NCBI GenBank assembly: GCA_032718475.1
Contig: JAUCBJ010003333.1
Coordinates: 62,001 to 126,000, forward strand
Direction: 5' to 3'
DNA length: 64,000 bases
Source: Nemertoderma westbladi
Taxonomy: Eukaryota > Animalia > Xenacoelomorpha
This document shows positions 1-64,000 of the stretch, piece by piece. How positions within the stretch are numbered: the stretch's first letter is position 1; each line of letters starts with the position of its first letter. The notes under the pieces were generated by a model. It ran no database searches. It was given only the letters and a program-made list of their open reading frames with translations, and was not told the DNA's origin. The position numbers were made by a program, and so were the translations under genes.

Positions 1-1404
1 GCAATCACTGCCATGAAATAGAACATTTATACCTTAATAAGTTACAACATTTGAAACGGAATGGAAGTAAATATGGTAGAAACAAAAATAGTTAAGATTA
101 GAAAAGCCGGCCGTCTCACTCAAAATGACTCTTTCACATACTTTACGACTACAAACCCGTCACAATGTCAAATAAGTATGAATACCTCGTGTCACCCTAC
201 AAACAGCGCTGTGCTTCACCAACCATATAAAAACCAAAATAAAAAAATGTTACGGTGCAATCGGCTCCATTTCTCACCTATATCTGCTCTCGGGCCAGTT
301 ATAAAGTCTATAACATGTCCCTCGGGTAAATAACTCGTAAAATAACTAAATAACCTGGTAATAAATTATGTTATAAAGTTGGAAACAATTTCTATTAATG
401 ACAAATTTAAATTCTTATAAAATATGTAACTTTTATAGCTAATAGGAATAGAACAGTTGTCAACAATAAAACAGGGGTAATATTGAAGGGGCACTTTAGC
501 ATAGCCCGATGTGTGGGCGTTTTTTGAAAATTTTGCAGCATTTTTAAAATAATTTTTTTTTAGTTTTTAAATGGTAACTGGAACAAATATAATATTATGT
601 TCAAATAAAATAAAACAAGTCGGCAATTTAATCAAATGAACGATCGAAATGAACACAAATTAATTTTAGATAATAATTCTTTAAATGTTCAAGAAAAATG
701 TCAGCTATTTGTTATATTTTGTTATATATTATTATATATATTATTTTATAAAAAATAATGTTCTAGAACAAATATTTTTACCCTGGAACTTTTTTTTCCC
801 GAGAAAAAAAACAAGGCTTGCATTAATATAAACCATAAACCTCTAAAACGCGAGAAAGGAGTTGTCACAAGCAATTGAACTATTGAAAGGATTTACAAAA
901 TTTCGTGCTGGCACCAAAATTGCAAAACTGCACCGAAAAATACAAGTTTGATACGCCTGGTGAAACTCGTATACTGAATATTCTATCGAAACCAGAAACC
1001 CAAAAACCCCTATTGCGTAAAAAAAAACAGGTTCAAAACAATCAATTTACAAAATTGACTTATTTAAAAATTTGGTGCTGCACCAAAATTTGGCCCCGAG
1101 AAAAACAAGTTTGAAATTTTTAAATTAATTTATATGAATTCCATCTAATTGCAAACACCAACAGTCCACTGATGCACCCGTCTAGTTATATTAATATTCA
1201 GTTGAAATATTTCAAATTAATAAAATACTAAGAAGGTATTATATTCTAGTTCAAAATAAATACTAACCAAATATCATCTTCAAACTTACGTGAGGACAAC
1301 ATCTGTTATTCACACACAATAAACTCTCGACGGCTCGTCGTGACTACAACATAAACACTGATAGTTGGATTAACCGTTAAACTCCTCCCAACGTTCCATT
1401 ACAT

Positions 1405-1518
1405 TTAATTATAAATGATTTGTTGTGGGGTGGGTGACGGCGAATAAATATATGTTAAAATACTATAACATATATTTATTCGCCGTCACCCACCCCACAA
1501 CAAATCATTTATAATTAA
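1405..1518. repeat. Perfect inverted repeat (53-bp arms, 8-nt loop)
   Basis: 1405-1457 TTAATTATAAATG...TATGTTA is the exact reverse complement of 1466-1518; loop AAATACTA. Confidence 0.95.
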
Positions 1519-1812
1519 TTAACACGCACGGCCGGCATACGGGGTTACAGTGGTTTCTACAACACTGTATAATAGTTATTCTTTGAGGCATGGTTGCCAT
1601 TTCTGGCAGAGCACGGGAATAACATTGTACTTTCCTATGAGTGACGTAAAAAGGCCTAAAAATGATAAAAGAAAAAAGTACTATATCATATATTCCATTA
1701 GATTTACATTTCGGGGCTCGCTAGCCCCCCCCCCCCCCCCCCCCCCTTATTATATATAATTATATTCGAATAAGAAGAATAAATTATAGTTAAATGTTAT
1801 TTTATCTTTTAG

Positions 1813-2686
1813 ATTCAATAATCCCCCTAACAATGGCGGCGATCCTGGAACTCAAACTGATCCCGGGTACCGAGGAGGTTGTATTTGTGTCTCACAACCT
1901 CCCCTGTATCATAAACTCATCGACTCTCTACGAAAAGGAATATCTACCACGATCCGGAGGTTCTATCGATTACTACACAGTCGCGGTTTCTTCGGACGGG
2001 AACCGCGTTGCCTCGGGAACCTTGGGGGGGGGGGGGGTCGGTGACAGTCTGGGAGCGGGAAGCGAGCGGTTGGAGGGTCGTAGTGGAGGTACCGGGGATG
2101 GGAGTTAGTGGTTGGTGAGGGGGAGGGTAGAGCGGGAATAGATATAAATCCCTCCAACCGGGACGTCATAGCAACATGTGGGGACGTCGAGGGATTTCTA
2201 TTATATCAATAACTGGTAGGAACTATAAGGTTACGAACTGGGTGGGGCATTCTGGGTGGGTTAAATGTATTCGGTTCGACTCGAACGGGTCCCGGTTGGC
2301 CAGCTGTTCGCGGGATAGAACAGTAAAAGTTTGGCGGACCGGAACCCGGGAGCTGTTGTACCAATACCGGGGGCACAGTGGGAGGGTCTGGGATCTGTGT
2401 TGGGGTCCGGATGGGGAGTCTGTAGTGTCGGTAGGCGAGGGAGGGATGATCCATCGCTTCGTTGTTGGTACAGGGGAGACCTTGTGGAGACAGGAAGCAA
2501 CTCCTGAGGTCCGGAAGATCGTATTGAGTCCCAACGGGTTGAGGATCGATGCTGTTGGGGAGAACGGGTTGATTTATAGCCTATAATAAATTCTGGAAAC
2601 GGGGAGGTTATCAACCGGATTGAAGGAACTGGGAGCCACATCGACGCTGTGGATTTCTGTAAAGACAAACCGGCTTATTATTACAG
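1813..2686 (+). pseudogene. WD40-repeat coding exon with frameshifts (pseudogenised, or homopolymer errors)
   Basis: Acceptor TTTTAG|1813 and donor 2686|GTAATT. WD40 motifs VAVSSDGNRVASG, GHSGWVKCIRFDSNGSRLASCSRDRTVKVW and GHSGRVWDLCW are spread over several frames. One break is in the G-run at ~2023-2037, another near 2580. Confidence 0.75.
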
Positions 2687-3072
2687 GTAATTAATTAATA
2701 GACTTCTTTTATTACAACACGTTCAATTAATTAGTTATGCCTAGGGTCTAATTCAATACCGTACCACGTACCATAGTAAGTAATAATAAATAACACTTAT
2801 ATGAATTAAATACATTAATTATTATTCTCTAAAACAATTTAATTTATTTAATAATTGACTTACCGATATGATGCGGATTAACTGAATATTACCCTTCACT
2901 GCCTCCTGCCAATATTGGGTACCATGGGAACGAAATTAAAATTAGTCTAATTTCAGAATATAGACCACTGAAAATCAGAAGGTATTACAACATAGTCATG
3001 TTGTCAGATAGTTTTAGGTACAGTTTGGATCCGGTAAATGTAACATAAAATAAACTAATAAACCAGCATTTA

Positions 3073-4206
3073 TGTTCGCGCTTTTAGACCTTTAGCAGTT
3101 TTAGTTGTCCTCTTGTTTATAAATCGACTTTAGCCTATATCAATTATTTAATGTACTGAAGTTACATCAGCCGAAGCCAGTCTGTGCGCGATCATTCACC
3201 CACAGTTAAGGGAGACTGGATTCGGGAGCCTTGAGAGTTATTGCAATGTAGATCTACTGTATTATTCGATTGATTGTTACTATATAATCTCTGACAATAT
3301 ATTTACTTTTGGGGAAATATTAACAGTTCCTTTAGGACGTGGCGCTTTAAGTATAAAAACAGAGTTATGACTTATACTAATCACAACTAGATGGCCACAG
3401 AGTTTCGTAAATAGCGCATTCTTTAGGAGATGCTTTATTATCTTTCACACTACTTCACACGACTTCACACTACTGCGCACTAATCTGCCGACCGTCACTG
3501 AATTTGATCATATATAAGGAAGATCGCAACTGACACTTGTAGGGATTATGAAATAGCATTTAATTCACACAAAAACCACTATAATTTAAGTCGCAGTTGC
3601 TACCGGTAACCTGTTCCTCTTACCTTCAGTAATCAAGAAGATTGGGGGTTTTATGATTATTTATCGGTATTCTCCAAATATATCAGCAATATACATCAAT
3701 ATAACAACAATTAATAACAGACCGTAAACAGAAGTAAAATAATGCGGTGAACAGTCAGTATGTGTTACGTAATGCATTGGGTTCAGTAATGAGATAGGTG
3801 GGATAATAGATTTACGTTCTTGTAATCAAAGCCATCTGATGTTTAGGCCAAAGTCTGAAACTTCTACACAGAAGTACAGAAGAATTCCAAGCCGGTTCTG
3901 AGGCTCAGAAAAAGGTAAACAAAGACCGTAATGCATTGTGCGGGTTTCCATAGGCCTCTATTAGACATAAAGTGAAAATTGCTCTGATTGGCTGAGCAGA
4001 ACAAAGAAGTTCCACGTCCACAAAGAATCAGCTGAGAGATTTCGTCATCTGGGCTCTGATTCCTCCCTTTCACGTATTTGGATAAGTTTAGGGCTATTTT
4101 AGAGTATTCTGCGCATTGCGGCAAAAATGACTTGTTATGTCCGCAAAAGCACCTACACTGCGCATTGCGGGAAAAATGACTTGTTATGTCCGCAAAAGCT
4201 TTTACA
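3073..4206 (-). repeat. 3' LTR of BEL/Pao element
   Basis: TGTTCGCG...TTTTACA, highly similar to 24560-25725. Purine-rich PPT-like GGGAGCGG abuts TGTAAAAG on the minus strand (4207-4214). Confidence 0.95.
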
Positions 4207-7200
4207 CCGCTCCCAGAAAATGGGATTTAAGTCTATAAAATATAAAAATCACAGTTTCTAAAATATAAAAATACTCTAAACGATTAGTCCTTCTTACATG
4301 AACGGCGTTTACAAAGTTTTTTGAGGCTAGCAAGAGTCCTTTTCTCTTTGGGTGAGCCACTTTACTAGGAGGGCTATAACTCCTGGGTGAGGGGTGCAAT
4401 ATGATTGCATCGGAAGGTTTAGGGTTACGGTTGGTGTATCCTCCGGTCGAGGTACCCGGTTGATTGATATCAACCTCAGCGGAACGAGGTCGAACAACCT
4501 TTAGAGCGCGTTTCAAGACGGCGGCTCTTACTGGTCCCTGACGAGTCGTTTGCACGAGAGCAGTAGATGGACCGTGAGTAGTGAGAAATTTCCTCGGTTT
4601 GATGGTTCTTTCTAACTCGCGTTCTCGGGCTCTATATTCATAGGGTCGTCTATGAACTTCCTGTAGTTCTGGATGCGAGTTGATGAACAAGTCACCATAT
4701 TCCGGATCTTGACGGATGAAGTTGATCAAGTTATAGGAATTAAGGTCGTTAGGATTAATGTTCCTGAGGTACTTGCGAACAAATTTGGTCGAAATATTCT
4801 CGCCAACACGCTTCATTAGCTCGTACCTCGGTGTGCGAGATTTTTGCTCAACGGAAGCAAAGAGATACGGGTGAAACGCATAGACTCCTTCCTAGGCATG
4901 TCCAGGGTAGTATCGATGATGTGACTCGCAATGGAGATCCGCGTTAGCTTCCCAGGCTCGAATGTAACGTAGGGCAACCATTTCGTCTACACTTTCCAGA
5001 TCTCGGTTGAAAGGGCAATCGAAACTTGCGTGTCCTTTAAACTGGCAATGATGGCATTGAGTCATAAATTGAGGGCAGACTGCGAAGATGTGTAAGTTAT
5101 TGAGTCTACAATACGCACAATAGATCTCCATGGTAGGTTGATCTTGAAAGTAGGAGCAGGGTACGCTGGAGTCCACCGGGGTGAAGTGGTCTCGTGATGC
5201 GCATAATCGGCAACGTTTCATAGAAACATAATTGGCATGCTGATAATCGTATGCGGTGAGACATTGTGGACCTTGATACCATTCCAGGACATAGTCGTTG
5301 TCACTGCTCCTGGGCGCTGTGGGTTGAATTTCCTCGAACTCTAAGCAAATTGGTCCGTCTTCCAATTGCATAGCTGAGGTAGGTGTAGCTGTCTCCTCAA
5401 GCGAACCCACTGTTTGATCTTCCACGATAGAATAACCTGTGGGGATTCAGGGTCTTTGTATAACAGAGGAATGTAAGTTCTGTATACAAACGTCCTTGAA
5501 AATGGCGAATCCAGCGCTGTCTAACTTCTCAGCAGCTGAGTCTCTTAGGCTGAGCTTAGTCAGAGCGCGGTCCTTGAACTGACTATCAACGTTACGGAAC
5601 AAAGTCAGAAAGCGCCTAAAGCATTCGAATCGAATGAATTTATTGTGTTCATCTAGCTTGGCGAGTTTGGTTCCAAGTAACAAGGGATGGGCGCATATAG
5701 TGCGACTGCACACATCGGCTAGCCAACCGGCAAGTGCGGTATTCTCGAAGATAGTGTATATAGCTAATTAGGGACAAAGTGGAACACTCATATGAAGCTA
5801 TAAACGACGCCAGGTGCGGTTAAAGGTCCGTCAAAGTATAATCGAGAATAATGATCTCCATATTCTTGTTGATAGCTGATAGGGTTTCCGACTTTGAAAT
5901 TCCATCCGTATTCTTGGAAGGCAAGATGTCCGATGGAGGTTCGTTGTACTTTATTGATGCCGCTGGATGTATTGGCATACATTGTTCGGAAGAAACCTCA
6001 GCCTTCTGCCCAGGGAGCAATCAGCTGGGTGTCTACGAAAGGATATGGGATATTCTCCAGGTTCCTGAAGTCATTTTGGAGATCTCCATAAACAGCTGAG
6101 CCGATTTTAAGGATTCTTTCGTTAAACAACATCTCGAGCACTGGCTGGGGCAACATCGATCCATCTATACCCATGGCCGGTTTGCGCTCGGTATCGGTGA
6201 CGTAACGCTGTGCGAGTTCGAATTGTCCATGTCGGAGATTCTTTTGTATCTCAGTGAGAGTCTCAAAAGAATAATCGATCACGTCGGAACACGCTCGAGT
6301 AAACACATGGGTAGAACCAGCTAGTCCTCGTATGTGTATCATTTGTGAGGTTCCCAGTACGGCAACCGGAACGCTACCTTCGTTATCGTAAGTGACAACT
6401 CCATACATTTCGATAACGTTAAGAGTCTCGTTCCACTCTTTAGTGGCGTTTTCTATGGTCATACCCACCGGATGCCAAAAGGTGGCGCGTTCGCTAGCGT
6501 TAGGTAGATCGCTATACTTCCGATAATGTGTAGTATACATCTCTACATCTCCATATCACTGTATTCTCTCTTCCTCGAATAATACGTCGAGATTCCAATG
6601 AACTAATCGAGTTTTAATAAATCCATCGAGATTATACGGGGGCATTATATCCTTTTCTATTCTGGAAACATTATAAGGTTTTCTGAATGAGTTTACGTTG
6701 ACCAATTGATCTAAATGTTTCTGTAGTTGTTCGAGTTCAACAAGATCTAGGGGATTTATCAGTGGTAGAAACCTTAAACTGTGCGTAGGATCTTCCTGTT
6801 TCAACATAAAATATTGAGTTAGATTGACGTAATAAGGATGGTATTTGATCCCATAAAATGAGCTCGGTAAAGGTCTGGCGCGTAGGTTGACCTCGTGTAC
6901 CATACGACAGACAAGATCCGCTCGATTGTCCGGAGGTTCAACGAGTATACCGTCGACACGAGCGGCCTCGATTGGCGGACATTGTAACATAGGAGCGTCA
7001 GCGATAAGATCTCTAGATCTTAAGTTGATATCAACCAGTTGGGGTTGTACCGTGGCGAAGAGTTTGTCTCCGAAATGAGGAACCATCGAGGGGTGAATGA
7101 TGGTTTTGGAATAGAGATCAGTCATAAGGATTTGAGCTTCTGGTTGGGCTAAAGCTGCTTCTTCTCTCTCGTCCATTTCGATGTGCTTCTCCTCGAGCTG

Positions 7201-8538
7201 ATTTTCCTCCGCTTGTCGTTGGAAGCGTTCGTCTAAAAACTCTTGTAGAGAGTAGGTTCGTCCAAGTTCGATGTCTTCCTCGAGGTTCTGGATTTCTCGA
7301 TCGAACTGCGGTAAGGCCAATTCCTTTACAGCTTGGACTTGCTGCTGCAATTTACGTTTATCTAAACAATCGTAACTTCCTTTTCCGATCTTTTGCCGAA
7401 TAGCGTCTAACGCGTTTCGTACAACGCTCTCCTCGACCTCGGTGATGGGTTGTATTGGGGTTAAACCGGGACAATTATACGGGTTGAACGGCGATATTAA
7501 ATGTCCGCGTCCCAATCCGGCTAGGTAGGATGAGCGAATATCTAGAGAGCCCACTACCGGAGTGCCACTGATTAATTTTTCGGGTAACACTAGATCTTTG
7601 AACAGTGAGTACAGTTCAGGAGGATCCGTTATACTATTAGGATCAAGAGTCTGAGGTCTCTCCAGGGAATGAGGAGGTCTGACCGAGTATTCCGGAACTC
7701 TGATCATCGGTTTATTTAAGGATCGTTTGAGGCGAGCGAGCGTAGGTGATACGTCGAACAAGTTTCGCTCGAAACTCCCGTAAGTATAGCGAGTAAAACT
7801 GTGTTTAGCACAACGTCTCCGCGGATGTTTATGTCTTTCCGTTTGTTGGTTGGGTCTAGGGCATTCATCGCAATAATACCAAAGACGCACGTCTTGTAGG
7901 GGAAACGCGGGTGATCTTTCTCCAGTTTTACAATATTCCTCCATCTGTTCGAAGCTATCCGTTACAACAGGTAGCGGTCGATCGGCGGTAAGATACATCA
8001 TAGTGAAATAGAGTTGTTTGAGTTCTATCATAGGGTCATTATGTATTCCTTGAGGATATCGAGTTTCTAGATTTTGTTGACTGGCTACATTGAGATATGT
8101 TTCTCTCAAGAATTCCAAATATTCGTTGAAGTCACTTCGTTTATCCGGCTCTTCAATGTCTTCCCTTTCGAGTCGGTTTCGAATAGAATTCTCATGTTCG
8201 ATTCTCAGTTTATCGTTCCGACTCCACTGGGTATGATATTTAAATAGGATCATTTCCCTTTCGGTGTCTACATCGTCCGTGTCGTGTAAATCGATAGGAT
8301 GACCAGTAGTTAAGAAGTCCATATACGTACCATTACGATGCATATAGTGAGTGGTGAATTTTCTATAGTCTAATTCACGCGTGAGCTGTTCCTTTGACAT
8401 TGGCGGTTCGATATAACAGCCATCGTCCTCCGTAGTGGGTTGACTAGCGTCGCCGCTTATTAAACTATCAACAAACGCTTGCAAGGGTAGGGTATATCGC
8501 TCCCTGATACCAAGATCATCTTCTATCAACTCAGTCAT
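4202..8538 (-). pseudogene. BEL accessory ORF (~1,440 codons): unknown/coiled-coil N-terminus, DEDDy 3'-5' exonuclease, triple CCHC zinc knuckle
   Basis: ORFs 8538-6556, 6540-5998 and 5982-5788 share one frame, separated by single TGA codons. ORFs 5713-5447, 5425-4892 and 4816-4202 share a second frame, separated by single stops, so one frameshift lies near 5790. Exonuclease motifs VTYDNE, LPQPVLEMLFNERILKIGSAVYGDL, FVDTQLIA, SIGHLAFQEYGWNFK. Knuckles CRLCASRDH..C, CAYCRLNNLHIFAVCP, CHHCQFKGHASFDCP. Confidence 0.8.
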
Positions 8539-9359
8539 AGCTGCTATATGAGTTTATCGATATTATAATAAATTATATTTAGGCTAGCGGTCGTCGCTGC
8601 CTCCCCCTCAATGCTCCCGGACAGCGCAAGATCCTCAGCGCTGATGTACTGTCGTCGCTGTGCCTCTCGCCAACGTAGTAGCTACACAACGACAACAATA
8701 ACCAGCGCAAGTCACTCCACTGTCCGTCCCAAGGGCTTAGAATTACTTCAGGTTCTTGCTACAGAGGCAAGGTAACTTTCACAACTGCGACTCGCTACTG
8801 TAAACACACTTTAGTAGTAACATTCACCTATAAATGCACAAATTCCACACACCAGTCACAAATTGTACACATTCGGGCAATTTGTCCGTTAGTCAAGTGC
8901 CTTCCAGAATGCCACGTTATTATTATGTATCCCTGGATACTAGCAGGGTGCTATTTATTCCGTATGCTATTCAATGGGGCAAGCTTTCTATTGTTCTTTT
9001 AACTCGCTTCTAATTCTAGCGTGGTTGTTGCTATGGTGACATTATGGAAAGCTAGCAGTAGAATTAGGGTAATTCTCATGCATACAGATCTGGGATGCTA
9101 TTTAATAGTAATTCTTTAATTGTCAATATTCCCCTTTATAAATGATTTTATGAATTTTATCGGCTATTGACTATACATTGGAGATTCTCGCACACTAATA
9201 TACTTAATAGGGTGAATCTCCACTCCCATGATCTATTAATTAATGGAATTTTGGGAATGTTATAAATTGTACAAAATGACAATTTATCAAATTCATGAGA
9301 GGATATGAATTTAAAATTTATTCCCGTGAATTTTATTATTTAATATTAAAATAGACACA

Positions 9360-9750
9360 ATTTTATTCCAGAACATGTCTGGGGACTAGGATCCTTAATT
9401 CTAGGAAATTTGTCTTTTTAAGAGTATCGGTAAGTGCTACGATATCTTAATCGACTAGTATTTTAAAGGATCTGAATTTTAACAGATTTTTGATTTATAG
9501 ATTTTCTTGGTTTACAAACTCCTTAAGAGTTTATTTGTCAGCATTTACTCTATTATAACATTTGTTTTAATAGAATTTATAAATATTTATTAAATATTAA
9601 ATATTTAAGATGGGCACCGATTTATTCCAGAACATGTCTGGGGACGTTAACCACTGATTCTAGAATTTTGTCTTTCAAGTATATCGGTGGGTGCCTCGAT
9701 ATCTTAATCGACTAGAATTGCAGATGGTCAAAGGGTTTAACAGATTTGTT
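9360..9750. repeat. Diverged ~130-bp direct repeat pair in the pol/accessory-ORF spacer
   Basis: TTTATTCCAGAACATGTCTGGGGAC...CGATATCTTAATCGACTAG...TTTAACAGATTT occurs at ~9362 and ~9621. Confidence 0.8.
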
Positions 9751-12700
9751 TTGCGTTTTAACGCTACTGTTAAATGGACATCATTCTACTATATGTATTA
9801 TTTAATATACGGTATGAGAGCAATATTGCAAGAAGCTATGTCAGTGAGAAGAGGCAAGTCGTTTCCAATGTCTACCCAGAGCTTGGTTTAGCCGAGACAC
9901 GAGGATCTGAACTTTGCATTCCTAATACTCTACTTACCAATAATACTACCAATATTACCAATAATAAGTATAGTAGGAGCGGTATTTTGTACTTTAATAA
10001 GTACGGACATTTCATCTTACTGTAGTCACGTATTTATAATATGATACGGACAGTAAGGAAAGAGAAAAAAGAATTATTTCTCGCCGTTAAACTTAAATAT
10101 ATAATGCTAAGTAATTAAGTAATAAACACGAATATATATATTGCACTAATCTACTGAATAATCGCTAAAATAATATTCTACTAAATAAAATTAAAGAAAA
10201 CGATTATAATAATAAAATTACGTAATAATACATATATAAATATAAAAATAATAATAAAATATATATAAAATAATGTAGTCACACACCCACTCCAGACCCT
10301 GTTACGTTGAGGAGTCCCTAGATGTTTGTTGGATTAGGGAGTTGGTCGTAGGAAGAGTATCTTGCCTTCCATAGTTTCCGGATAGCTCTCTGTCTCTTTC
10401 CAGTAAACATAAACGACCAACTGGGCGATTGAGTTGTTGTGTTTCGAATACAATTCCAGGTTTCTTAAAGTTACATCGCATGACGACGAGTTCTACCGAT
10501 CGCACTAAACCATCATCGGATATATGAGTCTCGATGATACGACCTGTCTGCCACCTTTTACGTGGAAGATCTGATTTCACAATAAGGACCATGTCTCCGG
10601 CGCTGACGTTTTCTTTCTGCGCAAACCACTTGGTTCGAAGTTGTAGCATTGGCAGATAATGTTTTTCGAAATGGTCAGCGAAACGACGGGATAATAACTG
10701 CATAAGTTGCCAAGTTTGTCGGCAGTATTCGTCTCCGTCCGTGATTTCCGATTGCGGGAGCATGGCTACAGGTTTCTTTAGTAGGAAATGCGCGGGTGTT
10801 AGTGCTTCTAGGGAGTCGGGACTCGATGAGACTGGCATGAGCGGTCTCTCGTTAAGATATGCGGCGATTTCTTCCATTAACGTCCGCAAATGTTCGTCGG
10901 TGAGATACGCGCGGCACGGCACTATAAAGTGAAATGCGGTCTTCACGCTCCGTATTAATCTCTCCCAACTTCCTCCCCACCAAGGGGCGTCGGCGGCGTT
11001 AAAGGTCCAGCTAGATGCTGTTACCCTTAGATGATCGTCCACCTGTCTTTGGTTCCAATCTTTAACGTAAGCTTTGATCTCATTATTGGCGCCAATGAAG
11101 TTCGTTCCCTTGTTGGATCACATGGTGTTGCTAGTTCCAAAGCGAGTGATCTGTCGGCGTAAACTCAGTATGAAGCTGTTGGTAGATAGATCGTTCACCA
11201 TATCTAGATGGATCGCTCTACAAGTCATACAGACAAAGATGACAAACCATCGCTTGACTATAGTCCTAGCACGATATACTTCAATAGGGCCAAATAAATC
11301 CACACCAGTATTAGTAAAGGGTGGTTCATAGAAGCTTACTCGTTCCCTAGGTAATTCTGCCTCTCGCTGTGTCAAAGGCCTACTGAATGCTTTCCTACAG
11401 GGTATTCAGTTCCTAAGAACTTGGTTCAGAGCTCTACGGGGCTTATGGAAATAATAGCGAGTTTGAATTTCGCTAAGAACTCGTTCTCTACCAGCATGGT
11501 AAAGCCTACCGTGAACATCTACAATCATCTTGATTTATATTTCAAGATTTCTAATGAGTATGGGAAATTTATTGTCAAAGGACAATGGAGCATTAGTTAA
11601 TCTCCCTCCGACACGTATTAACCCATCTATCATTGTGCTAGAGAAACGATCCCTTAAGTGCATCTGTGGATTTCTCAACAACAATCTTCATAGCATTGCT
11701 GGAGTCTCAGTATCTGTTTATTGGTTTCTTCATGCTCTTGGTAACTGATCTTCTCCGTCAGAAACCTATCCGACACTTTGTAAGTGGGCAGATCTTTAAT
11801 AGCATGGACCTTTTCGGATATTGTTGGAGCGGTATCATTAGCGATCTCCGTCCTAGAATAGTGATGATGGAAACATCTCTTGAGATACACAACGGCCTTA
11901 CAAAGCCGATTCCAGGAGCTATAATGATTTATTGCTCTCTGCAGGAGAGGTGATAGTCCTTGCGAGACGTCTGGTGTTCCAGATTTCCAGTCTCTTTCTC
12001 TGATTTCTATATCAGATTTGTTCGTTGCGGGGGAGTTTAGATCCACAGCGTCATCCCTGGAGATGTGTAATACAGACAGATCTATCACGGGTTTAAATAA
12101 CTTTGATTTACTCATCCGGGTTTTAGGTTTAACTTTCTCCGCTCCCTTGGCTTGTCTAATCTCAGCCGTGGTGAGATGAGGAGGCCATTCATCCTCTTCT
12201 TTACTTAGGAAGTCGGGTCCACCAAACCAATCTGGAGTATCTATCAGTTCTTGAGGGGTTGCTCCTCTAGAGGCGATGTCGGCTGGATTAATCGTCCCAG
12301 GGCAATGTCTCCTTTGATCTACATTAGCGACTAAGTATAATGGCTACTCTGTTGGTAACGAAGACGCTGAACTGACAGACTTCATTGGTTATATACTCCA
12401 GAACGAGTAAAGCATCAGTCCAATAGACAGTTTTCTCCAGTGGATAGTCGATCTGTTCTGTTACATTCCGGCCGATGGCTGTAGCGTATAGAGCCGCCTT
12501 TAACTCCGCTCGAGGAACTCGTAGTTTGTTGTTTATCAAGGCCTTAGAGGTAACCAAGGCAACTTTAATTCCATCTGGAGTTTCAACCCTCAGGTAGGCT
12601 ACTATACCTATTCCCATATCGCTGGCGTCTCCAAACACATGGAGTTGATAGGAATACGTGGGGAGAACGTGACCAAAATATGAACGGGAAATCGAAAAAG

Positions 12701-15048
12701 TTCTCGATGGATGGTAGAGAATCTTCCCATTTCATCCACTTCTTTAGTAGTTCTCCCTTAAGTGGATCATCCCACGAGTGGTTTTCAAGCCACATTTGTT
12801 GCACCAAGCTCCGAGCAACTAATATAACTGGGCTAATAAATCCCAATGGATCGAAATAAGTGCTCAGGATACTTAGACAAATCCGTTTAGTTCTAACTGG
12901 ATTATCTCGCTGTTTTAACTGGAAAAACAAGATATCTCTCTCCGTGTCCCATTTTAAACCAAATGTTTTGGTTTCTGGAAGATCGTCCTTGATAAGGTCC
13001 AGATCTTTAACACCTCGGTCTTCTACCAGGATCAATTCCAGAAACTCACGGGAGTTACTAGTGAATTTGGTTAACCGAAATCCACCGCGTTGCAAGCACT
13101 CCACCGTTCCCTTGGCAACATCAATGGCTTCTTCCACCGATGGGAGGGACTTTAAATTGTTGTCCATGTATATATCCCGTTTGATGTTGTCGATAACCGC
13201 TTTAGAAAAGACGTCACAGTTGTCATCGGCAGTGGTACGCACTACCGAACAAGCGTTCGAGGGGCTCGAGATGATCCCGAAAGCCTGGATGGTCATCCAG
13301 TACTCCACCGGTTTTCGGTTGAGGTCTCCTTCAGGCCACCACAGAAATCGTAGGCTGTCTCAATCCCTATCCTGCGCCTTGACTTGTAAGAACATGCCTT
13401 CTATATCTGAAGCGAAAGCGATAGAATATTGCTGCAGACTTAATAATATTCCCAACAAGGATTGGAGTAAGTTGGGTCCCGGCAACAGTTCTGAGTTCAG
13501 GGATTGACCCATGTAAAGGGCGGAGCCGTCGAACACTACCCAGACTTCGTTGGGTTTACCAGGCTTGGGAACGTATTGATGTGTTAGATAATACGTCCTC
13601 TCCGTTATGGGTGTTTCTTCCGGTACTCGCTCCGCGTATCCTTTATTGATAAATTTTTTCAGCTGGGTTTTATACATTTCCCTGGCTGGAACGTTGGCTG
13701 TAAGACGCCGATGTAGTTGCGCGATTCTTTTTTCCGCTAAAGTTCGGTTATTTATAAAATTGGGTTCTCGCTGTCTGAAAGGAAGACCAATCTCATAGCG
13801 ACCTTCGTCTTTCAGATAATGAGTTGTCGTTTCCTGAATCTGCTTGGCTCCTCTTCCTCGACGGACAAAGCTTTGTTGTAGGAATTAGGCTCTACGGCTT
13901 CTTGAGTAAAGAATCATGCGGCGTGTTCATCACGGATTTTGTTGTTGTATCGATCTATCACTTCGTTTAATTCGTCATTATATGTGAATTGTCCGCCATG
14001 TTGATCGATGAGATGGCACAAGTTGACTTGGTTTACCCAAGTTTGGTTTTCGGTGAGGAGGTCGATTGTATTTTCCTCGTCATATAATTGGTTAATGTCG
14101 TCATTATCTGAGGAGTATGGTGTTCCCTCAGTGGTGGTTTCTCCCTCACTGATTTCTTCTTCCCATTCACTCACCTGATGTATCCTGTCATTAGGGAGTC
14201 TTTCCATTAGGGTTCTATGGGAAGGTCCAGTGAAGTACCAACCTACTCTCGTTCTTCCCGCGTACGTCTGCAATGGTTGCGGTCGAGCAGGCCGTTTTTC
14301 TAATGTCTCAAGCGCTTCGTGCGCATTTTGGCCGATTAATATCTGTACCCCAGGATAATCGGTGTGGAATCTAGGTATATCATGTTGCTGGGTAAAATGG
14401 TCTTCATCCCAGTTGTAAGGCTCCACTTGGCTAGTAGCAAAGTTCTTTATCGCCACCATTTTTACCGACCTTATGCTATGTTCTCCTAGTTCATCCTGGG
14501 GAGTGGACAACGCACCCACGTAGTAATCTATAGCTACTGTGGACTTCCAAACCTGCATAATTCCTGAAAGGTTCAACTTAGTTCGGAACTTGGGTTGTTC
14601 AGCAAAGATGTCTTCGGCTAGTTCTTTGTCGATGAATGTAACCGTGCTGCCAGAGTCAAGTAGGGCATTTACTATCAGGCTCTTCCCTAGCCCATGGACT
14701 CTCAGCTGCACCACAGGAAATTCCCGGATTCCGAGAGAGGAAGTTGGCGCTTTCCAAGATGGTTGTCGGTCCGGAATAGTCAAACGAGGATCTTCCATTT
14801 CTGATTCAGTCTCGTACGTAAGCGCTCGATACACATCGGTGTTTATCATATAACAGGATTCATTTTTGTCAGAGAATTCGTCCGTGTAAAATCCTTCCAT
14901 CTCAGAGCTGTGGTCAGTGTCGTTCACATCACTGAATTGGACATGTAGTTCGGGCTCACTTACCTGACTCGGGTGGGTTCTGTCAAATTCTGTGTGCAGC
15001 AAAATATGATGTTTCGCGCCGCACTTAGCACACCTCGCGTCTGAGTAA

Positions 15049-15423
15049 GGGGCCGTCCAAGTATGACGTCCGCACTTTTCTCCAAAATGTTGACCCCCTC
15101 CCTCCCCTAAATCAGATGTCATCAGATAGGCGTTGACACCCCCCCTCCCCTAAATCAGATTAAAAAAAATTTCGCTTCCTAATCACTGAAACATGGTGTC
15201 TGGTATCTGAAACAGAAGGTCCTGCTATGGGCCTTCTGGGGCTTCGAACAATTAAAATAGGCAAGCTATTTACTCTTCTGCTATATCTCTTTTAGCACCT
15301 ATAAATGAACATGCTGACGTCAGATTTTGGCTGACCCCCTACCCTCCCTTCATCAGCATGTCATCAGATTTTCCCAACCCCCCTCCCCACCCTAAAGTGC
15401 TGACGTCATACTTGGACGGCCCC
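15049..15423. mobile_element. PIF/Harbinger-type MITE inserted in the Gag zinc knuckle
   Basis: 22-bp TIR GGGGCCGTCCAAGTATGACGTC; TAA duplicated at 15046-48 and 15424-26. Excision restores in-frame GHQRRTCYSDARCAKCGAKHH. Confidence 0.9.
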
Positions 15424-17479
15424 TAACAGGTCCGTCTTTGATGTCCTCGTCTGAGAAAATTATAACACAACCGCTTATCCCACATGACATCACGTCTATC
15501 CTTAAGGGATTTCTTCAAGAATTCATCACACCCACTCAAGCGATGTGGCCCATCGCACAATGCACATTTGGGTTTGATGTTACTTAATTTAACCTGTGTT
15601 GTGTTGTGCACACTTGTTCTTTCATCGGGCTTTCTTCGATGAACTCTCTTAGGAGACGTAGGAGTTGTTGTTACCTGTTCTCTCCTGTCACTGGTTCGAG
15701 ACTTAGATTTACTTACGTCTTTCCGAGTTTTATTGACATAATAAGATCTTTCAGTGTCTTTCCCGCTGTTCTCCTCGTATGAGGTTTGGCTTTCGCCGTC
15801 GTCTGTATAACACACTGGTGTTACCTTTCTCCTAGAAACGGGTTTTTCACTCACCTTACTTTCCGGTGTCTTCTCTCTGGACTGCTTTAGGAGCTGTAAT
15901 CTTACCTCTCCATTTAAGAATGACATGAGATCAGCCATGGTAGGGTCTCTTTGTTGCTGGTCCATCATATAGAGAACCTTTTTGTCCCAACGAGTACCTG
16001 CTCCACCCTTTGGCAAAGTAGATGCTACGGCTCCAACAACCATAGAACTCTGGTATTCCTGAGACTTACCTAACCAATCTAGCTGTCTACAGATCTCCTG
16101 GATCTCATCGGAAAACTCGATAATCCCGCTACTAAGAAACTTTCGGGGCGCTACTAATTTCGCATACATATATTCGCCTAGCTATGTTAGTCCTATTACC
16201 ATGCCTGATGTTTAGTGTATCCCAAACTTGTCTTAATCCATCTGGATGTCCAATAAACTTTAACGCCATTAACTTGGGAGGTCCTTCCAAGCACTCGATG
16301 AGGAATCTAAGTTTCTCTCCGTTAGATAGTACAGAGTTCTGTATGTTATCTTTATAATATTCATTAAAAGGTAACCATTTCATCTCATCTCCATTAAACT
16401 TGACGACCTCTCCCACCTTTACCGCTTGATGGGCTTTGGTTCTAGCCATTTGATGTGTAAAACTTTCTTGAGCCATCGTATTATTTAATATCGAGTTATC
16501 GGTATATAAATTTCCCGGATTATGATCAGATCTGTATGGGATATCATTATCAACAGGTTTATAATTACCCTTAATAGGGTTTACTATAGGGGTTTCTACT
16601 TCACTAGCAGTATATATGCGTGTAGGCTCCACACCTCGCGCATGAAATACTTCAGACCTAACAGGTTGACACATTGTTACAGGGGGTGGTGGTATACCCA
16701 TTTGTATATTTACTAATTTATCGCGCTCTAAAGCGATACTTTGTTGCACTTCTTGCAACTCTAACCTACTCTCTCTCACTGTTCCCTTTAACTGCTGAAC
16801 AGTCCCTTCCAAATCTCGGACCTGCTGGGAAGAAAGTCGTTTATGTTCCTCCAGCTGTCCAAGCAGGCGATTCATCCCCCGCCGTCCCTCGTCCACCCAC
16901 TCAACCACTGCCGTGGGAGTCACCAACGTGGTAGCTGGGTGACACGTGGGGATGATGGGAGACAAGTCATTTATGTCTTGCTCGGCGTCCAGGACTGGGA
17001 GTGATTCAGGGACTAGTCTACTGGGCACAGGTAGTTTAGTACTGTGCAAAGGGAATTTAAAGTTAGGTTCTGGAAGTACAGGTGTCTCTATCACAGAGGG
17101 AGTGGCTTTGAGGACAGGCCTAATTATTTCGGGCTCATCTACTATAGTAGGGAGTCTTTCTACTCTAATAATTTGGTCTGTAGGCTCAGGATTACTTAAA
17201 TCTACACTAGCTAGTTGCCTTCTCACAGCCGGAGGCAAATTAGGCAACTTCTGCCGGTGTGGCGTTCTTCTACGTCCGCTGGAACGAGTTTTATTTCCTC
17301 TACCTTCAGGATCTGTTGTATCGCCTTCATCAGAGGATGTAAATCCCTGTCTCCTGGGAGTAGATCGACTCAGCAGCTGCATCTGGGTAGCTGTTCTCTG
17401 TTTATTTAAGTAATCTTGCTTCGCTTGAAGATTTTCCAACCCTAGTTGGGTTGTCTCTTCAGATGCTTGTCTTACTGCT

Positions 17480-17725
17480 TCAGCCACTGCCGCTTTTCTT
17501 TCAGCCTCTGCCACTGCTGCTTTCCTTTCAGATTCTGCTGCTGCCGCTGCCGCTTTCCTTTCAGATTCTGCCGCTGCCGCTGCTGCTTTCATTTCAGATT
17601 CTGCCACTGCTGCTGCCGCTTTTCTTTCAGCCTCTGCCGCTTTCCTTTCAGATTCTGCCGCGACCGCTGCCGCTTTTCTTTCAGCCTCTGCCGTTGCCGC
17701 TTTCATTTCAGATTCTGCCGCGGCT
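17480..17725 (-). repeat. Coding tandem repeat (~33/27 bp) encoding KAAAAAAESER units in the Gag N-terminal extension
   Basis: Repeated TTTCAGATTCTGCC(GCT)n; translates to an Ala/Glu/Lys-rich helical tract. Confidence 0.9.
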
Positions 17726-19056
17726 GCTGACCTTCGGTCTTCTATTTTGCTTTTTCTTTATCTGCTCTTCTTGGTCCATAGCGATGAGGATGCTTTCATC
17801 ATATTTAGCTTGCTCCGCGGCTAATATTTCTGCATCTAACGAGTCCAACACAAATTTGGCTCCCTCACTATTAGGGTGGAGTCCAGCTAGCCGTCTCCTT
17901 AGCTCTTTGTCACCTATAAATCGTTGATAGTCTGACAGATAGATGTCAATAGCATCCTTCTTCTGAGGTTTCTCGGATATAGCTTCGCCTTCCACCTGAG
18001 AAAAGGTAGCGTCTGTTGATTCTCCGTGGGTCACGCGTTCAGTTAGCTGAACTTTCCATTGTGTCGTTCCTTGGACTTTAAGACTCACCCGTTGGAACCA
18101 AGTCTTTACGGCCACTTGCAACGAGGTGTCTTGGCTTCTCTTCGAAGCTTCCTCAAAGGCTGAAAGGATTAGTCTGATCCGTAAAATTCGTTCTCGCACT
18201 TGATAAAGCAGCTCTCCCTGCTCTTGAGGTCCTTGATGTTGTTGAAATAGGTGTTCTTCTAATCGCTCCAAAGAACTGAAGAATCCCTGGACATATCCTG
18301 CTGCCGACCTCTTCCACACAGCTGGATCCCGCATGTCCCTTACTACTCCCATCCTGTATAAGTCCTCCCAGGCAGCTTCTGATAAGTTAAACGGGAGTCT
18401 GGGTCCAGGGAAGTTCCATTGCGCCTCTACAATAGACCTCAGTTCCTCCATTGTATATCCCGCATAACTGTCCCTGGTCGATCGCTTACTTCTCGCCCAA
18501 TCGATTTGATGTTCCACCACAGCTATCAACACTCTAGTGAGTACGGCTCCAGGAAGAATTAGAAGTGGATCTGGATAAACCGCTTCTGCCATCCTTGCTC
18601 CGATCTCGGGTGTCAACTCTTCGGTGTCTGAACTGCTAGAGTTATCATGCCTTTGAGAAATAAGTTCTCGGTTCGGGTGTTGCTGCTGTTTAACAGCTGC
18701 CTCTTGGTCCCGCTTAACTTGAGCCCTAGTGCCTATGATAGACCTATGGTGCTTTACTAGCCTAGGGTCTGATACTACTACAACTGTAGGGATGATCTTT
18801 CTTACAGTAGGAAGGGACTTGGACTTCGGTCTCAGATGTTCTATACTCTTATCTGAGTCACAGACTGTTCTTTCTAGGAGACTATCTGACAGTGTTTGCT
18901 TTGTGTCAGCCATGATTTATTTTACAGTTGAATGCCTACTGCTATAACGACAGTTAAAGCAAGTCTAGTAATTCAGTATCAACTGTAAGCCTAGTAATTA
19001 ATTACCGATACCGTTACTCAGTGTAACGTGATATATATATAATATATTAAAATACA

Positions 19057-19293
19057 GGTATACACTTTATAGTATATATATAAGTATTATTACAGACTAG
19101 GTTTAGTCACAGAATACCGGTATATAATTTCAGCCTAAATTTATGTAAATAAATATAATAAGCCTACCGCTGTACCGTAAATACCGGTATACACCTATAG
19201 TATATATAAGTATTATTATAGACTAGGATTAGTTCCATAATACCGGTATATAATTTCAGCCTAAATTTATATAAATATATATAATAAGCCTAC
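19057..19293. repeat. Tandem ~129-bp duplication in the BEL 5' leader
   Basis: GGTATACAC...TACCGGTATATAATTTCAGCCTAAATTTAT...TAATAAGCCTAC occurs twice. Confidence 0.85.
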
Positions 19294-22003
19294 TGTGAAT
19301 ACCAGTAATGTCAATTATTTATAATAACTGAATTTCTGGGTTACTTCCCTTTTACTTATTACTGTTATCAAGCAGTATTCCAACTGATATTAAGACCTAA
19401 TTGATGTATACTGTAACATGCCTACTATTTTATAAATCTGTTTGAGTTGATTTATAATATATATATACTCGTACAAGGGTTTTTGACAATATTTGAAATA
19501 AATGTTATTATTTCTGGATAAGGAGTCACTACACAGAAGCTGAACGCTCTCAGTGGAGTGCTACTTGTTGGACACTAAAACGAATAATTCTACTTTACTA
19601 AGTTACTTATCACTACAAATTACTTACAATTACAGTTTGAGATTACAATCTCTAAATAAACAATAACAAGTTACACATACAATTTTTTAGGGTAATTTTA
19701 CAAGAAATCTATAAACCAGCCTAACAAGGAGTTAGAATTTCTGGTTCTTTCAAACTGACAGGAAACTATGGTATTTGAAAACAATAAAGCAGTAGTAAGT
19801 AAGTTGTGTTGTCCAGATAAGAAAATACCACCGTCTGACGACTTATAGTCTTAGCTCTATAAGTACTACGTTATGTACCCGGAGTGTCCTTACCTAGAGG
19901 TTAATTACCGAAGCCAACCAGAGCTAACGTGCCTATTAACCACGTTACAACACAAATATACTGCCTACACACTAAATTACTTTCGGAAAGCACTGTACGC
20001 TAACCCCAAATTAGGTACAAGTACGTATACAACAAATAACCAGCAGTTAAATATACTTCAACAGCCAAAAGAACCACGGTATCTGCTGGAGTGACCGGAG
20101 CACAAAATCACCAGTCTTTACCTACGCCAAGCAGCCCTGATGTAGTACCGGGATTAATTTAACTATAACGGTATGTATAACAAGCACAATTACTGTAGGA
20201 AAAAACTTGGGGAGTTGGAGGTTGCGAATACTCACATAGACTCTGAATAATAAATATTACGCTACCCGTGCAGACTATACAAACAAAACACAGACCAAAT
20301 GCTGGCAGACTACTGTCAAGCCTAAATAAACTACAGTATATGCAGACTCAGAAATGGTTAGTTAGTAGGCGTTCTAACCGAGTAGTACAACTTATTCTTT
20401 TGGGGAGATTTACCTTACAACACTGGATGCCCCCACCTTCCTAACTAGCACTTTATCGGACAGACACTCTACACACACTGCAATCGCTCCAGACCTAACA
20501 ACAGTTAGACAACAATCCGGCCTACAAATTATTTATACAATCTGAGCAGGCTTACACGCCTTCTGCTCAATATTACACTTGCCGATAAATAAAACTGACA
20601 GACATAAATAAGCTCTAAAAGAAATAAGGGGTGTACAGTCCCTACTCTCTTAAACTGCCTACCAATATACAATATCACAATCGAAATAATACTGGTACCG
20701 GTAAGTACCGTTTCGGGTGTTTGGGCAGTTAGGCCTACAGTTTACTGTCCGACCGGTACATTCGACTTTATTGCCTACGGCGCAATAAAGAAACTTAAGG
20801 GGGGGGGGGGGGGGTACACCCCCCTATGGACCTTTTTTGCAAATGGCTATAATTTCTGCTTGTGTATAATTTTGTATGTTTTATACCTTTCGGGGGGGGG
20901 GGGGGGGGATTAACATATGGCCAAAGATTGGGTTCAAAGAAAAATTTTCAAATTTGCGTCGCCCTCTAGCGGCCACCATAAAAACACTACTAGTCTCACA
21001 ATTTTGGGCGAACATTTTCGAAACTTGGTTTTTCTGAATCAGCATCCTCGGCTCCACAAAACTTATCGGTTACATTTTTTTATTTAGGTCTTAAATATTT
21101 TTCAAATATTATTAACTAATATTAATTATTACTTAATTAATAGATATTAACTAATTTCAAGAAATTAATATGGCACAATTCAAAATTCTAACCGATAACT
21201 TTTGATCAAAACCCGAAAAGAAATCAAACAAAAAAAAAATTTCGAAAATTGGTTAAGAAATGGCTGAGTAGTACAGTACAGGCCACCAGAAAACGCAGAT
21301 TTGTACAATTGTGAACACATTTTATCAATTGTGTACCAGTGTAATGTAATGTTGCTGAACGGGACAATTGAACATAATTGAACATAATTGAATTGGCAAC
21401 AACCAAAATTTTTTCGCCAAAGGATACAATTGAATACTTTTGAAACGCTTAGTAATCTGGAAACTCTCTGTAGTTTGCCGCGAACGCAGCTGCAGCTGGA
21501 AATGCGATAAGGATTTTGTTTACCTTTATAGTGTGCGGTTAATAGTGTCTAGTAGGCAGGCCTATAGTTAGAGATGTTAAGCCATCTTCTGGTGTTTCTC
21601 TGTGCCCTCTCGGTGTCAGACTAGTGGCGCGACATCTCCCTGCACTAAATTAATTATTCAATGGTCTAGGCTCGTCCATCCATATACCCACCCACTCCCA
21701 TACACTCCATGAACCTCCATGTGGTCTTGTATGTAGTTCTCTCTCTACCAATACAGCCCATTGATAGTAACAATGTGTTGGCAAGCTGTATTTTTCGAGG
21801 TGTTTGTTATTATACATTTATTATAGGAAGGGATCTTGGGGTCTTAGCCTCGAATGATAAGTTTATTTTACCGAAAATAACTTATCTTTTATTGGCGCAA
21901 TTGTAGGACTAATCCCATCACATGCGTACTTTTTAACCAGATGGTGTACAAATTTAGGAATCGCGTAATTTTTTCTTGAAATTAATATCTCATATCTCTC
22001 CAA

Positions 22004-22046
22004 ACCACGTACGCGTTTCGACCTTACTGGGTCTCATCAGCGTGGT
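22004..22046 (-). ncRNA. Minimal type I hammerhead ribozyme, copy 1
   Basis: Minus strand ACCACG-CUGAUGA-GACC CAGUAA GGUC-GAAA-CGC-GUA^CGUGGU. Intact core, 4-bp stem II, 6-bp stem I, palindromic ACGCGU stem III. Confidence 0.9.
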
Positions 22047-22110
22047 GTCGGATTCGAACCTGGGACCTCGAGGTGGAAGCCGAGACCACAACCACTAGGC
22101 CACAGGTTCT
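22047..22110 (-). promoter_or_regulatory. tRNA-derived internal Pol III promoter directly 5' of the hammerhead (repeated at ~22453-22516 and ~22865-22928)
   Basis: A box TGGCCTAGTGG, loop CTTCCAC (TCC, Gly-like) and B box GGTTCGAATCC at tRNA spacing; no acceptor stem. Confidence 0.82.
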
Positions 22111-22409
22111 TGAGATATGGAGTATTAATTTCAAAGCCAGCTGCCATTTTTTTAGCCCCTGATTTTTTATTATTGATAGTAACAATGTGTTGGCAAGCTG
22201 TATTTTTCGAGGTGTTTGTTATTATACATTTATTAGGGATCTTGGGGTATTAGCCTCGAATGATAAGTTTATTTTACCGAAAATAACTTATCTTTTATTG
22301 GCGCAATTGTAGGACTAATCCCATCACATGCGTACTTTTTAACCGGATGGTGTACAAATTTAGGAATCGCGTAATTTTTTCTTGAAATTAATATCTCATA
22401 TCTCTCCAA

Positions 22410-22452
22410 ACCACGTACGCGTTTCGACCTTACTGGGTCTCATCAGCGTGGT
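22410..22452 (-). ncRNA. Minimal type I hammerhead ribozyme, copy 2
   Basis: Identical to copy 1. Confidence 0.9.
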
Positions 22453-22821
22453 GTCGGATTCGAACCTGGGACCTCGAGGTGGAAGCCGAGACCACAACCA
22501 CTAGGCCACAGGTTCTTGAGATATGGAGTATTAATTTCAAAGCCAGCTGCCATTTTTTTAGCCCCTGATTTTTTATTATTGATAGTAACAATGTGTTGGC
22601 AAGCTGTATTTTTCGAGGTGTTTGTTATTATACATTTATTATAGGAAGGGATCTTGGGGTCTTAGCCTCGAATGATAAGTTTATTTTACCGAAAATAACT
22701 TATCTTTTATTGGCGCAATTGTAGGACTAATCCCATCACATGCGTACTTTTTAACCGGATGGTGTACAAATTTAGAAATCGCGTAATTTTTTCTTGAAAT
22801 TAATTTCTCATATCTCTCCAA

Positions 22822-22864
22822 ACCACGTACGCGTTTCGACCTTACTGGGTCTCATCAGCGTGGT
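22822..22864 (-). ncRNA. Minimal type I hammerhead ribozyme, copy 3
   Basis: Identical to copy 1. Confidence 0.9.
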
Positions 22865-24559
22865 GTCGGATTCGAACCTGGGACCTCGAGGTGGAAGCCG
22901 AGACCACAACCACTAGGCCACAGGTTCTTGAGATATGGAGTATTAATTTCAAAGCCAGCTGCCATTTTTTTAGCCCCTGATTTTTTATTATTGATAGTAA
23001 CAATGTGTTGGCAAGCTGTATTTTTCGAGGTGTTTGTTATTATACATTTATTATAGGAAGGGATCTTGGGGTCTTAGCCTCGAATGATAAGCAAAATTAA
23101 AAAAAGTAAAATAAACTTATCATTCGAGGCTAAGACCCCAAGATCCTTTCCTATAATAAATGTATAATACAGCCCATGTCCGCAATGTTACGTCCTGTGG
23201 GCTCTCTCATCTACCTGATATCAGACATACAGGCGCACCGCACATTAAGCCTTTGTCGGTCCCAGCAAGTTAGCTAGATAACTCGCCATAACATGCCAAT
23301 CAGATGACTTGAACAAATGTGTTCACATGTGATCACATTGGATGAAATCTGCTTTTTCTGGTGGCCTGTACTGTAGTAGTATTTTGAATGTGAAAAATAC
23401 AATTCCGAGATAAACGCATTTAAAGTTTAAAAACAAAATATTTCAAATGTTCCCGCTATTTTCAGTACTGGTATCTCCTTTTCTTTTCCCATTGGTTATC
23501 CCCTATCCATATTTTGTGATTTCTCAATGGATTTCATGAAATTTGGTTCAAAAAAACCCCTACCCACTTTTAACAACCTGTTAAAATAATTTTAGAGTGC
23601 TTGCCAAAAAACACTTCGCGCAGCACGTGAACAAATTACATTTTGGCGTATTGATTTGATCGCATACTATTTCGTCATTTAGTAATAAATAGTCATGGAA
23701 TAATGAGATAACCTTAAGAAACATACAAAATTATATAAAAATTTCCACATAATTTTATAATAAGCCTTTACACAGAACATTAAGCTTTGTGCAGCACGTG
23801 AAACCTTCGCGCAGCACGTGAGACATTTGCGCAGCAGGTGAAGGTTTCACGTAGAACTTAAATTCTTCATAAAGCATGTTAATTAATCGAGCACCTCGGA
23901 AAGCTTTTTGATCAGAATGAGAAGCCTTCACGCGGCACATGAAAAGTTCATGCTGCACATGAAGACTTCGCGCAGCACGTGAAATATTCTCAGAGCCTGC
24001 GGAATTAAAAAAAATAGATTTATGGTTGTTTCCCAGAATAATTATTACTAGCTATTGTTATATGATGGTTCACATTTGTTATTACTAGTAGTCAACTAGT
24101 CCATTAGACAACTGTTCAATATGTAATACAAAACTCACAAATATCTATTAAATTTATATTAATTAAAATTTGACGGACATGTTGACAGACAGACAGACAT
24201 ACAAACAGACAGACAAACTGAGAGACAGACTGAGATACAGAAATAGTGATTAGATAATTCCAAATATTAAAACAGACATCGACATTAAGAAAAATCCTAA
24301 CAGTAAACATTTCAGATTGCTTATTTTATGCCCTTTTTAATATTTCGATGGGCAGACAGACAGACATACAGACGGAAAACCAGCCATTACTCGAGAAGTA
24401 AAAGAGATCTCGCTAAGCCGTTTCCAGATTTGAAATCCGCATTAAATTCTACTCTAGATGAAATAAAAAAAAACAAAAAATGAAAATTTTGATCTGAGGG
24501 GGGGGGGGGGGGGGGGGTGTACCCCCCCCCCCCCCCCCCCCCCCCTTAAAATCTATTAT

Positions 24560-25725
24560 TGTTCGCGCTTTTAGACCTTTAGCAGTTAAACCTGCCAATT
24601 TTAGTTGTCCTCTTGTTTATAAATCGCCTTTATCCTATATCAATTATTTAATGTACTGAAGTTACATCAGCCGAAGGCAGTCTGTGCGCGATCATTCACC
24701 CACAGTTAAGGGAGACTGGATTCGGATTCCTTGATAGTTATTGCGGTGTAGACCTAAACTGTATTATTCGATTGATCGTTACTATATAATCTCTGACAAT
24801 ATATTTACTTTCGGGGAAATATTAACAGTTCCTTTAGGACGTGGCGCTTTAAGTATAAAACAGAGTTATGACTTATACTAATCACAACTAGATGGCCACA
24901 GAGTTTCGTAAATAGAGCATTCTTTAGGAGATGCTTTATTATCTTTCACACTACTTCACACGACTTCACACTACTTCACACTACTGCGCACTAATCTGCC
25001 GACCATCACTGAATTTTATCATATATAAGGAAGATCGCAACTGACACTTGTAGGGATTATGAAATAACATTTAATTCACACAAAAACCACTATTATTTAA
25101 GTCGCAATTGCTACCGGTAACCTGTTCCTCTTACCTTCAGTAATCAAGAAGATTGGGGGTTCTATGATTATTTATCGGTATTCTCCAAATATATCAGCAA
25201 TATACATAAATATAACAACAATTAATAACAGAAGTAAAATAATGCGGTGAACAGTCAGCATGTGTTACTTATGCAGTTATGAAAGTCAGACAGTCTGGTG
25301 AGTTCATAAGTGGTTGGTTCGTCAGATAATAGATTTACGTTCTTGTAATCAAAGCCATCTGATGTTTAGGCCAAAGTCTGAAACTTCCAAAACAGAAGTA
25401 CAGAAGATTCCAAGCCGGTTCTGAGGCTCAGAAAGGTAAACAAAGACCGTAATGCATTGCACGGGTTTACATAGGCCTCTGTAAGACATAAGGGGAAATC
25501 GCTCTGATTGGTTGGACGAACAAAGAAGTTCCACGTCCACAATGAATCAGCTGATAGATTTCGTCATCTGGGCTCGGATTCCTCCCTTTCACGTAGTTGG
25601 ATAGATTTAGGGCTATTTTAGAGTATTCTGCGCATTGCGGCAAAAATGACTTGTTATGTCCTCAAAAGCACCTACACTGCGCATTGCGGGAAAAATGACT
25701 TGTTTTGTCCGCAAAAGCTTTTACA
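24560..25725 (-). repeat. 5' LTR of BEL/Pao element
   Basis: Same termini as 3073-4206, with scattered substitutions and indels (e.g. extra AAACCTGCCAAT near 24588). Confidence 0.95.
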
Positions 25726-25922
25726 ATTTAGCTTAATAATATTATGTCCATTCAGTTATCTGTTAGGTTGTTTGTTATTGGTTTGTATCAATGGCGTTTT
25801 AACCAAGGCGTCCTAATACAGGCCATGCAGCCGAGATTTAGGTAAAATTAGCGTAGGCTGAAAGTTTTACAATGGGCAAAATAGGAATTCCAATGAATAT
25901 TATGGGTAGTAAGACAATGTTT

Positions 25923-27046
25923 GTATCTTATTCTCAGCAAGCAATATTTTGTAATTTATTATGTATGTACTAATATTTAGACATTTCAAATGGCGTCTAA
26001 TCAAAAATCTTCTTAATAATATTATATATATTTACTATAATTAACCATTCATTTTCATTTAATACTAATTGTACAAGGCATGGCTTTGGTGGATATACTA
26101 CTACTAGGATCGGCATGCTGCATTGCAGCTGCATTTTTAAGAATGCTGTGCCGGCTTGTCAACAAAATTGCACCGCCACAACTCCCTATCACCCATGACA
26201 TTTGCTAGATCATCCGCATCTTTAAGGCCAGTGTCCTTTAAGATGCGTCTCAAGAAAGTCATGGGCTGTCCACCATGCTTATTCACTCCATGAGGCTGCC
26301 AAAGTACAAGATTATGCACTGGCTGGTCCTCACGGCGAAAGCAATGTCCTGCAAAGCGGAGGCGATTTTGTTCTAGTGTCAAGCTTGGGGGAACCAATGA
26401 GACACCTCCAATATTATATAGTGTCTGGTTGGAGATGTGTGCATTGTACTTATTGACACAATGAACCCGGCGTAGCATTCTTGTGAATGTGCCATCCAGA
26501 GATTTGGTGTCCTCAGCAGTTAGAGCCCAGCATGGACTCCCGTAGAGGAGTACTGGAACTACTGCTGCTCTAAATAATCGGACCTTAAGTTTCCGATTAA
26601 TTCTAGGTGACATCCAAATCCTGGAAAGCCTATTCAAGGCTGCCCATGCCTTTCCCTTACGTATTCGAAGGTCCTCACCTGACTTCCGGATCCATGATCC
26701 CAGGTAACAGAAGTCGTCCACATGCTCAAGCACACCATCCTTTGAGCTTATGCTCATCCGATCAGAGACTTGCTGAGGACTTTCAAAGTTAACGGTCAGA
26801 ATTTTGGTCTTTCTGGAGTTAATAAAAAGACCAACACTAGAAGCAGCATGTTCTAATGAGCCGATGGTATCTTATTCTCAGCAAGCAATATTTTGTAATT
26901 TATTATGTATGTACAGGTACTAATATTTAGACATTTCAAATTGCGTCTAATCAAAAATCTTCTTAATAATATTATATATATTTACTATAATTAACCATTT
27001 ATTTTCATTTAATACTAATTGTACAAGGCATGGCTTTGGTGGATAT
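25923..27046. repeat. ~175-bp target-site duplication around the RTE fragment
   Basis: 25923-26096 and 26867-27046 are near-identical (GTATCTTATTCTC...GGTGGATAT); the second copy has a 6-bp insertion. Confidence 0.9.
26097..26866 (-). mobile_element. 5'-truncated RTE-clade non-LTR retrotransposon
   Basis: ORF 26137-26757: VDDFCYLGSWI, KAWAALNRLSRIW, KVRLFRAAVVPVLLYGS..W, RLRFAGHCFR. (TAG)n 3' tail. Flanked by a long direct duplication. Confidence 0.85.
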
Positions 27047-27829
27047 GGTGACATAATGGCGGTTACGTTTGGGTGGACCTGGTGACATGGTGCTGTAGCG
27101 GTGGTATTATGGTTATGGACTTATGGTTATAAGATATATTATTACTTTATATTATTATTACAGTAGGTACCTATACTTTTACTTTATATCATTGTCTAGT
27201 ACTTTATGTTATTACTTTATTATTTATATATATATATTTTCGATTAAAAACTTATATTAACTTTATTATTCATATTTTTATTTATTTTAATACGATTACC
27301 GACCCAATATTCCCCACCCCAGAGTGAAAACACATAAACCAAAATTAAACGTGTGACCCCCAGTAGATAAATATATCAGTTGCAGTTTAAAGAGTCTCTC
27401 CGAGCTCGGACTCAACTTGTGACCCCCCAGTAGAGAAATGTCTAGGTTTTAATGAGTCTCTCCGGGCTCTGAAGTACTGTGTGCTGTGCGGAATAAATAA
27501 ATCCATGCTCCTGAGTATTGCAACTTGCCGATTAATGTAAATAAAACGTTTATCAGTCTGCTGGTAATTACTCAGATAGCGAACAATCTCTTCAATTTCT
27601 GACCAGGCAAATGCGCGTTTTGGGTTCTTTATGAATGGTATAGGCCTAGAAACTTTTGCCAACTTGGCAAATTTTGGTCAAAATTTTTTTTATTTTTTCA
27701 TTTTTTTTTATTTTAGCCTCAGATCACTTCAAAATATACTATATAGCAGGTGTTGTTCTTGTTGTCGATAATCGCTTACCACATGACGTAGCAAAACACT
27801 CATTTTATAGCCAAAAACAATTACCAATT

Positions 27830-28172
27830 GATGGAAAGGAGCAGGTTAAGGCCGGATTTTCTAACCAAAACAATAAACAGTCACTTTACCAAATCAGGGA
27901 AAGGAGCAGGTTACAGAGACGGGATTTTCTAACCAAAACAATAAACGATAACATTACCAATTGAGAGAAAGGAGCAGGTTACAGAGGCGGGAATTCCTAA
28001 CCAAAACAATAAACGATCACTTAACTAATTGAGGGAAAGGAGCAGGTTACAGAGGCGGGATTTTCTAACCAAAATAATCAACGATCATTTAACTAATTGA
28101 GGGAAGGGGGCAGGTTACAGAGGCGGGGGAAAGGAGCAGGGTACAGAGGCGGGATTTTCTAACCAAAACAAT
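27830..28172. repeat. Minisatellite, ~65-68-bp unit, ~5 copies
   Basis: Repeated GGAAAGGAGCAGGTTACAGAGGCGGGATTTTCTAACCAAAACAAT. Confidence 0.85.
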
Positions 28173-28531
28173 CGGTCAGCCGTTAGGCCTACCAGTACCG
28201 TATTTAAATGGTAGGCTACACAGTAGGCCTACAGCAGTACCGGTGCCGGTACCGGTACTAAAATACAGAAATACCTGCTTTATACCTACATCTGTACATA
28301 CTGACATACAATACAGAAAATAGTGCTGCTATATATACTAATACCGGTACTGATAGCCTGAGAGAACAGCAGTAGAGAAACCGGTAGCATGGAACCTAAC
28401 ATTAGATTTTTGGAGGACATAAAATAATCAAAAAAAGGACAAAAAAAGGATTTAAACGGACAATAAAAATGATTGCGTTTGAATATCATAACATGATGGC
28501 CTACATCAAACACATACAGTAGCCAAAGCTA

Positions 28532-29088
28532 CGCTGGTGATTTGCGGCCATATTTACTTTTTTTGATATAATTCAATTGTTTTCCTTTTTTCTGACCATT
28601 TGCGGCCATATTTACTTTTTCAGAAATAATAATATTTCTTTTCCTTTTTCTATTAATTGTTCCTGCATTACTTTTCCTTTTTTTCTATCAACTGTTTGGT
28701 CAATTACTTATCTTTTTTCTATCAGCTGCGTTGACTGTTTGTTCTCTAGCGCAGTACCGGTACGGCTGTAGGCTACATGCTGACTATACAGCTATACAGT
28801 ACGAACAGCTGATAGAAAAAAGGTAAAGCCTTTTATGGAACAGCTGATAGAAAAAGGTAAAGCAATTGATGGAACAGCTGATAAAAAAAGGTAAAGCAAT
28901 TGATGGAACAGCTGATAGAAAAAGGTAAAGTAATTTAATTATTAATTATATTCAGAACTGCAGTAGGCCCAGAACCACAGTAGATGTACTGGTCTGCTCG
29001 TAGGTGTGTTATTGTAACAGCTGATAGAAAAAAGGTAAAGTAATTAAATTATATCAGAAAAAGTAAATGTGGCCGCAAATCACCACCG
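28532..29088. mobile_element. TA-flanked MITE with subterminal repeats
   Basis: ~40-bp TIR CG(C/G)TGGTGATTTGCGGCCA(T/C)ATTTACTTTTT; TA on both sides; internal ACAGCTGATAGAAAAAAGGTAAAG repeats in both orientations. Confidence 0.8.
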
Positions 29089-31207
29089 TACAAAGCCAAC
29101 CAATAGTACAGCCAATAACAGATAATTTGTATCCTAGCGACGGCAACACTTTTTGTAGTGTGAGGCAGGGACAAGGGGCCTTGGGCTTGGGCAAGAATAA
29201 TGAACTCAGCTGGCTGTGTAGCAGTAGCAGTTACCGGTAGTGTTGGATTTTATATACCGGTCTGCCCCTCCACTGGAACGCCTGCTGCAGTACTGCAGTA
29301 GCGTACCACCGCCCGCACTTTCACAGGCCTTACTACGGTAGGCCTACCTGCCTACTATACATTTCACTTGTATTCTAGGCTTGTCTGCAGGTTATCAGCT
29401 TTGGTACGGCTGTATGCAGGCAGCAGGTATGGTCTGACGGTTGTTGTATAATTAAATTCAGAAATTTAGGCCTATTTCAGTATTTCATGTATTATTTGTT
29501 AATTTTTAGTGAGCCTAACTGCCTAATACTGTGATTGTACTAGGCCTAGCATTTTTGTTTTCTCATGTTCTTTCAGTAACCAATCCACATTCACCCATTT
29601 GGCTAATAACCTCAGGATTTTAGTAAACTCATGAGTCTGACTTCCCTCTGAAGCTCTGATCTAAGTTCCACCTACCTACCTACTGCTTATTTTATACAAT
29701 CTGCCTGCATTATAGGCCTACTGCAGTTCCCTAAACTTCAAGTTCGAAAGTTGTAATCCTGTAATCCTTATATCCGAGGATCCCTATGAGGTGAGGATCA
29801 CTTGCAGCTTATCCTAACGAATCGTCTCCTTCTGCATATACAGATATCAGGATATAGATGACTGCTGAGTCTTCAACGTTGACGACACAAACTGGCGGAC
29901 TGGGTGCCAGCACGTTTGCGATAACATTCTCGTATATCTCTGGACGGCCAAGGTCGAGAGAGGGTCGTACCGGAACTCTATCATTGCGACTTCCGGCCCT
30001 TAGCCTCGTTTCTCCGACGCAATGCTGAAAGATGCAAAAGTGCGCCTACTGGGCATGCTCGAATCCGGTGGGAAAACTACCGGTAGTTCCAATCGCATTG
30101 TACGTATACGTAAGCAGGACTTCGCTAAAAGCAAACATGCATGTGAAACTAAAGAAACTTCGTGGTATCGGTACGATTATAGCGCGTGGTTTATGGTACT
30201 TGCAACGTTTACCGGATGAAATCTTAGGCTCTAGAATCAGCGGCATGAAATACTGAAATACAAAGTGCAAAACTTTCGTGGGTCAAGTCGTGGAGCAGAA
30301 ATTATTTGATTAATTGAACAAATTAAATTCACAATTTAGTATTGAATCTTTAATATATTATACTAAATAATAATAATATTAATTATATTATGTAAATATA
30401 TTAATAGTATAAACAGCTATAGCTATATACCATAAATATATTGTTATATTTCATAATTAAAATTTGTTTAATAAATTATTTTGCATTTTGTACAAATACT
30501 GATATATTTTTTAGCGTATTTACAAAAGCAAAGAATATAAAGGTGCTTTTGTGATAATTATGCAAATGAATTTTTTATTTTAATTCAAATACTTACAGTA
30601 ATATTAACCAAGTTTTTGTTAAACAGTAAAATTTAGTTTTCATTCTTTGATATATTTTTTTGTGGGTTTTAAATAAAATTTGAAATATTTTTGGTACTAA
30701 CAATTAGTAAATTGTGGATTTCAGTTTCCAACAATTACATTTAAATCGCACTCTTATATGAACAGAACTTCACAGTCTAGTCCAATATTAAAATTGTTTG
30801 CGAATTCGAATTGTTTGTGAAACATATATGTTTCATCATAATATGAATTTTTATCGTAGTTGTTACTGGAAGATGGCACAACCGAATTTTATTTAGTAGG
30901 TATAGGCCCTAGCCAGCAAACTTGTGGTGCTGTATGTTGGTACAGTACATTAATAGTTGTTATGGGTACAATTAATTATTGCGGAATTTCAGAACAGTAA
31001 TAATATTAATAATGTTAATAACCTACTGTATTAGCTTTATGATGTTCAGGATGCATATTTGGTGTACAGAATCGATAATGGATATACTCTGTGTTCCTAT
31101 TAAAGTACTGATAATGTAATAATATATATGATTATTGCTTATTTTTTTTTTTTTAATAATATAAATAAGGTATTAATTATTATAAAACAAAGAATCTTAA
31201 TAATGAA

Positions 31208-31361
31208 TGGGAGCATCTTTTAGGCTCGTTAAGCCAAGGAATGCCTGTTCATGTAAACCCTTCCACTCTGTTTCCCAAAGTCTTGGTTCCCATTTATCGA
31301 CCACTGAAGGATGAAAGCCGGGCTTAGGCTAGGGGTTAGGCTATGGGCTAGGGGTTAGGCT
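31208..31361 (-). mobile_element. Short truncated SINE-like insertion with 17-bp TSD
   Basis: AGAATCTTAATAATGAA at 31191-31207 and 31362-31378. Minus strand contains CTTTCATCCTTCAGTGGTCGATAAATGGGAACC, resembling a conserved SINE core. GGGGTTAGGCTA repeats at one end. Confidence 0.55.
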
Positions 31362-31464
31362 AGAATCTTAATAATGAAATTATTAAGAGTGAATTAAGCC
31401 ACCGCAAACTGACGTTACAAGGCGGGAAATTTGAGACTACTACTAAGACAAACACAGTAACATG

Positions 31465-32039
31465 AGTAGTAGAAGAAGAGGTGACCCCAAATTCCGGTGC
31501 TAAATTACGGCGTTTAATTGGCCACATCTGTCACCATCGAGGTAGTTACCATCAACCAATCGTAGCGTATTCACCTACGCGTAGCCTAACCTCGCGTAGC
31601 CCACCTTATTCAACAGCAGCTGTTACCACCCTTCGGTATTGATTCGTATCATTGCTGCAACAACCATCCATTGCATATTCATCTTCGCGTAGCCTAACTT
31701 CTCGACGCATGGCTAGCCCCCAACCCATCGCTATTCGATCAACTGCTGTTACCCACCCACTCACCAACCAACCAACAGCGATACACCCTCAGATTATTCC
31801 CCTTTTCGCCACGCTACCACCTCCACATACTGTATATGGTGACTAAAACGATAACGTGGCCATCTACACGATGCATATACCAAGTCGTTATATTACAGTA
31901 TATTATATCGATTGCCAACTCAACGATTTACATCCCTCCGTTGATAGAGCTACTCAACTGCTGTCGCCAAACCAACAAACCAACCACTCAGTATGATACA
32001 TGTGCATGAAATTCCGCCACGTTCCAGCTACACGTATAC
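31465..32039 (+). repeat. Polinton left TIR
   Basis: Reverse complement of 49593-50203 apart from a 59-bp deletion, a ~24-bp insertion and a few substitutions. Confidence 0.95.
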
Positions 32040-32327
32040 ACACATTAGTGATTATTATTATTATGCAATAATTTTTAATTAAACTGCATTTTCCCTCCCG
32101 GCTAATCAACCAATCAATAAACCGAATTTAGGCTATTTCTCAGTTTAAGACCTGTATTATTTTTGAAAATATCTTATATATATAATCTCTTGCTTTAATC
32201 ACAATTAATCATTTGTAATGGTTTTAGTTTAAAAGTTTTTACTTTGTTTGTTTGATTTACAATAAAATAAATTAAATAATGTCTTCTGATTCCGATATGG
32301 TTATGCCAATAGTAAGGCATTCATTTT

Positions 32328-32720
32328 TTGCAGAAGATGGTCAAGCCTATATTGTTTGATTATACAATTTACCGTCAGGGAGATGATAAATATAAAATTG
32401 AGTTTTCTGAAAAAGCCAGGAAAGTTTTAAGCTCAATTGATATTGATGCTTCTGATAATAGTATTCATCTCTTAGATTACAACCTGAAAGTTGAGCATGA
32501 GGGAAAATTAATCAACATCTTACTATTATCCATGATAGAGGGGTTTATTGTTATTACACAATACAACGAAGCTGGTGAAAAGTTTGAAATACGGCTAAAT
32601 CGGCATAGCCCCTACGAAATTATGTCTTTCTTTATTGTAATGATTTCAAAGGAATCCTTTATCGAACCTGAAGAATCAACAGATAATGTTGAATATGTTG
32701 ATAATATCATTGATTCTTGA
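32328..32720 (+). CDS. Polinton hypothetical protein (possibly frameshifted from ATG 32279)
   Basis: 130-aa ORF in AT-rich context with acidic C-terminus; no motif recognised. Confidence 0.5.
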   Translation: MQKMVKPILFDYTIYRQGDDKYKIEFSEKARKVLSSIDIDASDNSIHLLDYNLKVEHEGKLINILLLSMIEGFIVITQYNEAGEKFEIRLNRHSPYEIMSFFIVMISKESFIEPEESTDNVEYVDNIIDS

Positions 32721-32883
32721 CTTTTCCCTCTATATTATAAATATTTTATGATTATTTATAAAATTTTAATGTTTTTAAATAATCGAAAATTGTAGTAGTA
32801 TTTGTATATACAGTATAACAGTTTTGTTTGTTGTTGTTGTGTATTGAGGTAATTATTTTCAATTTACTTTAAAATTTGGAAAA

Positions 32884-33336
32884 ATGGATATTTTAAATGA
32901 AAAATGTCCAGTTTGCTATTCTAAGTTATTGCAACAACATCGAGATTATTATAAATGTGAAAATAAACATGCAACTTGCGTACAATGTATTGTACAATAT
33001 TCCGAAATGAATAATTATTGTTCTAAAATTTGTCCTATTTGTCGCGCACCCATATCTAAGTTTAATATAAAGTTGGCAAGTTATCAACCCTATTATTGGA
33101 AAGAGCTTCGCAATATAACTTATATTTCTGCGGAAAGTAATGATCCGGGAGATTTATTTACAATATTGGAGAATTTTTTTTATAGAAATGTAGTACGACG
33201 GTGTTGCTACTATATTCCTTATTTTTTTAGCAGCGAACATAAAAAAATCATTAGTGCGAAATTCTCGGGAAGTGATTTCCAAACCGCCGATGTTACCTAT
33301 CATTATTTCGCGTATAAAGATGCTCACCATGCTTGA
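32884..33336 (+). CDS. RING-finger (C3HC4-like) protein, putative E3 ligase
   Basis: CPVC...CENKHATCVQC...CPICR. Confidence 0.85.
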   Translation: MDILNEKCPVCYSKLLQQHRDYYKCENKHATCVQCIVQYSEMNNYCSKICPICRAPISKFNIKLASYQPYYWKELRNITYISAESNDPGDLFTILENFFYRNVVRRCCYYIPYFFSSEHKKIISAKFSGSDFQTADVTYHYFAYKDAHHA

Positions 33337-33553
33337 AATTACATCAGTCTATACTATAATTGGAAATAGCACCTTTTGTTGCAGCGAGCGTCACATACTG
33401 TAGTTGTGTCATATGTTAATTAAATATACAGTACTCTAATATTGTAGTTGCCTCAATTATTGTTATATACATAGTAATGGTGATGGTTTATTGATATTGA
33501 TATTGATATTTATATTATATTGTATTGTTGATATATCTTAATAATAATAATAA

Positions 33554-34234
33554 ATGGCTGACTTTAATTCAGGTCCATATAATTTAAACTTTCAAATGGG
33601 AACGAGTATGATAATTTCTGGGCCATCTGGTTCTGGAAAGTCAATGTTTGTCAGTAATTTAATTAAACACAAGAATGGTTGTTTCAACGAAGCCCCCTTG
33701 CGAGTATTGTATTGTTACGGGAGCAATCTCCCGACTATTCCAGGTATTACTCACCTTTACAAAGGTTTGCCTGAAAATATAGATAGTTTAGTGAATAGTC
33801 GAGATTTATTAATTATAGATGATTTATTAACAGAAACTGAGTCCAGTACAGCTTTAACTGTATTGTTTACTAAGGTAGCTCATCATTCCAATATATTTAT
33901 TTGTTTTATAACGCAAAACATGTTTTACGGTAGGAAGCATAACCGCACAAGATCAATTAATAGCCATACTTTAGTATTAATGAAAAATCCGCGAGACAGT
34001 TTATCAGTTTTAAATTTCGCGAAGCAGATGTTACCAGGGCAGACCAAATTTTTAGTTGATTCCTATCAAGATGCGACAATTGAACCATTTTCACATTTCT
34101 TAATTGATTTACGACAGGAAACACCCGAACATTTAAGATTTAGATCGGATATATTTCGTAATCATAATTGTTACATTAAAAATTACATTGACTATAAACG
34201 TAGTGAAAATAATAATAATAATAATAATAAATAA
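33554..34234 (+). CDS. A32/FtsK-like genome packaging ATPase
   Basis: Walker A GPSGSGKS, Walker B LLIIDD, FITQN, MKNPRD. Confidence 0.95.
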   Translation: MADFNSGPYNLNFQMGTSMIISGPSGSGKSMFVSNLIKHKNGCFNEAPLRVLYCYGSNLPTIPGITHLYKGLPENIDSLVNSRDLLIIDDLLTETESSTALTVLFTKVAHHSNIFICFITQNMFYGRKHNRTRSINSHTLVLMKNPRDSLSVLNFAKQMLPGQTKFLVDSYQDATIEPFSHFLIDLRQETPEHLRFRSDIFRNHNCYIKNYIDYKRSENNNNNNNK

Positions 34235-34271
34235 TTAATATTTTGTAACAATTTTCAATAATGTTGCAACA

Positions 34272-34655
34272 ATGAATAGACTTGTACAGAAATATCGTAA
34301 CGAACTGGAATTTCTACGCAGCGCTACCCCTCAACAAAGAACTTATTTTATTAATCATACCGCGAGTAACGAATTAATACGGCTCATTGTAAATACTGCA
34401 TTAAATGTTCTAAAAGGTAACGTACAATTAACCCCTCATTCATTTAGAAATATTCGCCGCTATAAGAAGGTATTGAAATCACTCAACCGTAAAACAAAAA
34501 ATATATCAAGTTACAGAAAAAAGTTAAGCAATCAATCTGGAGGTATACTACCATTTCTAATACCCTTACTCGGCATTGGTGCGAAACTCGCCGCGAGTGC
34601 CGGTGCCGCCACCGCTGGAGCAGCTATTGCGAAAAAAATTAACCGCGGACGGTAA
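34272..34655 (+). CDS. Conserved small basic Polinton protein (putative virion core protein)
   Basis: NTALNVLKGNVQL and QSGGILPFLIPLLG; Gly-Gly followed by a hydrophobic helix, as in adenain substrates. Confidence 0.8.
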   Translation: MNRLVQKYRNELEFLRSATPQQRTYFINHTASNELIRLIVNTALNVLKGNVQLTPHSFRNIRRYKKVLKSLNRKTKNISSYRKKLSNQSGGILPFLIPLLGIGAKLAASAGAATAGAAIAKKINRGR

Positions 34656-34657
34656 TA

Positions 34658-34828
34658 ATGGTTAAAACAGGAGTAACATTTAGAAAATTATATTTAGTAT
34701 CGAGTAAACCGTTAGCTACTGATTTAAAACCACAAGATATACCTAGAGTAAATACTACAAAAAGAAAACCCTTTAAAACATCAACTTCAAAGAAAATAAT
34801 TAAAAAATTTCAGTTGTTCTTACGGTGA
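34658..34828 (+). CDS. 56-aa basic ORF below the track cutoff
   Basis: MVKTGVTFRKLYLVSS...; starts 2 nt after the previous stop in TAATAATG context. Confidence 0.45.
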   Translation: MVKTGVTFRKLYLVSSKPLATDLKPQDIPRVNTTKRKPFKTSTSKKIIKKFQLFLR

Positions 34829-34879
34829 TGCCCTTTATAAGAGATTTGAATATACATATTACTTGCGGTTGTCGAAAAG

Positions 34880-35968
34880 ATGCCTCGCAAGATGAAACCG
34901 ATTTTAAGCCGAAGCTTAGACAAAAAACTGTTAAGAATTTATTTAGATCCATCATCCCCCGCGGGTTTTGCAAATGTTGCAAAATTAGCAAAAGCTGCAA
35001 ACATCAAACCAGCACAAGCCCAGAAATGGTTGAGCGGGCAAAAGACATACACCCTTCACGCTCCACGTAGACATCATTATCCAACATCTAAAATATTTAC
35101 GGGGGGTTTAAAAGATATATATATGATAGATCTGGTGGATATGCAGCAATATAAATCGCAAAACAATAATTATAACTATATATTAACATGTATTGATGCC
35201 TTTAGCAGGCTTGCTTTTGGCTATGGTATGAAAACAAAAAAGGGTATTGAAATTATTAGTATATTGCAAAAAATATTCCAGAAAGGAAAACCAAACAGAA
35301 TCGCGACTGATCAAGGGTCTGAGTTTCTAAATAAATCTGTAAGAAAATATTTAGATACGTTAGGTATACAGTATTACGTAATGTATTCTGTGAATAAGGC
35401 AGCTATTGTCGAGAGATTCAATAGAACATTAAAAACAAAGATGTTCAAAATTTTTACACAACGAGGAAATAATGTTTGGATTAAAATTTTACCAAAGCTC
35501 ATTTATGCTTATAATAGGTCATATCATAGGACAATAAAAATGACACCTATTGAAGTTAATAAATTTAATGAAACTGAATTAATGAATAGATTATATGGGA
35601 AATATAGACAGATTAATCATAAGAAAATAAAATTTAAAGTTGGAGATACAGTACGATTATCTATCGCTCGTACTGCTTTTGCTAAAGGCTATCGAGAACA
35701 ATGAACACGTGAATTATTTATTATTCATCGTGTCAGGTTGGATAGAGTACCTGCTGTAATGTTCGATATTAAGGACAGCGCTGGAGCTATAATAAAGGGC
35801 TCATTTTATTCTCACGAACTCCAAAAGGTCCACCCGAATAGTAATATTTATCTAGCAATTGACAAAAATATTGGCAAACTTAAAGAACGTGTACGCAATG
35901 GGAAGAAAGAATATTTAGTCCGATTCATCGGATCCAAGAAACAGTCTTGGGTACAGCATATTCAATAA
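34880..35968 (+). pseudogene. Retroviral-type DDE integrase with chromodomain-like tail, one premature TGA
   Basis: IDLVDM, LTCIDAFSR, TDQGSEF, VERFNRTLK. GYREQ*TRELFII at 35702-04 (a Trp position) continues in frame to KERVRNGKKEYLVRFIG..SWV. Confidence 0.92.
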
Positions 35969-36226
35969 GCTTAGGTTTATACTGTATATTAATTCATTTT
36001 GGTCGCATATGACCGTAATTAATCAATATTAACTCGAATGATATTACTATATCTATAGTTCATCCGTTTTAAATAAAGCCAATAAAATATTGATCCCGCG
36101 CATATACTGTAGAAGATGCGACAATGAACGTGGTCACAGATGTCTATAATTTAACATTATACTGTACTGTATGTACAATGGAGTCAAGTAGAGAGAGAGA
36201 GAGCTTAAATAATAATAATAATAATA

Positions 36227-37099
36227 ATGGCCACAGATACATATATCACTCTACTTTCAGATAGCTCATTAAACACTTACCCCAATAATAATCCTAGCGA
36301 GTTTACTGTTGATTTAGCCGAAGAATTATATATTGGTCCAAACGCTAAAATTGGGCTTGCCGAGCTACAATACCAAGCAACATACAGTAATATTACACTG
36401 CAAACTCAAATCTCGCTGTCAATCGGGGTAGATGCAAAAGATGCCAAATTATATAGTTTATTTCCTGGTATGCATAGCTCTATTCAAGTGATTATTGATG
36501 ATATAAATAAACTGTTTAATTCTGAAGCGAAATATAGAGATTTCGAATTCATTTTTAATACAAATAATTCTAGAATTAAATTTAAATTTCCTAAAAAGTT
36601 GAAAAAAATACAATTAAGTCTACGTGGTGATTTAATACAAATTCTAGGCTTAAAACCGTTATTGGATCGGAATCATCCTGGTATTCCGAATTGGGATATA
36701 TACAGTACCACTACAGTAGATGAATTAAGCAATATAGAACAGCCGATATTAATTTTAAATTATAGCGGACCAAAAATTTTGGAAATTGGCATTTTAGATT
36801 TTCCAGCTCCCACGAATATAACACGTAATAAAGACACTATCTTTATATATACAGATATTATTAAGAGCTCATTTGTTGGTGACGCTTTAGCACCGCTCTT
36901 AAGAACCTGCCCTTTAACGCAATTAAATCGAAAATATATTAATCACGAATATGAGAGCATTTGCTATTACCCGTTGTTGAATAAAAAACTAAAAACAATC
37001 TTAATTACTTTACGTGACGGACAAGGCGAATTAATTAATTTTAGCGGAGGTCGCACTGTTATAACACTTAAGTTAATACGGGGTGGCAGTGATGGATGA
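36227..37099 (+). CDS. Minor capsid (penton) protein 1
   Basis: YITLLSDSS..YPNNNPSEFTVDL..IGLAEL; FIYTDII..VGDALAPLLR; YYPL..ITLRDGQGELINF. Confidence 0.9.
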   Translation: MATDTYITLLSDSSLNTYPNNNPSEFTVDLAEELYIGPNAKIGLAELQYQATYSNITLQTQISLSIGVDAKDAKLYSLFPGMHSSIQVIIDDINKLFNSEAKYRDFEFIFNTNNSRIKFKFPKKLKKIQLSLRGDLIQILGLKPLLDRNHPGIPNWDIYSTTTVDELSNIEQPILILNYSGPKILEIGILDFPAPTNITRNKDTIFIYTDIIKSSFVGDALAPLLRTCPLTQLNRKYINHEYESICYYPLLNKKLKTILITLRDGQGELINFSGGRTVITLKLIRGGSDG

Positions 37100-37937
37100 A
37101 TTCTACGTAAGACTACCAAGTAACTCCTGTCCAATTGATTTTCCCCGCAATAGCGCTAGTAATTATCAGATCAATTTCCATGGCGCCTTACCTATAAACC
37201 CAAACGAAAACTGGGTGGTAGGTATAAAAAGTATATTTTACTTAGCTACGTTGCCGTCCATGTATAACAATGTAGAGAATGTTATTTTATTAAAAAAAGG
37301 AAAAAAAAATTTTGAGGATACACTTCCATCCGGTTTGTTCTACAGTATCAATGACATTATAGATTATTTTAACACGGGGGCGTTGAAAGATAAATTACAA
37401 ATAGTTGAAAATACTCAGCAAAATAGGTTGCAATTTATTTTAGGGAAAACTGTGCGAGAGTTATTTATAGGTCAACAATTAGCCTATTATTTTGGAATTA
37501 CTGAAAATAATCTCGGCGCGAATTTAAATCCAAATTTTAAAATTATTTTGAAGACGAAAAATAATATAAAGGGTTATTTAATAAAGGTTATCGGAAATGG
37601 AGAAAAAGCTTACCAGATGGTATTTTTATGCCCTCAACCACCCAATTCTATTCCAGAACCTAAGTCGAACATGTACGTGACTACTAATATAATTGAAAAT
37701 CAATATATTAATGACTTTGGTTTAGCTTTACTTCGTCGTGTTGCGATACCTGATGACGTGAAATATGGTAGCGTAATAAATAAAGAATTTGTCAAGGATA
37801 CAATTCATTATATCCCTGTAAAAAAATCATATAAGATAACATACATTCATATTGAAATAACAGACAAAGAAGGAAAAGATTTGAATTTTGAATACGGGAC
37901 AACATCTATTACATTACACTTTAAACGAATAAATTAA
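37092..37937 (+). CDS. Minor capsid (penton) protein 2, divergent paralogue
   Basis: FYVRLPSNS..FPRNSASNYQI..WVVGI; YVTTNII..ALLRRV; HYIPV..IEITDKEGKDLNF..ITLHFKR. ATG at 37092 overlaps the penton 1 stop region. Confidence 0.88.
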   Translation: MDEFYVRLPSNSCPIDFPRNSASNYQINFHGALPINPNENWVVGIKSIFYLATLPSMYNNVENVILLKKGKKNFEDTLPSGLFYSINDIIDYFNTGALKDKLQIVENTQQNRLQFILGKTVRELFIGQQLAYYFGITENNLGANLNPNFKIILKTKNNIKGYLIKVIGNGEKAYQMVFLCPQPPNSIPEPKSNMYVTTNIIENQYINDFGLALLRRVAIPDDVKYGSVINKEFVKDTIHYIPVKKSYKITYIHIEITDKEGKDLNFEYGTTSITLHFKRIN

Positions 37938-37938
37938 A

Positions 37939-38502
37939 ATGGATTCTGATTTATTTCAAAGATACAGTAAACCTCAATATGGTGGTGCAGACTCGAATCT
38001 TGCTGTTTTTAAAGGTGGTAGAAGTACGAGAGGCTCGACGCAAGTTCCTGTTTTTCGAGGTGGTTCATATATTGACCCTTACGGTCAACAAATTGGCGCA
38101 TTTGGTCCAAACTTAAAACAACGTCGTTTTCAGCATTATCGTAGAGGTATGCGGGCAAATCAACACGGAGAAGGTATATTTACAGACGCTTTATCGACAT
38201 TGAAAAAATTTGGTAAGCCATTAGCTAAAAAAGTTTTACAGAAAGCTTTACCATTTACCACAAAATTTATGAGACAACATGTAATACCAAAAGGTAAGCG
38301 GGTCTTACATCAGCAGGCTAATACGGTTATTAATAAAGCATTAAATAAAATGAAACCGTCGACAAGGTCAGTTGTAGAAAAAGTTTATAGAGATTTAAAG
38401 CCACCCGCTAGACCAATGTCTATGAACATACATCATCGACGTAGTAATAAAAATAAAAAAATAAAGGGCAAACTGAAACACTGCGAAAAAAGTATTTTTT
38501 AA
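37939..38502 (+). CDS. Basic core/membrane-active precursor with adenain-type sites
   Basis: YGG, FKGG, FRGG and QHGEG, followed by amphipathic IFTDALSTLKKFGKPLAKKVLQKALPF; basic C-terminus. Confidence 0.75.
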   Translation: MDSDLFQRYSKPQYGGADSNLAVFKGGRSTRGSTQVPVFRGGSYIDPYGQQIGAFGPNLKQRRFQHYRRGMRANQHGEGIFTDALSTLKKFGKPLAKKVLQKALPFTTKFMRQHVIPKGKRVLHQQANTVINKALNKMKPSTRSVVEKVYRDLKPPARPMSMNIHHRRSNKNKKIKGKLKHCEKSIF

Positions 38503-38504
38503 TA

Positions 38505-39764
38505 ATGTCAATTATTAAGGAATTAGATTTATTTTCTACACAGCCAATACAGACTGAATTTAAAGCAAAGCATTATGAAACAATTTACCCCGTATCTAAT
38601 CTCAGAAGTGAGTCTAGAGAAGTCACGTTCCTTGTACCGAGATCCAAAGAATTCTATACGAAACTGCAAGATGCGTTATTAATTACAAAATGTACTGTAC
38701 GGTGGGATAGACGACTTGAAAATTCTCATATATATATGCTGAATTACCCCGCTGAAACTATGTGGAGTGATATTAAAATAGACCTTAATGAGAAGCAGGT
38801 TGAAAATAGCAATAACCATTATTTCTACAAGTCGTACTTATCCAATTTACTATTTATAACTTACGAGGATAAAAATGGGCTACTGGGTGCGGGTGGCTTT
38901 CATCAACCTTTATCTGAGCACGGAAATGAAATTGACCCCGGCGCGCATCCTATTGGCGATGCCTTTAGTAAACAAATGCAATTTGTAAGTGGATTGACTA
39001 TTGATTTTGATACTGAAAGCAAAATAATACAACCTGGGTATGATTTAAGAATGCATTTTAGAAAAGTATCAAATTCGTTTATTTTTAAAATCACTCCAAA
39101 CGCAAACGCGGTGACAAATCTTCGGCTAGAATTAGATGAAATAAAGATCCTAATCCCTAGAATGGAGGTTAATCCGGTAATAGAAAGCAGTCACCTAAAA
39201 GGTTTAGAGAGTTACGATATTGAATATCAATTCCAAAAAAAGGAGGTTACAACATTTACTATTCCCGCTCAAACCACAAATTACACCCAAACAAACATAT
39301 TTGATGGTAAAAAACCCAAATTAGTTATTATCGGCTTCATAACAAATAACGCTTATTCGGGAGAATTAATTAGCAATCCCTTGAAATTTGAACATTTTAA
39401 CCTTACACGCGCGGAACTGATTGTAGACGGTCTTCCAGTAGGTGGTGTAATATACGAGCCTAATTTTACAGATGGAACATATATTTTTGAGTATACTCAA
39501 TTAATGAAGAACATTAATACATATATTAACGGTTATGGAGGTAATAATATAGACCATGAAACCTACTTAGGTAATTGCCCCATCCTATCCTGGGACTTAA
39601 CCGCCGACGGCTATGTTAGAGATCCGCAACCGTCGATATATACTAACGGCCAATTAAAATTAAGATTTGCCGAACCGTTGGTTGAAACCATAAATGTAAT
39701 CGTTTTTAATATTTATGATCAATCATTAAGTTTAAATAGCAGGAAAGAAATACATATCGATTAA
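38505..39764 (+). CDS. Double jelly-roll major capsid protein
   Basis: ELDLFSTQPIQT, KPKLVIIGF..NAYSG..NPLKFEHFNL, WDLTAD, LKLRFAEPL. Confidence 0.93.
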   Translation: MSIIKELDLFSTQPIQTEFKAKHYETIYPVSNLRSESREVTFLVPRSKEFYTKLQDALLITKCTVRWDRRLENSHIYMLNYPAETMWSDIKIDLNEKQVENSNNHYFYKSYLSNLLFITYEDKNGLLGAGGFHQPLSEHGNEIDPGAHPIGDAFSKQMQFVSGLTIDFDTESKIIQPGYDLRMHFRKVSNSFIFKITPNANAVTNLRLELDEIKILIPRMEVNPVIESSHLKGLESYDIEYQFQKKEVTTFTIPAQTTNYTQTNIFDGKKPKLVIIGFITNNAYSGELISNPLKFEHFNLTRAELIVDGLPVGGVIYEPNFTDGTYIFEYTQLMKNINTYINGYGGNNIDHETYLGNCPILSWDLTADGYVRDPQPSIYTNGQLKLRFAEPLVETINVIVFNIYDQSLSLNSRKEIHID

Positions 39765-39790
39765 GTATATTATCTACAGAGGACCTTGAT

Positions 39791-40219
39791 ATGTTTCCAG
39801 TGGGTGGTCACTATTTGGGTGCGTTTCCAGCTAATAAATTACCTAAATTAGATAATAATAAGCGAAGAGACTATGGCTTAATAGTAAATACCGATAAAGA
39901 GCATCTACCCGGGATTCATTGGATCGCGATATATATACGAGATAATGAAGCTGAATTATTTGATTCATTCGGATCAAAATATCCTAACAGATGCATCGAA
40001 AAATGGCTTGAGAAAAATTCCGCAAGGTGGCGTACTACTCGCAAACAATTTCAAGACCCAAGGAGGACCACATGCAGTCTATACTGTCTTTATTATTTGG
40101 TAAATCGAATTCACACAAACTATCCAATGAGCGCGTTTACAAATAATGTGGAAATAAATGAAATAATATTATATAAATGGCTTGTTAATTATTATAAAAT
40201 AAACCAACAAGCGTTGTAA
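39791..40219 (+). CDS. Adenain-like cysteine protease
   Basis: IVNTD..PGIHWIAI, FDSFG, Q..TTCSLYCLYY. The frame stays open a further ~17 codons upstream. Confidence 0.92.
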   Translation: MFPVGGHYLGAFPANKLPKLDNNKRRDYGLIVNTDKEHLPGIHWIAIYIRDNEAELFDSFGSKYPNRCIEKWLEKNSARWRTTRKQFQDPRRTTCSLYCLYYLVNRIHTNYPMSAFTNNVEINEIILYKWLVNYYKINQQAL

Positions 40220-40250
40220 TTAATCATTTAACTTTTGTTTATCAGATAAA

Positions 40251-40853
40251 ATGGATAATATTATTTTTGTTGATTTTCAATATTATAAGATAGACAATAA
40301 AGAGTATCCGGTAGTATTTAAAGAATTTGCTATATTTGATTCTAATTACACCAAAACTAATGTAAAGACGTATTTAATTAAAGGCCCACCTAATATTAAG
40401 TTATCAGCTTTAGATGTAGCTCACATAAACAATTTACGAGACATGACTTCTCATTTGCCCTGGGACTACGGTGACATTTCGCAAGATGAGTTTAAAAAAT
40501 ATATGAAGAGACATTTAAAATATAAAAAAAATATATATGTATTTGGGTTGCTGAAGCGGGCAATATTAGTTTCCCAACTCGATGTTCTCGCGCCAAATTC
40601 GGTGGAGAAATTGGGAATATATAAGCAATATCATGATTATTTAACCCCCTGTCGCTTTCACGATCAATTTATTGCACTGGAAAATAAATGTGCGTTCCAC
40701 TTAAACACAAAGGATAATTGTCTGCGGTATTGCTCAGCAAAATGCGTTGGGGGGTATGAGATGCTACACTTTTTCATGAGAAAGCGTTTAACTGCGACTG
40801 ATGATGATAAACAGAAAGAAATAACTGCGGTGGAAGATGTACTCATACTGTAG
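40251..40853 (+). CDS. DnaQ-fold/Maelstrom-like nuclease
   Basis: IFVDFQYY..VFKEFAIF..LIKGP..TSHLPWDYG..KCAFH......RYCSAKCV. Confidence 0.65.
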   Translation: MDNIIFVDFQYYKIDNKEYPVVFKEFAIFDSNYTKTNVKTYLIKGPPNIKLSALDVAHINNLRDMTSHLPWDYGDISQDEFKKYMKRHLKYKKNIYVFGLLKRAILVSQLDVLAPNSVEKLGIYKQYHDYLTPCRFHDQFIALENKCAFHLNTKDNCLRYCSAKCVGGYEMLHFFMRKRLTATDDDKQKEITAVEDVLIL

Positions 40854-41442
40854 GTTTAACTGAGGTGGAAGATGTACTCTTACAGTAGGTTTACTCTAAG
40901 CTTGTAATGTGATGGGATAATATATTTGTTTTAATGTCAATAAAAAATAATAAAAACATTAAAATCTTTTTTTATATCACTGTTTACACTCACAAACACA
41001 ACACACCTACCGGTAGCCGACTGTTGTATCAGAGTTTAACTACCAGTAGCTAGCTGACTTTACACATACAGACATATAGAATGGCAGAATGGTGCCCTTC
41101 TAGACTGACAGCAACCACAAGGCTTTAGCACAAGGCTTACTAAATTAACTCAACATGGAGGGTTCGTGAATGCTGCATTAGAGAGGCCCTCCTAACAATA
41201 GGCCTACTGGTACCGAGGGCCCTGTAGCCCAGTACTTGAGGATAGAGCAAGGGCATACCGCTTTCTTTGATTTAAGGATTACACTATTACACTTGAATGC
41301 TTCCAATTTTCTGTTTACAACTTTAATTGGTCTAATCTACATTACTGCGGGCGGGCTACTACTGTCGCATAGGTAAGCCTATACAGCTATAGTTAACTTT
41401 ATGCGGGGCCCTTTTTCGAATGTTGACCCAATATGGTTTATG

Positions 41443-41823
41443 GTTAACCTTTAGTACTCGCGGATAGGTAAGGTACACTTTCATTCGGTTAGGCATATAG
41501 GCCTAATGACTTACTCCTCAACTGAAAGTTGACTAGCTCATTGATACAATAGGTGTGGTTAGGTACCGGTAGCGCTATAGGTCCTATAAAATCCCCTCGC
41601 ACTCTCTGTTACTAACTTTCTACATTCACTCTATGTTGTATGCTTCTTTACAGTTAACCTTTAGAACTCTTGGTTAGGGGCGCCATCATTCAACCAGTCA
41701 TATAATGGCTCCACTCGGATACAATAGGTGTGGCTCGCGGTATACCTAACTAAGCCTATATAAAATCCACCCCATTCTCTGTTACTAACATTCACTCTAT
41801 GTTGACGGAGGGACTATATAAAA
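41443..41823 (+). promoter_or_regulatory. Duplicated ~175-210-bp unit with TATA boxes in the Polinton central spacer
   Basis: GTTAACCTTTAG (41443, 41653), GATACAATAGGTGTGG (41543, 41718), TATAAAA (41585), TATATAAAA (41757, 41815). The first two TATA boxes are each followed by ACATTCACTCTATGTTG. Confidence 0.5.
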
Positions 41824-41963
41824 CATAGTTAATTTATTTATGTATTCGCTTTTTTTTTTAAATTATATATAAAATAGATTCAGGCTACTAAGTTTTATAA
41901 GCAACAATAACTGATAACAATAACAACAACAACAACACTAAATTTATTACTGTATTATACTTT

Positions 41964-42368
41964 TTATAGTCCTATATGTGGGTCCCTCTGTAGAGTTTCC
42001 TCCATTGCTGGTACCTGTAAATGGTTGTTTATAGGCCTAACTTCTACCGGTCTTTGTGATGGTATATTGAAGTGAAGCGTGTCATCAACATCATTCTCCC
42101 AATTTTCGCTAGAGGGTGAGCTTCCCGATATTTGCGGTTGTATCTTTATAACAAGCGAGAAATCTTTTGAAATTTCAACCTTTGTAGGCGATAAAGGTAG
42201 ACCTACTCCATATTCTACCGAAGTAAACCCAATCTCAAATTTTTTGTTTATATATCGCAACTCTATCTCAGCAATATTGGATGCTGCGAGATATGTTTCG
42301 TCGCTTGATTGCAATTCGATTTTGATACAACTTTTCAACTCACGGTTATTGAAAAAGGCGAATGTCAT
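41964..42368 (-). CDS. Polinton hypothetical protein
   Basis: 134-aa ORF co-oriented with the pPolB cluster; no motif recognised. Confidence 0.5.
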   Translation of the reverse strand: MTFAFFNNRELKSCIKIELQSSDETYLAASNIAEIELRYINKKFEIGFTSVEYGVGLPLSPTKVEISKDFSLVIKIQPQISGSSPSSENWENDVDDTLHFNIPSQRPVEVRPINNHLQVPAMEETLQRDPHIGL

Positions 42369-43058
42369 CTTCGAGTTGAGGTAAGTTGTCGTCGTCGTCG
42401 TAACTAGGTACCGGAAAGAATATCTTTAAATTGAATAGGTAGGCCTACTGATATTTTTTTTTCTTCTTTTGTTTAACAAAATTATAGTTCACTGTCAGAA
42501 AAATTGAGTTTATATATATTTTTGTAGAGGGTCGCAGATGTGTACATTACAAAATTCTCATAGTTAACAAAATGCACAACATAAACCTTTCCCATGCGGA
42601 TTAGCGATATATGCTCTGGTCGTTGTTCTATTCTGAATGTAGGGAGATGCATAGCCGATGTTTTAATGATATGTACCGGTATACAGACTAGTAACAGATA
42701 GGAGGGCATCGTCTTTGACTATGAATACCAGCACATAGCCCTAATCTTTTCTCACCGAGCTTAGCGTTGCCCACCGCACTCACGCACACTCATAAGTAAC
42801 AGATGCGCTATTGTAACTCACTTGTGAGCAACAATGCCAAGTTAGCTAGCTAGCTAGCTACAGCCCCTGAGTATACTATGCCTACTTGAGTGTTACAAGC
42901 AGCAATCGCTCTACCGAAGTTAATTTCCCCTCAAACTAGTTGTTGATTTTAAAAAAAAATATTCATAATTTTTTTCCAACCAATTTAATATATATATATA
43001 TTTTACAGTAAAAATCTCCACCACCAAACAGCAACAACAACAATAAATTTCACTCACA

Positions 43059-43637
43059 CTAATTATATTTTACAACAAAAACCCTCGCACCAAACAATAA
43101 TAAATTATTAACCAGTTTGTTGAATATAGGGTAATATATATGAAATTTAAACGGGGAACACATTAATGTACATTTACCGGTGTAGAAGCAGCAAACAACA
43201 ACATTATTATTTATTCTGACTTTACAGTTATTGAATATTTCAGGTTCATATATAACTTGAAGTTGCACATTATCAAAGACAACATAAAACCCGGTATTGT
43301 TTATCAATAACCTATAGACTACAGACTTAATACTAAAAATATAAGTACATAAATTAACAGATTTTAAAATCAAATTAATACTAGTTTTATCAAATATATG
43401 CTTTTTTACTTTTTGGAAATTATACTTACTGCCTAATAATGTAATACAACCATTTTTAAATATTAATAATGTAGCGCCAAATATCTTATATATAAACTGA
43501 TTTGGTTTGAGTATGTGTTTACCAGATAATTGATTTTTTAATTCTTTAAAATTAATCGCTAACACTTGCTGGCAACTTATATTTTTATTTACTATTTGAT
43601 AATTCATCATCAATACCATCGTCTTTTGGTTCTTCAT
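43059..43637 (-). CDS. TATA-binding protein (TBP)-like protein
   Basis: Two TBP-like repeats: QIVN..INFKEL..KPNQFIYKI..TLLIFKNGCITLLGSK and SVNL..YEPEIF..VVVCCFYTGKCTL. Overlaps the pPolB 3' end. Confidence 0.8.
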   Translation of the reverse strand: MKNQKTMVLMMNYQIVNKNISCQQVLAINFKELKNQLSGKHILKPNQFIYKIFGATLLIFKNGCITLLGSKYNFQKVKKHIFDKTSINLILKSVNLCTYIFSIKSVVYRLLINNTGFYVVFDNVQLQVIYEPEIFNNCKVRINNNVVVCCFYTGKCTLMCSPFKFHIYYPIFNKLVNNLLLFGARVFVVKYN

Positions 43638-46600
43638 AAATTGGTATATTTGATATTTTTATAGGTTTTTTGAGGTTTGTTTTATAGTGCCCCCAAGGAA
43701 GCGAATGATTTTTATTAACCCAATAAAGTTTATCGTCAAAGCTACTGAGTGCAAATTTATTTTGCTTTAAGGTATAAATACGATGTAATTTAGATTGAAA
43801 TCTGTGTATGTTTTTTTTTATTTCTTCATTTGAGTTATATGCTTTTAAATATTCTTCATGTGTAATATTCGTTTCCACAACAGCTCTTGTAATACCTTTT
43901 GCTCTACGAATATTTTTATTATTCCATTCCAAAGTTGAATATAATTTTGGTCTTAAAAATACTGCTTGTTTAATTTCACGTGAGGCTAGTTCGTCTTTAC
44001 AGTAATAGAGTCTGGATTTATTTTTATCGCTGTAGAGGGGGTGATCCTTAGGGTAATTGGAAGTATCTAAAATATTATTTTTAATTAATGCTTTTAAAAA
44101 ATTATTCTGCGATGTATTATAATAACAACCTATCAATGAGTCAGTGTCTGATGCAGCAATTTCAATACGACAGTTTAATTCTTTCTCAATAGGTAGCAAT
44201 TTATTGTAATACAGCTCATACATATCCAATTTAGCCAAGTCCAACACAGCGCTACCAATAAATATAGGCTTATCGAGAGTTACAGAGTCTTTCACTAATA
44301 AATGTCCCGATAATGTATTATTGTATATTATAAATTGTTCATGATTAATACGATTTACCAATTGATCGCATTTATCGTTGCTATTTGCGATACGAAAGTT
44401 ACATCGGTCTCGTATCCTCTCTATTGATTTGCCAAACAGTGAATTATTGAGCAATTTCGCGACAGCAGTTTCAATGTAACTTTTTGCTAGGCGCCTTTGA
44501 TTAATATTAAAATCTATGTAATTTTTAAATACAAATTCTTGTTGAAAAGAATATAATTTATGTAGTTTAGTAACAATTAATCCATGTTTTATATAAAATT
44601 TTAACAGTTTCAAATGTAAATGATAAAACTCTTTATCAAATTGCGTCAGCAAGAGTTTTGGTGTAGACATCCTATATTTACGGGAGGTACCTCTTTGTAT
44701 CGATAAATTATTAAATTGTTCCCGCATATAAGGCGAAAGCATTGTTTCATTTATACTTAAATGCTCTGGGGCTAACGGTAATTGTAATGTTTGATCGTGA
44801 ATAGCCTTGGGATAATTTAAATCATATATTAAAAAATATCCAGTAGATCCATCAATGTCTAAATCTACCAAGTACTCGATTAGTTTTTCTGGAATTGCAT
44901 TCTCCAAATGTTTAATACTTACTTCTTTGAATTGCGAGGTGGGTAGTTTTTTACTTAAATTCCCAGAATATAAAGAGTTGAAATCAATATTAAAAATATG
45001 GCATTCTTCCTTAGTAGAATCATATGTACTTGTTCCAGGTATATTTGATTCTATATAATGCTTTCGATAAAATTATACACCACCCCTAATTGATTTTTCA
45101 AAATCTCTATATGTTTGATAATCCTTTATTAATTCTATTTTACATTTATTATATTTTAGCGCGCAATCATAGGTAAATGACGCAATACTACAGTAAAAAA
45201 CCACTTCTAAATCGTAATTTTGTTTACAAACATTCCTAAAATTCTCAAATATATCAGCAAGCAAACAAACATCGAGTTTTAAATAGGCTAAAAGATAATC
45301 TTTGAGATTCACACAGTCGAATTCTACCCATGATAATCCTGCAAACCTATAATCTTCAATTGTGCATGTTTTTTGTGTTAAGTTACTAAAAAAATTATTT
45401 ATAGACGGCAAACCAGTATCATTAAATTTATTAATATCTGTCAAGTACTCGTATGGAAATACTCCTTTCCGTTTAATTGTTGAGTTATTCAAGTTTGGAT
45501 AAAAATATTTCATTTCTTGTAGAGTAATAGGTAAAATTGAGCTTATATCATGACTCGCTACATCCTTTGTTGAACACTCAACTAAATTACTTAGGGAAAA
45601 GCTTAAAAATTGATATGTGTCTAAGAAACGTAACTCAATTTTTTTAGAAGTGTTTTTAATTGGGATAAACGCACTCAGTGAAATATATCGTTCTGTATTT
45701 CTCGGTATAACCTTTATATCCCAATCGGTGTATTTCTTATCTCTAAATCCGGTTTGTAATATACAATGTATATCGTAATTACTGGAATTGTGCCCGCAAA
45801 GTACATACAGGTATCGTTTCAATGATAAACTTCGGTTACAACTATTACAGGCTGCTGCAATATATTTACCTGTAATATGTGAATGATGTCTGTTTTTCCC
45901 AACATTATTATTTAAAGTAACATTACAATAGAAACAAAATTTTGCCTGTTCAAAATTTACAAAATCAATATTAGTAAATGACATAGTTTTATGAGTGTAT
46001 ATGTCTGACCAACAACATAATTCAGTTAAATCAAAATATAATGAATCTAAGAAATCTTGAATACAATTATTATTATTATTTGACTTTACGAATGTTTTCA
46101 AATGACATTTTGGGGGGGTTAATTAATTCAGTATTGGGAACAATTAAATAACTCGCAGCACACGGTATATGCTCCTGTATAAATTGATTATTAACTGAAG
46201 GTTGTAAGATACATTCTATATCGAAGTAGGTGACAAACAATGGGGATAAGGTTCTATCTAAATTTGTAAAACTAATGTGTGTTCTTTTTTTATTAGGCAG
46301 TTTCTCTCGTTGACTTCTTCCTTGGTAGCATGCAAGACGGTGTCGTTGGAGAACTTCCGATTGAAAAAAATGAGCCAAACACCTTTCACAATATTTCCTA
46401 TTCCCGATATGAAGAGCTCTCGTATTCAGCAATCGATTCAAGTTAGTTATGCAAACATAATGATTCAGTTTAGGTACATTGTTATTTTTTACTACAAGTA
46501 ATATATTTAATAACTCTTTATCGGGTGTAATTTTACTAAACGGTGGTTGTCTTAATATAGATACGGGGGCGCGTTTGTTGTCGTTATTCCAACATAGTAA

Positions 46601-47647
46601 ATTAATTATATATTTTGAATTTTGTTTTTCAAAAAGTTTAATCGCTAACAGCCACTCTGTTGGATAATCTTTGTTCCCGTTGTCAAAAATGAAATGACTC
46701 ATATAATTTTTGTACGATGAAGTACGGTTTTTGTGATCTTTCACTTTGCTACTAAATTTTGCGGCTATAATAGCCCATTTGAAACAGTCATTATCTACCG
46801 TTTGAATATTTATTGTACATTTTTTAGCTGATAGAGCCTTAGGTAATTCCATATATCCATGCCCCTTATATAGTAACGACCTACACTTAGATTCAGCTAA
46901 TTTAATTTCAACCCTTAATAAAGATTTAATACGCCATCCCGAACCACGTGTGTTAAAGATGGCTATTTTTTGTAATATATTTTCCACAACATACTCAAAC
47001 CATGTGTCAAAACTTTGCGGCGAATCTACAGTATTAATAGCACCACCGGAAGAATTAAAATAAAAGGTTTCCAATTGCTCGCCTTCTGAAAAATGTGATC
47101 TGTACATTAATACTTTTAGACCTAACCACAGTCTAAGAACATTCATTTCTTTCAATCTATCTAATATTAACTGAAGAATATTACCTCGAATTTGTGCTAA
47201 TGCTGTTTCTACATCGGGATAATCTCTAGAAGTTGGGAGGTCGTGGACATAAATTTCAAGACGATTATCGTGAGCTTCTTGTTCCCGCGTAAAAATTGTT
47301 GCGCATGTACCAAGAGCCACCCTTAAGTTTTTTCTGGATATTATATTTTTATGTTGCGGAAATTTACGCTTTCTTGTGTAGTAACATTTCAAGTGACAGT
47401 TGTGTCGTATATAATTCTCATATGTATACTCTTTATTACAGGTAGAACAAGTCAATTGATAGGTGCGGAACTCCATTTCTTTACAACCAGTAGTCGATTC
47501 ATGTCGTTTACAAATTTCGCTGCATGAAGTCACAACATGACACTTAAAACAATAATAACTTTCAAAATGTGACCGTAGGTGGCGTAAGTAATTATGTCTA
47601 GTTACATTCATATGACAGAATGAACAACATATTGTTATTTTATCCAT
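43585..47647 (-). pseudogene. polB: Protein-primed family B DNA polymerase with N-terminal Zn fingers, terminal-protein/vOTU region and EndoVII-like insert; one frameshift, one nonsense codon
   Basis: GSGW, DNDCFKW/HYVCI, ExoI YFDIE, RHHSHITG..CNSCN, ExoII HNSSNYD, RKGVFPYEY, ExoIII YLKLDV, SIRGGV*(45073-75), IDFNSLY, KLLNNSLFGK, SDTDS. Removing one base from the G7/C7 run at 46112-18 joins the frames. Confidence 0.95.
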
Positions 47648-47853
47648 GTTGAAGTTTGTTAGTTTGTTTAGATAAATAATAATAATAATAATAAAATATG
47701 TCCAAAGATTAAAATGAAATGAAATGAAATGAAATGTTATTGACTATATCTAAACATTTATATGCTAGTGAGGGAAATAATTTTAAACCAATCACCAATC
47801 ACCAATCGCTTATGACTATTAGAAACCACAAAGAGTTTAACTTATGATTAGGT

Positions 47854-48919
47854 TTACATATTAGGATAATAATCAGGTTTCCATGGAGAATTAGTAACAG
47901 GCTCTACTAGAGCTGGGTTACTGACAACTTTCTGTTTCTTTGCAGGTGATGTGTTGGTAAATTTACTCGATGATCTTGGCTTCCGAGGTAATATTTCAGG
48001 AAAGACCTGTTGCGGTTGAGAGCAACTCTCTTCAACATCCAGATTAGGTGATGGGATCTCTACGAAAGCTTTAGGTTTATCCAAAAGGACAAAACCGTCA
48101 ACATTGGCTTCAATAAGAGAAACGCCATCCATAGCCTCTTTGAGAAAACTAATATGGGCTTTATCATTCAAGTAATGCAACTCGATAGAATTTCCGCCGG
48201 CCCCTACTTCAGTAGAATTATCAGTGTTGGTGATAATAATTTTTTTATTATTGGTTTTAATCATTTTGAGACGGTCTGATAATTGAATGATATTTTTATC
48301 AAAAAGATGCTTGTCTGTTTCATCGACTTGGTTGTCCCACTCTCGCAACAAAACAGTTAGTTCCTGTTTTGACAAATTGAAACCTGTATAAATAGTTAAA
48401 ACCAACACTATCAGCGTATCTGAGGCTGATTTTCCATAAGCCAACATAGTTGGTTCCTTTAAAAGCTGTTACAAATCCAATAAACTCTGGATTTGATAAT
48501 TCAATGTAGAATTGATCGCTAATAATCTCTAGCGGTGGAGAGAGAAATTGCAATAATTTCCCTCTGTATTGAATTAGAACTTCAGTAAAAGCTTTGTTGA
48601 GAACTTTACATTTGCCTTGTTTCTGAACGTAAACATCACCCGATGTGGGGTTGATGGAAATATTCAAATTTCCCCGCGCAAAACGAAGAGTGGGATATAT
48701 CCTACCTGGTATAATTGCTGGTCTGGATTGATGTTGGTTGTTGTTGGTTGTTTCTAGAATGTCTAACAAATAGCGGGTATCTTGATGGGAAAAACAAATT
48801 GATTCGTTGTCCTCCTGAGATTCCACAATAAAATACTTGCTGTGAACGACGGTACAAGTATATTTATTGTAAGTAAATTTCCAGCTATTTGTTGCTCCGG
48901 TTTTTTGCGTTAAGGCCAT
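47854..48919 (-). pseudogene. PC4-like ssDNA-binding/coactivator protein split by a frameshift near 48395
   Basis: GFVTAFKGTNYVGLWK (first frame) joins TGFNLSKQELTVLL (second frame), matching the PC4 pattern V..FKG..YV.I....G..L...W..L. Confidence 0.6.
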
Positions 48920-49013
48920 AATAATAATAAATACGAAAAATATTACAAGTGATAAATTTTAAACCGTATCGCTGTAATAAATTGACACCATAGTTCTCAC
49001 TCTAAAATTGTGT

Positions 49014-49175
49014 TTGGTCGGAAGACGACGCCTGATAAAAATGATGCTGAGTTCGACATTAGGTATCGACTCAAAAACAAAAATCGTGTGAGACACGTAG
49101 CTCAGATTTTCGTTTTTAGGTCGATACCCAATGCTGGAATCAGTATCATTTTATGTGGTGTCGTTTTCCGACCAA
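49014..49175. repeat. Long imperfect hairpin (~72-bp arms, 19-nt loop)
   Basis: 49014-49085 versus the reverse complement of 49105-49175: about 13 mismatches plus 1 gap. Confidence 0.9.
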
Positions 49176-49592
49176 CGAATATACAATGAGTAAGATAATG
49201 TATAAATTATTAAGGAAATAACACAATGTCTGAGTGAGAACAAAAAAAATTAGATATGGTATCAATATATTACCATGAAGATTACAAGTGATGAATTTTA
49301 GTAAAAACATTCAGTTATATATAAATTTGTGATGGGGCATAGTCAACGAAGAAGAGATGGGACGTGTCATAATCATCGACGAATAAGAAAAGAGATGGGG
49401 TGCAACGTGGTTGAATGGTTGGTTGGTTACGTGGACAGGAAATATGTGAAAGAATATGAATCATAGGGTTGTGTGTAATAATAATCAATAATTATTATAA
49501 AAACGCACAGTATAATGTTAGTAGTAGTAGCCTTTCAATATGGCACAGATGCTGCGGGATCGGTTAGCTTGAGTAACTACTTGGAAATGTTC

Positions 49593-50203
49593 GTATACGT
49601 GTAGCTGGAACGTGGCGGAATTTCATGCACATGTATCATACTGAGTGGTTGGTTTGTTGGTTTGGCGACAGCAGTTGAGTAGCTCTATCAACGGAGGGAT
49701 GTAAATCGTTGAGTTGGCAATCGATATAATATACTGTAATATAACGACTTGGTATATGCATCGTGTAGATGGCCACGTTATCGTTTTAGTCACCATATAC
49801 AGTATGTGGAGGTGGTAGCGTGGCGAAAAGGGGAATAATCTGAGGGTGTATCGCTGTTGGTTGGTTGATCGAATAGCGATGGGTTGGGGGGGCTAGCCAT
49901 GCGTCGAGAAGTTAGGCTACGCGAAGATGAATATGCAATGGATGGTTGTTGCAGCAATGATACGAATCAATACCGAAGGGTGGTAACAGATGCTGTTGAA
50001 TAAGGTGGGCAACGCGAGGTTAGGCTACGCGTAGGTGAATACGCTACGATTGGTTGATGGTAACTACCTCGATGGTGACAGATGTGGCCAATTAAACGCC
50101 GTAATTTAGCATCGGAATTTGGCATTTTTAATAGTCCTCCGAGATGTAGCCCATAGCCCAAGCTAGGGAGGAGTTCGTTGGGGTCACCTCTTCTCCTACT
50201 ACT
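49593..50203 (-). repeat. Polinton right TIR
   Basis: Mirror of 31465-32039. Confidence 0.95.
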
Positions 50204-50689
50204 AACATGGACTGGCAGAAATGAGTGTGGGCTCTATGTACTAATACAGTAATGCGATATTTGTGTAAGTATTTGGGGAGTATCAAGAGAGGTGGGAGAG
50301 GCTGATTTTCCTCTATTGCTGCTGGCTTTTCTATTCCTCCGTTTCTATACCGACCACACCCCCCCCCCCCCCTTCTCTGTCTACCCCCATCCCTCCCCTA
50401 GCACCCGCACCCCTTGTTACAACATTAAACAATAATTCTAGGTATAAGTTCGTTTTATATTTTAAAAAAATCCATGTTTTCATTAATTTATACGCTCAAT
50501 AATTCCGATATCTGAAGTATTTCATTAAAATATAAATATGATGTCAACGCACCGAAGCCATTACATTACGTCATAACAAAGATACAGCTACCATAAAGTC
50601 AATCAAATTGTTTTAGAAAAAAATTGTGGATATTTTGATAAGCACATTAAGACGTTTAGAAGTGTTCAACTTGGGTTTTAATATTAATC

Positions 50690-50875
50690 GGGGGGCAAAA
50701 GTCTGGGACAATTATCCGGGGAGCAATTGTCCAGGGGCAATTGTCCGGGGGGTAATAATTGTCCAGGGTAATTGTGCGCGGGGGGCAATTGTCCAGGGGG
50801 CAATTTTCCAGGGGGCAATTGTCTGCGGGCAATTTCCGGGGTGTAATTTCATGGGGTCAATTGTCCTAGTTCCGT
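50690..50875. repeat. Degenerate GGGGCAATTGTCC tandem repeat
   Basis: About 10 copies of a ~15-bp GGG(G)CAATT(G/T)TCC motif. Confidence 0.8.
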
Positions 50876-52280
50876 TAGTGTCACACCTCCCCCTGATCTA
50901 CGGGCTTACAGCGGGCAAGGGCGTCAAGCAAAGTCTTACCTCCTCTGGCATGGGCGCTCTCAGGCTGTCGAGTCATGTTTCAAATGGGCGTGGGCAAATG
51001 GTGCGGGTTCCCTTATGCGATGTGGGCATTCACCCCCCTTGCGTTGCTGTGGCCTAAAGATTTAGGCAGCCATCCTCTAACGTCGGCTGTTCAAGATAGA
51101 TACGCTAAAAAAAGCTATATGTTCTGAGTTTGCAGTATATTTTAACGTTTAAACTAAACTTGACATAAAAGCAATTAGATAACAAATAGTTAGGAATGAC
51201 AAGTTTAACTAAAGTATGTTAGTTAGGTAGTGATAACCGAAGGGCAAACGGCACCTTATATAGGAAATTCTAAGCATGGAATCGCACTGGAACATTCTAC
51301 CACATTCCATGGGCTCACATTGGACCAATAAATTATTAAGCACCTTATGATTGGCCCAACTAATCAGTTCATGTATTGTACGCACTCCATTATTGGCTTA
51401 TCTAATCTTAACGAAACAGAAATAAAGATGCACAAAAAATGTAAATCTACCGACCTAAATTCGAACTCTCGACCTATAACATATACGACCTGCACGCTAA
51501 CCTACCGGGCCACTGGACCAGGTAGTAAACTTGTATGAAACCAAAATGTACTAAATATGGGTAATATATGAATTTATAACGAAACTGTGAAAGCAAGGCA
51601 AAATACATCGGATTTTAAAAGTTTTTACGTAGTATTAAAATACAAATAGCTACCTAATAGTGAAATATTTCCACAGCTAAAGCTGCGACCCTTTAGACAT
51701 TATGGCACAATAAATGACATCTGAAATAAATTCGCCAACCTGCTAAATCCCAACCCGCGAAAATCTGGTATGTCTGAATTTTTGACGCCATGAATGAGTC
51801 ACATAATATTAAAATTGTAGAAATTGAGTTGAGAATCTAAACAACCTATAAAGGATATATCTTCTCATTACAGATGCTGTTTTACCGAAAAGGTTAAAAA
51901 TATATAATTCTATGGTAACCACCGTGACAATTATTTCGTATAATTTATCTTCGTATAAATGAAACTAAATAAACCATTTAATTTTCAGATTAAACTTTAA
52001 TCAAATATATCACTTACATTTACAAACAAACATGAACAAAATATAATATTAAATTATTGTAAATCAACTGAGATCCAACAGCGCTGAACCAAAAACCGAA
52101 TTGTTATTTATAGTTATACCACAATATTATTTATTGGTTTCTGAAACGAACCCATTTTTGGAACAATATTATTAATTTTTATTCCGACTGAAAATTAGTT
52201 ACTTAATTCACCAGGTAAATCGACGTTACTCAATAACTGGCAATTCTAAGAATAACAATTGACGAAAAAACGAAGTATTG

Positions 52281-52510
52281 GAGACTTCTCTCTCTTGGCA
52301 GTTACCTGACAGTTAGAGAGGCCGCCACACTAACTACCAAAGTTGAATACTCTCACCATCCAACCCCATTCTTCAGTCCCCACGGATCCCATGCTCCCTT
52401 ATCGCTGCTTCGACTTTCCAGTTACGAAATTGTAACTGACCTGACCCGGAATCGAACACGGGACCTCCCAGCTGGAAATCCAAGGTGTGACTCATTCATT
52501 GGTCGCCATG
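52281..52510 (-). mobile_element. tRNA-derived SINE
   Basis: B box GTTCGATTCC; body CAATTTCGTAACTGG..CAGCGATA..GAGTATTCAAC shared with 52770-52998. Confidence 0.75.
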
Positions 52511-52769
52511 GTGAAGGGGTTACGAGATGAATATTTGGATACCATATTTATCAATATTATACTCCCGTATAGAATCCAACTTCGATACATATTACCCCGA
52601 CTACATACTCTATATATAATATTACAATACTTGCCGTGGAGTATGTTGCCGCCAGGTATTAAATAACCCCAACCGTAATTGATTCAATACTTGCCGTAGG
52701 CAGCACATCGCCGCCAGATAATCACACACACAACAATATTGCTCCATTTAACTCCATATCTAGAATCTG

Positions 52770-52998
52770 TCTAGCTTGTGGATGAGTTACTCTATTATCC
52801 TCTATATCAGGGATTCCGAGTTCGAACCCGGGCTGAATCAGTTTCAATTTCGTAACTGGTACGTCAGTACAGCGATATGGGAACCTGGAATCTGGGGGGA
52901 GTAAAGAAAGAGGTTGGCTAGTGATGAGTATTCAACATTGGGAGTAAGTGTGGTGCCCTCTCTGCCTTACAGATAACAGCCAAGATTGATGAGACTTC
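52770..52998 (+). mobile_element. tRNA-derived SINE, second copy in inverted orientation
   Basis: B box GTTCGAACCC and the same body as 52281-52510. Confidence 0.75.
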
Positions 52999-54267
52999 GG
53001 GTTGCCTCCAGTAAGTTTCACGTTCACGGCTATTAGCTTTTAGATAACTTTATATATTTTATCCGCCGAACTCAAAATTAGATTTCTTCCCAATAATTTT
53101 ATCTCATTGATTCATAACGGATCTGCGCAGTTGTGTAAAAAAATTATACTAAAATACAAAATGTAGGACAACTAATTCTGGATTCAAATATTGTATATTA
53201 ATTTGTCGTAAATGACGTTCAATGTAAAATTCATTATCTAATAACGTCGACCTTAGTGTTTAGGCTACAATTATTTTTGAAAATATTAAATAATTTATAT
53301 AAAAACGAAAAACACAATAAATTGCAAATTTCACAAATATTAAATTATCAACAACAGCACTACCAATTAAATAATAATTATTAAAAATGGAAACTGAAAA
53401 ATTTAAAACAATTCTTCCAGTTTGAGACTCAAATTACTGTATCAATCACAAATAACAATCACAAATCGTGCGATGTGTGAAATGTTATCCCGATCCGCAA
53501 CCAGGGAAACGGACCCAAAGAGCAGTTTACTCTGCTAAAAGGGAATATATAAATGTTCATTATTTAATATAAACGGCTCCGAGTTTGCAAAGAAAATAAA
53601 ATGTTAATTATCTGTAGTTTAAATGAATAAATATCTACAGAAAATTATCCTAATTAATTTACAGGATTCTTAAGAAACTTTCCCTGATCTGTTGATATGC
53701 CCATTTAAAGTCCAGTTATTGGTTCTGAAATGTTAAATTATTATAACAAATTTATATATTTATAAGCAATCGAATGATGTAGTAAAATAATTAAACCACT
53801 TGTATTGACTTAATTATTATATTAATGTTGCTTATTTAATAATAATTAAAATATTATATTACATATGAAAATCAATACAAAATTCGGAACATATTTAAAT
53901 AAACACAAATTCAACATGAATAGTTCGACAGACAGACAGAAATATCTTAAATAACAGACTCAACATTAATTTACCTTAAAATCACTGATATTAATTACTA
54001 TAAGCTAATGATTTTTAACTAAATTCCGATCTGGATTTTGAATAAAAACAAATAAATTTAACAGAAATTTTCACTGGGCAATGAATAAAAACTGATTAAT
54101 TGCGATGAGGATTCGCTGCATCAGGAACTGGTAGGACCGAAACTCTACCTATTATTATATTAGTTCAATAAATTAATGGATTGGGAGTTGAGATGTTTGA
54201 ATTAGCATTTTGAAACGTTCAGCAAATTTACTAGCAAATGTCAGCAGATATAATAATAACATAATAA

Positions 54268-56567
54268 TTAATTAATTAACCTATTTAATTGTTTAAACAT
54301 ATAAATATTGAGATCCTCACCAACAACTACAAACTTCAATGAGTTTAAAGAACAGCTGATAGTAAAAGAAAAAGGATCAGTTCTTATAGGAATTCTTTGT
54401 AAAAATTCACCTTTAACTGAAAATAACGAAATATTTAAATCGCCTCTAATAATAATCGTATCACAATCTTTATTTACAAAGTTCACCTCTCTGACCCCCT
54501 CTACAGTGTTTATTACAGCCGTAGGTTTGTAATTAAACTTAGTAATAAGAGATAATTTATTAACCCAATTAGTCGCTTCGCTAATCCAATCCAATTCCTT
54601 TATATTTAAACTTTCATTATTTATAGGAAACTGAATTCCGTCTTTAGAATAAACTAATACAACTGAACCCTTTACTACGGCTATGTAGGAGCTGTTGGGA
54701 GAGAAAGCGAATGTGGATAAACTGAAACTTTCTAACTCAGTAACTGGGAATCCGTCGTCAGTTACTTTTACTAACCCACTGAGTAACTTATTGTTACTAA
54801 ACCCATACACAAAAATAATTCTAGAATCAGGTAAAACTACCAACCTACAACCCTTTGGGAATTTATAATCAACAACCGAATGTTTCCCGGTTAATATATC
54901 GGTAAGAATTAATTTACCGCTCTCATCTAGAGTTGCTACTGTATTGTTACAGTTTAATGCTACTAACTCACTAATCTTAGACCCCGGATTGGGTTGTAAT
55001 TCTCTAATTAAGTGCCCCGGTTTCCCTACCAAGCAACGATATAATTCCCATCGTAATTCAGATTCTTCCTGTTCCCCTAAGAATCTCCCATATCGATAAT
55101 ATTCTCGGAGTAACTCAGCCGACTCTTTATAACTCCACACACTGAGTTTATCAGCCGCTATACTAACTAAATAGTTCGATGGAGCAACAAAAACTAATTC
55201 CTCTACAAGTTCACTAGATGTTGTTGGTAAAGTAATAAATTTATTTCCATAATAAACACAAATAATTCCGTTGACACACCCGTAAGCGAAAACCGGTTGG
55301 TTTTCTATTCCAGTTAACCAAGATATCGGACTCTCTTCGTCTTTATTTAGTTTAATATTCCCTTCCATATCCATTATATGGAGGGAGTCCCACGTACTCG
55401 CTGCTATGGTAACCGGTTCCGTATCTAGAACAGCTCGAACCCAGTCGTATCCAGTTAGTTTACCACCGCTGGACGATTCTGTACCGACGCTGTTAATGTT
55501 TAGTGTTACAGTATCGGCCCCAATGTTACAGTAACACATAAACTTACCAGATTGAGTTACATCCGCGCTGCTGGATGTCAACTTAACCGGTCCGATTGTA
55601 CCGGTTACCATTCGGTGGGTTAGTTCTCCGGTTTTACCGTCCAGTAGTTCCGCACCCGATTGCCCCCAAGGAAATCCGGTTATTATAAGAACGCGATCCA
55701 CCGCTCCGAGGTATTTAATTCCTTGGAGATGAATGTTGTATAACTCGTTGGTATATCTCATCCCCCATATCAGCTTCCCATCCAATAAGTTCCAACATTC
55801 TACATCGAACCACCCCAACTCAACATTAACTTTATAACCTATAATTATTATATCGTCCGCAACCCAATCTAGACATTCTATACCAAATTTACTGAACTCA
55901 AAGACTTTAATTGGCTTTTGTATTGAAGATAAATTAATAAAATCCCAAAGTTTAACTCCCGGAGTTGGAATTGGGTGAGTGGAGTAGGTTATTAGATGTT
56001 TAGCTGTTGGTGAGAATGAAACTCCTATCTGGGAAGGGGAGTGGGCCTCCCAAGTTATAGTGGAGTCGGGGACCTCCGTATTGATACAACTGATAGTCCC
56101 GTTGTGGGACGAGAAACATAATATATTTGAATCCTTTGGATGGAAGTTTATACTGTTTGTGAGTATCGGTGGTGTTTTATTGATTAAATCTTCCTCCTTT
56201 ATTACGGAATGGGAATCAAAATGATCGAATATTAATTCTCCATCAGTTGAATCCCGAATATGAATCCATCCATCTAAAGTTCGGTAACATATCCTTCTTG
56301 CATCAGCCGATAATTTTGCATCATATAGATATAGCGATGGATTGATATTAATTTTATCTTCTGTAATAATCTTCTTCCCACAGGCAGCATCGCAAATCAT
56401 TAACTTATTATCGACGTAAACTAGAATCGTTTTTCCATCAGCAGATAACTGAATTCCATACGTCAACCGGGTCTCGTAATCCTTCAGTAACTTTATCGAT
56501 AAGGGTTCATCTGTTTCATCTCTTGTTCTATTCATTGAGTTGCTGAGATCGAAATATAGTTTATTTT
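54268..56567 (-). CDS. Terminal exon of APAF-1-like gene: divergent WD40 beta-propellers
   Basis: Uninterrupted 755+ codon ORF with WD-like repeats (SINFHPKDSNILCFSSHNGTI, GVSFSPTAKHLITYS..VKLWDF, FAFSPNSSYIAV). Acceptor TTTGCAG|56567, phase 1. Confidence 0.85.
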
Positions 56568-57007
56568 CTGCAAATAATAAAATAACAACACAAACTAATC
56601 AGATGATTATAATAAATTATAATTGATTAATTATAAAATATTATTTACAATTTACAAATATTAATATTGTTCTACTTCTAATAGAGAGGGATATTTATAA
56701 TACCGGTACGAATAATCTGCTATCCAATATTAATTAATATCCATGCTATGGGGGGGGGGGGGGGGGGGGTCATTTTTTAAATTTCTTTGTAATACCTCTT
56801 AGTATCTCAAGTATCTTTGATTCAGGGTCGTTGGAAAAACAAAGATTTCGTGACTTTTCCTAAAGTTTAATGGGCAATCCAACAGAGCAAACGCCAAAAC
56901 ATCTCTTTCGTCCCTTTCTTGTACCCATCTCAGTATTTTCTGTGCTAAAATTGCAACAGATTTTATTATAACTTTTTGTTTGCACCGCTTTTGCAAAGCC
57001 GGCTATG

Positions 57008-57080
57008 ACATCCACGTGGGATCGAACTGGTGACCTCCGGGTTGGAAGTCTGACGCTCTAACCATTCAGCTAGCGGCCAG
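57008..57080 (-). mobile_element. tRNA-like SINE head or pseudo-tRNA
   Basis: A box TAGCTGAATGG, loop CTTCCAA, B box AGTTCGATCCC; stems poorly paired. Confidence 0.6.
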
Positions 57081-57214
57081 GCAAAAGATAGACCTGGAAA
57101 TATGTAACAATTCGATCTGGTAGATAAAGTGTCACAGAACGCCGATGATACAAAGTTTTTTATAATTGATGATGACGCTGATGTTCTAGAATTCCTACTA
57201 GTTTTATTATAACA

Positions 57215-58130
57215 ATTTTCTCTGGTCTCAGGCCTCGAACTAAATGAATCCAAAACCGAAATTATCCGTATCGGCAAAACAAAGAATTCTAGAGTAAAAC
57301 TATGCCCCCATCGTAAATAAAAATGGTTAGAGCCGGATTAACCCTTCAATGTCCTCGGTGTTTTAATATCGTCTGATACTACCAAAATAGAAAAAATGAA
57401 TTTTAGACGATGCATTAAAAAAGTTAAGATGACAATAAATTTATAGAGAAAACATAAGCTGGCACTTTTAGGTAGAGCTACCATCATTAAATCACTCATA
57501 CTGCCAAAATTTATGTATAGCTTCTCGTGTTTGAAAACACTATCGCAAACTACCATGAACAATGACAGTAATAGACTTTTTGTGGGAACGAAAACCTCCA
57601 AAATTCAAACATATATACTTATTGCGGATATTACAACTGGGGGTATAAAACTGCCAGACGTAGTGGAGTATGCAAAAAGTCAGAAAATAAAAAGGATAAC
57701 TAAAATCTCTAAAAGAGAAAACTAAGTTATATGGAACGAACTCGCATGAAATAGCTTTACAACAAGTATAAATAATGAGATTTTTATGTGTTGCTGTAAC
57801 TTACACGAGAAGGATGTTAAAGGTATGGGCCTGTGTAAAAATGAATTCTGGGAAGAAGTTCTTGCTATCTGGTGCAAACTTATTAATACATATGATCAGA
57901 ATGACACAAACACAAGAACCAAAGACTACAAGAAACAAAAATAATAAATTAGATTACATCTGGCTTAATTCCAAAATAAAAATTAACAATAAACCACTAT
58001 TTTGGCCAGATTGGATCCAAAAGGAGTATATTTATTGTGCCACTTAATTGCACCAGTAGCTAACAATCAGTTCCGTTATATAAGTCTCATCGATGCTATT
58101 ACTCCGACCCACAGAAAGAAACTATGAACT
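57215..58130 (+). mobile_element. Degenerate L1/Tx1-clade RT C-terminal fragment
   Basis: SGLELNESKTEII, LALLGRATIIKSLILPKFMY and GGIKLPD across frames. Confidence 0.7.
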
Positions 58131-59147
58131 AAAATTCAAAGTCCAGCCTTTATAAAATCTCATTATAGTTTAGGAGTAGTGGGGTCAACAAAACGCGCAT
58201 ACCTCACTTTCATACATGAAAAAATACAAACAAATAAATTAATAATTTAATTAATAATTAATTTTAAAATAAATAATTCAATATTAAAATATAAATTTAA
58301 AGCTGTGCCCAACAAAAAGTTATAGGGCCTAATAATTTGATAAATGAATTAAATTAAATGGATGGATAAAATAAATTATTTTTTCCATTTCTGAACAAAA
58401 CCATAATATGACACCATAATAATTTGAAACCACTCATTCGCCCTAACACAATAATAAAAGATTTTATGGCTCACTAAAATTAATTTATTTGCAGTATTGC
58501 GGTATTTTTGCAGGGAGCAGGTGAGAGGCGTATTGTTGCAAAGGCTGCCTGGAGGTACATGTTGTGACAGGAGAAACAGTTAAGAAGAAAATTTTTTCGA
58601 TTCCGTTATTCAGTACTGAGTAATAAATAGCCTTTAAAATAAATGTAAAGTGCATTTTTTATTCGTATGAAATTAAATTGAAAAAACTTATTTCATAGAA
58701 TAAATTTAGTGAATTTGTTATCAATATTTCGCTTAATCCACTTTACGTTGTTTCATTCTCGAGTTATGGAAACTTTTGTAATTTTCACCCAAAATTGAAA
58801 AAGTTGTAATTTTGGTGCAGCACCACATTTGACACTAAAAAATGATCATAAAACACACAGAAATTTCGAAATATCTTGCCATTTACGGAATCAGCGCCGA
58901 AACTTACTACTAGAGGTACTTATTCAGCCGTTAGGCCAGTGAATACGCACAACGTTAACGTATGATTACTATTTCCAGTGCGCTCCCCCTGAGGAAACTC
59001 TAGTACTCATTTAACTTCCATTTAAGTTTGCAAGGCAGATTTTGCGCCCTGGCTTTAAAACATTCTCGCCGGCCTCCATGCGGGGATCAAAAACACGACC
59101 TCCGGAGAGATATGAACCACTACACCAAGGAGGTGGGACTAACATAC

Positions 59148-62100
59148 ATGTCGCACAATCTCAGAATTGAGTTAACAGACTCCATCTCTTGTTGCACAAT
59201 TTCCGAATTGAGTTAACAGACTCCGTATCATGTCGCACAATCTCTGGATTGAGTTAACAGACTCCGTCTCATGTCACACAATCTCCGTATTGAGTTAACA
59301 GACTCCGTGTCATGTCGCACAATCTCCGGATTGAGTTAACAGACTCCGTCTCATGTCACACAATCTCCGTATTGAGTTAACAGACTCCATCTCATGCCGC
59401 ACAATCTCCGGATTGAGTTAACAGACTACGTCTCATGTCGCACAATCTCCGGATTGAGTTAACAGACTCCGTCTCATGTCACACAATCTCCGTATTGAGT
59501 TAACAGACTCCGTATCATGTCGCACAATCTCTGGATTGAGTCAACAGACTCCGTCTCATGTCGCACAATCTCTGGAATGAGTTAACAGACACCGTCTCAT
59601 GTCGCACATTCTCTGGATTGAGTTAACAGACTCCTTCTCATGTCGCACAATCTCTGGATTAAGTTAACAGACTCCGTCTCATGTCGCACAATCTCCGGAA
59701 TGAGTTAACAGACTCCTAATCATGTCGCACAATCTCCGGATTGAGTTAACAGACTCCGTATCATGTCACACAATCTACGGATTGAGTTAACAGACTACGT
59801 ATCATGCTGCACAATCTCCGGATTGAGTTAGCAGACTAGGTCTCATGTCGCACAATCTCCGGATTGAGTTAACAGACTCCTTCTCATGTCGCATAATCTC
59901 CGGATTGAGATAACAGACTACGTCTCATGTCGCACAATCTACGGATTGAGTTAACAGACTACGTATCATGCTGCACAATCTCCGGATTGAGTTAGCAGAC
60001 TAGGTCTCATGTCGCACAATCTCCGGATTGAGTTAACAGACTCCTTCTCATGTCGCAAAATCTCCGGATTGAGATAACAGACTACGTCTCATGTCGCACA
60101 ATCTCTGGATTGAGTTAACAGACTACGTCTCATGTCGCACAATCTCCGGATTGAGTTAGCAGACTAGGTCTCATGTCGCACAATCTCCGGATTGAGTTAA
60201 CAGACACCGTCTCATGTCGCACATTCTCTGGATTGAGTTAACAGACTCCTTCTCATGTCGCACAATCTCTGGATTAAGTTAACAGACTCCGTCTCATGTC
60301 GCACAATCTCCGGAATGAGTTAACAGACTCCTAATCATGTCGCACAATCTCTGGATTGTGTTAACAGACTCCGTATCATGTCGCACAATCTCCGGATTGA
60401 GTTAACAGACTCCTTCTCATGTCGCACAATCTCTGGATTGTGTTAACAGACTTCGTATCATGCTGTACAATCTCTGGATTGAGTTAACAGACTACGTCTC
60501 ATGTCGCACAATCTCCGGATTGAGTTAAAAGACTCCGTATCATGTCGCACAATCTCCGGATTGAGTGAACAGACTCCGTCTCATATCGCACAATCGCCGA
60601 ATTGAGTTAATAGACTCCGTATCATGCTGCACAATCTCCGGATTGAGTTAACAGACTACGTCTCATGTCGCACAATCTCCGGATTGAGTTAACAGACTGC
60701 GTCTCATGTCGCACAATCTCCCGATTGAGTTAACAGACTACGTCTCATGTAGCACAATCTCCGAATTGAGTTAACAGACTACGTCTCATGTCGCACAATC
60801 TCCGGATTGAGTTAAAAGACTCCGTCTCATATCGCACAATCGCCGAATTGAGTTAATAGACTCCGTATCATGCTGCACAATCTCCGGATTGAGTTAACAG
60901 ACTACGTCTCATGTCGCACAATCTCCGGATTGAGTTAACAGACTGCGTCTCATGTCGCACAATCTCCCGATTGAGTTAACAGACTACGTCTCATGTAGCA
61001 CAATCTCCGAATTGAGTTAACAGACTACGTCTCATGTCGCACAATCTCCGGAATGAGTTAACAGACTCCTAATCATGTCGCACAATCTCTGGATTGTGTT
61101 AACAGACTCCGTATCATGTCGCACAATCTCCGGATTGAGTTAACAGACTCCTTCTCATGTCGCACAATCTCTGGATTGTGTTAACAGACTTCGTATCATG
61201 CTGTACAATCTCTGGATTGAGTTAACAGACTACGTCTCATGTCGCACAATCTCCGGATTGAGTTAAAAGACTCCGTATCATGTCGCACAATCTCCGGATT
61301 GAGTGAACAGACTCCGTCTCATATCGCACAATCGCCGAATTGAGTTAATAGACTCCGTATCATGCTGCACAATCTCCGGATTGAGTTAACAGACTACGTC
61401 TCATGTCGCACAATCTCCGGATTGAGTTAACAGACTGCGTCTCATGTCGCACAATCTCCCGATTGAGTTAACAGACTACGTCTCATGTAGCACAATCTCC
61501 GAATTGAGTTAACAGACTACGTCTCATGTCGCACAATCTACGGATTGAGTTAACAGACTTCGTCTCATGTCGCACAATCTCCGGATTGAGTTAACAGACT
61601 CCTTCTCATGTCGCAAAATCTCCGGATTGAGATAACAGACTACGTCTCATGTCGCACAATCTCTGGATTGAGTTAACAGACTACGTCTCATGTCGCACAA
61701 TCTCCGGATTGAGTTAACAGACTCCTTCTCATGTCGCACAATCTCCGGATTGAGTTAACAGACTCCGTATCATGTCGCACAATCTCCGGATTGAGTTAAC
61801 CGACTCCGTATCATGCTGCACAATCCTCGGATTGAGTTAACAGACTCCGTATCATGTCGCACAATCTCCAGATTAAGTTAACAGACTCCTTCTCATGTCG
61901 CACAATCTCTGGATTGTGTTAACAGACTCCGTATCATGTCGCACAATCTCCGGATTGAGTTAACAGACTCCTTCTCATGTCGCACAATCTCTGGATTGTG
62001 TTAACAGACTTCGTATCATGCTGTACAATCTCTGGATTGAGTTAACAGACTACGTCTCATGTCGCACAATCTCCGGATTGAGTTAAAAGACTCCGTATCA

Positions 62101-63072
62101 TGTCGCACAATCTCCGGATTGAGTGAACAGACTCCGTCTCATATCGCACAATCGCCGAATTGAGTTAATAGACTCCGTATCATGCTGCACAATCTCCGGA
62201 TTGAGTTAACAGACTACGTCTCATGTCGCACAATCTCCGGATTGAGTTAACAGACTGCGTCTCATGTCGCACAATCTCCCGATTGAGTTAACAGACTACG
62301 TCTCATGTAGCACAATCTCCGAATTGAGTTAACAGACTACGTCTCATGTCGCACAATCTCCGGCTTGAGTTAACAGACTACGTCTCATGTCGCACAATCT
62401 CCGGATTGAGTTAACAGACTACGTCTCATGTCGCACAATCTCCGGATTGAGTTAACAGACTACGTCTCATGTCGCACAATCTCCGGATTGAGTTAACAGA
62501 CTACGTCTCATGTCGCACAATCTCCGGATTGAGTTAACAGACTACGTCTCATGTCGCACAATCTCCGGATTGAATTAACAGACTACGTCTCATGTCACAC
62601 AATCCCGGATTGAGTTAACAGACTACGTCTCATGTCGCACAATCTCCGGATTGAGTTAACAGACTCCGTATCATGTCGCACAATCTCCGGATTGAATTAA
62701 CAGACTACGTCTCATGTCGTACAATCTCCGGATTGAGTTAACAAACTACGTCTCATGTCGCACAATCTCCGGATTGAGTTAACAGACTCCGTATCATATC
62801 GCACAATCTCCGGATTGAATTAACAGACTACGTCTCATGTCGCACAATCTTCGGATTGAGTTAACAGAATACGTTTCATGTCGCACAATCTCCGAATTGA
62901 GTTAACAGACTCCGTATCATGTCGCACAATCTCCGGATTGAATTAACAGACTACGTCTCATGTCGCACAATCTCCGCAATGAGTTAACAGACTCCGTCTC
63001 ATGTCGCACAATCTCCGGATTCAGTTAACAGACTCCGTCTCATGGCGCACAATCTCCAGATTCAGTTAACAG
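59148..63072. repeat. 41-bp satellite, ~96 copies, intronic
   Basis: Unit GATTGAGTTAACAGACT(C/A)CGTCTCATGTCGCACAATCTCCG, period 41. Confidence 0.97.
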
Positions 63073-63532
63073 TCCCCTGTAACATTGCCCTGAGTCGCTC
63101 AGAAATTACGTAAACTTAGATTTTACATACTTATGTACAGTATATTCTGTGCTACATTAATTAATATTATACCATCTACATTAATCAATAATGTTGGGTA
63201 TTATTATGTATTTGTGTTTATCTGTTATATAAGTTTATGCAACTATTGGACTGTCAGTGCGCTTATTGTATATTGTTAATTATTTAATTATTGTTAAATA
63301 ATATGCATTTCGTCATTAAAACTAATTAAATAACTATTAGAAAGACTGTTGAATGGAAACTCATTTATGTAATGGGTAACTTACACCTTATCCATTAACT
63401 ACGCATTATTCCATAGTATGTTACTGGGATAGATTGTGCGAATTTTATAATTCAGCCCAATGTCTCTCACTTACTTCTATACATTTTTATGTAGGTTATA
63501 CAGTGTGTTACATATTTAGTTTACACACTTAC

Positions 63533-64000
63533 CATCATTGCATAACTCTTGAAGTGCGATTTCCCGTGACTTTTTGTAAAATCCCGATGTTTTTGGAGCC
63601 ATCAATCCGACTTGAATTATGTCGCACCTTTCTGTCCCAGTGAGGTTCGCACATAGTCGACGGATTGTCGATCGGAATATTTCCTGCTCTGCTTTTTGGT
63701 CTTCCGAAAGTTTCTGGTCAGCCAATTCGTAATCAGCAATAAGATTCGCAGGTCCACTGAACTTAATCTTTGATTTAATCCAAAGAATGTTAGTTAGTAG
63801 TTGGTGTCTTTCTTCCCAGAGAGTTGCTTTCGCCATATGATTAGCAAGGAATTCAAACATATATTTGTCTAATGTCTTTGGATCCACTCCAGATTTTAAG
63901 TTAAAAGGTTTATAATTTTCAACTAATTGTCGATGAGTCTCAGTTGTTTCTTTTTGTCTTTCAATAAACTCCATAAGCAGTGGATGTAAAGACCAAAGTT
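63533..64000 (-). CDS. Internal exon of APAF-1-like (NB-ARC/STAND-WD40) gene: winged-helix end and helical domain
   Basis: LHPLL, DKYMFEFLANHMAKA..LLTNILWIKSKIKFSGPANLIADY, IIQVGLMAP. Donor G|GTAAGT at 63533 is phase 1, matching the acceptor at 56567. Runs off the window edge. Confidence 0.8.

Follow-up and report, generated by a model that had tools for sequence, protein, structure and literature searches.

DEDDy exonuclease genes carried by retroelements have been described in bdelloid rotifers, where Juno, Vesta and the Athena Terminons encode a DEDDy exonuclease as ORF3 (Rodriguez et al. 2017, PMC5408684); these genes are reported there as RNase D-like, with 'strong homology' to DEDDy enzymes. 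The combination of such a nuclease with zinc fingers has been described for a cellular enzyme, Trypanosoma brucei RNase D (TbRND, PDB 7c42), a mitochondrial protein of a protist which trims guide-RNA U-tails and whose C-terminal CCHC fingers grip single-stranded RNA at nucleotides 5-9, counted from its 3′ end (PMC7797062). The third genes described in BEL/Pao elements, whose size range is given as 4.2-10 kb (PMC3118150), are env-like ORF3s encoding Roo F-like, gB-like and chuvirus-like glycoproteins (PMC13524379, PMC3118150). As far as these accounts go, a retroelement exonuclease accessory gene is in print for other retroelement groups only; at the locus described here, the host element is BEL/Pao.

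The locus lies in a 64,000-nt stretch of Nemertoderma westbladi DNA (the window). It is a minus-strand LTR element of 22,653 bp, flanked by a 5-bp target duplication, ATTTA, identified by sequence reading (Table 1). The LTR pair is 91% identical with gaps counted (BLAST), with a K2P distance of 0.055 over 1,117 aligned columns. Matches to PF03564, Peptidase_A17 (PF05380, E 2e-16 and 3e-15) and PF18701 all score above their Pfam cut-offs and follow one another in collinear order on the minus strand. A weak Asp_protease_2 match also lies in pol. No RVT or rve model matched the broken frames of the element at E<=0.01 (Pfam). The gag-like frame contains a 27-33-bp tandem repeat and one gag CCHC knuckle lies beyond it, at 15566-15528; the spacer between pol and ORF3 holds two imperfect copies of a 127-bp repeat (at 9337-9462 and at 9595-9719). 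As in BEL/Pao elements, gag is followed by protease, RT/RNase H and integrase, and LTRs with TG...CA ends and a short target-site duplication also correspond to this class. The initial annotation had proposed a giant BEL/Pao element, which is borne out by the LTRs, the ATTTA duplication and the Peptidase_A17, DUF1759 and DUF5641 domains: at 22.7 kb, this is an unusually large, decayed BEL/Pao copy.

Table 1. Coordinates of the element and of its third gene in the window
Feature	Position	Strand	Evidence or remark
Target-site duplication ATTTA	3068-3072, second copy 25726-25730	.	sequence reading
3′ LTR	3073-4206	-	repeat and BLAST comparison, boundaries by sequence reading
ORF3, ~1,440 codons, X at breaks	4214-8538	-	five stops and one frameshift
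ORF3 C-terminal tail, putative protein end, reaching polypurine tract and LTR	4214-5014	-	no Pfam match
CCHC zinc-knuckle array	5015-5212	-	sequence motifs and P0004 homology
Putative DEDDy-type 3′-5′ exonuclease domain	5720-6447	-	P0004 homology, RNase D profile alignment
ExoIII Y-x3-E, second frame	5744-5758 (Y 5758-5756, E 5746-5744)	-	sequence and profile alignment
ORF3 frameshift zone	5785-5815	-	similarity to P0004 changes frame
ExoII Asp in KIGSAVYGDL	6082-6084	-	sequence and profile alignment
ExoI D-x-E	6379-6387 (D 6387-6385, E 6381-6379)	-	sequence and profile alignment
ORF3 N-terminal ~660 residues, no recognisable family	6559-8538	-	no Pfam, PDB or Atlas match
A+T-rich spacer, pol to ORF3	8554-10301	-	without long frame
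pol, integrase C-terminal domain DUF5641	10302-11117	-	PF18701, E 1.6e-20
pol, protease to RT/RNase H region, several broken frames	12324-15149	-	Peptidase_A17
gag-like frame, DUF1759	16132-17757	-	Pfam PF03564, E 1.2e-5
5′ LTR	24560-25725	-	TG...CA ends; aligns with 3073-4206

ORF3 occupies the env position, between the integrase C-terminal domain and the 3′ LTR. Its first ATG is at 8538, and the minus-strand open frames are 8553-6559 (665 aa), 6555-6001 (185 aa) and 5997-5791, followed in a second frame by 5797-5771, 5767-5450, 5446-4895 and 4891-4205. These fragments join into one frame interrupted by TGA 6558-6556, TGA 6000-5998, TAA 5770-5768, TGA 5449-5447 and TAG 4894-4892 and by one frameshift, where similarity to the relative described below stops at ...YFDGPL in frame A and picks up at VPLCP in frame B. 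Three of these breaks fall in the exonuclease domain itself: TGA 6000-5998, TAA 5770-5768 and the frameshift (near 5800). Neither a signal peptide nor glycoprotein similarity was found in ORF3, nor a transmembrane-like segment (highest 19-residue Kyte-Doolittle mean, 1.06). In all these respects, a third gene in the env position, a frame of about 1,440 aa broken by single stops and one frameshift, and no obvious membrane segment or signal peptide, the initial annotation held, except that the stops number five and not four, the small TAA 5770-5768 being the extra one.

Chance is far from accounting for an open stretch of 665 codons, or for 1,436 sense codons interrupted by just five stops. Neutral decay at half the LTR divergence predicts 4.94 stops; since the five observed match this neutral expectation for the time since insertion, the data fit an ORF3 that was intact when the element inserted. 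The present copy is dead and cannot make the ORF3 protein. In the N-terminal part of ORF3 a C-x2-C...H...C stretch occurs, as does a charged segment that is probably a coiled coil.

Among 1.84 billion representative proteins, one relative of ORF3 was recovered, P0004 (648 aa, intact), with an E value of 6.3e-4 library-wide and 6e-14 in pairwise comparison; the family consists of two known members, P0004 and the window ORF3, which share about 27-31% identity. Further collinear matches to P0004 cover the ExoIII piece (E 0.032) and the knuckles (E 3e-5). The layout of P0004 is that of ORF3, an exonuclease-like domain (about 43-250) followed by three CCHC knuckles (501-553). Its N-terminus corresponds roughly to TGA 6558-6556 of the window, and the 665-codon N-terminal part of ORF3 and the exonuclease part may be one protein or two.

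It was owing to P0004 alone that the link to exonucleases became demonstrable. The initial annotation had read ORF3 as a DEDDy exonuclease with zinc knuckles, a reading which it would have given up if no DnaQ-like profile hit could be obtained. On the window itself, Pfam, PDB and AlphaFold indeed failed: PF01612 gave no Pfam match at E<=10, and PDB sequence searches did not find any exonuclease. P0004 scored 11.9 bits against PF01612, under the gathering threshold of 23.6, and had no NCBIfam match; an HRDC domain was found by Pfam neither in the window nor in P0004. The profile of the two family members succeeded. When the two-sequence profile was aligned with E. coli RNase D by hhalign, a score of 39.1 was obtained over 172 columns, about 11.7 sd above the mean of 200 column shuffles, none of which reached this value (mean 13.0, sd 2.2, maximum 20.6); the reversed profile scored 11.2. 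Three independent libraries also gave matches on the right segments: TIGR01388 (RNase D) weakly on the ExoII segment of the window (E 0.003), PF01612 weakly on the ExoII segment of P0004 (E 0.2), and an Atlas feature search, to be taken as a lead only, in which the best ten matches were all PF01612 clusters (score 0.84). Taken together, the P0004 homology, the RNase D profile alignment and TIGR01388 support the DEDDy reading, homology to the superfamily being detected by sensitive methods only, namely hhalign with its shuffle control.

This alignment also places the predicted catalytic residues. The ExoI D-x-E is present in the window, and its P0004 equivalents D62 and E64 align with D28 and E30 of RNase D; the ExoII Asp (window 6084-6082, P0004 D130) falls on D85. 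For ExoIII, the Tyr is present with the right spacing, P0004 Y229 and E233 aligning with RNase D Y151 and D155, but both family members have Glu as the acidic residue. ORF3 retains the five residues of P0004 as D, E, D, Y and E. Because the last catalytic Asp is replaced by Glu in both members, exonuclease activity is not assured. All the WRN/EXD/mut-7-type motifs quoted in the initial annotation are present (YDNEG 6390-6376, YGDLQ 6090-6076, VDTQ 6036-6025, SIGHLAF 5937-5917). However, SIGHLAF..YG..FK was rejected as the catalytic ExoIII, which is the Y-x3-E located after the frameshift.

AlphaFold models of the window protein and of P0004 were both unreliable (pLDDT 28.7 and 32.9), and fold matches from models of such low pLDDT can be meaningless, as the tool itself warns. 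With the poor P0004 model, all 11 Foldseek matches at E<=1e-3 were EXD2 or T. brucei RNase D; the other matches listed were Egalitarian, RNase D, EXD1, Rrp6, At5g06450, RICE1, Rhodococcus diDNase, Nibbler and WRN, so that every listed match to this model was an exonuclease or an exonuclease-like protein. With the model of the window protein, Foldseek yielded only noise, the best match having an E value of 0.12 and none being an exonuclease.

The three CCHC knuckles annotated in ORF3 were recognised as two canonical ones (5119-5075 and 5056-5015) and an irregular one, C-x2-C-x4-H-x9-C, at 5212-5156. Between them and the exonuclease domain lies a linker of about 175 residues (ORF3) or about 265 (P0004). 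The family profile matched HIV-1 nucleocapsid (E 3e-4), and the knuckle region of T. brucei RNase D appeared as a weak match in the sequence search (E 2.8).

On this evidence, ORF3 likely encodes an accessory nuclease acting on the RNA or cDNA of its own element. The CCHC knuckles would hold a single-stranded RNA or cDNA that belongs to the element's replication complex, and the exonuclease domain would trim the 3′ end of the strand so held. Conservation of the five catalytic positions in two distant proteins argues for catalysis, and we infer that the ORF3 protein would be active. By analogy with T. brucei RNase D, the knuckles may feed the substrate to the nuclease, and this substrate would presumably be the element's own nucleic acid and not host RNA.

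The last point separates this reading from a role in counter-defence, which the initial annotation had suggested and in which the knuckle-guided exonuclease would attack the 3′ ends or the precursors of the host piRNAs or siRNAs that silence the element. Proteins of small-RNA pathways (EXD1, Nibbler, RICE1) do occur among the structural neighbours of the poor P0004 model, and the host carries the element family in great abundance, as would be expected from escape of silencing. It is EXD2 and T. brucei RNase D, however, that score best among the structural neighbours, ahead of Nibbler and EXD1, and nucleocapsid-like knuckles suggest the element's own RNA at least equally with host RNAs. Counter-defence is a rather unlikely alternative. 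A loss of catalysis, with the exonuclease-like fold binding RNA or partner proteins as an adaptor in the manner of EXD1 or Egalitarian, appears less probable again. The Glu at the last acidic position in both members, the presence of Egalitarian and EXD1 among the fold matches of the poor P0004 model and a divergence too great for Pfam would all suit such an adaptor. Inactive DEDDy relatives typically lose several catalytic residues, whereas D, E, D, Y and an acidic residue are kept here at all five positions despite the low identity between the two proteins.

It could also be that ORF3 was captured only once, or belongs to a foreign element nested in this BEL/Pao copy, given that a 1.75-kb non-coding spacer separates it from pol and that its linkage to pol is known from this one copy. 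However, in runs X1-X3, from three studies that sequenced DNA of the host species, 34,629, 22,890 and 11,972 contigs matched positions 3050-9500 at >=85% identity, and these tens of thousands of contigs covered 30/30 bins, which span the LTR, ORF3 and the spacer. Since the stretch is so highly repeated in all three studies, ORF3 is not a one-off capture, and the one-off insertion that would have overturned the initial annotation is not borne out, a distant relative with the same layout being known as well. Moreover, ORF3 is oriented like gag-pol and continues directly into the polypurine tract and the 3′ LTR, without a second LTR pair or terminal inverted repeats around it, and its decay is at the level expected from the age of the LTRs. 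We consider this explanation very improbable. Equally remote is a chance resemblance, that is, a real gene which encodes no exonuclease: curated profile thresholds were never reached and the structure models are unreliable, but the distance of the RNase D alignment from its shuffles, the five aligned catalytic positions, the uniformly exonuclease or exonuclease-like fold matches of the poor P0004 model and the agreement of three libraries all speak against it.

A more specific and doubtful proposal, of which the proofreading of cDNA was already raised in the initial annotation, is that the element's reverse transcriptase had the exonuclease as its partner in proofreading or repair. The nuclease would clear away cDNA 3′ ends that are mismatched or stalled and so permit oversized retroelements. 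Nidovirus ExoN accompanies very large RNA genomes. If the proposal were true, the ORF3 exonuclease would be a retroelement counterpart of nidovirus ExoN, gained independently in three retroelement classes, and would let retroelements outgrow their usual size, as with the 22.7-kb BEL/Pao element and the DEDDy-bearing Terminons, described at up to 40 kb.

Compared with the BEL/Pao elements described so far, the present one exceeds the published size range (22.7 kb against 4.2-10 kb; PMC3118150). Its ORF3 resembles the env-like ORF3s of those accounts in position, as a third gene located after pol and before the 3′ LTR, and differs from them in encoding an enzyme-plus-knuckle protein without signal peptide, membrane segment or glycoprotein similarity. 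With EXD2, WRN, RNase D and Rrp6 (PF01612) the putative exonuclease domain shares ExoI, ExoII and ExoIII in matching order and at matching distances, and intermediate motifs of the LDTQ and LG..L.K types; with the poor P0004 model, these proteins are the best fold matches. It departs from them by a score below the Pfam threshold, the substitution of Glu for the last Asp, the lack of a detected HRDC domain and an insertion that separates ExoII from ExoIII; the window has a further insertion between the third strand and ExoII.

The arrangement of an Exo domain followed by a C-terminal CCHC array in one polypeptide is that described for T. brucei RNase D, which was also one of the two best fold matches (E 2.5e-4, Foldseek, poor P0004 model). 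The published TbRND has a linker of only 28 residues, far shorter than in the window or P0004, and four fingers where ORF3 has three knuckles, and the ORF3 gene is borne by a transposon. We regard the two architectures as analogous without claiming membership, and they may be convergent. From Juno, Vesta and Athena, as described, ORF3 differs by its host, BEL/Pao instead of Ty3/gypsy-like and Penelope-like, by a domain invisible to Pfam (the rotifer genes being compared here by description), and by a nucleocapsid-like knuckle array with a ~660-residue orphan N-terminal part. It shares with them an RNase D-like DEDDy gene located 3′ of pol inside a retroelement, without env features and with one catalytic acidic residue altered (DEDD to DEED in theirs; PMC5408684), and with the Terminons, reported to reach up to 40 kb (PMC6431247), the presence of such a gene on a giant retroelement.

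The minus strand of the window carries an LTR retrotransposon 22,653 bp long. Its LTR pair (3073-4206 and 24560-25725) starts with TG, finishes with CA and aligns at 91% identity with gaps counted (K2P distance of 0.055, 1,117 aligned columns), and five identical bases, ATTTA, are found on both flanks of the element (3068-3072 and 25726-25730). Pfam matches to DUF1759, a protease signal, Peptidase_A17 and DUF5641 follow each other in this order along the minus strand, a domain set and order that, judged from sequence similarity, are hallmarks of BEL/Pao. The length of BEL/Pao elements is usually 4.2-10 kb according to the available text of the class survey (PMC3118150), and this copy is therefore more than twice as long as normal. 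The excess comes from a 5.6-kb leader, a 1.75-kb A+T-rich spacer after pol and the third frame, ORF3, of about 4.3 kb. With the frame, the LTR pair and the BEL/Pao domains all located, the initial annotation of a giant BEL/Pao element with a long broken ORF in the env position was upheld.

The 5.6-kb leader (18917-24559) separates the 5′ LTR from the first long frame, carries tandem repeats of 406-412-bp units at 21760-23091 and includes a 16-base C run adjoining the LTR (24530-24545). A frame of 402 codons upstream of gag (17711-18916, minus strand) belongs to no family. Within the gag-like frame, a 27-33-bp tandem repeat is present in eight copies (17452-17762), implying a repetitive peptide segment in gag, and a single gag zinc knuckle is found at 15566-15528. 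The pol-ORF3 spacer contains a 127-bp imperfect direct repeat (79% identity, 9337-9462 and 9595-9719), which may belong to an internal regulatory region.

Elsewhere in the window, a Maverick/Polinton-like element extends from 32300 to 48960. Pieces of host genes, with WD40 and APAF-1 signatures, are also present; these indicate that the host is an animal with an APAF-1-like gene, and the retrotransposon may lie in or near such a gene.

Coding features of the window and stop codons interrupting ORF3
Feature	Position	Strand	Remark
DUF1759 (gag)	16132-17757	-	Pfam E 1.2e-5
Aspartic protease signal, weak	13914-15149	-	Pfam
Peptidase_A17, two adjoining broken frames	12324-13359	-	Pfam E 2e-16 and 3e-15
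DUF5641 (integrase C-terminal domain)	10302-11117	-	Pfam E 1.6e-20
ORF3 stop, TGA	6558-6556	-	
ORF3 stop, TGA	6000-5998	-	
ORF3 stop, TAA	5770-5768	-	
ORF3 stop, TGA	5449-5447	-	
ORF3 stop, TAG	4894-4892	-	
Pox_A32-like ATPase frame	33554-34231	+	Maverick/Polinton-like element
rve integrase	34850-35701	+	E 7e-11, Maverick/Polinton-like element
Adenovirus-type cysteine protease	39740-40216	+	Maverick/Polinton-like element
Protein-primed B-family polymerase signal	45076-46122	-	Beside long frames 43588-47743 (-)
WD40 exon	2131-2583	+	Host gene piece
WD40-like long frame	54271-56598	-	Host gene piece
APAF-1 helical domain	63519-63998	-	Host gene piece, PF17908, E 3e-24

In six-frame translation ORF3 opens at 8553, with a first ATG at 8538, and runs in phase 1 down to about 5800 and in phase 2 from 5797 to 4214. 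The phase change was placed between about 5815 and 5785 because similarity to P0004, a distant relative of ORF3 described below, ends in phase 1 at ...YFDGPL and resumes in phase 2 at VPLCP. The single reading frame broken by stops and a frameshift, as initially described, was thus recovered with its one frameshift, and the stops were counted as five in 1,441 codons. Taking half of the LTR divergence as the decay of the copy itself, and using the LTR transition/transversion ratio, 4.94 new stops were expected in ORF3 against 5 seen. This agreement implies that ORF3 behaves like a gene that was intact at insertion and has drifted since. The copy in the window is dead, its pol included. As the initial annotation had it, ORF3 has no transmembrane segment (top 19-residue mean of 1.06); it shows no hydrophobic segment and no glycoprotein similarity in Pfam, and an env or fusion glycoprotein was ruled out on both grounds.

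ORF3 points the same way as gag-pol and extends as far as the polypurine tract and the 3′ LTR. Neither terminal inverted repeats nor a second pair of direct repeats surrounds it in the window, and on this ground an enclosing second LTR element or nested DNA transposon was rejected. No second copy of the ORF3 stretch occurs within the 64 kb. Contigs from four DNA runs (three studies, one species) were then matched to 3050-9500 at an identity of at least 85%. The runs gave 34,629, 22,890, 11,972 and 430 matching contigs, and the 30 bins, which span the LTR, ORF3 and part of the spacer, were all covered. These counts and the complete coverage indicate a high-copy repeat of the species and not the one-off insertion which, according to the initial annotation, would have spoken against its reading. 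Contigs skipping from 4436-4635 to 7167-7178 recur in three of the runs. The skip removes some 2.5-2.7 kb of ORF3, with both the exonuclease domain and the knuckles in it, and suggests that the host species harbours derivative copies with internal deletions. The table of differences from the contigs, in which 40 of 955 sites are listed and none is at an ORF3 stop, carries no weight on the stops.

Direct searches with the window sequence failed to show an exonuclease. PF01612 gave no match in ORF3 at E<=10; on the ORF3 fragments, Pfam returned a weak zf-CCHC_3 alone, and NCBIfam, PHROGs and Pfam together nothing firm. No PDB match was obtained by phmmer for the exonuclease region or a 665-aa part, and an Atlas search with the latter was uninformative. 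A word-indexed search among proteins of near length found no relative of the 921-aa read-through, the 288-aa domain or P0004, nor did a scan of viral, metagenome and genome contig collections reveal any. The AlphaFold model of the window domain as a single sequence was unusable (pLDDT 28.7) and its Foldseek matches were noise (best E 0.12). Weak leads were a TIGR01388 RNase D match to the segment LPQPVLEML...VDTQ (E 0.003), the exonuclease family phrog_1674 on the segment of the ExoI catalytic motif (E 0.19-0.45) and feature-based Atlas clusters, of which the best 10 of 10 carry PF01612 (score 0.84).

An exhaustive HMMER search of 1.84 billion representative proteins matched a sole protein, P0004, an intact singleton of 648 aa from a 9.4-kb contig of an ENA metagenome assembly. 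The ORF3-P0004 match has an E of 6.3e-4 over the whole library and of 6e-14 in a pairwise comparison (31% identity across 112 residues), and it continues collinearly in the second-frame piece holding the ExoIII motif and in the zinc knuckles (E 3e-5). Homology was read from pairwise BLASTP, as MAFFT misplaced the second-frame pieces. P0004 is laid out like the C-terminal half of ORF3: its exonuclease-like domain is followed by a long linker, then by three CCHC knuckles and finally by a tail. PF01612 (E 0.2), one of only two Pfam matches of P0004, falls on the counterpart of the segment that gave the RNase D match in the window. This two-member family is probably frequent among invertebrate repeats that lack annotation.

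A profile of ORF3 and P0004 was aligned to E. coli RNase D by hhalign. Only the ExoII motif was aligned by default (P 1e-3); with a low alignment threshold the alignment covered 172 columns, with a score of 39.1 and a probability of 73%. None of 200 column shuffles reached this score (mean 13.0, sd 2.2, max 20.6) and the reversed profile scored 11.2. P0004 residues D62, E64, D130, Y229 and E233 align to RNase D D28, E30, D85, Y151 and D155, which, from the RNase D structure literature, we take to be the catalytic DEDDy residues. In the window, those columns are likewise occupied by D, E, D, Y and E (6387-6379, 6084-6082 and 5758-5744). AlphaFold gave a poor model of P0004 with the window as second row (pLDDT 32.9). 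Against 350,542 PDB chains, all 11 Foldseek matches of this model at E<=1e-3 were EXD2 or T. brucei RNase D, and the remaining rows listed were all exonucleases or exonuclease-like (Egalitarian, RNase D, EXD1, Rrp6, At5g06450, RICE1, diDNase, Nibbler, WRN). Since low-confidence models can give meaningless fold matches, this result was counted as support but not as decisive; that uniform matches of this kind do not arise automatically is shown by the noise which the other poor model yielded. Two points speak against formal membership: the Pfam score stays below threshold, and Glu replaces the last Asp. On the evidence as a whole, the ORF3 domain very probably belongs to the DEDDy exonuclease family. 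The initial annotation had staked this identity on a DnaQ-like profile or structure hit: the window sequence by itself gave no PF01612, PDB or fold match, and support came through P0004 and the profile based on it, which aligns to RNase D.

The three CCHC knuckles initially noted were confirmed, as an irregular CRLCASRDH...C followed by CAYCRLNNLHIFAVC and then CHHCQFKGHASFDC, and the two-member profile matches HIV-1 nucleocapsid (E 3e-4). The N-terminal part of about 660 residues has no relative in Pfam, PDB, Atlas or protein searches. P0004 starts at about the TGA at 6558-6556, and weak similarity extends some 23 residues upstream of it; the ancestor could therefore have made either a single protein of about 1,440 residues or a pair of proteins sharing one phase.

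In T. brucei RNase D, RNA is bound by the CCHC fingers at nucleotides 5-9, counted from the 3′ end, while the Exo domain trims that end; in the available text this is the only solved protein with such a combination, termed very unusual by its authors (PMC7797062). By analogy, the ORF3 knuckles would guide a single-stranded nucleic acid, the 3′ end of which would be trimmed by the exonuclease. Given the nucleocapsid type of the knuckles, we favour the RNA or cDNA of the element itself, in the particle, as substrate. The main rivals are an exonuclease attacking host small RNAs and an ORF3 protein acting as an inactive adaptor. A third retroelement class with such a gene would sharpen the question of how an exonuclease benefits a reverse-transcribing element, with the processing of ends, fidelity and evasion of silencing by small RNAs as candidates.

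DEDDy ORF3s are described, in the accessible parts of two reports, in the rotifer gypsy-like elements Juno and Vesta and in Athena Terminons, and these have an altered acidic residue, as does ORF3 (PMC5408684; PMC6431247). Published third genes of BEL/Pao are env-like glycoproteins in the available text of PMC13524379. For an exonuclease in BEL/Pao, the full-text matches listed were incidental co-occurrences alone, and 'exonuclease' occurs 0 times in the accessible text of the class survey (PMC3118150). With published DEDDy genes in gypsy-like and Penelope-like elements and none found for BEL/Pao, ORF3 would extend such genes to a third class of retroelements, which would make recurrent acquisition of a 3′-5′ exonuclease a general retroelement theme. 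The putative exonuclease, which is joined to nucleocapsid-like knuckles, is so divergent that standard annotation misses the gene. Compared with the published DEDDy genes of rotifer gypsy-like and Penelope-like elements, ORF3 differs in residing in a BEL/Pao element, in being far more divergent and in the oversized element that carries it.

Follow-up and report, generated by a model that had tools for sequence, protein, structure and literature searches.

The minus strand of the 64-kb window (the whole stretch of DNA analysed) carries a tandem array at 21760-23091 with a period of 412, 3.2 copies and 98% identity. The array is a single insertion, because it is bounded by a 12-bp target-site duplication and the empty site exists where the host repeat occurs elsewhere. 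In our reading, a non-coding retrozyme of the Sm-alpha type, present in many copies, inserted here recently. It is likely transcribed by Pol III from its tRNA-derived boxes and is predicted to cleave itself as a dimer, and the enzyme of a Penelope-like element (PLE) likely inserted it, probably from circular RNA; we assign this reading as a whole a probability of about 0.68. The design itself is already published (Sm-alpha). What is new here is that the array is one insertion with an inverted, truncated 5΄ copy and unusually clear PLE footprints, and the Penelope-type insertion scars are the most informative part of the locus.

Structure of the array and its insertion scars

The array comprises 3.24 units, with lengths of 412, 406 and 412 bp plus 102 bp (Table 1). 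On the minus strand, each unit contains an A box, a decayed tRNA body, a B box and a type I hammerhead in this order, the module lying within a 23-bp clamp. The layout given in a preliminary description (units of 406-412 bp with A box, TCC loop, B box and then hammerhead) was recovered in all three full units, each of which is a non-coding tandem unit of 150-450 bp with a type I hammerhead. The interval proposed there, 21750..23177, does hold a real array, and it also encloses the 12-bp target duplication and an inverted 5΄ copy that were not described. Rfam matches to microRNA families at 23035-23173 were rejected, as they correspond to the inversion hairpin.

Table 1. Features of the insertion and its host repeat (positions in the window)
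Feature	Position	Strand	Remarks
Host repeat receiving the element	21269..23378		72-nt inverted arms, 21269-21340 and 23307-23378
Target-site duplication, left copy	21750..21761		12 bp; last 2 nt common with element end
Unit 1	21760..22171	-	412 bp; 3΄-most on transcribed strand
T4 run	21874..21877	-	Sole T4 run of the unit on transcribed strand; within predicted hairpin; may act as a leaky terminator for Pol III
Clamp, 3΄ arm	21976..21998	-	23 bp; extends helix I
Type I hammerhead, unit 1	22004..22046	-	Predicted cut 22010/22009
Decayed tRNA body	22039..22105	-	Only the anticodon stem preserved (D, T and acceptor stems decayed); relaxed ARAGORN, weak alone
B box	22050..22060	-	Also 22456-22466, 22868-22878
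A box	22092..22102	-	Also 22498-22508, 22910-22920
Clamp, 5΄ arm	22112..22134	-	23 bp; upstream of predicted Pol III start
Unit 2	22172..22577	-	406 bp; 6-bp deletion
Type I hammerhead, unit 2	22410..22452	-	Predicted cut 22416/22415
Stem around fixed 3΄ end (22574-22580)	22544..22606	-	22544-22551 with 22598-22606; putative reverse-transcription start; both strands recognisable in X7 loose ends
Unit 3	22578..22989	-	412 bp
Type I hammerhead, unit 3	22822..22864	-	Predicted cut 22828/22827
Fourth unit, 5΄-truncated	22990..23091	-	102 bp; end falls within A/U hairpin
A-rich spacer at inversion joint	23092..23105		14 nt
Inverted partial copy	23106..23169	+	Unit positions 49-112, 98%; overlaps right target duplication by 4 nt
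Target-site duplication, right copy	23166..23177		12 bp

Among the matches listed, the empty site, in which the left duplication sequence is joined to the right flank, was present in six contigs of X1 and one contig of X2. A partial tandem with an inverted, truncated 5΄ copy, as found here, is the mark of a PLE-mobilised element, and the excerpts of PMC8557442 describe target duplication together with such a copy as the insertion pattern of PLEs. Opposite-strand joints recur in other copies of the family, with at least three in X3 and at least one in X6. We regard insertion of the PLE type as probable; a scan of 21 + 88 frames of the window revealed no reverse transcriptase of a PLE. The three full units also share letters that are nearly absent from the sequencing runs (the equivalents of positions 21941, 21943 and 22557). 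Such private letters are expected in 3/3 units if these were copied from one template, and local duplication at the DNA level or a different host population could be other sources.

A fixed internal 3΄ end in a dispersed family

The unit belongs to a dispersed, high-copy family and is joined to many different flanks in contigs of DNA runs; dispersal with a target duplication longer than 4 bp (12 bp here) is the pattern of non-LTR retrozymes. Unrelated flanks join at 22568-22576 in at least 47 contigs of the DNA runs X2 and X3, and at the equivalent position 21762 in at least 12 further contigs of X2. Elsewhere in X2 and X3, among the matches listed, two joints fell at one other place and none at the ribozyme cut. 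These joints are internal and lie approximately 250 nt downstream of the cut, so that the end of the element is not set by ribozyme cleavage. An internal copying start that is fixed and lies apart from the cut is a further mark of PLE mobilisation and agrees with the internal start reported for a PLE (PMC11167929). A second start site 30-40 nt away, the optional PLE 'tail', was absent among the matches listed.

Two quantities were set aside. The summed contig depth, with the unit in X1 at ~25x the flank repeat, was rejected as a measure of copy number, and a self-closing contig of 441 nt (410 + 31) in X4, which carries another organism label and whose RNA status is a guess, was taken neither as a sign of expression nor as a circle, because X4 also contains the flank repeat and tandem DNA yields the same loop.

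tRNA heads, 12-bp duplications and 5΄ inversions are also seen with LINE machinery. These features are therefore compatible with an ordinary tRNA-derived SINE moved by a LINE, such as RTE, with the tandem made later by DNA-level duplication; an A6 run adjoins the fixed end, and an RTE-like fragment lies at 26137-26871. However, the head is located mid-unit instead of opening the insertion at its 5΄ end, the 3΄ end lacks the A-rich or repeat tail of a classical SINE, the unit has no DNA similarity to the RTE-like region, and head-to-tail joints are common throughout the family. We consider this origin very unlikely.

In a diverged relative in X7, a block covering the clamp arm, ribozyme and B box differs by 1 change in 80 nt and the spacer between the A and B boxes by 7 changes in 25 nt (Fisher's exact test, P = 1e-4, or P = 7e-4 with wider limits), a comparison based on one relative in three short contigs, with block limits set after the data were seen. 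The A-box changes remain within the box consensus and leave its invariant positions unchanged; the loop is TCC at the locus and TTC in X7, and is not Gln. The hammerhead core is thus kept outside this locus, as had been anticipated, and, judged from the sequences, the boxes and the ribozyme look as if they were under selection in the relative. The absence of variants at ≥1% in ribozyme and boxes (0/11 places, organism A) was rejected as evidence of conservation, because the family is so young.

Pattern scans for a B box with a hammerhead returned 0 prokaryotic loci and 7 viral and 39 metagenomic loci, none with an A box plus both helices. Most of the viral and metagenomic loci are genuine tRNA genes in which the motifs occur by chance.

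Ribozyme and clamp

The hammerhead core was found on the minus strand in 3/3 full units, and the GUA cut sites proposed previously agree with it at all three positions. The Rfam search suggested as a check matched both HH9 (26.6 bits, E = 5e-4) and Hammerhead_1 (26.0 bits, E = 1e-4), each below its gathering score, and a hammerhead descriptor search matched 0/1000 shuffled sequences. The ribozyme has a 6-bp helix I, a 4-bp helix II and a short palindromic helix III, and its loop 1 is shorter than in HH9. According to the excerpts of PMC4209133, this build is that of the canonical metazoan type I; the term 'minimal' used in the preliminary description, which denotes the PLE form, does not apply. 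Helices I and II show pairing probabilities of 0.74-1.0 in the predicted fold of the read-through RNA. We consider the ribozyme probably active; in published work, 8/9 Xenopus retrozyme dimers were without cleavage.

The inverted repeat of ~23 bp reported around the tRNA and ribozyme module is present at 87% identity, and the clamped module folds with z = -5.1. The clamp would join the two predicted cut ends. Its 5΄ arm precedes the predicted start of Pol III transcription, so that only read-through RNA or a circle would contain this arm. The circle is predicted to fold with z = -3.9 (1/100 shuffles as low), with 56% of it self-paired, compared with >70% in published retrozymes; the opposite (plus) strand likewise has a stable predicted fold (z = -2.8).

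A putative tRNA-type promoter

The A and B boxes show tRNA-like spacing, a relaxed pair of this kind occurs in 3/1000 shuffles, and tRNA-derived boxes directly upstream of a hammerhead are the hallmark of Sm-alpha-type elements. With default settings ARAGORN detected no tRNA in the unit. With a relaxed threshold it called a pseudo-tRNA with a TCC-type loop, which was rejected as stand-alone evidence, since the same setting fires on 132/1000 shuffles. The described asymmetry of T runs, 1 versus 7 per unit, is real in number but within chance (binomial P = 0.07), and 16/139 control windows are equally skewed, so that it was dropped as evidence. The hybrid of SINE and retrozyme proposed earlier accordingly keeps its dispersed, high-copy nature and the apparent selection on its boxes and ribozyme, and loses the support of the T runs. 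The T4 run itself could allow a Pol III stop before the copying start.

The lack of significance of the T-run bias would also suit inert boxes, with transcription driven from the flanks by Pol II/I read-through and a B-box-like motif that is kept only for RNA pairing or is a decayed duplicate of the 3΄ half of the ribozyme. In the predicted fold, the B box does pair with the stretch preceding the A box, and in two loci of the pattern scans (L030 and L037), which have a hammerhead without an A box, the B-box look-alike before the hammerhead is such a duplicate. However, the A box here lies at tRNA spacing, the anticodon stem is kept, and the invariant A-box positions are unchanged in X7 while the spacer drifts. 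Inert boxes are scarcely probable in our estimation, and the box sequences point to Pol III as the likely polymerase.

Proposed cycle and template

In the cycle that we propose, Pol III would start near the tRNA head and sometimes pass the single T4 and continue into the next unit. Two hammerheads are predicted to pair via the palindromic helix III and cut, giving a monomer of ~410 nt whose promoter would now lie at the 3΄ end and whose ends would be held by helix I and the clamp, and a host ligase might close it, as may be gathered from the excerpts of PMC7229834. A PLE endonuclease would then nick AT-rich DNA, and its reverse transcriptase would begin at the fixed internal stem-loop, where the end of the element is directly observed. 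Copying would cross the cut site to reach the promoter, here for 3.24 laps, and the 5΄ end would finally be closed by the short inverted copy and target duplication seen at the locus.

Because the copying start lies downstream of the cut, the promoter can be copied only from an uncut multimer or a circle, and the locus fits a template of either kind. An uncut read-through multimer inserted by the same PLE enzyme would reduce the ribozyme to a passenger or a brake, with any circles being by-products. This agrees with the anole PLE, which inserts unprocessed RNA and whose ribozyme mutants insert normally (PMC11167929), and helix III is weak here. However, the ribozyme and clamp form the best-kept block in the relative, the position of the clamp across the two cut ends and its 5΄ arm argue against it, as do the private letters common to all full units. 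We hold the uncut multimer to be unlikely and lean slightly towards a circle as the template.

Relation to known elements

The preliminary description rightly pointed to schistosome repeats: tandem SINE-like repeats with Pol III boxes followed by a hammerhead are a published design. According to the excerpts of PMC6765202, PMC4918200, PMC2770079 and PMC8490949, Sm-alpha/Sj-alpha likewise consist of a tRNA-derived Pol III promoter and a type I hammerhead in tandem, with the promoter of each cut monomer at its 3΄ end, the arrangement predicted here. The alignment of the present ribozyme to Rfam Hammerhead_1 takes in the loop of helix II. The likeness rests on design, the element being compared with the published description in these excerpts, where Sm-alpha is ~335 bp (~410 bp here) and has a full tRNA-Gln, whereas the present unit has decayed boxes with a Gly/Glu-like loop, a shorter helix III and loop 1, and the 23-bp clamp. 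PLE-type ends were mapped here and are not reported for Sm-alpha in the excerpts cited.

Metazoan non-LTR retrozymes (excerpts of PMC7229834 and PMC7761336; bioRxiv 10.64898/2026.07.22.740005) likewise have tandem units of 150-450 bp with one type I hammerhead each, GC <50%, a large target duplication, no ORF and a PLE as the proposed partner. In contrast, the present element has its own tRNA-type promoter, which PMC4918200, as excerpted, reports only for schistosome repeats; it is less self-paired, and its circle is predicted. PLE pLTRs and insertions (excerpts of PMC8557442 and PMC4209133; PMC11167929) resemble it in their partial tandems, in a 5΄ copy that is both inverted and truncated, in copying that starts internally at AT-rich targets and in a hammerhead with palindromic helix III, whereas the element here has no RT/GIY-YIG ORF and a ribozyme of 6/4-bp canonical build in place of the min-HHR.

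The literature states that the polymerase producing animal retrozyme RNA and the enzyme inserting it are unresolved. As promoter, ribozyme, mapped copying start and full scar occur together in one unit of 410 bp, both questions are directly testable on this family. We tentatively suggest, as a possibility short of an even chance, that it is a self-promoting circular-RNA SINE of PLEs outside schistosomes, in which Pol III would act via the tRNA boxes, the ribozyme and clamp would make the circle, and the conserved stem-loop would recruit the PLE enzyme for rolling-circle insertion. If this is true, Sm-alpha and retrozymes would fall into a single class of PLE passengers, and it would be clear which polymerase and which integrating enzyme retrozymes use.

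Array architecture and the predicted ribozyme

The array contains units of 412, 406, 412 and 102 bp that differ pairwise at 3 to 4 places. On the minus strand of all three full units we recovered the A box, the TCC loop of a tRNA-like body, the B box and the hammerhead claimed in the preliminary description, with 42 nt from the start of the A box to the B box and 9 nt from there to a type I hammerhead; the tRNA body has decayed. In the three units the GUA cut fell at the positions given in the preliminary description. Among 1000 shuffled sequences, the hammerhead descriptor matched 0, a relaxed A and B box pair 3, and a relaxed ARAGORN tRNA setting fired on 132. In an Rfam search the hammerhead scored 26–27 bits with a significant E-value, although this score lies under the gathering threshold.

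The ribozyme had been described as minimal type I. Type I was borne out, but the build (helix I of 6 bp, helix II of 4 bp, helix III short and palindromic) is canonical metazoan by the definitions in PMC4209133, with which the predicted hammerhead should require a dimer for cleavage. The computed energy of the helix III palindrome duplex is –7.5 kcal/mol. In a 2026 preprint, 8 of 9 predicted dimers failed to cleave (bioRxiv 10.64898/2026.07.22.740005). Loop 1 is 2 nt shorter per side than in Rfam HH9, so the tertiary contact of the predicted ribozyme is uncertain.

The clamp, a 23-bp inverted repeat around the tRNA and ribozyme module, is real (module fold z –5.1), and its 5′ arm precedes the predicted Pol III start. 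Predicted pairing probabilities of helices I and II were 0.74–1.0 in read-through RNA, compared with 0.54–0.85 in the clamp-less primary transcript. Both ends of the cut monomer are predicted to be paired through helix I and the clamp, and the circle to fold at –100.7 kcal/mol with 56% of it paired (z –3.9, as low in 1 of 100 shuffles; opposite strand z –2.8). The reported strand bias of T runs is present, but ordinary (P = 0.07; 16 of 139 control windows as skewed). The lone four-T run of the transcribed strand could stop Pol III transcripts at ~235 nt, short of the copying start.

Features of the array and its surroundings (window coordinates)
Feature	Position	Strand	Remarks
Retrozyme array	21760-23091	-	
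Target-site duplication, 12 bp	21750-21761 and 23166-23177		flanks array
Recurrent 3′ end	22574-22580		
Four-T run	21874-21877		
Host repeat	21269-23378		multi-copy; inverted arms 78% alike; probably MITE-like element
Pao/BEL LTR retrotransposon remains	10300-18900		DUF1759, peptidase A17, DUF5641
Polinton/Maverick-like element	33500-49000		packaging ATPase, integrase, protein-primed DNA polymerase frames, several interrupted
tRNA-derived pieces	~51520, ~52480, ~57072	-	box-like motifs, no hammerhead; likely ordinary SINE remnants
WD40 fragment	2131-2586	+	best relatives are long WD40 proteins, in many cases from bacteria, at ~30-40% identity
WD40-like frame, 776 aa	54268-56598	-	uninterrupted; relatives searched, none found
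Satellite, 41-bp period	59147-63072		96 copies, 89% alike

The window as a whole reads as animal-type DNA rich in repeats, among them a 41-bp satellite, a Polinton, a Pao/BEL element and an RTE-like fragment.

Family, fixed 3′ end and copying template

The unit is abundant in sequencing runs labelled organism A, matching 3479, 1353 and 82 records in X1, X2 and X6, respectively; a second query, with the unit joint placed mid-stretch, matched 1426 records in X2 and 1932 in X3. Most family records are at least 95% alike. We infer hundreds of copies or more, contig depth not being a copy number. With the second query in X2 and X3, joints to unrelated flanks fell at 22568–22576 in at least 47 contigs (9 + 10 in X2; 3 + 7 + 18 in X3); among the 14 matches listed, from which these counts come, 2 contigs had their joint elsewhere on this side and 0 at the cut. 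This clustering places the 3′ end of the element 244–252 nt downstream of the cut, within a loop predicted to be closed by a short stem. A variant joining window positions 22462 and 22710, present in both runs, links the B-box region, by way of 17 nt of the element end, with sequence further along the unit, and is a putative shortened or self-inserted subfamily.

The internal fixed end resembles the internal copying start of the anole Penelope-like element (PLE), whose enzyme begins copying at a site within its own RNA, makes its cuts in AT-rich DNA and can dispense with the ribozyme (PMC11167929). A linear cut monomer copied from this end would give only ~250 nt, promoterless, so that full units would need a circular RNA or an uncut multimer as the template for insertion. 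Cleavage would leave the promoter at the 3′ end of the monomer, the problem that PMC6765202 describes for Sm-alpha. Letters nearly absent from the runs are common to all three full units, suggesting that a single template was copied repeatedly; duplication at the locus, or a host from another population, could also have produced them. A PLE partner was not found among the reading frames scanned in the 64-kb window, nor a PLE tail among the matches listed.

Insertion scar

The array is a single insertion within a host repeat bearing 72-nt inverted arms. The left flank was fused directly to the right flank in 6 contigs of X1 and 1 of X2; because the host repeat is multi-copy, these represent the empty site of its other copies and need not be that of this locus. 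In transcript sense, the 5′ end carries a 14-nt spacer and then a 64-nt inverted partial copy that overlaps the 12-bp target-site duplication by 4 nt. PLE insertions show this pattern, in which partial tandems end 5′ in a truncated copy that is inverted (PMC8557442). The inverted piece covers unit positions 49–112 and the array body ends at 102, both inside one hairpin. These limits fit a template that was primed a second time (twin priming, as described for LINE-1) and a stall at the hairpin. Opposite-strand joints in other copies numbered 3 in X3 and 1 in X6 among the matches listed.

A diverged relative and known systems

Three contigs of a sediment metagenome run (X7) hold a diverged relative with its parts in the same order. 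Alignment at 80% is confined to the clamp–ribozyme–box module and to 41 nt next to the fixed end; in the loose contig ends, the two strands of the stem enclosing that end can be recognised. Across clamp arm, ribozyme and B box, one contig differs at a single position in 80 nt; a second shows 13 changes in 96 nt, and of the 9 listed 7 fall within the box spacer and 2 within the A box (module versus spacer, Fisher P between 1e-4 and 7e-4 depending on the block limits, which were set after the data were seen). The 3 A-box changes across two contigs are all at variable positions, and the anticodon-like loop reads TTC instead of TCC. Judged from these alignments, the element is apparently under selection.

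Its tandem promoter-then-hammerhead layout is that of the SINE-like schistosome Sm-alpha repeats, as described in PMC6765202, PMC2770079, PMC8490949 and PMC2220036; these are the only metazoan retrozymes named with a tRNA in PMC4918200. Non-LTR retrozymes form circles and are proposed PLE passengers (PMC7229834; PMC7761336; bioRxiv 10.64898/2026.07.22.740005). The literature searched, whose coverage stopped short of most subscription papers, Repbase and the supplements of that preprint, held no tRNA boxes with a hammerhead outside schistosomes, and pattern scans of viral, metagenome and prokaryote contigs gave no such module. At two scanned loci (L030 and L037, 1501–1560, plus strand), the B-box look-alike ahead of a hammerhead is a degraded duplicate of the 3′ half of that ribozyme, and L030 additionally carries a 113-bp inverted copy; halves of hammerheads can thus imitate B boxes.

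To the proposed mechanism of the predicted retrozyme as a whole we assign a probability of roughly two in three. The array reads, from its sequence, as a real, young and apparently selected retrozyme of the Sm-alpha type, with clear insertion scars of the PLE type.

Follow-up and report, generated by a model that had tools for sequence, protein, structure and literature searches.

A divergent two-repeat TATA-binding protein homologue beside the DNA polymerase gene in a lineage of Maverick elements

Judged from its sequence, the open reading frame (ORF) at 43059-43637 on the minus strand is a homologue of the TATA-binding protein (TBP), encoded by a Maverick/Polinton element next to its protein-primed family B DNA polymerase (pPolB), and the relatives recovered from metagenomes suggest that one Maverick lineage has a sizeable, conserved branch of TBPs linked to pPolB. 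Both the identity of the ORF and this lineage-level picture are well supported. TBP homologues encoded by viruses are already known as such, from large DNA viruses; what is new here is the lineage-level TBP branch in Mavericks. To our knowledge, little has been established about how Mavericks and Polintons control their genes, and most of their accessory genes lack annotation.

The ORF lies in the window, by which we mean the whole 64,000-nt stretch of Nemertoderma westbladi DNA that was analysed, within an element of ~18.7 kb (~31461-50209) that is bounded by terminal inverted repeats and has a lower G+C content than its flanks. The element is a Maverick/Polinton of the adintovirus type, with the following main features:

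31461-32046, no strand: left terminal inverted repeat, extended to 31461 by local alignment with indels
33554-34234, plus strand: gene for a packaging-type P-loop ATPase (Pfam Pox_A32, 19.1 bits, below the cut-off)
34880-35704, plus strand: rve integrase gene (Pfam rve, 42.8 bits)
38505-39764, plus strand: putative major capsid protein gene, 419 aa, assigned by position and size
39791-40219, plus strand: adenovirus-type cysteine protease gene (Pfam Peptidase_C5, 23.4 bits against a cut-off of 21.3)
43059-43637, minus strand: TBP-like gene, 192 aa from the first ATG (ORF and translation, Pfam TBP, hhalign)
43585-47647, minus strand: pPolB gene, which precedes the TBP-like gene
49586-50209, no strand: right terminal inverted repeat, including a 59-nt insertion at 50123-50181

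The core blocks of the inverted repeat (31487-32046 and 49586-50122) are 99% complementary, and the arms, ~590-620 nt long, differ by the 59-nt insertion on the right and a 25-nt insertion on the left (31740-31764). A 6-bp target-site duplication was sought at the inferred element ends and none was found. Outside the element, in the host flank, an inverted repeat at 24467-24572 consists of long opposed G and C runs of ~20 nt each.

The pPolB gene was recognized by Pfam traces of DNA_pol_B_2 and Endonuclease_7. It has 253 longer homologues at E <= 1e-5, the named ones mostly from invertebrate animals (sea spider, mite, spider, snails, coral, flatworm) and three labelled as bacterial MAGs. In the window copy, three separate reading frames make up the gene (46076-47647, 45073-46122 and 43585-45072), with an in-frame stop at 45073-45075, after ...SIRGGV, and a frame change (46076-46122) beside a run of seven Cs at 46112-46118, where a homopolymer assembly error may be responsible. 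The integrase is interrupted as well: in a tblastn comparison, 34937-35965 matches the 348-aa integrase of the related contig L026, which combines rve and chromo domains, and the match continues in frame past the stop at 35702-35704, so that the C-terminal chromodomain part is not in the same ORF. Because of the stops and frame changes in these two genes, the window locus itself may be inactive.

The ATPase shares 38% identity (E 3e-40) with an ORF of L026, and the protease has homologues in the related contigs L039 and L037. The putative capsid ORF has no Pfam match and aligns to a 429-aa ORF that occupies the corresponding place in L039 (26% over 416 aa, E 8e-45). Also between the terminal repeats are a RING-type gene, a small adenovirus-pX-like ORF and two adjacent ORFs of ~285 aa (36227-37099 and 37092-37937). 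These two resemble each other's relatives, with N-terminal (~60 aa) and/or C-terminal (~90 aa) parts that match paired ORFs of ~480-530 aa in L039 and L037, and by this similarity they look like shortened paralogous virion proteins. A Pfam scan of the ~18.7-kb element detected no RNA polymerase subunit. Between the convergent gene blocks lie 2.2 kb (40854-43058) with no ORF longer than 134 aa and no similarity to genes of the related contigs, of which the part at 42700-43058 is high-copy and indel-rich among copies; in related elements, two genes (~184 and ~500 aa) lie downstream of the TBP gene.

The TBP-like ORF has no internal stop. Its first ATG is at 43637, and it overlaps the end of the C-terminal pPolB reading frame, whose stop is at 43585-43587, by 53 nt; the ATGs at codons 7, 10 and 11 are possible alternative starts, since all of them lie upstream of the first conserved residues. 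The earlier note on this DNA, made from the letters alone, had described an intact ORF overlapping the pPolB end and had picked out the strings KPNQF..TLLIFKNG....GSK and YEPEIF..CCFYTGK; we find 192 uninterrupted codons, the overlap just given and both strings in the translation. A scan of the window with a TBP HMM identified this as its sole TBP-like ORF, the runner-up reaching only 5.9 bits. The 3' end of pPolB contains two canonical-looking TATAAAA boxes (43656-43686, minus strand), which precede the first ATG of the TBP-like ORF by ~26 and ~49 nt; the pair may be a chance occurrence in AT-rich DNA.

Several profile and pairwise comparisons place the protein in the TBP family. Pfam PF00352 matches the 192-aa protein with 30.4 bits (E 3.5e-7), above the gathering cut-off of 22.9 bits. 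Each half also matches on its own, residues 1-100 with 17.7 bits (E 0.0032) and residues 101-192 with 18.8 bits (E 0.0014), and one co-linear alignment spans both, as for two tandem TBP repeats in a single chain. For reference, a degenerate stirrup motif was used to retrieve TBPs from IMG/VR, giving 17 loci, from which 11 two-repeat viral TBPs were used; six of the reference TBPs scanned in Pfam scored 102-199 bits. An HMM of the 11 viral TBPs matched the window protein with 26.2 bits in one co-linear domain over both repeats, with 7.4 bits as the best score among 2000 shuffled proteins, and hhalign of the single window protein against the same 11 TBPs returned a probability of 94.5% (E 7.9e-8, 150 columns). 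The best single match among the compared sequences is a eukaryotic TBP, and BLASTP against a eukaryotic TBP gave 29% identity over 139 aa (E 2e-7); in the alignment, pairwise identity to TBPs is 18-28%. TBP clusters made up 29 of the 30 matches in an ESM Atlas feature search (score 0.94), and a profile of the window protein with the viral TBPs returned 1980 TBPs, among the best 120 of which haloarchaeal TBPs dominate. The claim of a Polinton-encoded TBP homologue is thereby borne out: Pfam above its cut-off, hhalign, BLASTP and the tree described below all agree on a two-repeat TBP homologue by pPolB.

Single-query searches returned less. With phmmer, the window protein found no TBP in the PDB, only myosin noise (E 0.2); a word-index search yielded 108 candidates, none at E <= 0.01; scans of IMG/VR with the window protein and with the pPolB piece, as well as a metagenome scan with the window protein as the single query, gave no relatives. 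Four small IMG/VR records with a TBP gene were considered as instances of Polinton linkage and rejected, as they are fragments of larger viruses without pPolB. Two IMG/VR loci (L004:284-1426 and L016:284-1426), also on larger-virus fragments without pPolB, encode the same 381-aa viral protein, in which a lone TBP repeat at residues 107-172 (Pfam, 54.9 bits) is followed by a long basic, repeat-rich tail.

The two repeats of the window protein are laid out as follows:

43359-43601, minus strand: TBP repeat 1, approximately residues 13-93, with N17, F48, F60, G63 and G69
43092-43343, minus strand: TBP repeat 2, approximately residues 99-182, with V107, Y130-E-P-E-I-F135, F151 and G154

All residues named in these two lines sit in conserved TBP columns, the stirrup motif as Y130-E-P-E-x-F135. 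When residues 1-100 were scanned in Pfam, protein positions 13-72 aligned to profile positions 2-67, and the strongest stretch of the Pfam match in repeat 2 is residues 126-159. In TBP-DNA structures, two pairs of Phe kink the DNA, and minor-groove contacts are made by the Asn/Val of strand S1 and the Thr of strand S5 in both repeats. The earlier note had suggested by eye that all four intercalating Phe positions are kept, and three alignments agree with it, placing F48, F60, F135 and F151 in the four conserved TBP Phe columns. The minor-groove set is incomplete: N17 and V107 are kept, and N19, S105, L68 and M159 are changed. Together, N19, L68, S105, M159 and C160 replace the nearly invariant V, T, N, T and G of TBPs, and the NNC after F135 likewise departs from nearly invariant residues. 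The changes at the four groove positions suggest a divergent TBP member rather than a canonical reader of the TATA box. In the alignments, the S2-S3 hairpin of repeat 1 is ~5 residues shorter than in canonical TBPs, and the window protein has no N-terminal extension.

Fold prediction gives only moderate support to the saddle comparison proposed earlier, the saddle of TBPs being two alpha/beta repeats whose strands form a curved ten-stranded sheet. A model from the single sequence was unusable (pLDDT 38); AlphaFold2 with an alignment of 39 TBPs reached a pLDDT of 62.5 and a pTM of 0.51. All 44 Foldseek matches of this model in the PDB at E <= 0.001 are TBPs, and an aligner independent of Foldseek also ranked TBPs as its top five and its only full-length matches (Z 8.4-9.8 over 166-177 residues), with the next match at Z 6.8 and single-repeat look-alikes below 6.9. 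Repeat 1 is modelled well (pLDDT 74-89), residues 93-136 are below 50, and the Foldseek TM-scores are only 0.35-0.44. In the BFVD, the model comes closest to TBP-like proteins from large DNA viruses (16 matches at E <= 0.001). As the input alignment consisted of TBPs, the comparison is partly circular, and we count it as compatibility, not as independent proof.

Copies of the element provide a view of how the gene varies. Several public DNA runs of one organism contain the stretch in very many contig pieces (2700 in one run), indicating that the element family is high-copy; parts of it are also present in a run of a second organism, and contigs in three runs bridge the junction between pPolB and the TBP-like gene. 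Among the genomic copies, the best-supported 40 of 80 substitutions in the TBP-like ORF fall on third (24), first (12) and second (4) codon positions. Taken singly, 20 of these 40 are synonymous, against an expected 18.7% (p 7.6e-6), in a count where variants are linked on common haplotypes, some share one codon and the 5' 53 nt overlap pPolB. In the neighbouring pPolB piece, synonymous changes account for 12 of the 17 listed substitutions. Indels listed within the TBP-like ORF are all single-base insertions, three per contig within 12 nt, so that the frame is kept; indels of 1, 2 and 4 nt occur just past its stop and in the spacer beyond. As read from variation among the copies, the TBP-like gene is shown to be under coding constraint. 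These observations bear on whether the ORF could be a non-functional relic of a captured host TBP, or a chance ORF in AT-rich DNA. The low identity to any TBP, the failure of phmmer to find a TBP in the PDB with the single protein and the broken state of other genes in the window copy would fit such an origin; the Pfam score above the cut-off, the clean shuffle control, the synonymous-biased variation with its frame-keeping indels and the presence of homologues at the same place in distantly related elements all oppose it. We disfavour this explanation and consider it exceedingly unlikely.

Those homologues were found through the polymerase. A profile of the C-terminal part of pPolB, built from eight sequences, led to 150 confirmed metagenome contigs, of which the best 80 were kept and scanned in six frames with an HMM for TBP-like ORFs. 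Ten of the 80 contigs carry one, in every case on the strand of pPolB and at a distance of 0.46-5.6 kb downstream from the pPolB match, so that the linkage between pPolB and TBP, for which a survey had been proposed, recurs beyond the window. Counted by the length of sequence available downstream, the ORF is present in 10 of 52 contigs (at least 700 nt), 10 of 41 (at least 1100 nt) and 9 of 31 (at least 1600 nt), an accessory distribution that agrees with the earlier statement that TBP is outside the Polinton core gene set. All ten TBP-bearing contigs rank within the top 30 pPolB matches. Where at least 1100 nt follow pPolB, the gene is present in 10 of the 14 loci from this top 30, versus 0 of 27 from the other 50. 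Rescanning the 80 loci with a family HMM added no further TBP-like members. The pPolBs of the TBP-bearing relatives are only 36-39% identical to that of the window. The related contigs combine pPolB with Endonuclease_7, an integrase of rve-chromo type, an ATPase, a protease, a capsid-like ORF and a PLA2-like ORF, and their content of pPolB, integrase, ATPase, protease and capsid-like genes marks them as Mavericks.

The relatives make the family recognizable as a unit. When the window protein was used as the lone query among all ORFs of the 80 loci, the top 8 matches were TBP-like ORFs, and all 11 members (the window protein and its 10 relatives) match Pfam TBP. A profile of the family aligns to canonical TBPs with a probability of 99.5% (E 9.2e-23, 178 columns), and in the PDB its matches at E <= 0.001 comprise 35 distinct sequences, each of them a TBP or a TBP fusion construct (best E 1e-27). 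In a tree with 2 eukaryotic, 8 archaeal and 11 viral TBPs, the 11 Maverick sequences form one branch (ultrafast bootstrap 100, SH-aLRT 99), apart from the sampled cellular and viral TBPs; the phylogeny suggested in the earlier note therefore sets them off as a group. The window protein's own branch is very long (4.1 changes per column) and its composition deviates, which makes its exact place inside the Maverick branch unsure. Against 1.84 billion protein representatives, the family profile found 5081 matches at E <= 0.001, 40 of them at E <= 1e-30. Among the best 150 of the 5081, the Maverick profile outscores the canonical one by more than 20 bits for 120, and the canonical profile scores higher for 28; the library thus has at least 120 clusters at 50% identity that fit the Maverick profile better.

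Conservation within the family is concentrated at a few positions. N17, P45, F60, G63, G69, E131, E133 and F135 are invariant and F151 is nearly so; at the first Phe position of repeat 1, most relatives have L, M or I instead. The short hairpin of the first repeat is common to the family: the window protein aligns without a gap to 7 of the 10 relatives, and the other three (L042, L046 and L037) have 1-3 extra residues.

The distribution of the gene also bears on one account of its role in which transcription plays no part, namely that the protein is an architectural DNA bender that bends the AT-rich termini for origin opening or genome condensation. The tight, conserved same-strand linkage with pPolB speaks for it, as do the two copies of a ten-base box, ATATACWGTA, in each terminal repeat of the window element. 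Yet 31 of the 41 related contigs that extend at least 1100 nt past pPolB lack the gene, which is hence not needed for replication in the wider lineage, and some relatives have one to several ORFs between it and pPolB (up to 5.5 kb in L030). The second-stirrup Glu residues of TBP are the contact for TFIIB, and their conservation fits contact with a factor better than plain bending. We regard a purely architectural role as very unlikely.

What, then, could such a protein do for the element? We lean slightly towards the view that this highly divergent, pPolB-linked two-repeat TBP of a Maverick-specific branch serves as the element's private promoter factor. With its concave face it would attach to AT-rich boxes between the element's genes and bend them, the conserved stirrup of the second repeat would recruit host TFIIB and RNA polymerase II, and transcription of the element's genes would in this way depend less on host TFIID. 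In TBPs, the hairpin and the groove residues have roles in DNA preference and TFIIA contact; the shortened first-repeat hairpin and the replaced N19, L68, S105 and M159 may thus go along with a changed DNA preference and a lost TFIIA contact. A DNA-bending promoter factor that still docks TFIIB, without the TFIIA-side hairpin and with an altered sequence preference, is the most economical reading of the invariant S1 Asn, three of the four Phe positions, the repeat glycines and the stirrup Glu residues. Because the groove positions differ and the first Phe of repeat 1 is replaced in most relatives, the canonical TATA box may not be its target.

A candidate for a different target is the box that also occurs in the terminal repeats, represented here by the following copy:

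36102-36111, plus strand: ATATACWGTA box, candidate cis-element

Other exact copies in the element start at 31828, 31894, 32806, 33424, 35980, 36698, 49729 and 49795. Of 11 exact copies in the window, 9 fall within the element, and 8 of these 9 are outside ORFs; allowing at most one mismatch, there are 47 against 16.5 expected, and none of 100 shuffles gives as many. The RING gene has a copy 78 nt upstream, the ATPase gene one at 130 nt and the first ORF of the virion block two, at 125 and 247 nt, so that distances to ORFs vary from 78 to ~250 nt. The box is near-palindromic and AT-rich, and its core resembles what we take to be an arthropod-type initiator. It is not common to the relatives, where the core occurs in 7 of 97 loci; k-mer sharing among upstream regions gave nothing clear, and no common promoter box was seen by eye in three related contigs. 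ATATACWGTA as the target of the TBP-like protein is therefore speculation. A more specific version of the promoter-factor proposal, in which a trimmed private TBP without the TFIIA-side hairpin and with changed groove residues reads an element-specific box, possibly ATATACWGTA, in place of the host TATA box and still docks host TFIIB, seems to us rather unlikely.

That the related elements share no convincing promoter box is also a point in favour of a decoy or competitor, which the earlier note had raised beside a promoter-recognition role. Such a protein, keeping the partner-binding stirrup and the overall TBP shape, would mainly sequester host TFIIB, NC2, Mot1 or TAF-type partners, or occupy host TATA boxes, so that host transcription is damped or redirected rather than the element's promoters activated. 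The YEPE(I/L)F stirrup with its Glu pair, invariant in the family, and the several changed DNA-groove positions of the window protein would suit this role. However, a pure partner-binding decoy would not need the Phe set and N17, and the window protein keeps all four Phe positions and N17, of which N17, F60 and F135 are invariant and F151 nearly invariant in the family. We consider a decoy unlikely, and the private promoter factor remains the reading that we prefer.

Finally, we would like to place the Maverick protein among the TBPs of cells and viruses. With the cellular TBPs of eukaryotes and archaea (PF00352) it shares two tandem repeats, co-linear over ~150-178 columns, as well as the four Phe positions, N17, the repeat glycines and the YEPE(I/L)F stirrup. 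It differs from them in its low sequence identity, its shorter first-repeat hairpin, the missing N-terminal extension and the fact that it is encoded by a mobile element. Among viral proteins, its likeness is to the TBPs of large DNA viruses (giant viruses, phaeoviruses, the asfarvirus B263R type and the herpesvirus UL87/BcRF1 type), which are the best BFVD neighbours of the model. The late factor of the UL87/BcRF1 type reads a non-canonical late-promoter box in herpesviruses, and by analogy it would be the closest mechanistic counterpart of the role proposed here. Large DNA viruses have genomes of ~100 kb to more than 1 Mb, and several have their own polymerase or a multi-protein late complex, whereas the window element is ~18.7 kb long with no RNA polymerase subunit detected; moreover, the Maverick TBP branch stands apart from the 11 sampled viral TBPs in the tree.

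In the literature on polintons, Mavericks or adintoviruses together with TBP or TATA, as far as the text was available, we found one precedent, a figure label. Starrett et al. 2021 (PMC8502044; preprint 10.1101/697771) use "TBP" as a gene label in MELD viruses with an adintovirus-like PolB, and the available text does not make discernible which element bears the gene. The likeness, to the extent that this text shows it, is that of a TBP homologue in a mid-size virus-like element with PolB and integrase; the same text holds no analysis of the TBP protein, its distribution or its synteny. Unlike the MELD viruses as they appear there, the window element has its named polymerase relatives mostly in invertebrate animals. 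Other literature matches on viral TBP concern mirusvirus-like or giant-virus TBPs.

The TBP-like gene offers a marker for annotating this Maverick lineage in invertebrate genomes and metagenomes. Should the more specific reading with an element-specific box be true, a virus of less than 20 kb would possess a self-contained switch for hijacking RNA polymerase II to transcribe its virion genes, and no smaller virus with such a switch would be known. Were the protein a promoter factor, it would give a tractable handle on Maverick transcription, with one small protein and defined intergenic targets, and would represent a natural experiment in how far a TBP can be trimmed and still work.
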